Assembly (NCBI GenBank): GCA_043228905.1
Contig: JBHGNT010000016.1
Location: 11,966,001 to 12,030,000, forward strand
DNA from: Azolla caroliniana
Taxonomy: Eukaryota; Plantae; Polypodiophyta
DNA: 64,000 nucleotides
Reading direction: 5' to 3'
Below, one piece after another: positions 1 through 64,000 of the stretch (within the stretch, counting starts at the first letter, position 1; the number at the start of each line of letters is the position of its first letter). Below the pieces are notes generated by a model. That model was not told the origin of the DNA. It did not search any database and was given only the letters and a program-made list of their open reading frames with translations. Made by a program: the position numbers and the translations under genes.

Positions 1-947
1 GCCTGACTAATGCGCCAACAGTCTTTTAGCACATGGCAAATGATATATTCTGAGATCTCTTGGATGATTTTTTTATCATCTATTTGGATGATCTACTAGT
101 TTATTGGAAGACCCAAGAAGAGCATGATTCTCATGTAGTATTAGTACTAAAACGACTCCAAGAACATGGTCTTTATGCAAAGCTGGAAAAATGTAGTTTC
201 GGGTGCAACCAAGTAGAATTTTTGGGTTATGTCATTTCCTCGGAAGGCATCTCCATGGATCCACCTAAGGTCAAAACAATGGTAGAGTGGCAAACTCCGT
301 GTTCATTGCGAGATGTGCAATGCCTTTTAGGCTTTGCCAATTTTTACCGTAAGTTCATACAGGATTACTCAAATCTTGTTCTGCCTCTCACACAACTTAC
401 CAGGAAAGGACAATCGTTCGTTTGGTCTGAAGAAGTGGACATGGCTTTTGAGATTCTTAAGAAGGCATTTACATCAGCTCCTTTTTAACCTCATGTTCAT
501 CCAAAAAGACCATTCATCATTGAAGCAAACGTGTCGGATTTCGCCTTGGTAGCATTCTGTCTCAACAAGTCGATGATGAAAAGCTACATCCTATGGCTTT
601 CCATTCACGCAACTTTGACGCCGTGGAAATCAACTATGAAATTCATGATAAGGATCTATTAGCAATAGTGGACTCTCTTACGCAATGGAAGCATTTTCTT
701 GAGGGGTTTTCTGATCAAGTCATCGTATTTAGTGATCACAAAAACCTTGCCTACTTTCAAAATGCTTGTTTGTTAAATCGACGTCAAGCTTGATGGGCCC
801 AATTCCTGACTCGTTTCGACTTCAAAATTACATATCGTCTGGGGAGGCAACAAGGGAAGGCAGATGCATTATCACAATGCTTGTATCTAGTAGTGCGTCC
901 CGGCGAGCCAACTTTCGATAACCAAAAGCAAGTAATCCTGGGACCGT
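1..947 (+). pseudogene. Ty3/gypsy (chromovirus, Tcn1/Tf2-like) RT-RNase H fragment
   Basis: IYLDDLLVY RT motif, LYAKLEKCSF..VEFLGY, RNase H NYEIHDKDLLAIV and SDHKNL; broken by stops and frameshifts; ends abruptly at ~947. Confidence 0.9.
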
Positions 948-1820
948 AGTCATGTGGTTTTTCACACATGATATGAAACTTAGTAAAACAATTAATTAAG
1001 ATTAGCTTAATGTATTCATATAGATAGATGTCTTGAAGAGTTTCATAGCATATTTTACTACGCATGAAACGGATAAACAAGAAAAGACAAAACTGTGAGA
1101 TATCCCACATAGATAGGACAACATTGGGACCCAAGATATATAAGGGAAACCAAAACATATTCATTCTATCAATGTGTGGAGCACAGAATGTTCAAGGTGA
1201 CTTGGGCTACACTTTGTGGTATGCATGTTGTGTATGCACAGTCGTGTTGACGCTTGGGGTGTACTCGCGTATGCATGGTCGCGTGGACGTTTTCGGGCGG
1301 ACGTTTTCTGGCGTACGCATGCACGGCCGCGTGGACATTTCAGACGTACGCGTGCATGGACGTCTTCGGATGTACGCGCATGTGCAAGTTTCGGGTGTAC
1401 GTGTGGACATTTCGGACAGATGTGTCTGTGCGGACGAGCGCGCGCGCATGTGTGGATGCGTACTCTACGGCGCGGTTGAGACTTTTGCGCACGAATGCGT
1501 ACATGGTGCGGGTTGGAAGCGTGCGTATGCACGACCCCGTAGACGTTTTCAGGTGTACGTATGCACGGCCGCGTGGACGTTTCAGATGTACGCGTGCATG
1601 GACGTCTGCATGTGTGGATGCGTACTCTACGGCGCGGTTGAGACTTTTGCGCACGAATGCGTACATGGTGCGGGTTGGAAGCGTGCGTATGCACGACCCC
1701 GTAGACGTTTTCAGGTGTACGTATGCACGGCCGCGTGGACGTTTCAGATGTACGCGTGCATGGACGTCTTCGGATGTACACGCATGTGCAAGTTTCGGGT
1801 GTACACGTGGACATTTCGGA
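948..1820 (+). mobile_element. Truncated LTR related to the solo LTR at 7839-9305 (opposite strand), containing a CG-rich tandem array
   Basis: Shares TATCCCACATAGATAGGA followed by a TATATAAG box (~1137) with the reverse complement of 9078-9118; the starts also resemble each other (GTCATGTGG..TTCACAC vs TGTCGTGTG..TTCACAC). Confidence 0.55.
1250..1820. repeat. CG-rich tandem repeat of short GTACGCGTGCATGGACG-like subunits with a 162-bp higher-order duplication
   Basis: The block starting ~1447 (CATGTGTGGATGCGTACTCTACGG) recurs at ~1609; this explains the repetitive ORFs in all frames. Confidence 0.9.
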
Positions 1821-1863
1821 CCGATTAAAGCACGGATGGCCTCCTCTGTGATTACTTCTAGGT

Positions 1864-2250
1864 GGAGGGTGCACAAACCCATACTCATGGAGCACACGAG
1901 CTACTTCTCGAAGCAAGGTGTCGTCACCGGCCTATGTCCGATACGCTTTGCTGGCCATGGAATACTCCCCAAGGAAACTTCGTCAGTGTCTCTGGGGAAG
2001 GATTCTCAATGGAGAAGATCCCTTCCTCTGGCAATCCGATTAAAGCACGGATGGCCTCCTCTGTGATTACTTCTAGGTCGATCTTCTTCACGACCTTTTC
2101 TGCTTCTTCATGCGGAGGTGCCTTTGCTATCCGTAGTAAGCCCTCCAAGCCATGTTGCATGAACCATTTTTTGGTCGTCTCGGAAAACGCCATGGGTTTT
2201 AGCGTGTCCTCTATTTCGGTGGTGGTGGAGAGCTTTGGTGTGCCTGTGGT
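1864..2250 (-). pseudogene. Extra ORF downstream of pol in the Athila-like element (unknown function, truncated)
   Basis: ORF 2193-1924 (MAFSETTKKWFMQHGLEGLL..ITEEAIRALIGLPEEG) lies after the integrase and a T-rich spacer, where Athila-type extra ORFs are found. Confidence 0.5.
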
Positions 2251-4594
2251 AGCCTCTAGCGTTCACCTAATCACATGTACCCGCCTCTATGTGCTAAGTG
2301 CTCTATGTTCTCAAAATGAGAAAGACTCTGTTATGTGCAGGTTTTGTGTTCCTATTCTTGCCGCCCTTTCTCGAGTCCCGCGCATGCACGTTGTGTGCTT
2401 TTAAGAGTGGTTGTCTGACGCGTGCTGGGCTTTAAATGACTTAGGCCACACCATTTCGAGGTGTCCGTTCATTTCTTAATGGCCTACATTCTTTTCTTTT
2501 CCTTTTTTCTTTTTTTTGCTTGCATGGTGGCTTTACTTTACGTCTTTACTCCTCGCCCCTACATGATGGGTTTTCTTTTTCCTGTGCGTGATATTCTAAA
2601 CCCTCTTATCCGGCCACACTGGATCCAGTGTATGTTCCTCCTCTTGGTTGCCAGTAATCCGCTTGTCGTGCCCGGTTTCTGCTTCGGCATCCGGTTGTCT
2701 AAACGGTTTCCGCTGCATTGGTCCGTAATACGGTTTTAGTCAGAAACTGTTTACCCATTTTTCCACGACCTCGCCGACCAGTGTTCCTAGTTGATACGAG
2801 CCGTTAAACTCTTGTGTTATCCAGCACGCTCTAGTCCACCGGAACCGTAGCTTTCCTAGCATTTTGCCCATCCGGATCTGAAATACTAACACCGGCTTGC
2901 CGATTCTGAACATTTTCTCGTTTCCTTTCCAGTGCCGGTCGACGAACGCTTTCCGTCATCGTTGCTCGAGTTCCAATTGCAAAATGCTAGCTATCCGGTG
3001 TTCTTCTAATTCACACAATGTTGCTAGTCGAATTTTCTCCAATTTCTTCTCACTTAACCTTTCCCGTACTTCAATCCGTAAATGACCACTTCTAATCTGA
3101 ACGTTAAACGGAATGATGTTGTCCGAATACTTGTTTTGTACGCGGTTCGGTAAGCCCACAACACACTCTACAACTTCGTGTCCCAGTTAGTGCGGTTTTC
3201 ATTGACTATTTTCCGGAGGATTTTTTGCAAGGTTTTGTTGGTGGATTCAGCCAATCTGTTGGCTTGTGGATAATAAGGTGTACTCCGCTTGTGTACGACC
3301 ACATAAAACGTCGTCAAGCTCTCTACTACTTGACTAATCAGTTCTATCAGGCATCCATATCGGCACCAAATGCACTCGTATAGGAACTTGGTGGTTGAGG
3401 CCGCAGTATTATCCCAGAGTGCCTTTGCTTCCACCCATTTGGTGCAATAGTCTGTTGCTCCAATGATATATCGGTTCCTAGTCCGCATTGTCAGAGGTTT
3501 GAACGATCCAACGAAGTCCAATCCCCATTTTTGAAATGGTGCCAGTGGTAACATTGGCTGGTGTGGCATCCTTGCTTGTTCCGTTGGTTGGCCCATCCGT
3601 TGACATAAGTCGCATTCCTTTGCATACCGAATGGAGTCCTGCATTGTTGTAGGCCACCACAATCCGCTTCGCCATATCTTCTTTGTCGATGCTTCGCCAG
3701 CATAATGTCTTCTGGCGACTCCAATGAGCTTCCCATAAAATTGTCTCCCTTTCGTCGCTCCGAACCACTCTTCACCATATACCGTCCGCTCCCTTCTGGT
3801 ATAGCGTATCCTACAGTAAACAAAAATGTTGGCTTTCTACCACCAACCGCTTCCGTTCTTCCGGAGGCAACCCGGTGCTTAAAAACTAATGCATATTCGT
3901 CAACCATTTGTCTTCCTCGGCCACCATCCCATCCACCGTATTCTCCGTTGTTACCCTGAACAGCTGTGCATCCAGAAGGTCATCTTTGACGCCGTCACCT
4001 ACCTCTCCAGATTCTAACCGGCTCAAGTAATCCGTGACCACATATTGTACTCCCAGTCTATGGTAAATCTCAAATTCGAACTCCTATAAAAGCAATGTCA
4101 ATCATGCTAGTTTCCCGGTTAGCAATGCCTTGGAAACCAAGAAAATTAAAGCCAAATGATCTTCGTGGAATGAGAATTTTTGTCCTAGCAAATAGTCAAG
4201 GAAACTCGTTACGTTGTATATCATTCCCAAGGCTTCCCTTTCCGTTGTTGAATAATTCCATTCCGCCTAGGAGAGTTTTCGACTTGCGTAGTAAACTGGC
4301 CGGTACCACTTTGATTCGGTGAGCTGCATAAAAACGTTGTCGATCGCGATATCAGATGTGTCCACGAACACATGAAATTCCTTCGACCAATCCGGGGGTT
4401 GTACGACCGGTGCCTGGGACAACATTATTTTGAGCGCATGGTATGCCTTCTCTTCTGGTTTTGTCCATTGGAAAGGTGTCTGGTGTACAATTGCGTGTAG
4501 TGGTGTTGCAAGATCAGCCAAGTATCGGAGCATCCGGCTATGCCACCGGATTTGCCCTAAAAACCGGCTTAGAGCTTTTGCGGTTGTTGGTGCC

Positions 4595-4940
4595 TGTTAC
4601 CCGTAAGAATATACGGGGAGGCATAAGGGTAGGTGTAATGATGTGGTTGATGTGTATGTGTAAAGTAAATGAGTGTGTGAGGATGAGTATGTGTATGGAC
4701 ACATGCACAGTTATGTGCATGAGTACAAGAATGTGTAACGGTCTTATTTATAACGGTCATGCAACCGTTACATTGGATGTATTATATAAACCCCCTATGG
4801 GGTATGTAATGGATGTACATTTTTCCCCTCTCATTTTGTGTCATTTTGTATTTTTCTTTCTCTCTTGCTCTCTCTCTAACTTAACCCCCTTGGGAGCGGG
4901 TGTGAAGCCATTCTAGATTTCACCCCCCACCCCAGCAACA
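4595..4940 (+). mobile_element. 5' LTR (346 bp) of a Ty3 element inserted into the host RT
   Basis: TGTTAC...GCAACA termini, TATATAAA at ~4783, PBS follows; the host RT frame (APTTAKALSRFLGQIRWH) stops exactly at 4594. Confidence 0.8.
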
Positions 4941-4944
4941 CTTT

Positions 4945-4961
4945 TGGTACGCCCGGTGGGA
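4945..4961 (+). promoter_or_regulatory. Primer binding site, tRNA-Arg(UCU)-like
   Basis: TGGTACGCCCGGTGGGA lies 4 nt after the LTR CA and resembles the complement of the plant tRNA-Arg(UCU) 3' end (recalled, not searched). Confidence 0.7.
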
Positions 4962-5154
4962 TACGAGGAGGCATAAGGGTAGGTGTAATGATGTGGTTGA
5001 TGTGTATGTGTAAAGTAAATGAGTGTGGAAGGATGAGTATGTATATGGACACATGCACATACGCATCCTCACACACTCATTTACTTTACACATACACATC
5101 AACCACATCATTACACCTACCCTTATGCCTCCCCGTATATTCTTACAGGTAACA
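4961..5154. repeat. Fold-back (inverted repeat) of the LTR U3 segment
   Basis: 4961-~5058 repeats 4611-4708; ~5057-5154 is the reverse complement of 4595-~4690. Confidence 0.9.
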
Positions 5155-5227
5155 CATGGTATGCCTGTGGGACAGTGCATTGCACGGTTAACCCACTCGC
5201 CATGGCAACTCTTCTCGACCGGAATTC

Positions 5228-5882
5228 TAAAAGGACTACACGCTCCCGAAAACAACGCTCGGCCACAACCGAGTCTAGGATCAAAACACAGAAAAAATGG
5301 GTAATGTACGCACAACACAGTAAAGAGAAGAAGAGTACACAGGATGTTTACGTGGAAAGCCCAAACATGGGAAAAACCATGGCAGTCCACGGACTGCAAA
5401 CTATCACTATGTTACAATATACAATAGATGAACACAAAGGCAACGACCTCTTGTTCACTGTCTTCGCCACAGGTGGTGGTTACAACAGAGACAATGTCCT
5501 CTTCGTCTCTCACTCTCTCTCTCTATTTCTCTCTCTGTACACGGTTGCACTCAAATCTTGCACCAACAAGAATGACAACAGCACTACACTAAGTTTGCCC
5601 TAAGTCATATTTATACTAATATGACTTTTCGGCTATTTACAAATATAGCCCCGATGGACTCTCAGAAACATATTTACGAATATGTCCCTTCATCCGGTGA
5701 GCACTCCTCGCCGGGCCTGCATCATCCGGCGCTTGTCGGGAACTCGTCATCTGGTTCTCACTGGGTCTTTCGTTGCCGGGTACTCCACATCCGGTTTCAG
5801 CCTTGGCCTATCGGCCTCGGCCGAGTTTGCTCATCAACATTGTTCTTCTCACTTCCCATCTGGAGGGACCTGTTTCCTAACA
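5228..5882 (-). mobile_element. Ty1/copia solo LTR (655 bp) with 5-bp TSD AATTC
   Basis: Clearly homologous to the copia 3' LTR at 61842-62447; AATTC at 5223-5227 and 5883-5887; the terminal TG is mutated to TA. Confidence 0.92.
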
Positions 5883-7838
5883 AATTCCATCAGTCGTCTC
5901 AACGGTCGAAAATCCCTCGGTACCACCACGATCGGACTTAGCCAGGTGGCTTTCATAACCGGTTGGATGAACCCAACCCGCAACAACTTGTCGATCTCTT
6001 CTTTTACTTTAGCCGCGTAATTTGGATTCATCCGGTAACGTCTCTGCGCTACCGGTTTCGCATCCTTGCTTAAATGAATCTGCTGTTGATATAATTGCAG
6101 GTCCAGTCCCCGCATGTCTTCATCTGACCACGCAAATACGTCCCAGAATTCTTTCAATAATGTGATCATTTGCCGATTTCTCCTCCCGTGGCATTTCCTT
6201 GGCTACCTGCACCGGTCTTGCTTCTTCGTTGGTTCGCAAATTCACTTCTTCCAATTGTGATGCTTTCACCCGTTGTGATACCACCATCTCTCACTCTAGG
6301 GCCTCTTGTGCTTGTCGCAGTTCCCGGATCGCATCCCTATTCTGTTGTTCTTCTACCAGTTCTGTTTGATGTGGGCGGTCCGTAACCATGGTCGTCCTAG
6401 CAACAGTGGGTATGCTCCCTGTGCATTCAACTGGAGGACAACGACAGAAATCCAGAAGCCATGATGTCCGATTGTTACTAAGTTGGTTGGTCATACTCAA
6501 CTGGTGTCCGCCATCTGGAGCCAGAACGGGAATGGTTCCCATTCTTGGATTCCAAGAGTGTTGCATGTTCGGAGGCTAATTACGTTTACTCCCGATCCGC
6601 CATCGACGATTGTCCCCGATACTTCCCGTCCTTTGATAATGGTGGTGATTGTGGGATAGCTGGTATCGACCACTATCGTCCCTTCCTCCGGATTTGAAAA
6701 GAACATTAGAGCTGATGTGGGGTTTGGTGGGGCCAAATGCTGATTTTAACCCATTGGTGAATCGGAGCACCAATTGCAGTAATCGATCCAATGGTAGTAT
6801 GATCCAGCATTCCTGTAATGCCCGCCAGGCGGGGTTGTCCTATTGCGTCATCTCTATAGGTTCCTCCAATGCGTTCCTTTGCTCCTTTAGTTCCGTGACA
6901 TTCTGTTCGTTTGCCTTTCTGATCCACTCCGTTGTTTGTTTGCATATAGCTTCTTGAGCCTCCCATTCGGCCATCTCTCCCTTCGATCTAGTGGTGCCTT
7001 GCTGGATGTCCGCCACTTCCGCGACCACCATGTTGACTGTCGGTCGTTTGTCGTGACTCTTTACCGGACATTGGTTGTTGTAGTGTCCCTTATGGCAGCA
7101 ATAGTAGCAATACGCCTTCTGTGTATTGCTAGACTCTGCTTTTTGCATGTTACCTGGTTGAAATCCGGATACTACCCGGTTAGGCTCCTCTAGCCTTCCT
7201 TGTTCCTTTTGAGCATTAGTTATGCTTCTGTCCGGCTCTCATTGGTAATCCTTTACCGGTTCCTGACGCTCCTCTTTCTGAGCGTTCCATTTCTTATTAT
7301 AGTGTCGGTTGTTCCAGTATCCTTGCCGGCGCCGGTCTTCATAGTCTTCCCGTTGATCCTCTCTTCTCCAATCATAGTCGGGGGAGTAATCTCGATTATA
7401 ACGATCGCCATTATAGTCGCGGCTTCTCTCGCTCCGGTGTTGGTCATAATTGTCCCGTTGGTCACTATACCAGACATCTTGTACCGGTTGGTGGCGATCA
7501 TCTCGCTGAAATCGTTTGTCTTTGTCCTCCCGGTCATTCCAGGTCTCGATGTGTCGGACTGGTGCAGCTTGCCGATTCAGTAGGTTGTACTCACAACGGT
7601 CCATTGTATGTGACTGAGAATGGCATAGCATGCACTGCTATCTCATCGTGCACTCTATTGTTGAGTGCCCAAGGTTAAGGCACGTCGTGCATTGGACCGC
7701 CTGGCGAAAGCGTAGGTCCTCTTCGGTGGGGAGTGTGTGTTGGAGTGCTCCCATCGTCAACCACGAACTCATTTTGTCTATTTCCATGACTCGATCAATT
7801 AGCTGGTCTATCGTGTTAGTCCGAAAATCTATGACCGC

Positions 7839-9305
7839 TGTCGCGAAAATACGACGAGGATACGCGAACTTGAGGCAGGACCCCCGGGGCCTCCGACCAG
7901 AGGATAATCACATTCGTGCGTTTATATTTTTAACAATTAACGGAAAGAAGAAATTTAATAATTTTCATTAACAAAGGAAAAAGAAATTACAATATGTCCC
8001 AAGATTGGATTTAGAAGTTTTAGATTTACTAAGATTAATAGAAAAGAAAATTTAGGGGTTTTGGTAGATATGGCTTCCGTAGGGAAAATTAGGATTAGGT
8101 TATATGAGTATTATGGCTTTTGTAGGGAAGATTAGGGTTTTTGAGTGTTATGGCTTCCGTAGGGAAGAGATTAGGGTTATTGGCTTCGATAAGATAAGAG
8201 AGCTCCCCAACAAAAGAAAAAAAATTTAGATAATATGGAGAGTATGAGTGTAAAGAAAAAAATGGAATATATATAGAGTTCTCCCTTGATCATAGCCTTT
8301 CCACTTTTTCTTGCATGGCCTCTACTTTTAGTTGCCTAACTTTTTCTTTTAGTTGCATGTAACCGTTCACATGACCTTTCCCTTTTGCATGCACTCCAAC
8401 TTTAGTTGCTTGCGTCCGCATGGCCTTTACTTTAGTTCTCTTCACTTTACTTTAGTTTGTTGCATGATCCAATCTTCCGTCCGTCCGCGTCCAACCTCGT
8501 CCGGTAGCCAGTTCCATTTTGCTTGCCGGTCGGTTCCGGTTCCGCTTGCCGACCGGTTCCGGTTTCGCTTGCCGGTCGGTTCCGGTTTGCTTGCCGTTTT
8601 CCGTTCCGGTTTTGCTTGCCGGCCGGTTCCAGTTTGCTTGCCGATTTCGGTTCCGGTTTTGCTTGCCGGTTCCAGTTCCGGTTTTGCTTGCCGGCCGGTT
8701 CCGGTTTTCTTACCGGCCGGTTCCGATTTGCTTGCCGGTTTCGGTTTCGGTTTGCTTGCCGACCAGTTCCGGTTTTGCTTACCGACCGGTTTCCGGTTTT
8801 GCTTGCCAGCCGGTTTCCGGTTTGCATACCCGTTCCGGTTCCAGTTTGCTTGCCGGCCGGTTTCCGAATTGCATACCAGCCGGTTTTCGGATTGCATACC
8901 GGCCCGTTTCCGGATTTGCTTACCGGACCCGTTTTCCGAATTTGCTTACCGGACCCGTTTTCCGGATTTGCTTACCGACCGGTTTCCGGTTTTAGGGAAT
9001 TTAGCCACTATCATCTATTAAGACAAAGTGGTCAAAGTGCTCTTAGCACAAATGAAAAATGAGGGAGCTCAAGGTGCTTATATAGCCAGGGCCTTAAGTT
9101 TCCTATCTATGTGGGATAGTTCTAATTTTCCTATCTTCTCAAACTTTATTTTCACATAACTTGATATGTATTTCTCCATTTTGTATATAGTAAAATACGT
9201 TTTGAAGCTCTTGAGTATATCCATCTTTCTATAGTAAGATACTAATCTAATCTATAATAATTATTTCATTATTTTTTTACATAGTGTGTGAAGATTCACA
9301 CGACA
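7839..9305 (-). mobile_element. Solo LTR (1467 bp) with 4-bp TSD CCGC, inserted in gag
   Basis: TGTCG...CGACA termini with CCGC on both flanks; removing it restores the gag frame LREPL*TVCAVIDFRTNTIDQLIDRV; TATA box on the minus strand at ~9080. Confidence 0.88.
8500..8992. repeat. ~17-bp CCGG-rich tandem array inside the solo LTR
   Basis: Repeated GCTTGCCGGTTCCGGTTT-like units; source of the spurious ORFs at 8353-9062. Confidence 0.92.
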
Positions 9306-10647
9306 CCGCACACACGGTTCAGAGAGGTTCCCGGAGCTCTGGCGGTGCTCTGGTGAGTTGACTATGCATCGTCTGGAACCAGATAACGAACTGCTGAATG
9401 GTTTCGAATGGGTCCTGTCGTGCCGTATAAAATTGGTTGACAATCTCTCTTTGATCCACATGTCTGTGGAAGAAGCATAGAAATCTAGTCTTTAAATCCT
9501 CAAACGTGGCGATGTTGCCGGGAAGGTGCTTGGAGTGCCAACGTGCCACTGGTCCCTCCAAAGTCATGCCGAATTCCGCAATTTTTTATCATTCTACCTC
9601 TGCATCGTACAGATGTTGGGAGACATGATTTGCCTCCCAAGTTTGGAGAAATGCATATACATGGGCTTCCGCGTCCAGGTGATCCCGATACTTCGGGTAT
9701 TGGTACGACATTGTCTCGTCGTCTTCTTGTGTTGCCGAGCCCATTGTTTCAATGTCATCATTGATCTGCCTGTCGATTTTCCAGCCACTATCGTCACTCT
9801 GGCCAGTGTCCAGCCATTATTCTGCCCTTCCGGCCCTTTTGGTATTTCGGCTGTTGTCCGACCGCTTCGGGCCATCTCCGTCACCGTCTTTGTGGGTTCG
9901 GCATCGGTTGCGACTGTTGTCCCAACTTTCGGTCCGTTCTGGCCGTGCAACCATTTGTTTGGTTTTGTTGTCTTGGTCATCACCTTTGTTGTCCGGCCTG
10001 TCCATTGTCCACCTTTGTCCAGTGTGTCTCTATCTGGCCAGTCTGACCATCTTCATCTCCATTTATCGTTGTTGTTAGCCCTGTCGGCCCTATCCGGCCA
10101 TCTGTTTTGGCCGAGGTCCGTTGCTTGGTCGCTCTGTTCAGTCGTCATCCGGTTGTCGTTCGGTCATTGATGTCTGATGGTTGTCTCTCCGTCGATCGTC
10201 GTCCGACCACCACCATTGATGTCCGTCGTCATTCTTCTTGGCCGTTGTTCGGCGGCCACCTCTCTGTCGTCGTCTACTTTTGTGTCTCTCTCGTCGTCCG
10301 ATTCGGCCGTCTCTTTCTGTGTCTGTTTCCTGCACATGCACATTGCTAGTTATCATACACTCGCACATCCTTATCGCTGCGTCTCATTCTGTAATTTTTT
10401 CTAGCACACTATGATCACCATTTGTCGCACATCGTTGATTCGATTTCTCGTACATTGTCATTGCATATCATGCTTCGAATTCGTCTCGCACTTTGCCACC
10501 GTCATTTGTCACTAACCGCACACTCTCACAATGTCATCATTTTGTGCACTTGCATATCTACATCGTTGTTGTTACTCGCACATTTTCACCATTGCTTGCA
10601 TCTCGCGCCATCACGTATTCTTCTTGGACTTCTTCTTCAAAGGCGGT

Positions 10648-10665
10648 TCGCCGTTGTGGTCGTCA
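10648..10665 (-). promoter_or_regulatory. Degenerate PBS (tRNA-Arg(UCG)-like) of the Athila-like element
   Basis: Minus strand TGACGACCACAACGGCGA vs expected TGGCGACCACAGTGGGA, about 5 nt from the LTR end CAACA. Confidence 0.55.
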
Positions 10666-10670
10666 AAAGG

Positions 10671-11189
10671 TGTTGTAGGTTTTAGGGTTAGGGTTAGTGA
10701 TAATTATGATAAAGATAGACATGGTGAGTGTGATGATAGCAATGGAGATGGTGATCGGTGCGGGATGTGCATTAAGAAGCATTGTGGGGTGGGGGGTGAT
10801 GCTTAGAATGGCTCCACCCCCCTGCCAAGGGGGTTCAGAGTATGAAAGGGGAGTCAGTTTTGGGAGTTGTAATTAGATAAATTATGATAATTATAAGAAC
10901 GTTATGATAATTATAAGATCGGACGGACGGACCCAGAATCAGATGTTGATCCGGATCTGAACCGGTTCATACCTGGTTGCCGGTTGGCACCGGTTTGTAG
11001 TACAACCGAATACCTATAAAAGGATCCGGAGATGATGTAATTGATGAAGGATAGTTAATAGAGAAGACTTGTTGTGTTTTTACGTATTGTGGATCTTGTT
11101 AATACGAATCTGTGCTTAATGTGATTATCATATGCGTGTATCGAGTTAATCATTCCGGAGAGTGACCGGGAAGGATCGGTCCTGTATCA
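10671..11189 (-). mobile_element. 5' LTR (~519 bp) of the Athila-like element
   Basis: TG...CA ends, adjacent PBS, and a GGGGTGGGGGGTGA..TAGAATGGCT..CAAGGGGGTT block shared with the U5 side of LTR 4595-4940. Confidence 0.7.
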
Positions 11190-11486
11190 CGGTCACTCTC
11201 CGGAATGATTAACTCGATACACACGTATGATAATCACATTAAGCACAAAATGGTTTTAACAAGATCCACAATACGTAAAGACACAACAAGTCTTCTCTAT
11301 TAATTATCCGTCATCAATTACATCATCTCCAGATCCTTTTATAGGTATCCGATTGTGCTACAAACCTGTGCCAACCGGCAACCGGCTACGAATCGGTCCA
11401 GATCCGAATCGGCATACCGATTCCGGGTCCCTCCATCCGATCTTATAATTATCATAATTTATCTAATTACAACTCCCCTTTCATAT
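11190..11486 (+). repeat. Inverted, diverged partial copy of the adjacent LTR (head-to-head quasi-palindrome)
   Basis: Reverse complement of ~10841-11168 with many substitutions and small indels. Confidence 0.9.
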
Positions 11487-11804
11487 TGTGGTGGTCACAT
11501 GGACCACACCTAGATTAGGCCCCTACCAAGCCCCATGCACCACACATAGACCACACCCAAATTAGGCCCCTACCAAGCCTCATGCACCACACCCAAACTA
11601 GGCCCCCACCAAGCCCCATAATTAGTAGAGCTAATTGGAGCGGGAGAACACCCTCCACGCTAAGAAAGAGTCTATAAAATGTAACTTGAGACATAATGAA
11701 TGGGGGCTATTCTTGAGAGCATTTCACATCTTGAGCATTTCACATCTTGGTGGAGATGACGGGCCAAGCCACCCCAACTCACGACCCCAACAACGCCCGC
11801 CACG

Positions 11805-12755
11805 ATGCAACACGACAACAACGACGGCAACGCAAACTCGATGAATCCGGAATTCCTACAACACAATCAAGGACACCAGCCCACATCGCCAATCGACCAA
11901 TTGGTTCAAGCTCTGTCCAACATCATTTTACAAGTTAACCATACTAACCAAGCCATGTTGTCCTTTCTTTCAGCACGATCCGAGCCACAACAAAATCTCC
12001 CGGACTCTCGAGTTCGCCCAAAACCGTTCTCCGGCCTACCATCGGAAGACGTCCTCTCTTGGCTGGATCATTTCGAAATGGTGGCCAGTTACCACCAGTG
12101 GCCACACCCTCGGAAGGCAATGGAGATGAAGACACTCCTCGAGAATATCGCGGCAACATGGCTTGTACAACAACCCGAAGAGACACGCAACGACTGGGAT
12201 CTGTTACGGGCAGCCATGATTCGGAATTTTGCTCATCAAGACTCCCGCCAGACGGCCCTACAACAACTTGAGTCAATTACCCAACAACCACGCGAACCCA
12301 TCACCCAGTTCGCGGTTCGTTTTGTGCAGATCCTACGCTGGGCTGACGCCAACATGTCGGAGGACATGAAGTTGTTTTTTTTCTGGCCGTGTATACGACA
12401 TGACCTCCGCCGCCGTGTACGCGATCAAGGCCCGACGACACTACACGAAGCCATCCTCACTACCCAACGCATCGAAGCTGCACACGCGCACGACATGCAC
12501 ACACCAGGTAATCTCAGTCATGATCATACAAACACTATACCAGCCATCACTCCCATGGACACCGACATCCAGAACGCGCAATTACGTGCCAAGCGTGCAT
12601 TGCCCGAACGAGACAACTAGGGACGCCCCAAATGTTTCTACTGCAACAACTATGGCCACATTCGGCGTCACTGCCGAAAGTGGCAGAATCACCAACAGAA
12701 GCAGAACGTCCAATTAGCTGACGCTGCCTCCCTCTCTGAGCTCCCGGAAAACTAA
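11805..12755 (+). pseudogene. gag: gag with CCHC zinc knuckle (copy A)
   Basis: RPKPFSG..WLDHFE capsid-like region and CFYCNNYGHIRRHC; premature TAG at 12618-20 (CAG in copy B). Confidence 0.9.
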
Positions 12756-15582
12756 TGCGCGGGGTGCCGTAGGGAGAGCCGCCCCCACACGTCCACGTCT
12801 CCACGTCCTCAACTTCTCCCGTTTCTCCCACGATCGAGCCGCCCCCGCACGTCCACGCCTCCACTTCATCAACTTCGCCCGTTTGTACCACAATCGCCCG
12901 CCTCCAGCACATGACCCAAGAAGTTCTCCTCGACTCCGGCAGCAGCATCTCTTCCATCAGTGCAGATTTAGTCACCCAATTACAACTTCCCACGAGCCAC
13001 GCACCGCCCATTAAAATCCTCTTCGACGACCAACAACAGGTGTACCACTCACATACGCAAGTCAGGTGCATGCTCACCATTTGTTCCGCCCAGATCCACC
13101 ATCGTTTCTACGTCCTCCCGCGCCAGTTGTTCCCAATCACCTTGGGATGTGATTGGTTCCTCCATAGTCGAGCCTGTCTCGATTTCTCCGCACAACAGCT
13201 CATCCTCCCAAATCACATTCCGATCGCGTTTTTCACTACTCCGCGGGATACCACCCACATCAGCAACACACAGTACCTGATATCACCGGCGGAGCGCATC
13301 AACGACATCAGACGGCTCCTCGCCACCTTTCCCTCGTTGTCTACACCACCTGTAAAACCTCCCTCGGTCCGTTTTCCGATTCACCACACGATTCCTACAG
13401 GCAACGCCCGCCCCATCAACGCAGCTCCCCGACGTCGCTCGCCTCTCGACCACGAGCGCATCGACAACGCCGTCAAAACTATGCTCCAACAAGGGATTAT
13501 CACACCTTCCAAAAGCGAGTGGATCTCGGAGCCACACATGGTAAAGAAAGGGGATGGTTCTTACCACTTTTGTGTCGTCTTCCGACAACTGAACCATGTC
13601 ACCACCCATGACCGATACCCTCTCCCTCGTATCGATGACCTCCTCGACCAGCTTGGCAAATCAAAGTACTTCACCTCCCTCGATCTAGCCTCGGGATATT
13701 GGCAGATCCCGATGAATCTTCACGATGCCCACAAAACTGCATTCTGCACTAGGAAAGGCATTTTTCAGTTCACACGGATGCCCTTTGGCCTATCTTATGC
13801 GGGGAGCACATTCCAGCGAATGGCTAATGCCATCTTCGATGATCTCATCACCCGCCGTGTCTTCATCGTCTATCTAGACGATATTCTGGTACATACAAGC
13901 ACTTGGGTAGAACACCTTCAAGTCCTTCGGGAGGTCCTAACTTGTGTTCAACGCTATCGATTGCAGCTGCAATGGAAGAAGTGCCGATGGGGTAGTACGT
14001 GCCTCCGCTTCCTTGGGTACGTCATCTCCTCCGACAGAATACAAATGGACCCGGAGAAGACAGAAGCAGTCCAAAAATTCCCACGCCCCACCACAGTCAA
14101 GCAGCTTCAACGCTTCCTCGGCCTCCTCACGTTCTCTCTTCGTTTCATCCCACGGCTAGCCGACCTGTCAGCCCCACTACGCGCGCTCCTACAAAAAGAC
14201 GCACCCTTCCTGTGGACCGAAGCCTGCGAATCCAGCTTCCTACAGCTCAAGAGAATACTCCAAGCCTCTGACCTCCTGGCCCACCCTGATTTCACGAAGC
14301 CTTTCCATCTGCAGACGGATGCCTCCAATGTCGGCCTTGGTGCGGTCCTGCTCCAATCCGACGACAACGACCAACTCCGCCCGATTGCCTACATCAGTCA
14401 GTCACTTACCAAAGCCGAACAAAATTACTCGACAACTGAAAAAGAGTTCCTCGCCATCGTCTGGGCATTCCATCGTTTCCACCCATACCTTCACGGATCA
14501 AATACATCAGTCGAAACCGACCATCAGCCATTGCTCTCCCTCATAAAGAAGGCTCATCCACCCGGCCGCTTACTTCGTTGGGTTTTGGCGCTACAGGATT
14601 ACACATTCACTCTGCGCTATCGCCATGGTCCACAAAACATCGTCGCCGATGGATTATCCCGCATATCCTTTCAAGCGAACCAGATCACCTCCAACACAAT
14701 CGATTTCCCCATATCCTCGTCCCAAATGGCCAACGTGCAACAACACGACAAACAAATCCAAGATATCTGCCACCGCCTACGAGCTGAACCGACATCATCC
14801 CTCACCAAGCAATTCATGATCCAGGATAATGTCCTACTTTTTTGTCAAGTAGGCAAAGAACCCCGAGTCTACGTGCCTGAGCAACTACGCCAGTCTTACC
14901 TTCGTTTCTTCCACGATCACCCGTTGTCCGGCCACTTGGGTTTTCATAAGGTGCTCGGCAAAATTCGTCGCAAATTCTATTGGCCTGGGCTACGCCACGA
15001 GGTCGCCTCCTACATCAAAGCATGCAACTTATGTCAGGCCATCAAATCACCTCAAGTGGCTCAAGGCCTCTTACATCCGATACAAGTTCAAGCTCCATTT
15101 GAAATCATCGGATGGGACATTATGGGCCCCTTTCCCGAGTCACAAGGAGGGAACAAATTCATCCTCGTCATCATCGAGTACTTGACGCGTTGGGCTGAGA
15201 CGGCCGCTATCCTAGATGCAAAGGCTATGACCATCGCCTCCAAACTATTGGAGAAAATCATCTTCCCCCACGGTTGCCCACTCCAAATCTTGTCCGATCG
15301 AGGACCCCAGTTCAACGGTGAGCTCCTACGCCTCGTTTCAACACAACTAGGAATCCAACAGTTATTCACGTCACCCTACCATCCGCAAACGAATGGGTTG
15401 ACAGAGCGCCTCAATCGAACCTTAAAACAACAAATCTCAGCCTACATCGATCCGCTGCACTCAACCTGGGACCGAATCTTGCCCTTCGTTACGCATGCCT
15501 ACAACACAACTGTGCAAGCCTCTACCCGCATTAGCCCATTTCGGGCCCTTTACGGAAGGGACCCGCACTTACCCCTAGAAGT
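12755..15582 (+). pseudogene. pol: pol (protease-RT-RNase H-integrase), C-terminally truncated (copy A)
   Basis: LLDSGSSIS, YPLPRID, YLDDIL, QTDAS, EKEFLA, HHCC zinc finger, SDRGPQF, YHPQTNGLTER; open for ~890 codons; upstream TAG at ~12770. Confidence 0.95.
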
Positions 15583-15656
15583 AATGAATAGTGATCATAA
15601 TGAATGGGGGCTATTCTTGAGAGCATTTCACAATATTCTGGCCTAACCGGCAAACA

Positions 15657-16355
15657 CTTATAATAACGTTATTCACTCCTCCAATCGGGTCTCCCCATTT
15701 TACGCTTATACCGGTTCTCATCCTCGTTGGTCTGTGATCGACACTTTGGAGCTACCTACCAATCCTCATGTCGAGGATCATTTGGAGAGGCTACGCAAGA
15801 TTCAAACGGATCTATCTACTCATATGCGTCATGCTCAACACACACAGAAGACTTATGCAGATCGTCATGGGCTTCCCTCCTCTTTTTCCATCGAAGATCG
15901 AGTATGGCTCTTACGTCATCACAGGAAGACTACTCGACCATGCGACAAATTGGATTATCGACGACTCAGTCCTTTCCGTATTACCGACAAGATTAATGGT
16001 GTCACGTTCCGCCTTGATCTTCCTTCGCACCTTCAGATACATCCAATCTTCCATAGTTCTCTTCTCGAACCTTATCAAGCCAACAGTATTCCCGATCATG
16101 TTACACCACCGTCGCCCCTGCTTGAGTTGGACGCCAGCCCGGAGTATGAAGTTGTTGCCGTCCTCGACTCCAAGTTTGTTCGCAACAAACTTTATTATTT
16201 GGTCGATTGACTCAGCTATAGTTCGAGCGAACGTACTTGGGGAGCATGTCGCCAATGCTCAGGATCTTCTTGCTGATTTCCGCCGACAGTATCCGGACAA
16301 ACCTGGTCCCGAATCAGCGCCGACTCATAACACTCGTTCTTTTAAAGGGGGATAG
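15657..16355 (+). pseudogene. Chromovirus integrase C-terminus plus chromodomain
   Basis: YNN..SPFYAYTG, KLDYRRLSPF (GPY/F-like), YEVVAVLDSK..YYLVD..ERTW..YPDKP chromodomain, then PPT AAAGGGGGATAG. Probably the distal part of the element at 1-947 (inference). Confidence 0.88.
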
Positions 16356-16684
16356 TGTCATGATATGGCAAGACTCGAACCCATGACCTTATTTATATGG
16401 GTCGAGCTCTTGACCATTACACTATCTATTGTAATATGTAGGATATTATTTTCATTTATGTTTTACTATAGAAAGTTAATGTATATTCCAGATTTCTCTA
16501 GAACATTCTAGAAGCTTCATGACTACTCCTGAGAACACTATAAAAGGAGGCACAAGGCATTATTTCGACCCAAATTGGTTCAACACCAGTCTTAAGCCTC
16601 ATAGCTATTTTGTATTTACTCTTCACATAATATATCATCTGTTATCATCTTTCCCTAGGGGCTCCACTATATATAAGATTTACA
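16356..16684 (+). mobile_element. Chromovirus 3' LTR (right end approximate)
   Basis: TGTCATGA directly after the PPT, CTATAAAAGG at ~16538, TTTACA at 16684 where L1 sequence resumes. Confidence 0.7.
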
Positions 16685-19600
16685 ACGACAATCATCGACT
16701 TGCCCTTTTAAATGAAAACCTACATGTAAAGCATAATGAATCATTTATCACTTAAAAGAAATTGCCCTCCGCATACATGGTAAAGCCCATAAAGTTTTCC
16801 AAAATGTTCGCATATATTGATGCAATATAGCACCTGACTCCCAATGCTTTTGTGCAACAGGATTTATGCATTGTCATTGCATCAAAAATTGTCTCCAATA
16901 TGCCACAGAGTATTGGAAAAACAGGAGAATCCTACTCACTTGTTCATTTGTCGAGGAACAACCAACCAACCGCCATGCATAATCAGTTGGGTCCCACTTA
17001 AGATGTGCCACTGGCTTACTTTGGAATAGGTATATTTGTATTGCATGATCTGCCAAAAAAGGACTCGGATCTAAGAAAATCTTCTTATCTAAACGAGCAA
17101 TAACCCTAATGGGTTTTTCGGAGGCTATCTACATAACTTCAGCTTCTTCATCCACTAAAGATAAAAAACCATCATCACAAACCTCATAAAATCTTATTTG
17201 ACCCTGATTAGCATAAGCTCGAGCACCTATTAAAACACCCAAAGAAGAGAAAAGACCATACCATGTATAAGTATTAGCCAAATTAAGTTGCCTTTGATTA
17301 TTTTGAAAAGCTTGTTGAATCTGCTCAAATATCAAACAACCCCCACGCAAGGAAGATAAGAATTGTTTTTTGTCATCCTCCGTGAGCATTTGAAACCACT
17401 CCCAAGCAGCCACAGAGGTAGCTAGTCCTGAGTCCATTTTTCCCCATGATAAATGCGGTCTAATTCCTAAAATACAACTAGAGCTATCAGTAAACAAAGG
17501 ATTCCATAACAACGGTTGCCTTAAAAATTGGGCTTCTGTCGTTGGTAGTTGAAATAGGAGAGCCTCTCTAATGTCCTTCCATGCCCTCAAAATACTTGTA
17601 AAGAATCTCATAGAACGAGCATTATGAGCCTTAATTGGAAATTCAAAGTTAAACAACCATCGAAAATTATCTTGCCATTGCCCTCCTATTGTAGGTTTAA
17701 TATTACGAAGAGATAATAGCCATAACTTTTTCCACAACTCATTCCTAGGCATAAATCCTCTCGCAACATGCTTTGCAAGAAGGGCCTTACTTTGGAGCAA
17801 AGGATCTGTTAAGCCAAGTCCACCTTCACGTATTGGTCGGATTAAAATTGACCAAGCAACTTTTGCAACAACCCTTGATCCCAAAGGGGCACCCCAAATA
17901 AAATTACGAACTAAAGGGGCAATAATATAATAGACCGTGAAAATAGCCATGTTGATGCAACATACCACATTGATGCAAGCAAAACCGAGTTTGCCACAAT
18001 CACCCTTCCTGGTAAAGAGAACTTAGTAGTATCCCAATACAACAATGTATTTCTAACCCGTACTAAAAGGGGTGTTACCATCTCTTCTGCAGACAAATCT
18101 ATCCCCACTTGATAGCCCAAATACCTTACAGGTGTACCTCGAGGTACCCGAATAAAGCCTGGAGATGGCACATCTTGTGGGGGATAAGACGACGCAAACC
18201 AAAATCCCATGGATTTGTCCCAATTAATTAAAGCTCCTGAAGCATCACAAAAATCGGATAACATTTGTTGAAGATTCAACAAGTTCCCCTCATCTACTGA
18301 AACATATAAAGCGGCGTCATCAGCAAACTCTGAATCAATAGAAGAGGTTGTGTATCCTTGTATAGGTAAAGCTATACCACGAATGTCAACATTCCTACTC
18401 CTAAGAAAATCAGAAAAGGCTTTAGAAACTAAAATAAACAAAAAGGGAGCAAGCGGACACCCTTGTCTTACTAATCGCGAAAGTGAAAATCTACCACCAA
18501 CATCACCTGCAAACAAAAGAGAACTATGAGCAGTCCTATACAATGCTGCCACCGCCCTAATCCATTGCATTGGAAAGCCCATACGCAATAATGTCCCTTC
18601 CATAAAATCTCAATCCACTCTATCATAAGCCTTCTCAAAATCTAAAAACAAAATAGCTAAATCTTGTTGTTGTTGCTCTGCAGTAGCCACCATTTCCCAA
18701 AATAAAAAAATGTTATAAAAAATACTTCTTTCTTGAACAAAACCTGTCTGTGAATCATGAATTAGTTGAGGTAAAAACCGTTGTAATCTACTTGCTATTG
18801 TTTTTGCTAAAACCTTATAAACAACATTAAGTAATGTTATAGGCCATCCCCCTTTGGAATCAAATATATTAGGCCCTCTGTCCATTCCTGAGGCATATAA
18901 CCTTGATCAAGAATTTGTTGGTATGCAGAAGTCAATCCATTACCAATCATATCCCAATACTCTATATACCATGAAACCCCCATCCCATCACTACCTGGAC
19001 AAACATCCTTACCTAATGCCTTAGCTGCTACGAGAACTTCCGAAGGTTGTAATGGAGCAAGCAAAATAGTTTGCATTTGAAACGAAACGCAATTAGAGAC
19101 CAACATCCGATGTAAAAGATCCATCAAAACGCCTCATGCTTGTCAGATGAGGCTTATGAGTTTTAATTCGATGAGGATGAAAGAACTGTTTACAAACCAT
19201 ATCAGCTTGTCCACTCCATCTTGCAAAGGATTTATGATACCAAAACTCCGACCTTTGCAATTGTAAATCTGCAATCATTTTCTGGACATCAATAGCTCTT
19301 CTGGCTAAATCTACGAACTGAGGCCACTTTTCCTGCAGATGTTGTACTGCTGTCAAAGCTCGTTTATATCTTCCAATCTTGGAATCGTACTCAAGGTACA
19401 AAGCTTTCGCCTTATGCTGGAATACTTCCTGAATTTCCTTTAAGACATGTACCACATTAGTTAAGACAACATCATTATCATAAGACGTCGAGACCAAATA
19501 ATTTGAACAGAATATTTACAATCTTCTCTAAAAAAACATTAGTTAGGAATTCAAAATCTATGAGTCCTTCTTACCAATGATAAAAAGAAATTTAATTTTA

Positions 19601-21896
19601 GAGGAGAGTGATCAGAAAAAGAAAAACCAGGCATAATTCCTAATTGATCACTTCTACTCCACATAAAAACATCCCCATAAAACCTATTCAAACGAGAAAG
19701 GTTGACCCCTACCAAACGTCTATCAGATCTTGAAAAAAATAAGGATTCTGATCATCTATTAAAGGAAGGAACTAACCAAAGGTCAACTAAACGAAGTGAC
19801 ATACATAATCTTTCCCACACCCTAAGTTCCGACCCAGAGATAGTGTGTAAACTACCACCTTGCCTATCTTGCACATCCTCTATCATATTAAAGTCGCCAA
19901 CTAATGCCCAATGATCAATCTGTTGTGGTATTTTTGATGAAATCGCACTCCAAAAACGAGTCCTTGCTACCTCCGAATTTGGGGCATAAAGATTAAGCAA
20001 ACCCCAGTTAATCTCTCCTATTTGAAAAACAATATATTGTTGTCTTTTATTAGATAATGATCCTGACATAATTACATGTGAGGCCCAAATATGTGAAACT
20101 GCAATACATAAACCCCCTTGAATATCGTTTGGACCAAAGGCTGGCAACCAAAAGTGTTGCCACCTCCTAGGGAGAAGATTTCCATATCTTAAGAGATGTC
20201 GTTCCCCTAAATGATGTTCCTGAATCATGGGCACATCTATTGTGCCCACGTAAGGTTTTCTCAATTCCTGTCTAAAAGCCCCTCTCATTCGTCAAAACTG
20301 ATTACCTCCTAATCCTTGTACATTCCATGAGATTATATTTAGAACATCCATAAATAGATTAAGAATTTTCAAACTATCCTTTTCTCTACCAAAACAAGAC
20401 CTCTACGTTTTCCTTCCTCAACAACACGTAATTGTCTTCTTGTTGTCATCATATCTTTACCTGAATATTTGTGTGAACGGACAGGGGTCGCCTTTTCCAA
20501 TGTAGGATTATCCCCAATACCCAAGGATATTGCTGAAAAAGAGAAATCATTAGTAATCTGAGGACTTTTCTTTTCCAAAACCGAGAAAGAGTTCTATTTT
20601 GATGTATCATCCTCATAGATTACTAAAGATAACGGGTTGTCACAATTCATGTCAACACCTGAACAGTCAATCTTTCGCCCTTTGTCCTGAGACATCGGAT
20701 GGGACAAGGAATGAATGATATGTTTTCCTTTATCTCCCAATTGCTTACCTTTGACTTGCCCCATAGAAGAAGCCTCTAACATATGCCGACTTGTAAGGGC
20801 AACTGTATCATTAAATTCTTTTAACGACAAGACTTCTTGATCCAATTTCGAGGATGATGGACTTTGTACTTCGGTGACTCTATTCGCCTTCCTTAAATTA
20901 TTTTTCAATGAAATATCACTACCTTTCTCGCTATTCAAAGGATTATACAGATTGCAATCCAACAAAAACATAGAATTTACCGAAGACCTAGGCTGTTTAA
21001 AAGAATGTTTAGTTGCAACTGGTGTCCAATCTGATTTTCCCACCTTCGAAGTCGATTTTAAGACCTCCTCTGATCGATAGCGTCTATGTGGAAACTCCTT
21101 CCCTAAATGCCCAAAATTTCTACATATAAAACATTGATCCGGAAGACCTTGATACATAATCTTCTAGGATAACGGTTCCTTATGTTCTTGTAGATTCGGC
21201 AAAAAAACATAAGATGGTAATTCACTATTCCTAGGTGCTAAAATCCTCACTGAAGGTGCTCCTCGTATACGCTCATAATCTTGTGAACTGCCATTTTTAA
21301 TAGTTATTATTGTGCCTAGAAGAGAGCCAATTTGAGTTAACACTTGACGCCATTCTTTCTTCAATCCCGGGAAAATGGCAGTAAAAATCATATGGGCCTC
21401 TTTGTTCTTTAAAATATCTTCAGCAATCACATTATGATTCCACTTATAAAAAAATATCCACGCACCTTCCAATAATGTATGCTTGATCTCCAACAATCGG
21501 TTAACAGACGAATGATCAGAAAACTCCAAATGATAGCATCCTTTGCCCATAAATTGTATGTCTACCACATTATTTACTTCTTCTGGAAAAATCGCATACA
21601 ACATATGACGTAATTCAGGCCTATTCGGCCTTAATCCTTCCATATGTGCCACCAACGAGACCGTCTCCAACCGTTGTACTTCTATCAACACTAGGGTTTT
21701 TGCATTGTCTAACAAGGAGAGTGAGACAACTTTACCTAAAATATGAGGAGAGATAATAGGCGGGTCGAGGGAAGATACACCGGAACTCCCTCTGTGCGTT
21801 GACTCAGGTGCCGCTTGGCACTTAGCCATCACTCGTATCTCTGCTCACAATTCAGCCCTTCGCCTGCTAAGTTCTCTGAGCTAGGTGCGGTATTTT
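16685..21896 (-). mobile_element. L1-clade LINE, decayed (ORF1 ~21832-20369; ORF2 ~20350-16685)
   Basis: ORF1 with CFICRNFGHLGKE knuckle; ORF2 APE (IQEHH, NLYAPN, VGDFN, SDHSP) and RT (PITLLNVVYK, LDFEKAYDRV, VRQGCPLAP, FADD). Confidence 0.92.
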
Positions 21897-22964
21897 CGTG
21901 TTTAGTATGTGTATGGCTCATATAAGGATGTACGTTTGCAATATACACATAATATATATGTGTAAGTATACATATATCCAACGTGTGTGTATGTATATTG
22001 CATGTATATATATGGAATATGTATGTACATATGTAATGTGTAAATGTGTGTGCCTATGTGCATATATGTCAATGTGCATGGATGTGTGTTTGTAATATGT
22101 ATGTATATATGTGGAATATGTATGTACATAGTAACATATGTAATGTATGTATGTGTATGTGCATATATACATATGTCAATGTGCATGGATGTGTGTTTGT
22201 AATATGTGTGTATATATTTAATGTATGTATGCATATATATATGTGTATATGGTGATATGTATGTACATGTATGAATGTATGTATGTGTATATATGTAATG
22301 TATTTATGTATGTAATATGCATGTATATATCCGATGTATGTGTAAGTATACATATATCTAATGTGTGTGTATATATGTAAGTAATGTAGTTTGCATGGTT
22401 TCGTATAATCTATATATATGGTGATATGTGGAATATGTATGTCTATATGTAATGTATGTATGTAAATTTGTTTATTGTGTAATATGTATGGACTATGTAT
22501 ATGATATCTAATATCTAATTTATTTATGTGTGTTGTGTATATATATTATATATACATATATAATATACATATGTAACTTGTTTGTATGTGTGAAAATTTG
22601 TAAGACATATAAGATGTAATCTTATGTATTAATATGTATGTGTATGTATATATAATATGTAATTTATTTATTTACGTATATTTTTTGTGTTTGGTATGTA
22701 TATGTACATATATGGAGTTTGCATATAATTGTGTGTATAATGATATATGTGTGTAATATGTGCTATATAAAATATGTATTCTTACAAACATATTTTATAT
22801 AGCACATATTACACACATGTATGGTGATATGTGGAATAAGTATGTGCATATGTAATATATCTATGTATGTATATGTATAATGTATGTATGTATGTGCATG
22901 TAAATTTGTTTATTGTGTAATATGTATGGATTATATGATATCCAATATCTAATTTATTTATGTA

Positions 22965-23001
<37 letters not shown>

Positions 23002-23253
23002 ATATATACATATATAATATATGTAACTTGTTTGTATGTGTGAAAATTTGTAAGACGTATAAAATAATATGTAATCTTATGTATTAATATGTATGTGCAT
23101 GTATATGTATATATAATATGTAATTTATTTATTTGAGTATATTTTTTGTGTTTGGTATGTATACATATATGCAGTTGCATATAATTGTGTATAATGATAT
23201 ATGTGTGTAATATGTACTATATAAAATATGTTTGTAAGAATGTGTAGTATATA
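21897..23253. repeat. (TA/TG)-rich low-complexity tract with internal duplications and a hairpin
   Basis: Degenerate TATG/TGTA repeats, (TG)n at ~22966-22990, ~22415-22790 repeated at ~22820-23230, inverted repeat at ~22745-22818. Confidence 0.9.
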
Positions 23254-24224
23254 CAGTAGACATTCAGTTAAGTGCACACTTTGAACACAAGAAAGAAGTG
23301 TGCACTTAACCGAGCCGCGCACTTAGGGCTTTTTAAGTCAAAAAAATTTCCCCTCTTCTCTTTAGCAGAAACCGTAGCCCAACCAGCCATCACAGAGACC
23401 GTCTCTTCTTCCATAATCAACCCATTGGTGCTCCTCGTGCTACTCCAATCCACGTTCTTGCTCCTAAATTCATCTTTAGGTATGTATTTTCTTTCCTGTT
23501 TGTTTTTTGTGTCTCTTTCTTGTGAATGAATATGAGAGAGGGAAGAGAAGAGAGCTTCTAAATTTGTGAACAATTTAGATGGTAATGTGTTAATTATTTA
23601 GAAATTATGCATAGTTTCTTTAGTTTGATATCCACATATTTGGCTGAAATATAGGGTACGAAAAATATCTATAAGTAGGGTTTTGAATCCACAAAATTTG
23701 ATTGATGGTTGAAATAGTGTAAGAAAAATATCCATAAGTAGACATTTGTTTGGAAGATGTCCATAAGCTATTAATCGATTAATCTATTAATAGTTTTCCC
23801 ATCATGTTAGTCCACATAATAAGCTATTAATCGATTATTCAATTAATCGATTAATGGCTTATTAGCTTTCTCCACATAGAACCATGCCCAACCTATTTAA
23901 TGGTAGCATTGGAACATCTAAGCTCAATTCATGATGCATTTGATAACATTAGTTTTTCTCCAAAGCAAAGCTTCAACGAAATTAGGTCAAGATTGTATCC
24001 ACATCCTAACATGTGTGCCTCCTTGATGTATAATACTCCAACTTAATTGGAGAAGACCCAATTCATTCGTCTATGAATTTTAAGTTATTTGTGACTTCAA
24101 TAAGGTTGTATGCATTAAATGTCAAAGATTTTAAACCTTTAAAAGGTTTTGTACATCTAAACTTGATTGGTAGGGGATGAAATAGTGAAGTGAATTTAGC
24201 TAATTAGCATTGCATATTACAGAG

Positions 24225-25974
24225 ATGAATTTAACCCATAAGCGAGGTGCTAGACTTCATTTGAATGATGAACAAAGGCTACAAATTTTAAATTTAGTGG
24301 AACAACCATCATCTCCTTCTCTTCGTAACATCGGTAGACAATTTGGTGTAAGTGAATTCGCTATTAGAAGTTTGATCAAGAAGAAAGATGACATACGATT
24401 GCGTGCTCAACAAAAAGATCACAATGCAAGAAAAAAACTTTTAGAGGATCAAAAGGAAAATATCCTAAATTAGAGGACCGCTTGTATGCTTGGATTGATG
24501 CATCTCGTCGATTGTCAATTGTATTACCTCCATCCGTTATTATGGAGAAGGCTCGACGATTGGCATCAGAAATGAATATTTCTGATGATGACTTCAAAGC
24601 AACTTGGGGTTGGTTTAGGAAATTTCGTCATCGTCAATGTTTGAATACTATTAATTTATATGGTGAAGGAGGGGCAGTTGATAGAAATGACCCTGAATTG
24701 TTGGCTTCTTTGGAAAGGCTTTATGTTATAGTCAATGAGTATGATTCTAACAATGTTTACAATATGGATGAAACTAGTTTGTTTTTTCGATTAGCTCCAA
24801 GATACACAATGCTTTTGCCTAGTGAAGATCCGACAACAATTCGAGGTAAGAAAAAATTGTTAGATAGAGTTACCTTAGTTGTTTGTTGTAATGCAACTGG
24901 AACTGAAAAAGTTCCAATTACTATGATTGGAAAGGCTAAGGAACCAGCTTGTATTGTTGGAAATTCATGGCCATTGCCTTATGTAGCGCAAAGAAATGCT
25001 TGGATTAATATCCCTTGCTGTAATAAGTGGTTTGATCAAGTGTTTGTGCCATTTGTTCGTTCTCGAACTAATCGCAAAGTGCTTTTAATCCTTGATAATG
25101 CACCTGGTCATGCCGAAGCATTTGAGCATGATGCTATCAAAGTGATTTTTTTCCCGGAAAATGTGACATCTTGGAAGCAACCGATGGATATGGGGATCAT
25201 TGTAGCTTTGAAAAAGAGGTATAAATATCATTTGATAAGAGAAATCTTGGCATATCATGATAGTCCAAATTATGTTAAGATTCGTTTGGAAGATGTCGCT
25301 AAACGTATGAGAAGAGGCTCTATTGATTTAGCTTTTGGAAAGTCGCCACATTTGCTAAATGCTGCGAATCTCATTGTTATTGCTTGGAATGAGATCAAGC
25401 AAGAGACAATTTTTAATTGCTATAGAAAGGTAGATATTATTCCATCATTTCGTGCTAATGATGTTGATTCAGAAGATGGTGAAATGGAAGATCAATGCAT
25501 TGATAATCTTGTTGCTTTGCTATGTAATTGCAATTTTCTTGAAAATGCACATGTAGAAGAAATTCGAGATGAGATCATGGAATGTGTAAATGCAAATTCA
25601 AATGAATCAGAAAACTTAATCAAAATCTCCTTGAGGAGATTGATGAAGTTATAACACAAGCTTCCAATGCCAATGAACCACTTGCATATGATGAAAACAA
25701 TTCAGATTCTGAGTTTGTTGAGATTCAAGACATGCATGGATGCTTAAAGGAAGAAGATGTGATTATTCCTGAACTCTTGAAAGATATTGTTGATTGTGAA
25801 GTCAAGCTAAATTCAATCACAACAGCAACTTACTTGAGTTCCGAAAAAGCAAAGCAAGTACAATCAACTTTATCAAGTGCTCGTCGAATCATTCAAGAAA
25901 CAAATTCTGCCATTGTTTCTAAGTGTATCGCTAAAAGTAGGCAAATGACCTTACGTGATTTTGGTATGAAGTAG
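24225..25974 (+). pseudogene. pogo/CENP-B-like DDD transposase with frameshifts
   Basis: N-terminal HTH, FKATWGWFRKFRHR, YNMDET, LILDNAPGH, QPMDMG (30 residues between the 2nd and 3rd D); frameshifts near 24440 and 25615. Confidence 0.92.
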
Positions 25975-26186
25975 AGAAAGACTGAAGATCATATTTTTGT
26001 TGATCTTTTTGTTGTTTTCTAAATGTTTGGAACAAATTTCTATTTGGTCTAATGTAATTTCATCCTGAAATAATGGAATTTCTTTGATCTGGATTTTGAC
26101 CTCTAAAAAAAACGTTGTCGTAGTGTAGGTTGCACACTATGTGGAAATTATATTTTTGTCCCTCCGGATAGAGAATGGAGTGCTCG

Positions 26187-26275
26187 GTGAGAACCGGAAG
26201 AAAACGGCATACCGGCAAGGAGGAAAACGGCATACCGGCAAGGAAGAAAACGGCATACCGGCAAGGAAGAGCCGG
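26187..26275. repeat. 22-bp tandem repeat inside the pogo element
   Basis: GAAAACGGCATACCGGCAAGGA occurs about three times. Confidence 0.85.
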
Positions 26276-27014
26276 ATAAAGAGACATAAATGTAAAAGAA
26301 AGGAAATACTCACTACTGCGCAAGGCATGATTCAAACTCTGCACCTCCACGTTGACAAACCCCAACCTTACCATTACATTAACTTATCTTAAGTGTTTTA
26401 AATATAGATTTAATACGTATAAGACCTTTATTTATGCATACCTTTATTAAAAGGTAAATCGTGTATTTTTTTAATATATGAAAAAGAAAATTAAACACGA
26501 GACACTAAAAATAACTCATGCACATCTAGCGTGCATGAGCCCTATACTTAGGAAATAAAAAAGCATCACATGCACATTTAGTGGACATGAACACTTTTTG
26601 TAAAAAAAAAAGCATGAAGCCATGCTTAGCTCTTCCTTCCTTATATAAGGAGGAGAGAAATATATAAAGGGTTGTTGATTATTTGGATTAAGTATTAATG
26701 AATACAAAAATTATTCGTGGGATTCACGATTTATACATCTACTTCTCTCTTAACACCCTAAGTACCAATTAATATAGTATACTCGTGTGATTCACGAGTT
26801 TCTTATCTTTCTCTTTGCTATTTATTCATAATTAATCTCTATCTCACGAAGTTCTTTCTCCTAGTCCAAGACCTCTGTGGTTCCCACCCGACTCACGCAA
26901 CGATCCGGAGCCGAAAGGCACGACAACGTACTTAATAGAATGGTTTACTTAAGTGGACACGCACTTTACCGAATGTCTACTGTATATATATATATATGGT
27001 TGATTCTAATATAT

Positions 27015-30000
27015 TGTGAAATGCTCTCAAGAATAGCCTTCCATTCATTATGTCTCAAGTTACATTTTATAGACTCTCTCTTAGCGTGGAGGGTGTTCTC
27101 CCGCTCCAATTAGCTCTACTAATTATGGGGCTTGGTGGGGGCCTAGTTTGGGTGTGGTGCATGAGGCTTGGTAGGGGCCTAATTTGGGTGTGGTCTATGT
27201 GTGGTGCATGGGGCTTGGTAGGGGCCTAATCTAGGTGTGGTCCATGTGACCACCACAATTCCCCCTTGTAAAAAAAAGTTACTGTGCAGTCGAAGCGCGA
27301 CGAGGCGTGGACGACGGTTCCAGACGGGGGGATGACACGGGCGTGGGCGCAGGCATGAGTGTGGGCGGGGGCGGTGGTAGTTGATGGAAGGGCTTCATGC
27401 AAGACTGGTGAGCAAAGGTAGAGCGGTTGTTGGAGGCGCGGCGGAGCAGGTATGTAGTGTCGCGTATCTGCTTTTGAACTTCGAAGGGACCGATCCATCG
27501 GTGCATGAGCGATTCGCTGAGACCACGACGACGGATGGGGAAGTAGACGAGGACTTTGTCACCGACGTGGTATTGATGGTCGACACGGCCTATATCGTGT
27601 TGTCGTTTTTGGCGTAGTTGTGCTTGGTGCAGGTTGCTCGTGATGGCTTTGCGGAGGAGGGGCTGGAGTTGTTGTAGGTGGGACCACCAAGACACTGCGT
27701 CAGCGTAGAGTCGTGTGGTTGGTTGCGGGACTGCCACTTCTGGGGGTAAGCGCGGGTCCCTTCCGTAAAGGGCCCGAAATGGGCTAATGCGGGTAGAGGC
27801 TTGCACAGTTGTGTTGTAGGCATGCGTAACGAAGGGCAAGATTCGGTCCCAGGTTGAGTGCAGCGGATCGATGTAGGCTGAGATTTGTTGTTTTAAGGTT
27901 CGATTGAGGCGCTCCGTCAACCCATTCGTTTGCGGATGGTAGGGTGACGTGAATAACTGTTGGATTCCTAGTTGTGTTGAAACGAGGCGTAGGAGCTCAC
28001 CGTTGAACTGGGGTCCTCGATCGGACAAGATTTGGAGTGGGCAACCGTGGGGGAAGATGATTTTCTCCAATAGTTTGGAGGCGATGGTCATAGCCTTTGC
28101 ATCTAGGATAGTGGCCGTCTCAGCCCAACGCGTCAAGTACTCGGTGATGACGAGGATGAATTTGTTCCCTCCTTGTGACTCGGGAAAGGGGCCCATAATG
28201 TCCCATCCGACGATTTCAAATGGAGCTTGAACTTGTATCGGATGTAAGAGGCCTTGAGCCACTTGAGGTGATTTGATGGCCTGACATAAGTTGCATGCTT
28301 TGATGTAGGAGGCGACCTCGTGGCGTAGCCCAGGCCAATAGAATTTGCGACGAATTTTGTCGAGTACCTTATGAAAACCCAAGTGCCCGGACAACGGGTG
28401 ATCGTGGAAGAAACGAAGGTAAGACTGGCGTAGTTGCTCAGGCACGTAGACTCGGGGTTCTTTGCCTACTTGACAAAAAAGTAGGACATTATCCTAGATC
28501 ATGAATTGCTTGGTGAGGGATGATGTCGGTTCAGCTCGTAGGCGGTGGCAGATATCTTGGATTTGTTTGTCGTGTTGTTGCATGTTGGCCATTTGGGACG
28601 AGGATATGGGGAAATCGATTGTGTTGGAGGTGATCTGGTTCGCCTGAAAGGATATGCGGGATAATCCATCGGCGACGATGTTTTGTGGACCATGGCGATA
28701 GCGCAGAGTGAATGTGTAATCCTGTAGCGCCAAAACCCAACGAAGTAAGCGGCCGGGTGGATGAGCCTTCTTTATGAGGGAGAGCAATTGCTGATGGTCG
28801 GTTTCGACTGATGTATTTGATCCGTGAAGGTATGGGTGGAAACGATGGAATGCCCAGACGATGGCGAGGAACTCTTTTTCAGTTGTCGAGTAATTTTGTT
28901 CGGCTTTGGTAAGTGACCGACTAATGTAGGCAATCGGGCGGAGTTGGTCGTTGTCGTCGGATTGGAGCAGGACCGCACCAAGGCCGACATTGGAGGCATC
29001 CGTCTGCAGATGGAAAGGCTTCGTGAAATCAGGGTGGGCCAGGAGGTCAGAGGCTTGGAGTATTCTCTTGAGCTATAGGAAGCTGGATTCGCAGGCTTCG
29101 GTCCACAGGAAGGGTGCGTCTTTTTGTAGGAGCGCGCGTAGTGGGGCTGACAGGTCGGCTAGCCGTGGGATGAAACGAAGAGAGAACGTGAGGAGGCCGA
29201 GGAAGCGTTGAAGCTGCTTGACTGTGGTGGGGCGTGGGAATTTTTGGACTGCTTCTGTCTTCTCCGGGTCCATTTGTATTCCGTCGGAGGAGATGACGTA
29301 CCCAAGGAAGCGGAGGCACGTACTACCCCATCGGCACTTCTTCCATTGCAGCTGCAATCGATAGCGTTGAACACAAGTTAGGACCTCCCAAAGGACTTGA
29401 AGGTGTTCTGCCCAAGTGCTTGTATGTACCAGAATATCGTCTAGATAGACGATGACAACACAGCGGGTGATGAGATCATTGAAGATGGCATTAGCCATTC
29501 GCTGGAATGTGCTCCCCGCATCAGATAGGCCAAAGGGCATCCGTGTGAACTGAAAAATGCCTTTCCTAGTGCGGAATGCAGTTTTGTGGGCATCGTGAGG
29601 ATTCATCGGGATCTGCCAATATCCCGAGGCTAGATCGAGGGAGGTGAAGTACTTTGATTTGCCAAGCTGGTCGAGGAGGTCATCGATACGAGGGAGAGGG
29701 TATCGGTCATGGGTGGTGACATGGTTCAGTTGTCGGAAGTTGACACAAAAGTGGTAAGAACCATCCCCTTTCTTTACCCTGTGTCGCTCCGAGATCCACT
29801 CGCTCTTGGAAGGTGTGATAATCCCTTGTTGGAGCATAGTTTTGACGGCGTTGTCGATGCGCTCGTGGTCGAGATGCGAGCGATGTCGGGGAGCTGCATT
29901 GATGGGGCGGGCGTTGCCTATAGGAATCGTGTGGTGAATCGGAAAACGGACCGAGGGAGGTTTTACAGGTGGTGTAGACAACGAGGGAAAGGTGGCGAGG

Positions 30001-31833
30001 AGCCATCTGATGTCATTGATGCGCTCCGCCGGTGATATCAGGTACTGTGTGTTGCTGATGTGGGTGGTATCCCGCGGAGTAGTGAAGAGCGCGATCGGAA
30101 TGTGATTTGGGAGGATGAGCTGTTGTGCGGAGAAATCGAGACAGGCTCGACTATGGAGGAACCAATCACATCCCAAGGTGATTGGGAACAACTGGCGCGG
30201 GAGGACGTAGAAACGATGGTGGATCTGGGCGGAACTAATGGTGAGCATGCACCTGACTTGCGTATGTGAGTGGTACACCCGTTGTTGATCGCCGAAGAGG
30301 ATTTTAATGGGCGGTGCGTGGCTCGTGGGAAGTTATAATTGGGTGACTAAATCTGCGCTAATGGAAGAGATGTTGCTGCCGGAGTCGAGGAGAACTTCTT
30401 GGGTTGTGTGATGGAGGCGGGCGATTGTGGTACAAACGGGCGAAGTTGATGAAGTGGAGGCGTGGATGTGTGGGGGCGGCTCGATCATGGGAGAAACGGG
30501 AGAAGTTGAGGACGTGGAGACGTGGACGTGCGGGGGCGGCTCTCCCTGCGGCACCCCGCGCATTAGTTTTCCGGGAGCTCAGAGAGGGAGGCAGCGTCAG
30601 CTAATTGGACGTTCTGCTTCTGTTGGTGATTCTGCCACTTTCGGCAGTGACGCCGAATGTGGCCATAGTTGTTGCAGTAGAAACATTTGGGGCGTCCCTG
30701 GCTGTCTCGTTCGGGCAATGCACGCTTGGCATGTAATTGCGCGTTCTGGATGTCGATGTCCATGGGAGTGACGGCTGGTATAGTGTTTGTATGATCATGA
30801 CTGAGATTACCTGGTGTGTGCATGTCGTGCGCGTCTGCAGCTTCGATGCATTGGGCAGTGAGGATGGCTTCGTGTAGTGTCGTCGGGCCTTGATCGCGTA
30901 CACGGCGGCGGAGGTCATGTCGTATACGCGGCCAGAAAAAAAAACAACTTCATGTCCTCCGACATGTTGGCGTCGGCCCGGCGTAGGATTTGCACAAAAC
31001 GAACCGCGAACTGGGTGATGGGTTCGCGTGGTTGTTGGGTAATTGACTCAAGTTGTTGTAGGGCCGTCTGGCGGGAGTCTTGATGAGCAAAATTCCGAAT
31101 CATGGCTGCCCGTAACAGATCCCAGTCGTTGCGTGTCTCTTCGGGTTGTTGTACAAGCCATGTTGTCGCGATATTCTCGAGGAGTGTCTTCATCTCCATT
31201 GCCTTCCGAGGGTGTGGCCACTGGTGGTAACTGGCCACCATTTCGAAATGATCCAGCCAAGAGAGGACGTCTTCCGATGGTAGGCCAGAGAACGGTTTTG
31301 GGCGAACTCGAGAGTCCGGGAGATTTTGTTGTGGCTCGGATCGTGCTGAAAGAAAGGACAATATGGCTTGGTTAGTATGGTTAACTTGTAAAATGATGTT
31401 GGACAGAGCTTGAACCAGTTGGTCGATTGGCGATGTGGGCTGGTGTCCTTGATTGTGTTGTAGGAATTCCGGATTCAACGAGTTTGCGTTGCCGTCGTTG
31501 TTGTCGTGTTGCATCGTGGTGGGCGTTGTTGGGGTCGTGAGTTGGGGTGGCTTGGCCCGTCTTCTCCACCAAGATGTGAAATGCTCAAGATGTGAAATGC
31601 TCTCAAGAATAGCCTTCCATTCATTATGTCTCAAGTTACATTTTATAGACTCTCTCTTAGCGTGGTGGGTGTTCTCCCGCTCCAATTAGCTCTACTAATT
31701 ATGGGGCTTGGTGGGGGCCTAGTTTGGGTGTGGTGCATGAGGCTTGGTAGGGGCCTAATTTGGGTGTGGTCTATGTGTGGTGCATGGGGCTTGGTAGGGG
31801 CCTAATCTAGGTGTGGTCCATGTGACCACCACA
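27015..31833 (-). mobile_element. Ty3/gypsy element copy B, structurally complete, TSD ATAT
   Basis: 243-bp LTRs at 31591-31833 and 27015-27257 (one mismatch seen), PBS-Ala, PPT AAGGGGGAAT; gag 31514-30563 (frameshift in a T-run at ~30935), pol 30563-27279 with stops at 30333, 29073 and 28494. Confidence 0.95.
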
Positions 31834-32135
31834 ATATATATATATGGCTGATTATACATACATACATATATATATACATTCATACATACATATGTGTATG
31901 TATGTATGCATGTATTTATATATGTAGTATGCAATGTATTTCTGTATGTGTATGTAAATATTTACACATGGTATTATATATTTGTACATATATTTACGTT
32001 TAGTCAAGTATGCATGTATAAATCGGTGTAATGTATGTATATACATATTCATGGATGTAATGTTTGAATGTAGATACATATGCATGCATGCATGTATATG
32101 TATGTATGTATGTATGAAAGAGTATATGTATATAT
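31834..32135. repeat. (TA/CA/TG) low-complexity tract, continuing 21897-23253
   Basis: Same composition; the pogo element and Ty3 copy B interrupt it. Confidence 0.8.
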
Positions 32136-32739
32136 GCTACTCCAAATATGAGTATTGTTTGCATAATACTTGTTTACTATCTCATTAAAATATCAAATAT
32201 TTCATGGGCTTATGTAATTTTTTTTCTAGCATAATTGATGATACCCTTATCTAAATATATATTTCAAATATTTATTAATACCCTTATATATATATACATT
32301 TTGTACCTGAATGGCTCATTTAAACCCCTTTTGATGAACTCAAGTGCTTTCGTACAAGTTTCAACAGTGAAGCCCTCGGGCATCTCTCTCTCTCTCTCTC
32401 TCTCTTGCCCTCACTATCTTTCTCTCTTCCTCTCTCGTGAGTCTTACGCAGTCAGTACTCTTAGTACTAATAGTACTTCCCTTCTCTAGTACTGATTCTC
32501 TCTCTGTTTTAGTACTATTCTTGACAATATTTATACCTCTTCCTACGCCCCTTGAATAGATTTGCCTTTCCAAAAGACTGTCCATTCATTGGTTGTCAAG
32601 ATCATAATAGTGCATGCACCTACCATTCCCTCTATCCAATCACATTAGTCCCTTTCTAACATTAGTGGACATACCCTTCACTTATGTAAATATTAGTGAT
32701 GTACCCTTCCCTACGTTATGTGTACAGAACAACCTCCCC

Positions 32740-33840
32740 AAATAATAATCCCTAATTATGTGTGTAAACTCAACAAACTCCTATATGGTATGCCAAGACT
32801 CATAGGTTCCTCCTATCAACCAAATTTTGACAACTTCAATCAAAACCTAATCTACATATATATGAGGAAAACAAAGTCGGACATTTAGCTCTCACAAGTC
32901 TATGTGGATGATCTATCTATTGCTTGGACATCAAAAGAAAGGGTGGTGAAGTTTATTTCAGAGTTACAACAACAATTCCCTATCAAGAATTTGGGGCCAT
33001 TAAAACATTTTCATGATATTCATGTAAAAGGGAATCAAATTGTAGGTATAGTCTCCCTATCGAACAAAAATTTATTCATAATATAGTAACCAAGTTTGAT
33101 ATCCTTGAGTGTTTTCCCATCTCCATTCCCTTTACAATACCATGCAAATTATCATCCCAAATTTCACCGCATACAATTAAAGAATATCTCGTATTGACAA
33201 ATGTTGGGGAGCGGTGAATACCTCATCAACTACACTCAGCTTGACTTATCATTTGCCATTGGATATCTATCCAGATTTATGGAGAATCCTCAAGGTAAAA
33301 GAGTATTAAGATATCTGAAGCACACAAGGGATGCCACTCACACATCATTTTCTAAAGCTCAAAAGACAAATATATCCAAGCTTGGCTATCGACACCACTA
33401 CATGGCTGGATAGATGCAGATTGAGGGAGGGGGGGGGGGGGGGGGGGGGGGGGGGACAAGCATACCTCGTGATCTACATCTAACTATGTATTTCTATTTG
33501 TAGGTGGTGCCATTTCATGGCTAACAAAGAAACAAGCTATGGTAGCGCTCTCCCCCATCGAACAAGAATACACACTACTAGTTAACCTCACTACCATGGT
33601 TGACGTCCATCATTGATGAACTAACCATCCTCAAAATCTCCAAATTCAAGTTTTCGTGAGATAACCAATCCTACATCAAAATTATCAAGGACCCCAAGAT
33701 CACAAAGAAACAAGCATATCCGAACACACCATCACTTTCTCTTAGAACTTGTTGAAGAATATAAACTTACTATCGAACGTGCTTCAATTGAAGTAATGTG
33801 GGCTCTCACCAAGACTGTACCCAATGCAAAACATTAGAAA
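32740..33840 (+). pseudogene. Highly degraded Ty1/copia RT-RNase H
   Basis: VCKLNKLLYG, YVDDLSIA, LGPLKHF, DLSFAIGYLSRFMENP, GGAISWLTKKQ; many frameshifts. Confidence 0.8.
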
Positions 33841-35354
33841 CGTGTGATGCTCACCATGTGATGGCGAGGCTGGAATTGCATCAATGAATCTAGCAACCAA
33901 ATTGCATCAATAAATCTAGCTGTCTACAACTTGTTCTATGCGCGTTGATCAACTTTTCTAAATGTTTTTGCATGTGCCTTTCTTGGCCATACTCAGAATT
34001 AGAGCATGCATAAAGCATCAATCATGCATTCTTTGATTTTGCACAGTCTCAAGATTAGAGCAGCTTTCAACAATGTTGCATTTGCCGAGGCCCAGACCAT
34101 AAAGAATGAATGCTTTGTCACTTGATTACATTAGGGTGTAATGAAACGGAAAATATATTCGATACGTTACGAAAGCCAATTACAAACAGGTGGAAGCATG
34201 AAAACATAAGGATGTCTGAGAATATCTTTGCTTTAGACTGTTCGAGATGTAACATCTCTGTACATGAAAATTGTGTGCTTATGTCCGATCCAAGCTTACA
34301 TAGTTCATGACTACAAATTTGCAACGGATTTTTCTGCTCATGTGCAAAATTCTTCATTGGGAAGAAGATGAATGTATGCATCATGCACAAATCCCTTCTA
34401 GCAAGAGGAATTTGGTCATGTCTTATGCACAAAATGGCTTGCATTAAAATGCTGCAAAGCCTATGTCTGGCACAAGAACATTGGGAAAAAGAGCATCTTC
34501 TTATGAAGCATCAAGCATATGTGGAAAGGTTTTGAAAACTTTCATTAAAGTTATAGTTGGATGCCACAAAGGGTGGGGTCTCTTGTATTCATTATTCATT
34601 TCTTCATTCAACAACTGAGAGAAGAGAAAACATTACAGAAAAATCATCTTAAGAGGATTATTATAGTGTGTGGAGGTTCGAGAGAAAGCGATTAATAACT
34701 ACCATGTTGTGGATTAATTTTGCACACTTGTAGAAAAGCAAAGAGAGACGCAAAGAATTCCATAGATAATATACTTTCCACAGAGAAATACCATGAACAA
34801 CAGAGATTATATTAGAAAATGAATGACACATACATATACATATTGGTCACATGGTTGGCAAAGCACATGCACCCATGTCTTTCCTTTTCAACACCAGGAC
34901 TTTACTTACTTTCTTCTAAGGTTCTCCACATTGTATTGTTTAGTCACATGAGTCACGGTTGGTTCGACGAGACCAAGAAAATGTTTGTTCCTTTTTCGAG
35001 TTTCCCCAAATATGGGTGGGCTACCTAGCTAGCTAGTTTGAATAAATAAATAGATTATTGAACTTCTATGTGAAGAATGACATATGGCCTTGGTTTCTCT
35101 CTTCACAGGACATCTACATAGATGTATGTGCACACACCATCTATACATATATATATATATATATATGCCCACACAAATGTCTTTGAACCCCGTGACCTAC
35201 TATCTGTCGAATGTACGATTTCACGGGTCACTTATGATGATAGACATTTTACTTACATATATAGAATTAGGAAAGGAGTAAATGAAGCCTTAACTATCTA
35301 TTTGTACTTTGAAAAAAAATACAGCCAAAGTTAGTTTAAGTTACCTATCAATCT

Positions 35355-38300
35355 ATGGCTTGTGCCCTTCATCAATTCTTATCATTGGTACTAGTATTGC
35401 TACTCATTGCATCATCATTTCCTGGTATGCTTGACACCACCATTATTAATGCTCAAGAATCGGCGGCAGCGGCAACCTCACTTCGTAATGACATGAAAGC
35501 AAGGACCCCGGATCACAAGCTTGTTTCCATAGCTCTAAAAGCGGCGGCCAGGGTCGTCCACGAGTCTAAAGTCCTGGCCAACGCGTGCCTAAGACGGAGC
35601 CCCGAAGAAAGCCTCCATGTCCTGGAGATCCAAGCCATCGAGGATTGCTCGACTCTCATGGACAATGCACACGATCAACTCGACCGAGCCATCACACGGA
35701 TCATCGATGTCCTCTCGGATCTGAGTTCTGGTGATCTTGTCCTAAGCCGATCTCCGGGGGCATTGTATGAGAGCCTAGTGGTGTGGTTGAGTGCTGCTTT
35801 GAGCTTCCAAACCACATGCTCAGATGGGTTTCACTTTGTGAGGTCTGGGAAGTGTGAAGCCACTATCTTGAGAGCACAGGAGAGGGTTTCCGAGGTTCTG
35901 GTGAATAGTCTGGATGTAGTGAAGAAGATGGCCATGAATTCTCGTGAGGAGGAGGTACAGGAGGAGATGGTGATGGTAGGCCATGGAAGAGGAGGAGGAG
36001 GAGGAGGAGGAGGAGGTCATGGTATTATGAGGCACAGAGGAAATGGCACCAAGAGAAAGGTGCCCAATATCACCATATACCCAAACTTATCCATCTTCTA
36101 AACTTAATATGTTCTCACTAAATTTGGTGAATCTTTTTATTTTTATTTTCATTGACTAAATAAAGTTAGTGGATCTTTGTTATTTTATTTTAATCTAAAG
36201 CCTGCCCATCACCCCGCTTGCAACGACCAAAGTTTCCCCGGACACTCAAACATCCATGCTCGAGTCAACTCCCCGGACATGATCCCCTGCCTACACCAAA
36301 CTCCAGTTGTCGGGCCAGGAGCCTCCCCGGATGTGATTGTTGCACAAGATGGAAGTGGGCATTACAGGAACATCACTGACGCGCTTAAGAGCATCATCAA
36401 CAATGGCTCTATAGTGGGCCGATCGGGCCGCTTGGTCGTGTACATAAAGCGAGGTGTTTACAATGAGAGCTTCGAGGTGCCCAAAACACTCCCCAATTTG
36501 ACCTTCCTCGGGGATGGCATCAATGTCACCATCATCACAGGCAACAAGAATGTTGGAAGTGGTCTTTTCAACACCCTTAGAACTTCTACTGTTGGTAACA
36601 TAACTTACTTTTACAATCACTATTGTTAAAAGTTAAAACTAATTCCAATGTCATTAACCATACTAGACTTTTTTCCATAACAACATACGATGGACTAATT
36701 ACAACATACAATGTCCTCATTTTTTTTAAAATTATTCTAGAGAAAATAAATTTATTAGAGCTCATCAATTATGAAAACATAAGTGAGGGAATGTTTACAT
36801 ATATTTTTTCAAATTTGAACCATCAATATACTAAAAGATAGAGGGTTATGAATCTGAGTTAGTAGCTTTGAAAAAATGAAGAGGCCTACAATGTAAAAAT
36901 GGTTGTTACGCATACTTGATAGTCTTGTTAATGTAGTAGGACAAATTCATATCATTGCCTCCTTTTCATAGAGCTTACAAATTAATCGGGTGCTTTCTTT
37001 ACCAATCTTCTATCCTTATCCAATTCACATGCGTTCGTTATTCTTTAGACCTAGTAGGCTTGTGACTTATAGTAGTTTGCAAGACTGAGAACCGGCTTTA
37101 GCAAATGACACCATAATAGGACATTAGAGTGATGGAGGAAGAGAGATTATGTTTCTTCTCATCCTTGCAACAAAATAAAAAAAAGTAAGAATTGATAGAA
37201 CTAAAGGCATTGACGAGGGATGCATGTATCATGGAAGAATTCAAACGTGTTATGGCCCTCTAGGAAAACAACTAGAAACAACACTCAATCACATGATTCA
37301 CACATTTTTTGCTTCAAAGACATAGGTAAGATATTTGTGGTCTCAATAAGTTGAAAGAAACATCAACACTGTGAGGTGAGGTGTTGACACATCCACTTTC
37401 GATACCAAAATTACAAGAAAGTTGTCGAGCATTCCTTACACTAAATAGAAGAATTGATGAGTTCTCTCAAGGTAATTTATAAGCTTATAACATGGCTATG
37501 TGTTTATTTCCACGACTATTGGACTTCTATAGTTGTTTCTATTTTCATGGTCATCCAACTTCGGCACCCATTTGACTTCTATGTTGTGATAGAATATCAT
37601 TCGTTAGCAACATTAACATTGTTGGCCAACTTGGAACTCTTGTATTTTTTACCTTATATTGATATTCCATACCATGCCCATCATTATTTGTAGCTTTTTA
37701 ACTTGTCTTTTCTATAACCAATAAAACAAGACTTTTATTAGTTTGCAAAGAACAATTTCCAATAAGAACAAACTTTTTGCTTCTTCACGGTACGTCATTA
37801 ATAATTATCAATTATCATCTTAGTTATTATTTTCATCTTTTTTCTTTTCTTTTGTTAGACTACATTGTAAACATTCTTAGTAGTTTACATATGGCAACTT
37901 GTCCCAAGCAATGAACTATTGTTTCTTGAACATGCTTATATTTGTGGAAACATTATGTTGATGTCCACTAATAAAATGCAATGCACATTGGTATAAGTGT
38001 AGGAATAGTAGCAGAAGGATTTATGGCAAGGGACATAACATTTCAAAACACAGCAGGGCCACTAGGTTACCAAGCAGTGGCCCTAAGAGTGGAAGGAGAT
38101 ATGGCTGTCTTCTATAGGTATGGTTTTAGGAAATAATAAATTGCAATTATTTTCAACTTGAATACAATTAAGCCATAACTAAGGAAATATTGCACGTCAC
38201 AATTGTCCTAATTATGTGTACGTATAATCGAGTACTTAGATTTAGTCTCTTGCCTTGTAATCTATGAGTCAAGAGGTTGAAACCTAACCTCACTCATCTA

Positions 38301-39108
38301 GTCCCCAAAATAGTTTTCTCCCCCACCCATGTAATACAATGTCATAATGTATGCATCAATACATATAGACATGTACACGTAATTATACATGCAACTTCTT
38401 CAACCATAACCTTATTATATAGTTTGAAATTTGAATATGGTAGGTGTCTAAATCCCTCAACTTTGATATTATGTCTCCCCTAAAATTACACTAACATAGG
38501 GTTATTACAGGTGTAGTTTTGAAGGTTATCAAGACACCTTGTATGCGTTAGCTGGAAGGCAATTTTATAGGGACTGCAAGATCTATGGAACTGTTGACTT
38601 CATCTTCGGAAATGCAATAGCAAGTTTTCAATCATGTCAATTACTTGCAAGAAAGCCATTGCAAGGGCAAGAAAACACATTGACAGCACAAGGTAGACGT
38701 GTAGTTGAGGACATCTCGGGTTTCTCATTTCAAAATTGTACATTGGTGGCGAGTAACGATCTGATGTTAGCACCTTTCCATGTACGAACTTATCTAGGTC
38801 GTCCATGGAAACCTTACTCTCGTACTATATTTCTTCAATCTTTCCTTGATAACCTCATTGACCCTAGTGGATGGCTACCGTGGAATTCCTCCAACCCATA
38901 CAATGACACAGTCTATTATGCGGAATTTCAAAATCGTGGCCCTGGTTCACCCATTTCAAATCGTGTGTCTTGGCTTGGTGTCCATCCTTCCTTGAACTCA
39001 TCAGAAGCCTTGCAATTCACAGCTGATAACTTCATATTAGGTTCAACTTGGCTTCCCCTTACACAAATAAGCTACACCTCTGGCCTAAGTAGTGATCCCC
39101 AACATTAA
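35355..39108 (+). CDS. PME: Pectin methylesterase with N-terminal signal and PMEI pro-domain, ~603 aa; exons 35355-36059, 36201-36594, 38003-38117, 38511-39108
   Basis: GT-AG introns join in frame (1812 nt); PMEI motifs AIEDC and [16 protein letters not shown]; catalytic VAQDGSG, GVYNE, QAVAL, YQDTL, DFIFG, LGRPW. Confidence 0.95.
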
Positions 39109-40764
39109 GTCTTTGCTTCTATTGAAAGCTAGTACACATACAATTGTAACTTCTTAAATTTGTTATAAGAATCAATGCGAAACCATTCCTTTCCTTCATT
39201 TTTAAAAGAAAATGTTGGAAAGAAAAAATAGCATAAACAATGTTTGTAATGCATGGGATGGAAGTCTGTGTGACAATTACCAAAACTATATCCAATACCT
39301 TGACAAATAAATAAAAGACTAAGAAATTAATCAAAATACACTATAGGCGATCTATAAAGTTGTGTCAAAATTTGAACTAGTGGAAGTTGTAAGGTCACTT
39401 TAAAAGACTAACATGAAAAAACATTCTTGAAGATTCTGGATATTTTTGTTGATGAGGTGCCCATTGTTGTGAAATGAGAGCTTTGTTTGTGCATGTTGAT
39501 CCTTGTTAAACCAAAAACAACAATGTAGGAAAACATGATAAATATACCAAAACGTAATAGAAATAGGTATTCAATTAAGGTAATCTCATAGTTTGAAAAA
39601 ATCAAATTCATTAAAAAGTTGGTCAATACAAAGTATGCAATTCCATGTTTAGAAGACAAATTGGAGTTGGAACGGAATAGGAGGATGATGTTGTTTACTT
39701 TCTTGTAAACTATGTAACTACGAAGGTGTTTGATGCAAAAGATATATTTGGTAAATGACCTCAAGGATAGGACTTTCCAATTCAGCTTCTACCATGGATG
39801 AAAGAGATCGCTTTATTTAAGAACCCATAAAAAAATAAAAAAATCGTTTTTCTCTTTGAAACAGAATAATGTTACTCTCTGTGGTGACAATTTCTTGTGT
39901 TATCAAACTCTTTAAGGTTTTGTGAGCGCCACAACACACTCTCACTAGTCTCATATTAAATTCATAATATTCTACATTATAGCGAATTATATAGTTATTA
40001 ATAAACGCAATACTTGTCCAAGTGCTTATACATAAATATGCTATGTGATTGTTAGTGAGACTTTAGTATATTTTCTTGAGAGGATAGAATATATTTCTTT
40101 CAAATGGTTCCATGCTATAAAGCCTAAAAGTAGGCTCGCACTTATAAGCGACGATTTCAGTGCTCAAAGTTGCAAGAGTGCAAACAAAAAGCACTATTCC
40201 TCATTTTATAGGTATTTCATATCTTGTTTCCATAAAAATGATCGTTAGCATAAGAGGCACCCCAAAGTTTGTTGTCTTTAAACTAATTCTACCTATTATT
40301 GAAAACATTAAAGTTATATATTTCTGAATGGGCAACAACTAAAACGATGCCCATTGATACTTCAAAACAAATGTCTCCCACTTTCCAATCAAAGTTTAAA
40401 AGGATAAGTTTCTTTCTATTATGGGATCACTTTTGACATTCACACATAAATTGCATGACATTCCTTTAAAAGAAAACATAAACTAAATATTCACCTATGT
40501 AGAATTGTGGCAACCTCCACAATGCTCTTATTACATGTTTGCGCCATATTAATTTGAGATGTTAGGTATTCCACATTGCCAAACATGTGTAATTAGAGCT
40601 TTGCATATTATATATCATATATTAGTTATTCATCTAGAAGCGTTGATGATATATCATCAAATACACACACAAATGTAATGTGTGTATGGATCATACACAT
40701 ATATTAGTTATTAGGGTCACTAGCATCACACTATCTCACTAAGCTTAGCCAAAAGTGATGGATA

Positions 40765-41265
40765 ATCATTCCTATATCATTGACTATCATATGAATGATG
40801 ATTTGTTCCTGCTTGTTACCCTTAGGAAGATTGTTACTCAGTAATTTAGTATCCTACATATGCTCCTAAGGATTAGAAACACTGCTTGACAATGTTCCCA
40901 ACAAGATGAAACAACATTTGAAAGATAATATGTGGTCATCGTAATGCACCTAGATCATACCATTACTACATACAAGGCCTTAGTGCTATCGAAAAGGTGT
41001 TTTCTCTTTTCTCTATAACTTGTTTAATTGTCTTGATTAAGACTTTTGGTTGAGCTTAGTGAGACAATGTGATGAAGTCCACTCACGTAATTCACACAAT
41101 CATCAGTAGTGTAGAGTGTTTGACAGCCATTCCTATATCGTTGACTATCATGTGAATGATGAGTTATTCTTTCTTAACGATAAAACACCATTTGAAAGAT
41201 AACATGATGTCATTGTAATGCACCTAGACCATACCACTACTACATAACAAGGCCTTAGTGCTACG
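40765..41265. repeat. Diverged local direct duplication (~40765-40990 / ~41125-41265)
   Basis: Shared CATTCCTATATC.TTGACTATCAT.TGAATGATGA and GTAATGCACCTAGA.CATACCA..ACAAGGCCTTAGTGCTA. Confidence 0.7.
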
Positions 41266-41940
41266 GAAACCCAACACATCGTTTAACTTTATTATCCTAT
41301 TTCTTTGCCAGACATTCTATTTTTATGGCATGATGGCATCCTTCCAAGTGGAGGGGATTCAAGGAAATACTGCTCCCACAAATCCCAATTGAGTCGCATT
41401 TTAAAAAAATACAAAAGTTCCTTAATTCCACCTTGAACAATTTTTGAACTCCAACAATCTTATGGTGCTCTAGAAGCATATGTCATTAGTATGGAATGAG
41501 TTACTAATATAGACTAGACAAACGTCAAGGTGAGCCATCATTTGTTGTCAAGCCATTTATGAGAGAAAAAAAGGAGAGAACCAAAGAAATAATTCTCATG
41601 TGGCTTGGCCGATGGGAGTCTCATTTTGAGCTCTACCCTAAGCCAAATAGTACCAAGATTACCCATGTTAGTCAAAAACTAGGGGGTAACATTGTCGCTT
41701 GGTGGTGTGGGCTTTGTTTTACTAGGAAATTGCTAGATACCTGGACAAACTGCCACGGTTTTTAGGGGTCAATTTCTACAATCTCCATATTGCATTGAGG
41801 CAACACAAGCACTAATGAACCTCTTTGGTTGGAAAATTTCCTCACTTAAGGATTATGTTCAATGATTCCTAGAACCCAACTTCAAATATTGGGTCTTTAA
41901 GTTGACAATTGGTTAATTTCTTGTTTCGTCAATGACATTC

Positions 41941-43549
41941 TGTTAATCATTAGGTAATTAAGCAAGGGTTAATTAGTGACTAATTATGTGATTAAGTTAA
42001 GCGGAAGATTAAGTGATATGTGTGTGTATGTGTGTGAGAGGAAGAGAGACAGGAAGTTAACACTTATGATCAGTGATACAAGATGGGGGATGATTAACTA
42101 TATTAAAAAGCATCATCAAATACAAAAATACTCACAATGAGGTATATAGACATCACATGTGCAAAGGTGCACATGTGTTAGTAGAAATATAGGTAGAAGG
42201 GTATAAGTCCTATATTAAATGAACATGGGAGTGGAGGATCTACAATGTATCCCACTCAAGCACAAAATCCTATTTAAGGCTTTAAGGGCAACACTCTAGT
42301 TACTAGATTCTACCTAGGTAACTACTAAGTTACATGTGTTGACTAACTAACTAAATCTAGTTGAGCTTGATATCTCAACACGCCCCCTCAAGCTCAAGTG
42401 TGAGGCATCTAACATCTGCTTTGGCTTTTGACGGCTTCCGTCTGGTTTTCGGCTTTCTTCGGCCTTTCTGGCCCGCTTTGGCTTTCGTCGGCTTCCGTCC
42501 GGCCTTCAACTTTCTTCGGCCCTTCCGAGGCAGTCTCGATTCCTCCCTCTCAAGCCGATGACAAAGGTTTGTAGTGTGAAATGGGCGAAGGCCGACCGCT
42601 TCTGCAGAGCTCACGGGCTCTTGTTCAACCACTACCTTCATCGCGAAGGCATAATGATGGGCCATGTACTCGTTGTAGCCGAGCCAAGTGACAGGATTCT
42701 TCTCTCTAGAAGAGGGTCGAAGTTTTTCGCTTGCCAATGTGAGCGCCTTCTTTACTTCGGGTGTCCACATGATGGGTACACCAAACTCACTACCTATATC
42801 GTCCTCCAAGTTGACGTTCAACTCTTCCTTGGTTGGGTCGGGTGGAACCAAATCGGCCTTATACCAAGATGCCGACTCGTCGAAGATTACGTCTCGATTG
42901 ACCCGAACCGCTCGGGTCGAAGGGTTATAGGACTTGTATACCTTCTTCTCAGATGAGTATCCTACGAGGATACATTCCTTCGATCACATACATGTGCTAC
43001 GTAGCGGCACTACGGTAGCGGATAGCGGGAATTTGTCGTTGGCGTTTCGAACACACAATCACGAAGAATCGGGTGCACTTAGTGGATGTACTAAACCACA
43101 TGCTCTGATACCATGTTAATAATTAGGTAATTAAGCAAGGGTTAATTAGCGAGTAATTATGTGATTAAGTTAAACAGAAGATTAAGTGACATGTGTGTGT
43201 ATGTGTGTGAGAGGAAGAGAGATAAGAAGTTAACACTTATAAACAACGAGACAAGATGGGTGATGATTAACTATATTAAAAAGCATCATCAAATACAAAA
43301 ATACCCACAATGAGGTATATATACATTTCATGTGCAAAGGTGCACATGAGTGAGTAGAATATAGGTACAAGGGTGTAAGTGCTATATTAAATGAACATGG
43401 GAGTGGAGGATCCACAATGTATCCCACTTAAGTACAAAATCCTATTTTAAGCTTTAAGGTCAACACATTAACTAGATTCTATCTAGGTAACTACTAAGTT
43501 ACATGTGTTGACTAACTAACTAAATCTAGTTGAGCTTGATATCTCAACA
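41941..43549 (-). mobile_element. Non-autonomous mini copia element (1.6 kb), TSD CATTC
   Basis: LTRs 43114-43549 and 41941-42380, PBS TGGTATCAGAGCA (tRNA-iMet, 43101-43113), PPT TTGAGGGGGCG; the 733-bp interior keeps only an integrase C-terminal piece (ECILVGYSSEKK..RDVIFDES). Confidence 0.93.
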
Positions 43550-43559
43550 CATTCTGAAT

Positions 43560-44596
43560 TTAGACTATCATTGGAGCACGATAAGATCCAAAATCCTTCG
43601 AAGAGGCCATTGAAATTGTTTTTTATTATCAACACACATTGAAGGACCATAATAAACTTGGATGCATATGGCGAAAAACATCTTTTTCAGCATGGCGAAG
43701 GAGACGAGGACATTCTCACTTTGGGAGAAGTTACAAGCCCTATACGAGAAAAAATCCTCCTCGTCGAAGTTCATATTGATTCGACAATTGTTCAATATGA
43801 AGATGAGAGAGATGGATCTAGTGACCTCCCACATTCACACCTTTATCCAGGTGTTGTCTGAACTCTCTTCCCAAGGGATTAACTTTGAAGAAGACGTTAA
43901 GGCCCTTGCCCTACATTCGAGCTTGTCGGCGAGCTGGGAGGTCTTCTGCAGAACATTCGCCAATAGTTGTCCAAATCTCAATTTGGACGAAACAATCAGA
44001 CAAGTCCTTATTGAGGACATCCGACGACAATCGATGGGCCTCACCATTGATGATTCGACAAAAGCTCACCACTAAACTGAACAAATCGATCGAAGTACCA
44101 ATTGGCCAAAGAGGAAGGAATATCGGTAGCGGTCGAAGTCGAGAAATAATCAATCGAATGTCTTCTACACACATTGCAAGAAAGAAGTCCACCCACAATT
44201 TTTCTGACTGTTGGTTGATAAAGAGAAAGGAGAACGGTCAACGATTTTGGTCGAACACAAGGAAAATCTTATTTGAATCGTTCTCCTACCAACCATCAAG
44301 TCAATGTTGTTGAATCCCAGTTCAGAAAAGTTCCCTCCTTGGAAGACTCCTTGATCGGTGAAGTCCTTTACAGAGCGCAAGATGCGAGAACATGGATGTT
44401 GGACTCTGGCTCCACATTTCATGTGACCCTTGACATCGAAGCCGATTTAGGACTATTCGGTCAGAGCCGACGACATAGTCCAACTCGAAAATGGGTAGAA
44501 ATGCATAATAGCAGGGATTGGAGAGGTCCCCATTTAATTACCGAACGTCAATTCAATCACCCTGCATCGATTATGGCACATACCCGAGCTACAAAG
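43560..44596 (+). pseudogene. Ty1/copia gag-protease fragment
   Basis: LWEKLQALYEKKSSSSK..LIRQLFNMKM and WMLDSGSTFH; cut by the LTR insertion at 44597. Confidence 0.85.
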
Positions 44597-47500
44597 TGTT
44601 GATGGGTGGGGGATGGACTCAATCTCCCAAGGGGGTTCAAATATGAGGGGAGAGAGAGAAAGAAAGAAAAAAGAAAGATATATTAACGTCTTCTAAATCC
44701 AAATTTGGCCTATAAGACAAATGGTTTACAACAAAAAATGGGATATTTACCCATTCATCGAAAGTAAAAAATAAAAATAAAAATAGAGTTTTAAGCTAAA
44801 TAGTTCTAGTAAAATAATAAACATGTTCTACAATGAAAATGATGTTATACTAGGCCTAATTTCATTTCCATCCAAGTCTCTCCAAGAGAAGCGAGAGGTC
44901 AAAGGGTTTCGATGTGGATGTGGCCCGTGGCCCCAATGTAAAAGGTACCCCAACCATAGCTTCTAATCGACGTAGCTCACGTTCCCTTATCTTCTTAATC
45001 CTTTCTACTCCGTGTTGACTTGTTTTGAAGCCCAATATCCAAGGGCGTTTGGTTGTTCTTTGCATTTCGGCTTCCTCAAGAGAGAGGCCGAGCGGCGTAA
45101 GTTTATCCACATTCATCATCTCCCCTTGTTCCTGAAAAATTACACTAGTTACAAGTTGATGAATAGTAAAAGGGTTATGGTTAACATTTTATAATTTATT
45201 CTCCCCATGTTGTTTTAGCTCTAAGATATACCTACCTAGTCTCTTTACATCCGGGGTATCTAATAGTTTGGAGAGGGTGGAAGAGGGTCCTAATATGTCT
45301 TGGTATTCCACTTGTATCTCGGCATAAGTTGGGCACTTGCATGTGAAGTGATACTCATCCTCTATCTCTATGTGGCACAACCTACATAGCCTTTCCTCCC
45401 TAGGGACTCTATTAGCCCAACCATTCTCAATCTCAAGTTGGTGAGATGATATCCTAAGTTGTCGTATGGCCACCCTTAGTGCATTTGATAAGAATGTATC
45501 TAGAGATCTTGCTCGTGTAATAAAACCTAACTAAGAGAAGTGCAAGAAGTGTTCCTTATAGTACAACATTTTAGATGGGAGTGGCTCTCGTGGGGTGATC
45601 CATTTATATCAAGTGTAAATTTTCCATATTTCTTGGCATATCACTTTATTACGGTCTTCATGAGATATTAGAGTTTAGTCAGTCCCATGCTTGTACTTAA
45701 GGGGGTGTAGGTTATTAATGTCTATGCCGTTTGCAAGTAACCAACTCACCACAGTGTTGTACCAAGACCTAGTGTCACCAAATGCATGTAGGGATCGGGA
45801 TGCCTCAAAGGCTCCACGGGATAGCCTATCTTGTGGATGGCTATGTATCCGATGAATAAAAACTACCACTTAAAACAATGCTGCTACTAACATCGGGGGC
45901 AGACTGAACTCTCCTCTAATAATGTCATGTGGTACTGTCGATTTGCTTTGGAGTTGACGTGATAACATCGTCACCAAAGGTCTCTCTAATTGCGTCCACA
46001 TGAAAGATGGTAGACCTAGAGCCCATACTACTGATGCATACATGAGGGACGGGGTCACTAATGAGTCGAAGAGCCATCCCTTAGTCTGTGGCTCTTGAAA
46101 GTATGCCTGGTGGCATTGCCTCTCTAAGAGTTAGAGGGATGCATACCGTCTCGTTAGCCTATCTTTGGCTGCTTGGGTCATCGAGAATTTACTTGAGCGA
46201 GCACTAAAAGTGACTCTCAAGTATACATATGATCCAACTACCTCAACTAATTTTTGAGAGAGGATTAAGTGACATTTACTCCTAACTCGGGAGGATGTAT
46301 GAAAGATAAGGACTTTGGTTTTCGTTAGATTCACTACCAGTCCTCATTGTGTATAAAAGTCATCTAGGGCATTAAGATGCTTTTGTAGGTCATGTTCTGA
46401 CTTTGAGAGCAAGACAATGTCGTCTGTGTAGAGTAAGAGACTAACTTGCGTATCCCCAATAGCTACTCCCTTGCCTCCCTTATGAGAAATAAAATCAGTG
46501 ATCTCATCAATGTAGGTCCCAAAAAGAGTCGGTGATAGGGGGCAACCCTGTTTTACACTAATGGTGTTAGTGAAACAATCAGATAGGCCACTTGGGCATC
46601 TTACACACCCAGACCTTGTTCATATAGGGCATAAATGCCCTAGATCATGTCATTTGGTATCTCCAAGCACTTAAGCCTATCAAACAACTTCTCCCTAGGA
46701 AATGTGTCAAAGGCTTTGCGGAAGTCCACAAAGCAAGAATATAGTTTCTTCTTACGAGCCTTCATATCATCAATTAAGCACCTAAGTGTGAAGATATGGT
46801 CAATAGTGGAGAAGGCTTGTCTAAAGCCAGCCTGCTCAGGGGCTCGAAGACTTAATGTTTCCATATAATCGTTGAGCTCCGCTTCCATCACCGCACCATA
46901 TAGTTTAGCGAGCGTATGACCTATCATAATGGTCCTATATGTATTTGGGTCCATTGGGTCCCCTCCTTTATGTATAGGGGCCACTATGTTCATGGTCCAT
47001 TGTGGTGGAAAACCCTCGGGGAGGGTGTGGTTGAAGATTAGAGTGAGAAAGGGGGCTAGGCACTCTCGAGCATATATGATGTGCTCGGGATCCTGTGTGG
47101 TCCATGGATTTCCTATGTTGTAATTTTTTTATGACCTTCGTGACCCTAGAGGTCGTGAAAAGTGTCCCCATGGTAGGTTGGGGTGTGGAAGGCATTGGAA
47201 TGGGTGGTTGATTCGGGACATGGTAGAGTCTCTCAATATATGTATGCCAAATATTTCGGATCCTCGATGGGTGTTTGTGCTCGCGGTTCCCGTAGTCTCT
47301 TCCATGCAAGGGCACAATCCCTAGTCATGAGCCTATGGTAGAGTTCCCAATATTGGGATGCTTCCCAAGCTCATCTTTTACAATGTGTCATCTTGCGCAT
47401 CTCTTTTCGAGCCCGTACTGAGGAAATAGTACCACTAAGTCGCGACACTTTAAGTTGTCTATACAACTCTACAATCCTCGTCATACCACTTGTTCTGTGG

Positions 47501-50035
47501 CATAGACCCTATTCTACTATGATTTGAGTGTTTTGTGTATGGGAAGCTACTAATTGATGCTGAGTGAAGGGTGTGCACGAGTTCTATAATGAGGTTCTCT
47601 AAAGGCAAGTAAGAATCAAAAGAGGAGAGATGGGCTTGAACATGTTGGGAGTAGATGTCAGCGAGCTCATGCGTGAAATGTATTATGGTGTGATGGTTTG
47701 GTTGACTAGAGTTGGTGGCGTGGGAGGTGTCGCATTTTAGCTCAAAGTATAGGAAGCTATGGTCTACACCAATGGGGCATGTGGCCACCCAGAAGGAGTT
47801 AACCATGTGGGTAGCCTCAGGGTGTCCTATTAGGTAATCAACTGTGCTTTCCCCTCCTCCATGTGGGAAACATGTGAATGCTTCTGAGCCCGGCCACTTG
47901 GCTAAGCCATTATATATGATCATCTGGTGTCGGCTTCCAAGTTCAAGCAGATGATGGCCAAAGTTGGTGGCGCCCGCACGTTGATCCTTTGATGTACGTG
48001 TTATGTCTAAGTCTAAAGGGTCGACATTCACCATTTATAGGTTTCTAACCATTTGAAATATTGTGCATTGTCGGGATTGGGTTCTCACATTGAAATCCCC
48101 TATAAGGAAGACTTCCCCTTAGGAAGAATATCGGATTATGTCATCCGATAAAGGTTCGTATGGAGAAGGCCCATGCAGCGTTCCTTCATCAACTATACTT
48201 GCCTCTCCAGCCATATTATACCAGGATCCTTTCGGGGGAAGTAATACACGGCGATAAATATCACATGATCCTTGGTAGTGAGAACTTTCACCCACATAAA
48301 ACGGGCTTCTAGGTCTTTCTTTAGTATTTCTATCCTATTATGTATCTCTCTCCGAAATAGTATCGCAACCCCTCCAAACCCTCTAGTAGTATGTCGATGT
48401 GAGGTTTGTCTAAAGACAGATTCCCAACAAAAACCGTCAACTCGTGGTAGTCCTCGATTTGGGCTCTGATGTGTTTCTACTAAACAAATTATGTCAAATA
48501 CCTTCAAAATCTCCTCTAAACGGCCAGGGTGTGTCAAAAGTGCACCGTTACAGTTCCATAAAGTCATCCTAAGTTTATTGTTTGTCACATCGGCCACACG
48601 CCGTCAATTGGAGGCACAATCATTTGTTATCACACGTCAGTCTCGGTAAAAAGCATGATGCCCCTCTTTATAAGCTTCTATGACTCGCTGCATACAAGTT
48701 TTACGATGCTCAATTTGCATCTTGGTCGGGTCTTCATCAAGCGTCCCCGCCCAATCCTCGAAGAATTGGTCTCTTTTTAAAGAATGTGATTCTAGATTCT
48801 AAGTCCTTAAACTGAAGGACCAAAGCTCTTTTCCTAATGGTGTCACGTCCTACCCTCCAAATTTTAGTAATTGGTAGGGCTTCGTACCCTAATGTTTGTG
48901 CATCTTCATCAGGAGATGCCCCTTCCTTGAGCCCAATAACTTGTACATTTAGGCGTCGAGCTTGACATTTTTCCTCCTCATGGGTAGTGTTTACAATATT
49001 TTCATCCTTTAGTTCCTTTTTAATATTAGTACGTTCTACTACATCAACCCACCTAGTTTTTGCTAATTCCATATCGCTTTTAACTTGTTCCTTAACCTTT
49101 TTTATTGCATCCTTAATATCCTCTAGGGAAGATATTTGACCATCTTCCCTAGATGTCTCAAGGTCCTTAACTTGTTTCTGAATATTCGTGTTGTCTACTT
49201 TAAGTTTCGTTATTTCAGCAATAAGCACTTCTTTTTCTTCCTTATCTTTTTGTTTTTCAGCTTCAATCTCTTTTGCCCATTTTTCTATTTTAACTAAACT
49301 GTTAAGGACATCTAAAAGTTCTTCCTTACTTATAATTTCTTCATGTGTTTCCTTATGGTTTCGTCTAGAAATCATGTTGTAAATCAAACGATAAAAGAAA
49401 GAAAAGACAAAGAGGACAGAAAAACTTAGCCAAGCATCGATGCCTTGCGTGCTAGGTTCGAGTGTAGAAGCACATGTATGCTCTCTCGTTTACTCAACCG
49501 ATGACATTGTCAAAAGCGTAGGTGATAGCGGCAGCCAACAACGACGACAACGGCAATGACTACACACAACAACGACGGCGGTAGCGGCGACGGTCGAGAA
49601 CTGACGACAACGATGATGACGGTAATGGTGACGGCGACAGACGATAAACAACGGCGGCGGCAGTAGCAACAACGACATCGGCCGCAAACGACGGCGACAA
49701 CAGGCGACGATAGCAGTAGACGGTGATGACAACAACAGAAAGAGCCATTATTGAGAGAGAGAGAGAGAGAGAGATGCACAGAGAATGAGAGAGGGAGAAT
49801 CGAGACAGACACAGTTGAGGGGTAACTTCAATATATTTCCCCTTTTTCCATGCCCCATTGGTGGGGTCTAAATAGTACAAGATCTCATCATTACAAAAAG
49901 CCGAGTGGGGGTAGTTACACCTACTTACCCCACCTAACACTCACACATTAACATTTCATATTACATATTACACATTGCACCTTACACACCATACACATTA
50001 TGTCGTAACCCTCCCGTACACCTATACGGGTAACA
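44597..50035 (-). mobile_element. 3' LTR of a minus-strand Ty3 element (pieces 44597-~44658 and ~49753-50035), split by a LINE
   Basis: The two pieces align in order with the reverse complement of LTR 4595-4940 (TGTTG..GGGTGGGGG..CCCAAGGGGGTT; ..TACGGGTAACA); the flank 50036-50145 resembles 5155-5227 plus 5883-5918. Confidence 0.72.
44660..49752 (-). mobile_element. Full-length decayed RTE-X-like LINE (ORF1 ~49387-48600; ORF2 48597-44862)
   Basis: Coiled-coil ORF1 with RRLNVQVIGL..YLDEDLT; ORF2 APE (LWNCNG, CLVETH, GDFN, STVDYL, DH), RT (FVDFRKAFD, VKQGCPLSP, YTDD), C-terminal LRISSHQLEIE..REERLCRLC..EDEYHF..C; TC-rich tail. Clade and ends are approximate. Confidence 0.85.
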
Positions 50036-50831
50036 CCTGGCACGCCCGTGGGACAATGCATTGCACGTCGAACCCACAAGCCCATGCCAAAAACTCATTG
50101 ACCGGAAACTCCATTGATCTTCTCTCAATGATCGGAAATCCCTCAACCGGAGCACTGTTCTACAATTGATAACTTCGATCGGAGCTGGCTTGACACGAAG
50201 CTTCTCTCTAAACATAAACTCCTCTCTAAACATAAGCTCCTCTCTAAACAGAAGCTCCCTCAATATAATGTCTATAATATTTAACATTATATTAATACAA
50301 TCAATAAATATATTATTTTTAATATAATAATTATATTCAACATATTAATAATTACTTAAACTAGTCTGTATAAAGTTAAATCAAGTATAATATAATTACA
50401 ATCATTACCAAGCCATATATACGTTGGATTAAAGTTAAAATCATTGGGTAATTAATGGCACCTATATTTAATATAGAACTTCTCAGTCATTGGTTCATTC
50501 ATGCCCACCATTTTAAATATAAGACTTTTCAATCATTGGTTCATTCATGCTCACATGTTTAATACAAAGCAATTAAGAGTCATAAAAATGTTGCTTTGAG
50601 TAATCAATCATTGATTCATTCATGAACCTCTATCATTGTTTCCGTCATGACCTTCAAAGTCATTGTATGTTATTTTGACTATAAAATAATCATCAATATG
50701 CTAGTTTGACTTTGTAATCATTGATGCAATCATAAGTAACTCTGGTTAAAGTGACAGTGGTTACTAACTAACTAACCTCACCAACCTTGGTTAAAGTGAT
50801 TGTGGTTACTTTAACCACTGTAGTCAATCCC

Positions 50832-50839
50832 TATAAATA
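50832..50839 (+). promoter_or_regulatory. Candidate TATA box of the ParB-MTase gene
   Basis: TATAAATA, then a leader with AGAGCA repeats and ACCATG at 50965. Confidence 0.5.
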
Positions 50840-50964
50840 AGAAGACCTTGTCATATTTCAATCACACGAAGCACAAGAGCACATAGAGCAAACAGAGCAA
50901 CCAGAGCACACAGAGCACGTCACACGAAAGTGAGATCTCCGCCTAAACTTCAACAAGATCAACC

Positions 50965-53900
50965 ATGTCTTCAAAGAAAATCGAGCGCCAGGACTCCAGG
51001 AAGCCTCTGAGGCTGTGGACATTTTTGTAAATATGTTTTAGCACTCAAGAACTCGATACGGCGTATCTAGTTCCTATATAAAACACAAACTTCATACAGG
51101 AACTCGATACGGCGTATCGAGTTCTTGTATGAAGTTTGTGTTTTATACAGGAACTCGATCCGGTGTATCGAGTTCTTGTCAATAGTTTGCGTTTTAAACA
51201 GGAACTCGATCCGGCGTATCGAGTTCTTGTCAATAGTTTGCGTTTTAAATAGGAACTCGATACGTCGTATCGAGTTCCTATATAAAGTTTGTTTTTTAAA
51301 CAGGAACTCGATACGCCGTATCGAGTTCCTGTTTAAAGTTTAGGTTTTATACAGGAACTCGATACGCCATAACGAGTTCCTGTTTGAAGTTTGTGTTTTA
51401 AACAGGAACTCGATACGGCGTATCGAGTTCCTGTCTTATGTTCGTGTGTTATATAGGAACTCGATACGGCGTATCGAGTTCTTGTACAAATTTTGTGTTT
51501 TGTTGTATATAGTATGCGTTTTAAACAGGAACTTGTAACGAGTTCCTGTATAAAACACGAACATAATACAGGAACTCGATACGCCGTATCGAGTTCTTGT
51601 GTAAAGTTTGTGTTTGATACATGAACTCGATACCCTGCATCGAGTTCATGTATAAACACGAACTATATGCAGGAACACGATACGACGTAAAGAGTTTTGA
51701 ACCCTAAAACACACAATTTAAAGAGGAATATTGTCTATTTGGGGCAACAATTTAGTATTGTGTGAAAAGATATCTAACTTTCTGTCAAAATCAGACTTTT
51801 TTTATGGAGATTTGCCATATTTTGTAACAAATAGGGGCCTAAATTATAGAGGTTTTATGACCTAGTATAGCTTAAAATAGTAGAAAATAACCCACAAATT
51901 ACCTTTATGATGCCAAATTCAAGTCTATCATATGCAAATTCTCTAGAATATGGATATGGAATCAATATAAGCCATACCTACCCTTCAAGATAACATATAT
52001 CCTTGTATACTTATTAAGATATATATTTTCTAAGTTGAATAGCCCTTACTAGAATGGATTTCTGAATAAAGGACTACCATGTTCACTCAATGCATGATTG
52101 ATATTTTTAGTTTGCCACAAATCGCCTGCAGCTAGTTCTTATCTTCGTCTAATTATGCGTATTTTAATATACAACCTTAATCTACGTGACCACCTAACTT
52201 ATGTTTTCGCATGTCCTTTCTTAAATAGGTCGTTTGAGAACTTGTCAGACCGACTTGTGAAGAAGATAAAGCTCCGGATACAGGGCTCTCCAATTGAAAC
52301 CCAGACCCTAATAACTCCCAAAAACATGAAGAGAGGAAAGAAGCTTCTCTTCAACGAGGAGACAAAATCTCAACCACCCAATGAGGTCAGCCAGAAGAAA
52401 ATATTAGTAGCTACTGGTGGTGAAGACCTTCCTAACCGTGATCTAACGGACAAGGAATGGTGTATGCAATACGTCGACTCCAAGAAAAAAGTTGTGTTGT
52501 ATATTGCAAAGAAGAAGGGCAAGGGGCAGCTTGAAAATGAAACCGCATTTATGTATGGCTGTATTCTACGATTTGACTACGAAGATTCAGATTCGGCCAA
52601 CATACTTGTAATGATAGAGTGCTCTAAGGGGGTACGTAAAGTGTTCCTTTCTGAAGATCTTCTAGTAAAGGAATCTTGTGGGCCAGAAGCTTTTAAAAAA
52701 GATCTCGAAAGCTCCCATAACCTTATTGTTACCTTGAGGCCTTATATACAAGGCCATGTAAGTCTAAGGGAGCCATTGCCCTCCCCAGTAAAGGCCCCAA
52801 AAAGGGCATCTAAAGTACAATCAAGACCACCAAAGAAGAAGACCACTAAAATGTCGGACTCCAACTTATCAAGCTCAAACGAAGATGAGGACACTAAGGG
52901 GATGCTAGGAGTTGAGTTGGCACCGGGTGTGTTGTCATTCGAGTAGAATAAGATACGGAGAGAGTTAATGCAGTGTAAACTGGTCAAGAAAGGGCAAGTG
53001 TTTAATTTGCCTATAACACACATCCATCGGCCCCCTATTGATGAAAAAACAGAATGAAGACCACTTGAGATTAGAGAGCCACACCGAATGCATGTTCAAA
53101 ATCTCAAGAAAAAAATGAAAATTAATCCACATGCTACCGTAGTGCCTTTTATTGTTATGGTGGATCCTAAAGAATGTGAAACCATTGAAGATTTTGATAT
53201 AAAAAAGCATGATCAATATAATTACTTTTTCATTGGTGGATCGCATTCGGCGGAGGCACGTTGGCAACTTGTGAGAGAACATCCAACGACTTTCTTCTTC
53301 AAGTATGCCGAGTGCAAAATTTATGTGGGTCTCACAACTGAAGAGGCAAAGCTATTGGCATGGGACCACAATAACGATAATGACTATAGGCAGAAAATGT
53401 TATCGATTGAGCGTATAAGGTTCTTCCACCACGAGTATTTGGATGTCAAACAAAAGTTTGGTGTGAAGCTACATCCTGGCCTACGACGTCAATGCTTACA
53501 TGAAGTCGACATTGTGGTAGATGATAATGTTAAGTACGATGGTCTTCGAAAATATGAGTCATGGTTTCAACTGGCCTTTAGAGATGGAGAAGTATGGGAC
53601 CTACAAGATCAAATCTTCTCAATGTGGGAGAATAAGGAGGTCAAGGGTCAACGACAAAAGAAATGTAAGGTAGACCCTCAACTAGAATTAAAGTCACAAG
53701 CGGCCAAGAAAATTGATTTGACAATTGAAGAAGCGGTTGACGACATGAAGCTGTCTTTGTGGAGAGCGATGCAAGGTATTAAGGACGAGCATCTTCTTGT
53801 GTCTGTTTTGTCAAGAGTTGTAGCCAAAGACTTAAGGCTTGAAGAAATGGTCACTGAGTTCAATAAGTAAGTCTTTCAAATAGTGATATTGAAGTCAATA

Positions 53901-54898
53901 TGGTGCAATTGAAAGTTCTAATCTCGTTTTCCAATTTCACAGTCATAAGGTGTACATGAAGATCCAAGAAGTTATGATGAAACAACTTGGATGTATAATT
54001 TGGGAACAAGTGACCGAGGATTATCCTCTAACGTCTTCATATAAGGCGTTATCGGAGTATTTTATTGCATTCAAGGATTGGGTTAGTATTGGTGATTTTT
54101 CATTAAGCTTTCATCATATGTAGAGCTTGTAGAATAAAACTTGATGTCCTATTGCTTCTATTAGAAACTGTGTCATGGCAAGAAACAAGGAGAAGTTAAG
54201 GATATACACGATTTCCCGACATCCTTCCTTGTACATCTCGAGAGATCCAGAAAAGAAAAGGATCGTCACTTAGTCAAGGCGTACGAAATGGAGGAAGATG
54301 GCTCCTTCAAAAAAATTAGCCACAAAAAAGATATTACGAGAGATCTTTACTACATACATTGTGGTTTGCAGCGATGTCGTTGACATGATCCAAAAAGTGC
54401 CAAAGAAGGAATATACACTAATGATTGTGGATATTCCTTACGGATTTCGAATGGTAGGGTCATCATACGACGATGAACCATTTAGGTTTAAACAGTTCGA
54501 GAAGATGGTCAAGGATTTTGTTGAGCTAACGACTGCATCATTGTGGAGAATAATTGTCTTTCACAGTATGGACCAAGGGTACTCGGTAGGTCAAGCTTTG
54601 AGATCTCGTTGCCATGGCAAGCACCTTGCCTGGTAAGGATTATTTATAGGTCTCATTCACTATATTGCATTTCTTAAGATTGTTCAATCTATTCTTAACT
54701 CGATGTAATATTTGTTATAGGATAAAAACCAATGTAAATAGAGGGCCAACCTTTCGGTTCGTTAATGCCATTGAATACATCACGGTTGGCTACTTCGATG
54801 AAATTAAGAAACAAAGAATCAAGGAGCATTCTAATGAAGTGGGAGGTTCAAATCTGTTGGTATATCCAATAGTGAAACGGAAATTGCGACATGTCACC
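50965..54898 (+). pseudogene. ParB-like/DNA amino-methyltransferase fusion, copy 1 (3'-truncated); exons 50965-51026 (tentative), 52229-53866, 53943-54081, 54165-54632, 54721-54898
   Basis: Appears identical to copy 2 at an offset of 3630; stops at 52944 and 53055; the exon-1 donor TT|GTAAAT joins the 52228 acceptor in frame. Confidence 0.8.
51045..51700. repeat. Array of 13 palindromes (33 bp, ACAGGAACTCGATACG-N-CGTATCGAGTTCCTGT) with ~18-bp spacers, period 51
   Basis: Units start at 51045, 51096, 51147, 51198, 51249, 51300, 51351, 51402, 51453, 51525 (short), 51568, 51619 and 51669. Confidence 0.97.
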
Positions 54899-57800
54899 AT
54901 CGAGTTCTTGTATGAAGTTTGTGTTTTATACAGGAACTCGATCCGGTGTATCGAGTTCTTGTCAATAGTTTGCGTTTTAAACAGGAACTCGATCCGGCGT
55001 ATCGAGTTCTTGTCAATAGTTTGCGTTTTAAATAGGAACTCGATACGTCGTATCGAGTTCCTATATAAAGTTTGTTTTTTAAACAGGAACTCGATACGGC
55101 GTATCGAGTTCTTGTACAAATTTTGTGTTTTGTTGTATATAGTATGCGTTTTAAACAGGAACTTGTAACGAGTTCCTGTATAAAACACGAACATAATACA
55201 GGAACTCGATACGCCGTATCGAGTTCTTGTGTAAAGTTTGTGTTTGATACATGAACTCGATACCCTGCATCGAGTTCATGTATAAACACGAACTATATGC
55301 AGGAACACGATACGACGTAAAGAGTTTTGAACCCTAAAACACACAATTTAAAGAGGAATATTGTCTATTTGGGGCAACAATTTAGTATTGTGTGAAAAGA
55401 TATCTAACTTTCTGTCAAAATCAGACTTTTTTTATGGAGATTTGCCATATTTTGTAACAAATAGGGGCCTAAATTATAGAGGTTTTATGACCTAGTATAG
55501 CTTAAAATAGTAGAAAATAACCCACAAATTACCTTTATGATGCCAAATTCAAGTCTATCATATGCAAATTCTCTAGAATATGGATATGGAATCAATATAA
55601 GCCATACCTACCCTTCAAGATAACATATATCCTTGTATACTTATTAAGATATATATTTTCTAAGTTGAATAGCCCTTACTAGAATGGATTTCTGAATAAA
55701 GGACTACCATGTTCACTCAATGCATGATTGATATTTTTAGTTTGCCACAAATCGCCTGCAGCTAGTTCTTATCTTCGTCTAATTATGCGTATTTTAATAT
55801 ACAACCTTAATCTACGTGACCACCTAACTTATGTTTTCGCATGTCCTTTCTTAAATAGGTCGTTTGAGAACTTGTCAGACCGACTTGTGAAGAAGATAAA
55901 GCTCCGGATACAGGGCTCTCCAATTGAAACCCAGACCCTAATAACTCCCAAAAACATGAAGAGAGGAAAGAAGCTTCTCTTCAACGAGGAGACAAAATCT
56001 CAACCACCCAATGAGGTCAGCCAGAAGAAAATATTAGTAGCTACTGGTGGTGAAGACCTTCCTAACCGTGATCTAACGGACAAGGAATGGTGTATGCAAT
56101 ACGTCGACTCCAAGAAAAAAGTTGTGTTGTATATTGCAAAGAAGAAGGGCAAGGGGCAGCTTGAAAATGAAACCGCATTTATGTATGGCTGTATTCTACG
56201 ATTTGACTACGAAGATTCAGATTCGGCCAACATACTTGTAATGATAGAGTGCTCTAAGGGGGTACGTAAAGTGTTCCTTTCTGAAGATCTTCTAGTAAAG
56301 GAATCTTGTGGGCCAGAAGCTTTTAAAAAAGATCTCGAAAGCTCCCATAACCTTATTGTTACCTTGAGGCCTTATATACAAGGCCATGTAAGTCTAAGGG
56401 AGCCATTGCCCTCCCCAGTAAAGGCCCCAAAAAGGGCATCTAAAGTACAATCAAGACCACCAAAGAAGAAGACCACTAAAATGTCGGACTCCAACTTATC
56501 AAGCTCAAACGAAGATGAGGACACTAAGGGGATGCTAGGAGTTGAGTTGGCACCGGGTGTGTTGTCATTCGAGTAGAATAAGATACGGAGAGAGTTAATG
56601 CAGTGTAAACTGGTCAAGAAAGGGCAAGTGTTTAATTTGCCTATAACACACATCCATCGGCCCCCTATTGATGAAAAAACAGAATGAAGACCACTTGAGA
56701 TTAGAGAGCCACACCGAATGCATGTTCAAAATCTCAAGAAAAAAATGAAAATTAATCCACATGCTACCGTAGTGCCTTTTATTGTTATGGTGGATCCTAA
56801 AGAATGTGAAACCATTGAAGATTTTGATATAAAAAAGCATGATCAATATAATTACTTTTTCATTGGTGGATCGCATTCGGCGGAGGCACGTTGGCAACTT
56901 GTGAGAGAACATCCAACGACTTTCTTCTTCAAGTATGCCGAGTGCAAAATTTATGTGGGTCTCACAACTGAAGAGGCAAAGCTATTGGCATGGGACCACA
57001 ATAACGATAATGACTATAGGCAGAAAATGTTATCGATTGAGCGTATAAGGTTCTTCCACCACGAGTATTTGGATGTCAAACAAAAGTTTGGTGTGAAGCT
57101 ACATCCTGGCCTACGACGTCAATGCTTACATGAAGTCGACATTGTGGTAGATGATAATGTTAAGTACGATGGTCTTCGAAAATATGAGTCATGGTTTCAA
57201 CTGGCCTTTAGAGATGGAGAAGTATGGGACCTACAAGATCAAATCTTCTCAATGTGGGAGAATAAGGAGGTCAAGGGTCAACGACAAAAGAAATGTAAGG
57301 TAGACCCTCAACTAGAATTAAAGTCACAAGCGGCCAAGAAAATTGATTTGACAATTGAAGAAGCGGTTGACGACATGAAGCTGTCTTTGTGGAGAGCGAT
57401 GCAAGGTATTAAGGACGAGCATCTTCTTGTGTCTGTTTTGTCAAGAGTTGTAGCCAAAGACTTAAGGCTTGAAGAAATGGTCACTGAGTTCAATAAGTAA
57501 GTCTTTCAAATAGTGATATTGAAGTCAATATGGTGCAATTGAAAGTTCTAATCTCGTTTTCCAATTTCACAGTCATAAGGTGTACATGAAGATCCAAGAA
57601 GTTATGATGAAACAACTTGGATGTATAATTTGGGAACAAGTGACCGAGGATTATCCTCTAACGTCTTCATATAAGGCGTTATCGGAGTATTTTATTGCAT
57701 TCAAGGATTGGGTTAGTATTGGTGATTTTTCATTAAGCTTTCATCATATGTAGAGCTTGTAGAATAAAACTTGATGTCCTATTGCTTCTATTAGAAACTG

Positions 57801-58528
57801 TGTCATGGCAAGAAACAAGGAGAAGTTAAGGATATACACGATTTCCCGACATCCTTCCTTGTACATCTCGAGAGATCCAGAAAAGAAAAGGATCGTCACT
57901 TAGTCAAGGCGTACGAAATGGAGGAAGATGGCTCCTTCAAAAAAATTAGCCACAAAAAAGATATTACGAGAGATCTTTACTACATACATTGTGGTTTGCA
58001 GCGATGTCGTTGACATGATCCAAAAAGTGCCAAAGAAGGAATATACACTAATGATTGTGGATATTCCTTACGGATTTCGAATGGTAGGGTCATCATACGA
58101 CGATGAACCATTTAGGTTTAAACAGTTCGAGAAGATGGTCAAGGATTTTGTTGAGCTAACGACTGCATCATTGTGGAGAATAATTGTCTTTCACAGTATG
58201 GACCAAGGGTACTCGGTAGGTCAAGCTTTGAGATCTCGTTGCCATGGCAAGCACCTTGCCTGGTAAGGATTATTTATAGGTCTCATTCACTATATTGCAT
58301 TTCTTAAGATTGTTCAATCTATTCTTAACTCGATGTAATATTTGTTATAGGATAAAAACCAATGTAAATAGAGGGCCAACCTTTCGGTTCGTTAATGCCA
58401 TTGAATACATCACGGTTGGCTACTTCGATGAAATTAAGAAACAAAGAATCAAGGAGCATTCTAATGAAGTGGGAGGTTCAAATCTGTTGGTATATCCAAT
58501 AGTGAAACGGAAATTGCGACATGTCACC
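51116..58528 (+). repeat. Near-perfect tandem duplication 51116-54898 / 54899-58528
   Basis: Translated ORFs are identical at offset 3630; the only difference seen is loss of 153 bp (3 array units) in copy 2. Confidence 0.95.
54899..55330. repeat. Second copy of the palindrome array, three units shorter
   Basis: Starts mid-palindrome at the duplication junction; same unit order minus ~51300-51452. Confidence 0.95.
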
Positions 58529-59087
58529 AGGACAGAACGAGGACTTGTCAACCCATACCAAAAACCTCAATGACTTATGATGCGCTTGATCGAGATGTTT
58601 TCGGTCGAAGGAGACTGGATATTAGACCTCTTTTCTGGCACAGGTATTCCTTGAACTAGGGTAACGATCTTGAGATAACCAATACTGAATCTTTTTTGTT
58701 TGAGAACTAATTCTTCTTGTTACTTTCTTCACAGGAACGACGTCTGCATGTGCATTGAAGCTCTTTAGAAACACGGTTGCATTGGACAAGGAAGAGGAGC
58801 AGGTTATATTTATAAACATGAGGATTAAGGCTTTGTGGGAGTGCACAGACCAGGACGAGGAGGTCGGTGCAAAAAACCTCACTAATACTGAAAAGTTTCA
58901 ACCTGCTTCGCAAGAGCCTATCCCTCCATTAGCTGGGGAACTGAGGGAGCTAATAGAGCTTGATGATGAGTTTATAGAAGATATTTCGTTGGCTTGGCTA
59001 ACAGGGGAAGCCAATGCACGTATAGCTAAAGAGACTTCTATACAGGATGATGAAGAAAATGACATTGACGATTTGATTGCTATGTAA
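55859..59087 (+). pseudogene. ParB-like/beta-class N6-adenine or N4-cytosine DNA methyltransferase fusion, copy 2; exons 55859-57496, 57573-57711, 57795-58262, 58351-58643, 58735-59087
   Basis: ParB-like: YFFIGGSHSAEA..VGLTTEEAKLLAWDHN..RQKMLSIER. MTase: VCSDVVDMIQKVP..LMIVDIPYG (motif IV), WIK, NPYQKP.*LMMRLIEMFSVEGDWILDLFSGTGTTSACALKLFRNTVALD (motifs X, I, II). Four GT-AG introns of 76-91 nt; three stops and one frameshift (~57965). Confidence 0.9.
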
Positions 59088-59516
59088 TAGACTCTTTTAA
59101 AAACGCGAAATGTAATGTTTGGATTTCACATTATTAATACAAATTTTGGGTTTTACTTGGTGGACTCTATTCTTTATAATTTTCTATATGTTTCAATTTT
59201 ATTTTTATATACTTGGTTAGTAGACTTATGACATTGGTTTCACCACATGCATTGTTGACTACCAAATTTATGGAGAAACATGAATTAGTTTAAATTGAGG
59301 CTGATTTTGGTCAAAATTTACCTTAACATAACATGGTCGTAGAATTGTTGCCATGACTGTCCATGCTGTTATTATGGATCTTTGTCTTCTATTGTTAAAA
59401 TTATTATGTTTCTCTTCCATTGCTGCTTAGATTGTGTAGTGTGTTGATAATGGTTCCACTAGCGTTATCCGCATGTTTTTATACGCTTGTAGTTCCATTA
59501 GCGTTATCGTTCGGAG

Positions 59517-59791
59517 TTTGATCCCGTGTGAATCACCTTAGCAATAGATTAGATCAATTTTAAATACAAGTATGAAAGCCTTAATAGGTTTGTTATTTCT
59601 ACCACATTATCCTAAAGTTCACTGTCTTACATTGTCCACAATTATATACATATGGTTTGATCCCATACGAACAAACTGAGGAATAGATCAGATAAACTTT
59701 AAATACAAGTATTAAATACTTTAATAAGTTAGTTATTCCAATCACATTATCCTAAAGTGCATTATCCTACATTGTCCACAATTATATACAT
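59517..59791. repeat. Diverged ~140-bp tandem duplication
   Basis: TTTGATCCC...TAAATACAAGTAT...CACATTATCCTAAAGT...ACATTGTCCACAATTATATACAT occurs twice. Confidence 0.8.
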
Positions 59792-60149
59792 GCAAGTATG
59801 GGTCAAAGTATAAATTATAACTCATTTTATTAGTATGGTTACAAGTACACCTCATATTTTTGTAAAACTTACCAAATTAATATAAGTCTTTAACTTAGTG
59901 TTTCTCATGTCGCACATTAGTGACATATTGAGCCATTGTTGAACTTTATTATGCCTACATTAACTTATCAACACATCCAAACTTGCATGATTTCTAATGA
60001 TCTCCACTCGTAAACCTATCATGTATTTTTATATTTGCAAATTCTAATCAAGTTGTGGAACATGTGATACTAGTGCATCCAATTTTTGTAGAGAGGGTAT
60101 ATTTGGATAGTTTCAAGAAGATTCTACAAGTGGAATGCGCAATCCTTCC

Positions 60150-61841
60150 ACTTGTGAACGCGATCGCATCTATGTTGAACTCGGTTTCGACTGTGGCGGA
60201 TGGGGCTAATTTGACTGTATACCAGGATGTTGACTCGTCGAATACTACATCCTTACTCACTCATACCTTCTTGGTGGAAGGGTTGAAGGACTTATACCCT
60301 TTTTGATCGAGTGAATACCCTATGAGTATACATTTCTCCGACTTGGGATTGAGCTTTTGCCGCTTCTCGTCGGGAATATGTACATATGCAATTGAACCGA
60401 ATATCCTGACATGAGATAGATCTGGTTTCTTCCCATAGAACTTTTCGCAGGGGGTAACTTCGTGCACTCCTGATGTAGTGAAGCAATTCATCAGATAAAC
60501 GACTGTATTCTCCGCTTTAACCCAATTTGACTTTGGCAGATGTTTCTCATTCATCATTTCCCTTGCCATCTCAAGTATGTGCCGATTCTTGCGTTCGGCT
60601 ACTCTGTTTTGATGAGGTGTGTGTCGGCAGGTAAACTCCCGTTGGATTCCTTCTTGTCGAAGAAGTACTCTTTGTCGCTATCCGATCAAAGGCATCTAAC
60701 ATGCCCACCGGTTGCCTTTTCCACTTCATTTTTGAACCTTTGGACGTGTCCAAACACTTCGCTCTTCTTCCACATAGGGTAGATCCAGGTATGTTTGGAG
60801 AAGTTGTTGATGAATGTTACGTAGTATCGGCAACCACCGAATGTTGCCATCTGGGTTGGTCCCCATACATCTGAGTGTATTACATATTGGATCCCTTTGC
60901 TTACATTCCTCTCCTTTGGGAACAGTTGACGGTGTTGTTTGTCGAGTTGACAAGCTTCACACACGCCTACTCTCTCCTTTTCGGTAAAAGTCGGAAATCT
61001 GAAGACAACTCCTTTCAACTGCATTCCTCTGAGCTTTTTGAGGTTAATGTGACCAATTCTCTTGTGCCACAGCTCTATGTCGACATCGGCTCTCTAGCCC
61101 TTGGCATACATTGCCAAGTTCATCTCGTGAGAGTCGAGTATGAACATCCAACCTTCTCTATGACCCCGGACGATGAGTTGGCCTTCTTTTTTGATGAAGC
61201 ATCCTCCGTTGTTGAAGCGGACTTGCATGCCTTGTTTGACTATATGGCCAACTGAGACCAAGTTCTTTGTTATTGTAGGAACATGCAGAACATTCTTGAT
61301 GTAGGTTTGATTGCCTTCATCTCCAAATGGGACATTGGCAATATGTTGAATGGGGTTACTTGTGTGATCCCCAATTTCCACATAGTCAGGTCGTTCGGGC
61401 TTCCATAGCTCCTTGAACCAATCCTCGTGGGATGTCATGTGTTTGGATGCACCCGAGTCGATGAACAATACATCTTCTGACTTGGAGGTGTTGGACGGGT
61501 TGGAGGTTGTCATTGAGTTCACTCTGTACCTCATCACAAACATTCCGCCACGATTTTCATAGTCGGAGTTGAAGGCGTAGTTTGTGAGTTGTCGGCTTGT
61601 GCAGGCCGATTCACTCTTCTTTTTCCGACACTCTGCCTCATAGTAGCCGAATTTACCACAATATTCAAACTGAGCGGGATTATTTTGTCGGTTGGGTCTG
61701 GCTTGATTACTCCCCCTTCTTCCAAATGCTCCACCTCGTGCGTTCGACATGTCTTGTCGGTAATAGAGGTTATGTTCTCGGGATTGCTCTTGGTTGTGTC
61801 GTCCGTGACCGAATCGACCTCTTCTTCCCCGACCTTGTCCT
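60150..61841 (-). pseudogene. Ty1/copia gag end-protease-integrase fragment
   Basis: Knuckle remnant YCGKFGYYEAEC, FIDSGASKHM, LWHKRIGH, CEACQ, IHSDVWGP, SEKCILIGYS, KDVVFDE. Confidence 0.9.
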
Positions 61842-64000
61842 TGAAAGGGCTACACGCTCTCAAAAACAACACTCGGCCACAACCGAGTCTAGGATCAAAC
61901 ACAGAAAACGGGTAATGTACGCACGACACAATAAAGAGAAGAGTACACAAGATGTTTACGTGGAAAACCCAAACACAGGAAAAACCACGGCAGTCCACAG
62001 ACTACAAACTATCACTATGTTACAATATACAATAGATGAACACACAAGCAACGACCTCTTGTTCACTGTCTTCGCCACAGGCGGTGGTTACAACAGAGAC
62101 AACATCCCCTTCGTCTCTCACTCTCTCTCTCACGCACTGTACAGAGGTTGCACCAACAACAACGTCTCACAGCCACACTGTTTGCCCTAAGTCATATTTA
62201 TACTAATATGACTTTTCATCTATTTACAAAAATAGCCCCAGTGAGCTCTCTGGAACATATTTACATATATGTCCCTTCCATCCAATGAGAGGTTCTCACC
62301 GGGCCTGCAACATCCGGTTCTCACCAGGTCTTCCGTTGCCGGATATTCCACATCCGGTTCTCACTAGGTCTTCCGTTGCCGGGTACTCCACATCCGGTTC
62401 TCACCGGGTCTTCTCACTTCCCATCCGGAGGAACCTGTTTCCTAACAAACTCCCCCTTCACTCCGGCATGGGATGTCTTACTAGTCCGATCCGTTTCCGA
62501 CATGCATCCAGCTTATCGTGTATCAGTACTTTAGTCAGCATATCTGACCCGTTCTCGTCCGTGTGGATCTTCGTCAGCACGAACTCTCAATCTTCTACTC
62601 GCTCCCGGATCCAATGATACCTATGTTGGATATGCTTTGTCCTGGAGTGGTACGCTGCGTTCTTGGCAAGGTGGATGGCACTTTGACTGTCGCAATAGAG
62701 CCGGTATTCATCTTGCCGGATACCAAGCTCACTGATGAAGTCCTTCATCCATAATATTTCCTTGCTGGCTTCAACAGCCGCCATGTACTCCGCCTCCGTG
62801 GTTGACAACGCAACCGTCTTCTGCAGCCTCGACTGCCACGAAACAGCTCCCCCTGCATATGTCATTACATACCCGGATGTAGACCGGCTGGTATCCACAT
62901 CAGCCGACATGTCGTCAAGTTGAGGTTTACCGGAGCTGAATCAGAGACACATATTCGAAGTGCCCTTCAAGTATCGGAGTATCCATTTGACCGCGTTCTA
63001 GTGCTCCTTGCCAGGATTGCTCATAAACCGGCTCACCACTCCGACTGCGTATCCAATATCCGGTCGAGTACACACCATTGCGTACATCAAGCTCCCAATG
63101 GCAGAGGCATATGGAACCTTCACCATATCCACCTTCTCTGCTTTCTTCTTCAGGCTTTGCTTACCGGATAATCTGCAGTTTGTTGGAAGTGTCGATCTGA
63201 CCGGTTTTGCGTCTGACATGTTGAACCGTTGAAGCACCTTTGTCACGTACTTCTCTTGTGACAACCACAATTGCTTCTTTGGCCGGTCCCGGATGATATA
63301 CATCCCCAGCATCTGTCTTGCCGGACCCAAGTCTTTCATTGCGAAAGTTCGGTTGAGAGCCTTCTTCAATATCCGTATTTTGGCTTGGTCCCGTCCGACG
63401 ATCAACATGTCGTCCACGTACAGAAGGAGTATCAGGAAGTCGCCTCCTTTGAACTTCTTCACAAACACACAGTGATCGGCCTGCGTGTTGTGGTACCCTT
63501 GATCGGTCATGAAGGAGTCGAACTTCCGGTACCATTGTCGGGGAGCCTGCTTTAGTCCGTACAGGCTCTTCTTCAACCGGCAAACTAGGTGCTCCTTCCC
63601 TTTCTCCAGGAATCCTTCCGGTTGCTACATGTAGATCTCCTCTTCGAGGTCACCGTGAAGGAATGTCGTCTTCACGTCCAGTTGCTCTACCTCGAGGTCC
63701 ATGCTTGCCACTATACTCAGCACCGTCCGGATGGAGGTCATCTTTACTACCGGGGCAAATATCTCGTCGAAGTCCACGCCCTTCTTCTATTGGAACCCCT
63801 TTACCACGATCCTGGCTTTGTATCTCGGGGGGTTGCCGGCATCTCCCGGTTTCAACTTGTACACCCACTTGTTTTGGAGTGCCCGCTTTCCTTTTGGCAA
63901 CTCCACCAATTCATACGTATGGTTCTCATGCAGGGAATCCATCTCATCTTGCATGGCACTTAACCATTTGCAGCTATGGGTGTCACTTTTAGCTTCCTTG
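61842..64000 (-). mobile_element. Ty1/copia element 3' part (RT-RNase H, PPT, 3' LTR 61842-62447), running off the window
   Basis: QLDVKTTFLHG, LKKSLYGLKQAPRQWY, LLYVDDML, TEAEYMA, ADMLTK; PPT GGAGTGAAGGGGGAG at ~62450-62464; TG..CA LTR. Confidence 0.95.

What the first reader, a model, noticed from the sequence alone, without database searches (positions are those of the whole stretch)
50832..59087. Intron-containing ParB + bacterial-type m6A/m4C DNA methyltransferase fusion coupled to its own palindrome array: candidate undescribed TE-borne epigenetic system
Seen: splicing the GT-AG introns stitches the ORF fragments into ~983 aa, comprising an unknown N-terminal region, a ParB/Srx-like domain (IGGSHS in place of the usual IDGHHR; LTTEEAKLLAWDHN), a helical linker, a methyltransferase and an acidic tail. 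Catalytic DIPY precedes the SAM-binding LDLFSGTGTT, which only appears once the intron at 58644-58734 is removed. Established: this motif order defines beta-class amino-MTases (Pfam N6_N4_Mtase); ParB-MTase fusions are common in phages and plasmids; ParB loads on palindromic parS sites; bacterial-derived 4mC MTases are known in a few eukaryotes (bdelloid N4CMT, Marchantia DN4MT1). It is not a plant MET1/CMT/DRM or MT-A70 enzyme. Inference: a horizontally acquired, intronised module in which the ParB-like clamp loads on the adjacent palindromes and spreads an amino-methyl mark over its own element, analogous to VANC proteins acting on VANDAL repeats. This copy is dead (3 stops, 1 frameshift).
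Basis: partly seen in the sequence, partly recalled or inferred. Interest (0 to 1): 0.93.

Follow-up and report, generated by a model that had tools for sequence, protein, structure and literature searches.

The report
Dead plant transposon fragment with ParB-methyltransferase gene
This is a broken, transposase-less and tandemly duplicated piece of a very abundant fern-type DNA transposon whose accessory gene fuses a ParB-like DNA-binding part to a bacterial-style DNA amino-methyltransferase next to an array of palindromes, a design already published for algal transposons and here seen in land plants.

Summary
On the + strand there is a five-exon gene with GT-AG introns. It has an unknown N-terminal region, a ParB/Srx-fold domain, a helical ParB/KorB-like DNA-binding part, a beta-class amino-methyltransferase (DIPY before LDLFSGTGTT) and an acidic tail. 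It carries three stop codons and one frameshift. A 51-bp-phased palindrome array lies upstream.

- 51116-58528 is a 3.8-kb tandem duplication, identical except for three missing array units. Only the second gene copy is complete.
- No transposase is present in the window.
- The idea is not new. A ParB-like methyltransferase opposite a Sola-1 transposase was reported in Ectocarpus in 2025. ParB-like genes beside inverted-repeat arrays were reported in red-algal transposons in 2025.

Relatives in Adiantum, Riccia, Ginkgo and Chara are intact. In Adiantum, Riccia and one metagenome contig they sit head-to-head with a DUF7869 transposase. Arrays of lineage-specific palindromes lie upstream in Adiantum, Riccia and Chara.

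The ParB call rests on fold only, and the CTP-clamp motif is absent. The D-first catalytic motif and the nearest solved enzymes point to N6-adenine rather than N4-cytosine. Binding, methylation and expression are untested. This scan has noted the same family over 100 times elsewhere in this genome.

Verdict: new land-plant member of a known kind.

The parts
51046..51700 (.). Palindrome array 1. It has 12 sites in 51-bp phase. Each unit is a roughly 31-33-bp palindrome (core 10-3-10) plus an 18-20-bp spacer that flips orientation.
51116..54898 (+). Tandem duplication, copy 1 (3783 bp). It holds most of array 1 plus a gene copy truncated inside the methyltransferase exon.
54899..58528 (+). Tandem duplication, copy 2 (3630 bp). 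It is identical to copy 1 except for 153 bp (three array units) missing. The junction at 54898|54899 joins the methyltransferase exon to a point 3-4 nt from a palindrome centre.
54899..55330 (.). Palindrome array 2 (7 sites).
52326..54898 (+). Gene copy 1. It has the same exons and the same two early stops as copy 2. It lacks the end of exon 4, motif I and the tail.
55956..59087 (+). Gene copy 2, the complete pseudogene. It has 5 exons and 4 GT-AG introns (57497-57572, 57712-57794, 58263-58350, 58644-58734).
55956..56573 (+). N-terminal region of unknown fold (about 205 aa). It ends at the in-frame stop at 56574.
   Evidence: no hits; shared with P0036 and, by eye, with the P0005 N-terminus
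56577..57020 (+). ParB/Srx-fold N-domain (GGSHS box, GLT..EA..LAWDHN). It is interrupted by the stop at 56685.
57021..57711 (+). Helical region resembling ParB/KorB/SopB DNA-binding domains, plus a conserved linker exon.
   Evidence: (Z 3.5-5.2)
57964..58934 (+). Beta-class N6/N4 amino-methyltransferase domain spread over three exons. It has motif IV DIPY, W.K.N, NPYQKP (followed by the stop at 58571) and motif I LDLFSGTGTT across intron 4.
57925..57964 (+). +1 frameshift in an A-run within exon 3.
59088..59900 (+). 3' flank that is still family repeat. The element end was not found.
   Evidence: all bins covered by thousands of contigs; no terminal inverted repeat

Best explanation
The span is a dead fragment of a very high-copy cut-and-paste DNA transposon family of non-flowering green plants. 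Relatives occur in a fern (Adiantum), a liverwort (Riccia), Ginkgo and the stonewort Chara.

Shown:
- The family's accessory gene encodes an unknown N-terminal region, a ParB/Srx-fold domain with a ParB/KorB-like helical DNA-binding part, and a beta-class DNA amino-methyltransferase of phage/bacterial type.
- In Adiantum, Riccia and one metagenome contig the gene lies head-to-head with a DUF7869 transposase gene.
- Tandem arrays of lineage-specific palindromes lie upstream of the gene in Adiantum, Riccia and Chara. In one Riccia locus the array lies inside the annotated gene's 5' part.
- The copy in this window has lost the transposase. It carries three stops and a frameshift. Its array-plus-gene part was duplicated in tandem very recently, with the breakpoint beside a palindrome centre.

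Inferred mechanism for intact family members:
- The ParB-like part recognises the palindromes as a site-specific dimeric binder, like ParB on parS or KorB on its operators. A CTP-driven sliding clamp is unlikely.
- This brings the fused methyltransferase to the element's own DNA, in the promoter region between the two genes.
- The methyltransferase probably writes N6-methyladenine rather than N4-methylcytosine.
- The mark may serve self-regulation or escape from host silencing.
For: Homologues:
- phmmer of the 260-aa ParB-region ORF gave 302 hits, 144 below 1e-10.
- Named hits come from Ginkgo, Chara, Riccia and Adiantum.

Methyltransferase:
- Pfam N6_N4_Mtase matches Ginkgo P0005 at 7.6e-18.
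- The window's three methyltransferase exons are about 41% identical to P0005, with breaks at the predicted splice sites.
- A family profile hits the solved adenine methyltransferases M1.HpyAVI/DpnA (4e-13), MboIIA, RsrI and CcrM. These score ahead of the N4-cytosine enzymes (5e-5).
- phrog_67 matches at 1.5e-27. 778 phage records match the methyltransferase part at 23-28% identity.

ParB:
- In an unbiased structure search of the window's own domain model (pLDDT 80), the top 10 of 48,161 chains are all ParB/Srx. The best is PadC, Z 7.7, rmsd 2.8 over 82 residues.
- For an N-domain model of P0036 (pLDDT 90), the Foldseek top 50 are all ParB/Noc/Srx, with a best E-value of 3.4e-4.

Genomic context:
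- A DUF7869 gene lies on the opposite strand next to the gene in L001, L002, L004 and L006.
- Palindrome arrays lie upstream in L001, L002, L003 and L004.
- The window and Riccia L004 both use 12-3-12 palindromes.

This copy:
- No DUF7869 homology anywhere in the window.
- Duplication and junction defined.
- Thousands of 88-99% contigs cover the stretch in three DNA runs.

Literature: PMC12477816 and bioRxiv 10.1101/2025.02.11.637652 propose the same logic for algal elements.
Against: - No sequence-level ParB hit was found (Pfam, PDB profile, PHROGs, NCBIfam). Fold scores are middling (Z below 8).
- The catalytic motif is DIPY, DIPH or DFPY rather than DPPY, so activity is unproven.
- There is no evidence of expression. 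No RNA run holds the stretch. One contig of a guessed RNA run carries a diverged methyltransferase exon.
- Nothing shows that the protein binds the palindromes. In Riccia the same palindromes are scattered over the whole element, including introns and flanks. That would also fit transposase or regulatory sites.
- The element ends and the transposon superfamily were not established here.
- The 100%-identical duplication could be a misassembly.
Confidence: 0.7

Rival explanations
1. The palindrome array is not a loading site for the ParB-methyltransferase. It would instead be the transposase's own binding site, or an operator/promoter element of the divergent gene pair. In the operator case the ParB-like protein would act as a KorB-like repressor rather than as a targeting device for methylation.
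For: - The array sits in the intergenic (promoter) region between the divergent genes in L001 and L002.
- In Riccia the same palindrome recurs at both flanks and inside introns, like subterminal transposase sites.
- A second DUF7869 element in L001 has its own, different palindromes around the transposase gene. Whether it has a ParB gene is unknown.
- KorB is among the structural matches.
Against: - The array stays with the ParB-methyltransferase gene where no transposase is present: in this window and in Chara L003.
- The size and symmetry of the palindromes fit dimeric HTH binders such as ParB.
Confidence: 0.3
2. The 3.8-kb tandem duplication is an assembly artefact of a repeat-rich genome. 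The true locus would hold one array and one gene copy.
For: - There are zero mismatches over 3.4 kb between the copies.
- The family has thousands of near-identical copies, which invites misassembly.
- No listed contig bridges 54898|54899.
Against: - The two arrays differ by a clean three-unit deletion.
- The junction is a specific novel joint beside a palindrome centre, as expected for hairpin-mediated breakage.
- One contig in another sample joins 59152 back to 55025. This hints that array-mediated tandem joints recur in the family.
Confidence: 0.25
3. The methyltransferase domain of the family is catalytically degenerate, or acts on something other than double-stranded DNA (ssDNA or RNA). 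The gene's role would then be DNA binding only.
For: - Motif IV departs from [DNSH]PP[YFW] at its second position: DIPY, DIPH, DFPY, DAPY, DLPY.
- The best solved match is labelled DpnA, a class said to act on ssDNA (PMC4738411).
Against: - The D, the P and the aromatic residue of motif IV are kept across Ginkgo, Adiantum, Chara and a metagenome relative, over deep divergence. The one exception is H in Ginkgo.
- NPYQKP and the F/S-G-S/T-G-T SAM loop are kept in the same sequences.
Confidence: 0.15

Closest known systems
Sola1-1_Ec32 accessory protein of Ectocarpus (PMC12477816, 2025)
   Same: [quoted passage not shown] It is encoded on the strand opposite the transposase inside a DNA transposon. 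The authors propose that it binds and marks its own element.
   Different: - It comes from a brown alga and a 21.5-kb giant element, and the protein is 1104 aa.
- No palindrome array is mentioned in the text I read.
- Direct sequence homology to the plant family was not tested here, because no sequence was on hand.
- The family here is in land plants and charophytes, next to a DUF7869 transposase.
Plavaka PAG3 of the red alga Bostrychia (bioRxiv 10.1101/2025.02.11.637652; Curr Biol 2025)
   Same: It is a transposon accessory gene with an N-terminal ParB-like domain. Tandem arrays of inverted repeats lie next to the gene. The authors infer binding and modification of the element's own DNA.
   Different: The fused enzyme is a 2OG-dependent oxygenase, not a methyltransferase. 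The N6A methylase there is a separate gene (PAG2). The transposon superfamily is different.
Phage/plasmid ParB-methyltransferase fusions and beta-class enzymes (phrog_67, M1.HpyAVI/DpnA, M.MboIIA, M.RsrI, CcrM)
   Same: The methyltransferase core, the motif order IV then I, and the NPxQKP and FxGxGT motifs are shared.
   Different: - Identity is only about 25%, and only over the methyltransferase.
- The ParB-like part has no sequence match to phage ParB.
- The plant genes have spliceosomal introns and a eukaryotic transposon context.
Chromosomal/plasmid ParB, Noc, KorB (CTP-dependent clamps on parS, NBS, OB palindromes)
   Same: The N-domain fold and a following helical DNA-binding region are shared. 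Both associate with arrays of short palindromes.
   Different: - The GERRxR CTP box is replaced by GG[NGS]H[ST].
- There is no sequence-level similarity.
- No ParA partner is present.
- The domain is fused to an enzyme.
Marchantia MpDN4MT1a/b and bdelloid N4CMT (eukaryotic 4mC writers of bacterial origin)
   Same: They are bacterial-type amino-methyltransferases working in a eukaryote.
   Different: DN4MT1 has the TSPPY motif of N4C enzymes and is a host gene expressed in sperm (10.1101/2021.02.12.428880). The present family has D in the first position, is TE-borne and carries a ParB-like domain.

Membership tests
ParB/Srx superfamily | ParB N-terminal domain fold (beta-alpha core shared with sulfiredoxin) | tested here: met
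   - Window model: top 10 of 48,161 chains are all ParB/Srx. The best is PadC, Z 7.7, rmsd 2.8 over 82 residues. Only 7 chains reach Z>=5 and all are ParB/Srx.
- P0036 N-domain model (pLDDT 90): Foldseek top 50 are all ParB/Noc/Srx, best E-value 3.4e-4.
ParB/Srx superfamily | Sequence-profile match (Pfam ParBc or equivalent) | tested here: not met
   There was no ParB hit in Pfam, PHROGs or NCBIfam for the window's exons or for the intact homologues scanned in each. A family profile also found no ParB in the PDB.
Canonical CTP-dependent ParB clamp (ParB, Noc, KorB) | GERRxR CTP-binding box in the N-domain | tested here: not met
   The equivalent position reads GG[NGS]H[ST]..A in nearly all aligned family members, and GGSHS in the window.
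Canonical CTP-dependent ParB clamp (ParB, Noc, KorB) | HTH DNA-binding domain that recognises a palindromic site | tested here: inconclusive
   Residues 111-270 of the model align to the KorB, ParB and SopB DNA-binding domains at Z 3.5-5.2 only. Binding cannot be tested with these tools.
Beta-class N6/N4 DNA amino-methyltransferase (Pfam PF01555) | Profile match to N6_N4_Mtase | tested here: met
   - The window's exons are blank in Pfam.
- Homologues match: P0005 at 7.6e-18 and P0036 at 6.1e-10.
- The window's exons are 41% identical to P0005 across the domain.
- A family profile hits solved members at 4e-13.
Beta-class N6/N4 DNA amino-methyltransferase (Pfam PF01555) | Motif IV before motif I (FxGxG SAM loop) | tested here: met
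   DIPY at exon 3 precedes LDLFSGTGTT, which is formed across intron 4.
Beta-class N6/N4 DNA amino-methyltransferase (Pfam PF01555) | Catalytic [DNSH]PP[YFW] motif (PMC4738411) | tested here: inconclusive
   D, the second P and the aromatic residue are conserved. The first P is I, F, A or L in the family, and Ginkgo has H for Y.
N4-cytosine methyltransferases (DN4MT1, N4CMT type) | Serine in the first position of motif IV (SPPY/TSPPY) | tested here: not met
   The family has D in that position. N6A enzymes outscore N4C enzymes in the PDB profile search.
Sola1 / DUF7869 DNA transposon | Transposase gene within the element | tested here: not met
   - There is no DUF7869 homology anywhere in the 64-kb window.
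- It is present opposite the gene in L001, L002, L004 and L006.
- That DUF7869 equals Sola1 is a label from earlier notes of this scan and was not tested here.
Sola1 / DUF7869 DNA transposon | Terminal inverted repeats and target-site duplication | tested here: inconclusive
   No inverted repeat was found between the flanks. The family repeat continues past 59900. The left side is occupied by a LINE.
Algal ParB-type transposon accessory genes | ParB-like domain fused to a DNA-modifying enzyme, inside a DNA transposon, opposite the transposase | tested here: met
   The architecture is seen in four relatives' loci. It is described for Ectocarpus in PMC12477816. Sequence homology to the algal proteins was not tested.

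The most novel reading that the evidence does not exclude
Intact members of this family are active writers of N6-methyladenine (or another amino-methyl mark) in ferns, liverworts and Ginkgo. The ParB-like domain would aim them at the palindrome arrays of their own elements. Land plants would then carry a transposon-encoded, self-targeted DNA mark outside the 5mC system. The hairpin-prone arrays would also drive local tandem amplification of the array-plus-gene module, independently of the transposase.
Probability: 0.2. Interest if true: 0.8.

Novelty: new member of a known kind. Interest (0 to 1): 0.45.

Why it matters
Land plants are thought to have few N6-adenine DNA methyltransferases (PMC4738411). 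Reports of 6mA and 4mC in plants are contested. A conserved, high-copy, transposon-borne ParB-fused amino-methyltransferase in ferns, liverworts, Ginkgo and Chara gives a concrete candidate writer and a defined candidate target, the palindrome array. Both can be tested directly.

It also extends to land plants a design so far published only for algae: ParB-like accessory proteins that may bind and modify their own transposon. This particular copy is dead and adds little beyond the family. Its main value is showing that the array stays with the gene when the transposase is gone, and that the array can seed tandem duplication.

Tried and rejected
- Pfam on each exon of the window gene: blank.
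- Sequence-level search for ParB with a family profile against the PDB: only noise. PHROGs and NCBIfam on the ParB part: nothing.
- ESM Atlas on the N-terminal 206 aa: no usable hit. That region stays unexplained.
- The search for homologous proteins with P0036: only Chara and metagenome relatives. No algal Sola1 protein and no bacterial fusion were found, so no phylogeny was built.
- Transposase in the window: tblastn with the Riccia DUF7869 protein and tblastx with the whole Adiantum locus found none.
- Terminal inverted repeats between the flanks: none.
- Expression: no RNA run holds the stretch. A guessed RNA run gave one 475-nt contig that overlaps 35 nt, from a diverged methyltransferase exon. 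This shows neither expression nor silence.
- Junction of the duplication: not confirmed by contigs.
- Papers mentioning DUF7869: none.
- The joined (spliced) protein was never built or sent to any tool. All searches used single exons by reference or intact natural homologues, so no HHpred-like search of a repaired protein was run.
- Complex prediction was not used, because DNA binding cannot be asked of it.
- A domesticated host gene was considered and rejected. The copy is broken and the family has thousands of copies.
Full report
**What is in the sequence**

The + strand between 55956 and 59087 carries a five-exon gene. Its exons are 55956-57496, 57573-57711, 57795-58262, 58351-58643 and 58735-59087. 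All four introns begin with GT and end with AG.

IGGSHS and LTTEEAKLLAWDHN lie in the long ORF 56718-57500. DIPY lies in exon 3. The SAM loop LDLFSGTGTT forms only when intron 58644-58734 is removed.

The gene is broken by in-frame stops at 56574, 56685 and 58571. It also has a +1 frameshift in an A-run near 57934-57940.

Upstream lies a 51-bp-phased array of palindromes with the core AACTCGATAC-NNN-GTATCGAGTT. There are 12 sites in 51050-51696 and 7 sites in 54935-55326. There are none elsewhere in the window, and none are expected by chance.

The span is not one array plus one gene. Positions 51116-54898 and 54899-58528 are a tandem duplication. There are no mismatches over 3.4 kb. The only difference is a clean loss of three array units (153 bp) in the second array.

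The joint at 54898|54899 fuses the methyltransferase exon to a point 3-4 nt from the centre of a palindrome. The first gene copy is therefore truncated, and only the second reaches motif I and the acidic tail.

The duplication is either very recent or a misassembly. The short contigs laid on the stretch did not settle this.

**Domains**

Pfam is blank on every exon. I therefore worked through intact natural homologues and through fold. I built no joined or repaired protein. Exons were searched one by one, by reference.

A phmmer search with the 260-aa ORF against 1.8 billion representatives gave 302 hits, 144 of them below 1e-10. The named hits come from Ginkgo biloba, Chara braunii, Riccia sorocarpa and Adiantum nelumboides.

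*Methyltransferase.*
- Several long homologues carry Pfam N6_N4_Mtase. Ginkgo P0005 matches at 7.6e-18.
- The window's three methyltransferase exons are about 41% identical to P0005. The alignment breaks exactly at the predicted splice sites.
- A profile of the family's methyltransferase domain hits solved beta-class enzymes. M1.HpyAVI/DpnA scores 4e-13, followed by MboIIA, RsrI and CcrM. N4-cytosine enzymes score only about 5e-5.
- PHROGs gives phrog_67 at 1.5e-27. 778 phage records match the methyltransferase part at 23-28% identity.
- Motif IV reads D-[I/F/A/L]-P-[Y/H] in the family.
- N4C enzymes have serine in the first position of this motif (PMC4738411), and Marchantia DN4MT1 has TSPPY (10.1101/2021.02.12.428880). 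Adenine is therefore the likelier target. This is an inference from motif and neighbours, not a measurement.

*ParB.*
- No sequence method sees ParB.
- I made an AlphaFold model of the window's own stop-free stretch 56688-57497 (pLDDT 80) and compared it with 48,161 PDB representatives without a Foldseek pre-filter.
- The ten best chains are all of the ParB/Srx superfamily: PadC (Z 7.7, rmsd 2.8 over 82 residues), pNOB8 ParB, KorB, sulfiredoxin, Spo0J, the KorB DNA-binding domain, serine kinase, SbnI and Atu1540.
- Only seven chains reach Z 5, and rank 50 is at Z 3.0.
- An N-domain model of the intact relative P0036 (pLDDT 90) gives a Foldseek top 50 made only of ParB, Noc, PadC, KorB, sulfiredoxin and other ParB/Srx-fold chains. 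The best E-value is 3.4e-4.
- The fold assignment is therefore sound.
- The second half of the window model resembles the KorB, ParB and SopB DNA-binding domains, but only weakly (Z 3.5-5.2).
- The GERRxR box that binds CTP in clamp-forming ParB proteins is replaced by GG[NGS]H[ST] throughout the family. A site-specific binder is the safer reading.
- The N-terminal 205 aa have no recognisable relative.

**Context in relatives**

| Locus | Source | Opposite-strand neighbour | Palindrome array |
|---|---|---|---|
| L001 | Riccia | DUF7869 gene (7e-55) | 50-bp array between the two genes |
| L002 | Adiantum | DUF7869 homology | array of TGTATTC-NN-GAATACA between the two genes |
| L004 | Riccia | DUF7869 gene | 42-bp array of a 12-3-12 palindrome at the 5' end of the ParB gene |
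| L006 | metagenome contig | DUF7869 gene | not clear |
| L003 | Chara | none within 49 kb | tandem arrays with short palindromes upstream of both copies |

- The 12-3-12 palindrome in L004 has the same architecture as the one in the window.
- L003 holds two intronless copies of the gene.
- Exon breaks are shared between the window and Adiantum.
- Each lineage has its own palindrome sequence.

**This copy**

The window has no DUF7869 homology at all. To the left lies about 1.1 kb of AT-rich sequence. Beyond it is a LINE (reverse transcriptase and endonuclease ORFs at 46640-48597, minus strand). To the right, from about 60050, is a Ty1/copia element. A pectin methylesterase host gene lies at 35355-39108. 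I found no terminal inverted repeats.

Contigs of three DNA runs of two coded organisms cover every part of 54000-59900. Thousands of pieces lie at 88-99% identity, so the family is very abundant and the repeat runs past 59900.

No RNA run holds the stretch.

Earlier notes of this scan report more than 100 sightings of the family elsewhere in this genome. They include intact elements of about 9.3 kb, and they label the transposase Sola1. I did not test those two points.

**How it most likely works**

Shown:
- the domain make-up;
- the bacterial/phage type of the methyltransferase;
- the spliceosomal introns;
- the pairing with a DUF7869 transposase in relatives;
- the array upstream of the gene in four of the six relatives' loci, as in the window itself;
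- the high copy number;
- the death of this copy.

Inferred:
- the ParB-like part binds the palindromes;
- it thereby brings the fused enzyme to the element's own DNA, probably to write 6mA.

The array stays with the gene where the transposase is absent, in this window and in Chara. This speaks mildly for a link to the ParB gene rather than to the transposase.

In Riccia the palindromes are scattered across the whole element, and the array sits in the promoter region. This keeps open a transposase-site or operator reading, the latter like KorB.

**Comparison with what is known**

- The Ectocarpus transposon study describes a 1104-aa protein in Sola1-1_Ec32. It has a ParB-like domain and an N4C/N6A methyltransferase, is transcribed opposite the transposase, and is proposed to bind and epigenetically modify its own element (PMC12477816). 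[quoted passage not shown] - Eukaryotic methyltransferases derived from the phage ParB-terminase locus, and ParB-HTH fusions to methyltransferases in chlorophytes and chytrids, were catalogued in 2015 (PMC4738411).
- My text searches found no description for land plants.

The finding is therefore a new land-plant member of a known kind, not an undescribed system.

**Verdict**

- Interest is moderate at family level: a candidate amino-methyl DNA writer with a defined candidate target in ferns, liverworts and Ginkgo.
- Interest is low for this dead, transposase-less, duplicated copy.
- The same family has already been reported many times by this scan.

Noticed in passing
window 54898|54899 and 51115|51116: The tandem-duplication joint lies 3-4 nt from the centre of a palindrome. 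This is as expected if a hairpin or cruciform in the array caused the break. The two copies are otherwise identical apart from a three-unit array deletion.
   Followed up: partly
window 59152 joined to 55025 (run X4): One contig from another sample joins the gene's 3' flank back to the array, with 9 extra letters between. This hints that head-to-tail array-gene joints occur at other copies too.
   Followed up: no
L001 18064-22101 (Riccia): A second DUF7869 element lies 5 kb from the first. It carries a different palindrome (TCCATGA-NNN-TCATGGA) in a 21-bp tandem array and at both sides of its transposase gene. Whether it has a ParB gene lies beyond the fetched DNA.
   Followed up: partly
L004 10430-10622 (Riccia) versus window 51046-51700: Both arrays use a 12-3-12 palindrome with a shared AACTC stretch and a G+C-rich 3-nt centre, despite fern-liverwort divergence. 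Other lineages use 7-2-7 palindromes.
   Followed up: partly
L003 10115-12168 and 36058-38097 (Chara): The Chara copies of the ParB-methyltransferase gene align without introns, whereas the fern and liverwort copies have about four to five introns. The annotated 1825-aa Chara protein fuses two copies across 26 kb and is probably a mis-annotation.
   Followed up: partly
run X16, 475-nt contig overlapping window 54460-54494: A run guessed to be RNA holds a contig of a diverged family methyltransferase exon. Its flanking letters encode a PYGFRM-like and a KMVKDF-like stretch. It may be DNA carry-over.
   Followed up: no
window 35355-39108 (+): An intron-containing host gene for pectin methylesterase, with a PMEI domain (6.5e-14) and a Pectinesterase domain (3.3e-68).
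   Followed up: partly
window 45189-49940 (-) and 60048-63600 (-): A LINE (Exo_endo_phos and RVT_1 ORFs) abuts the left side of the element fragment. A Ty1/copia element (RVT_2, Pol_BBD) lies to its right. Copia gag-like fragments lie at 42375-44600.
   Followed up: partly
window 59516-59791: Two direct repeats of about 140 bp lie in the 3' flank of the gene, inside the family repeat.
   Followed up: no
It is unclear whether it belongs to the element.
   Followed up: no
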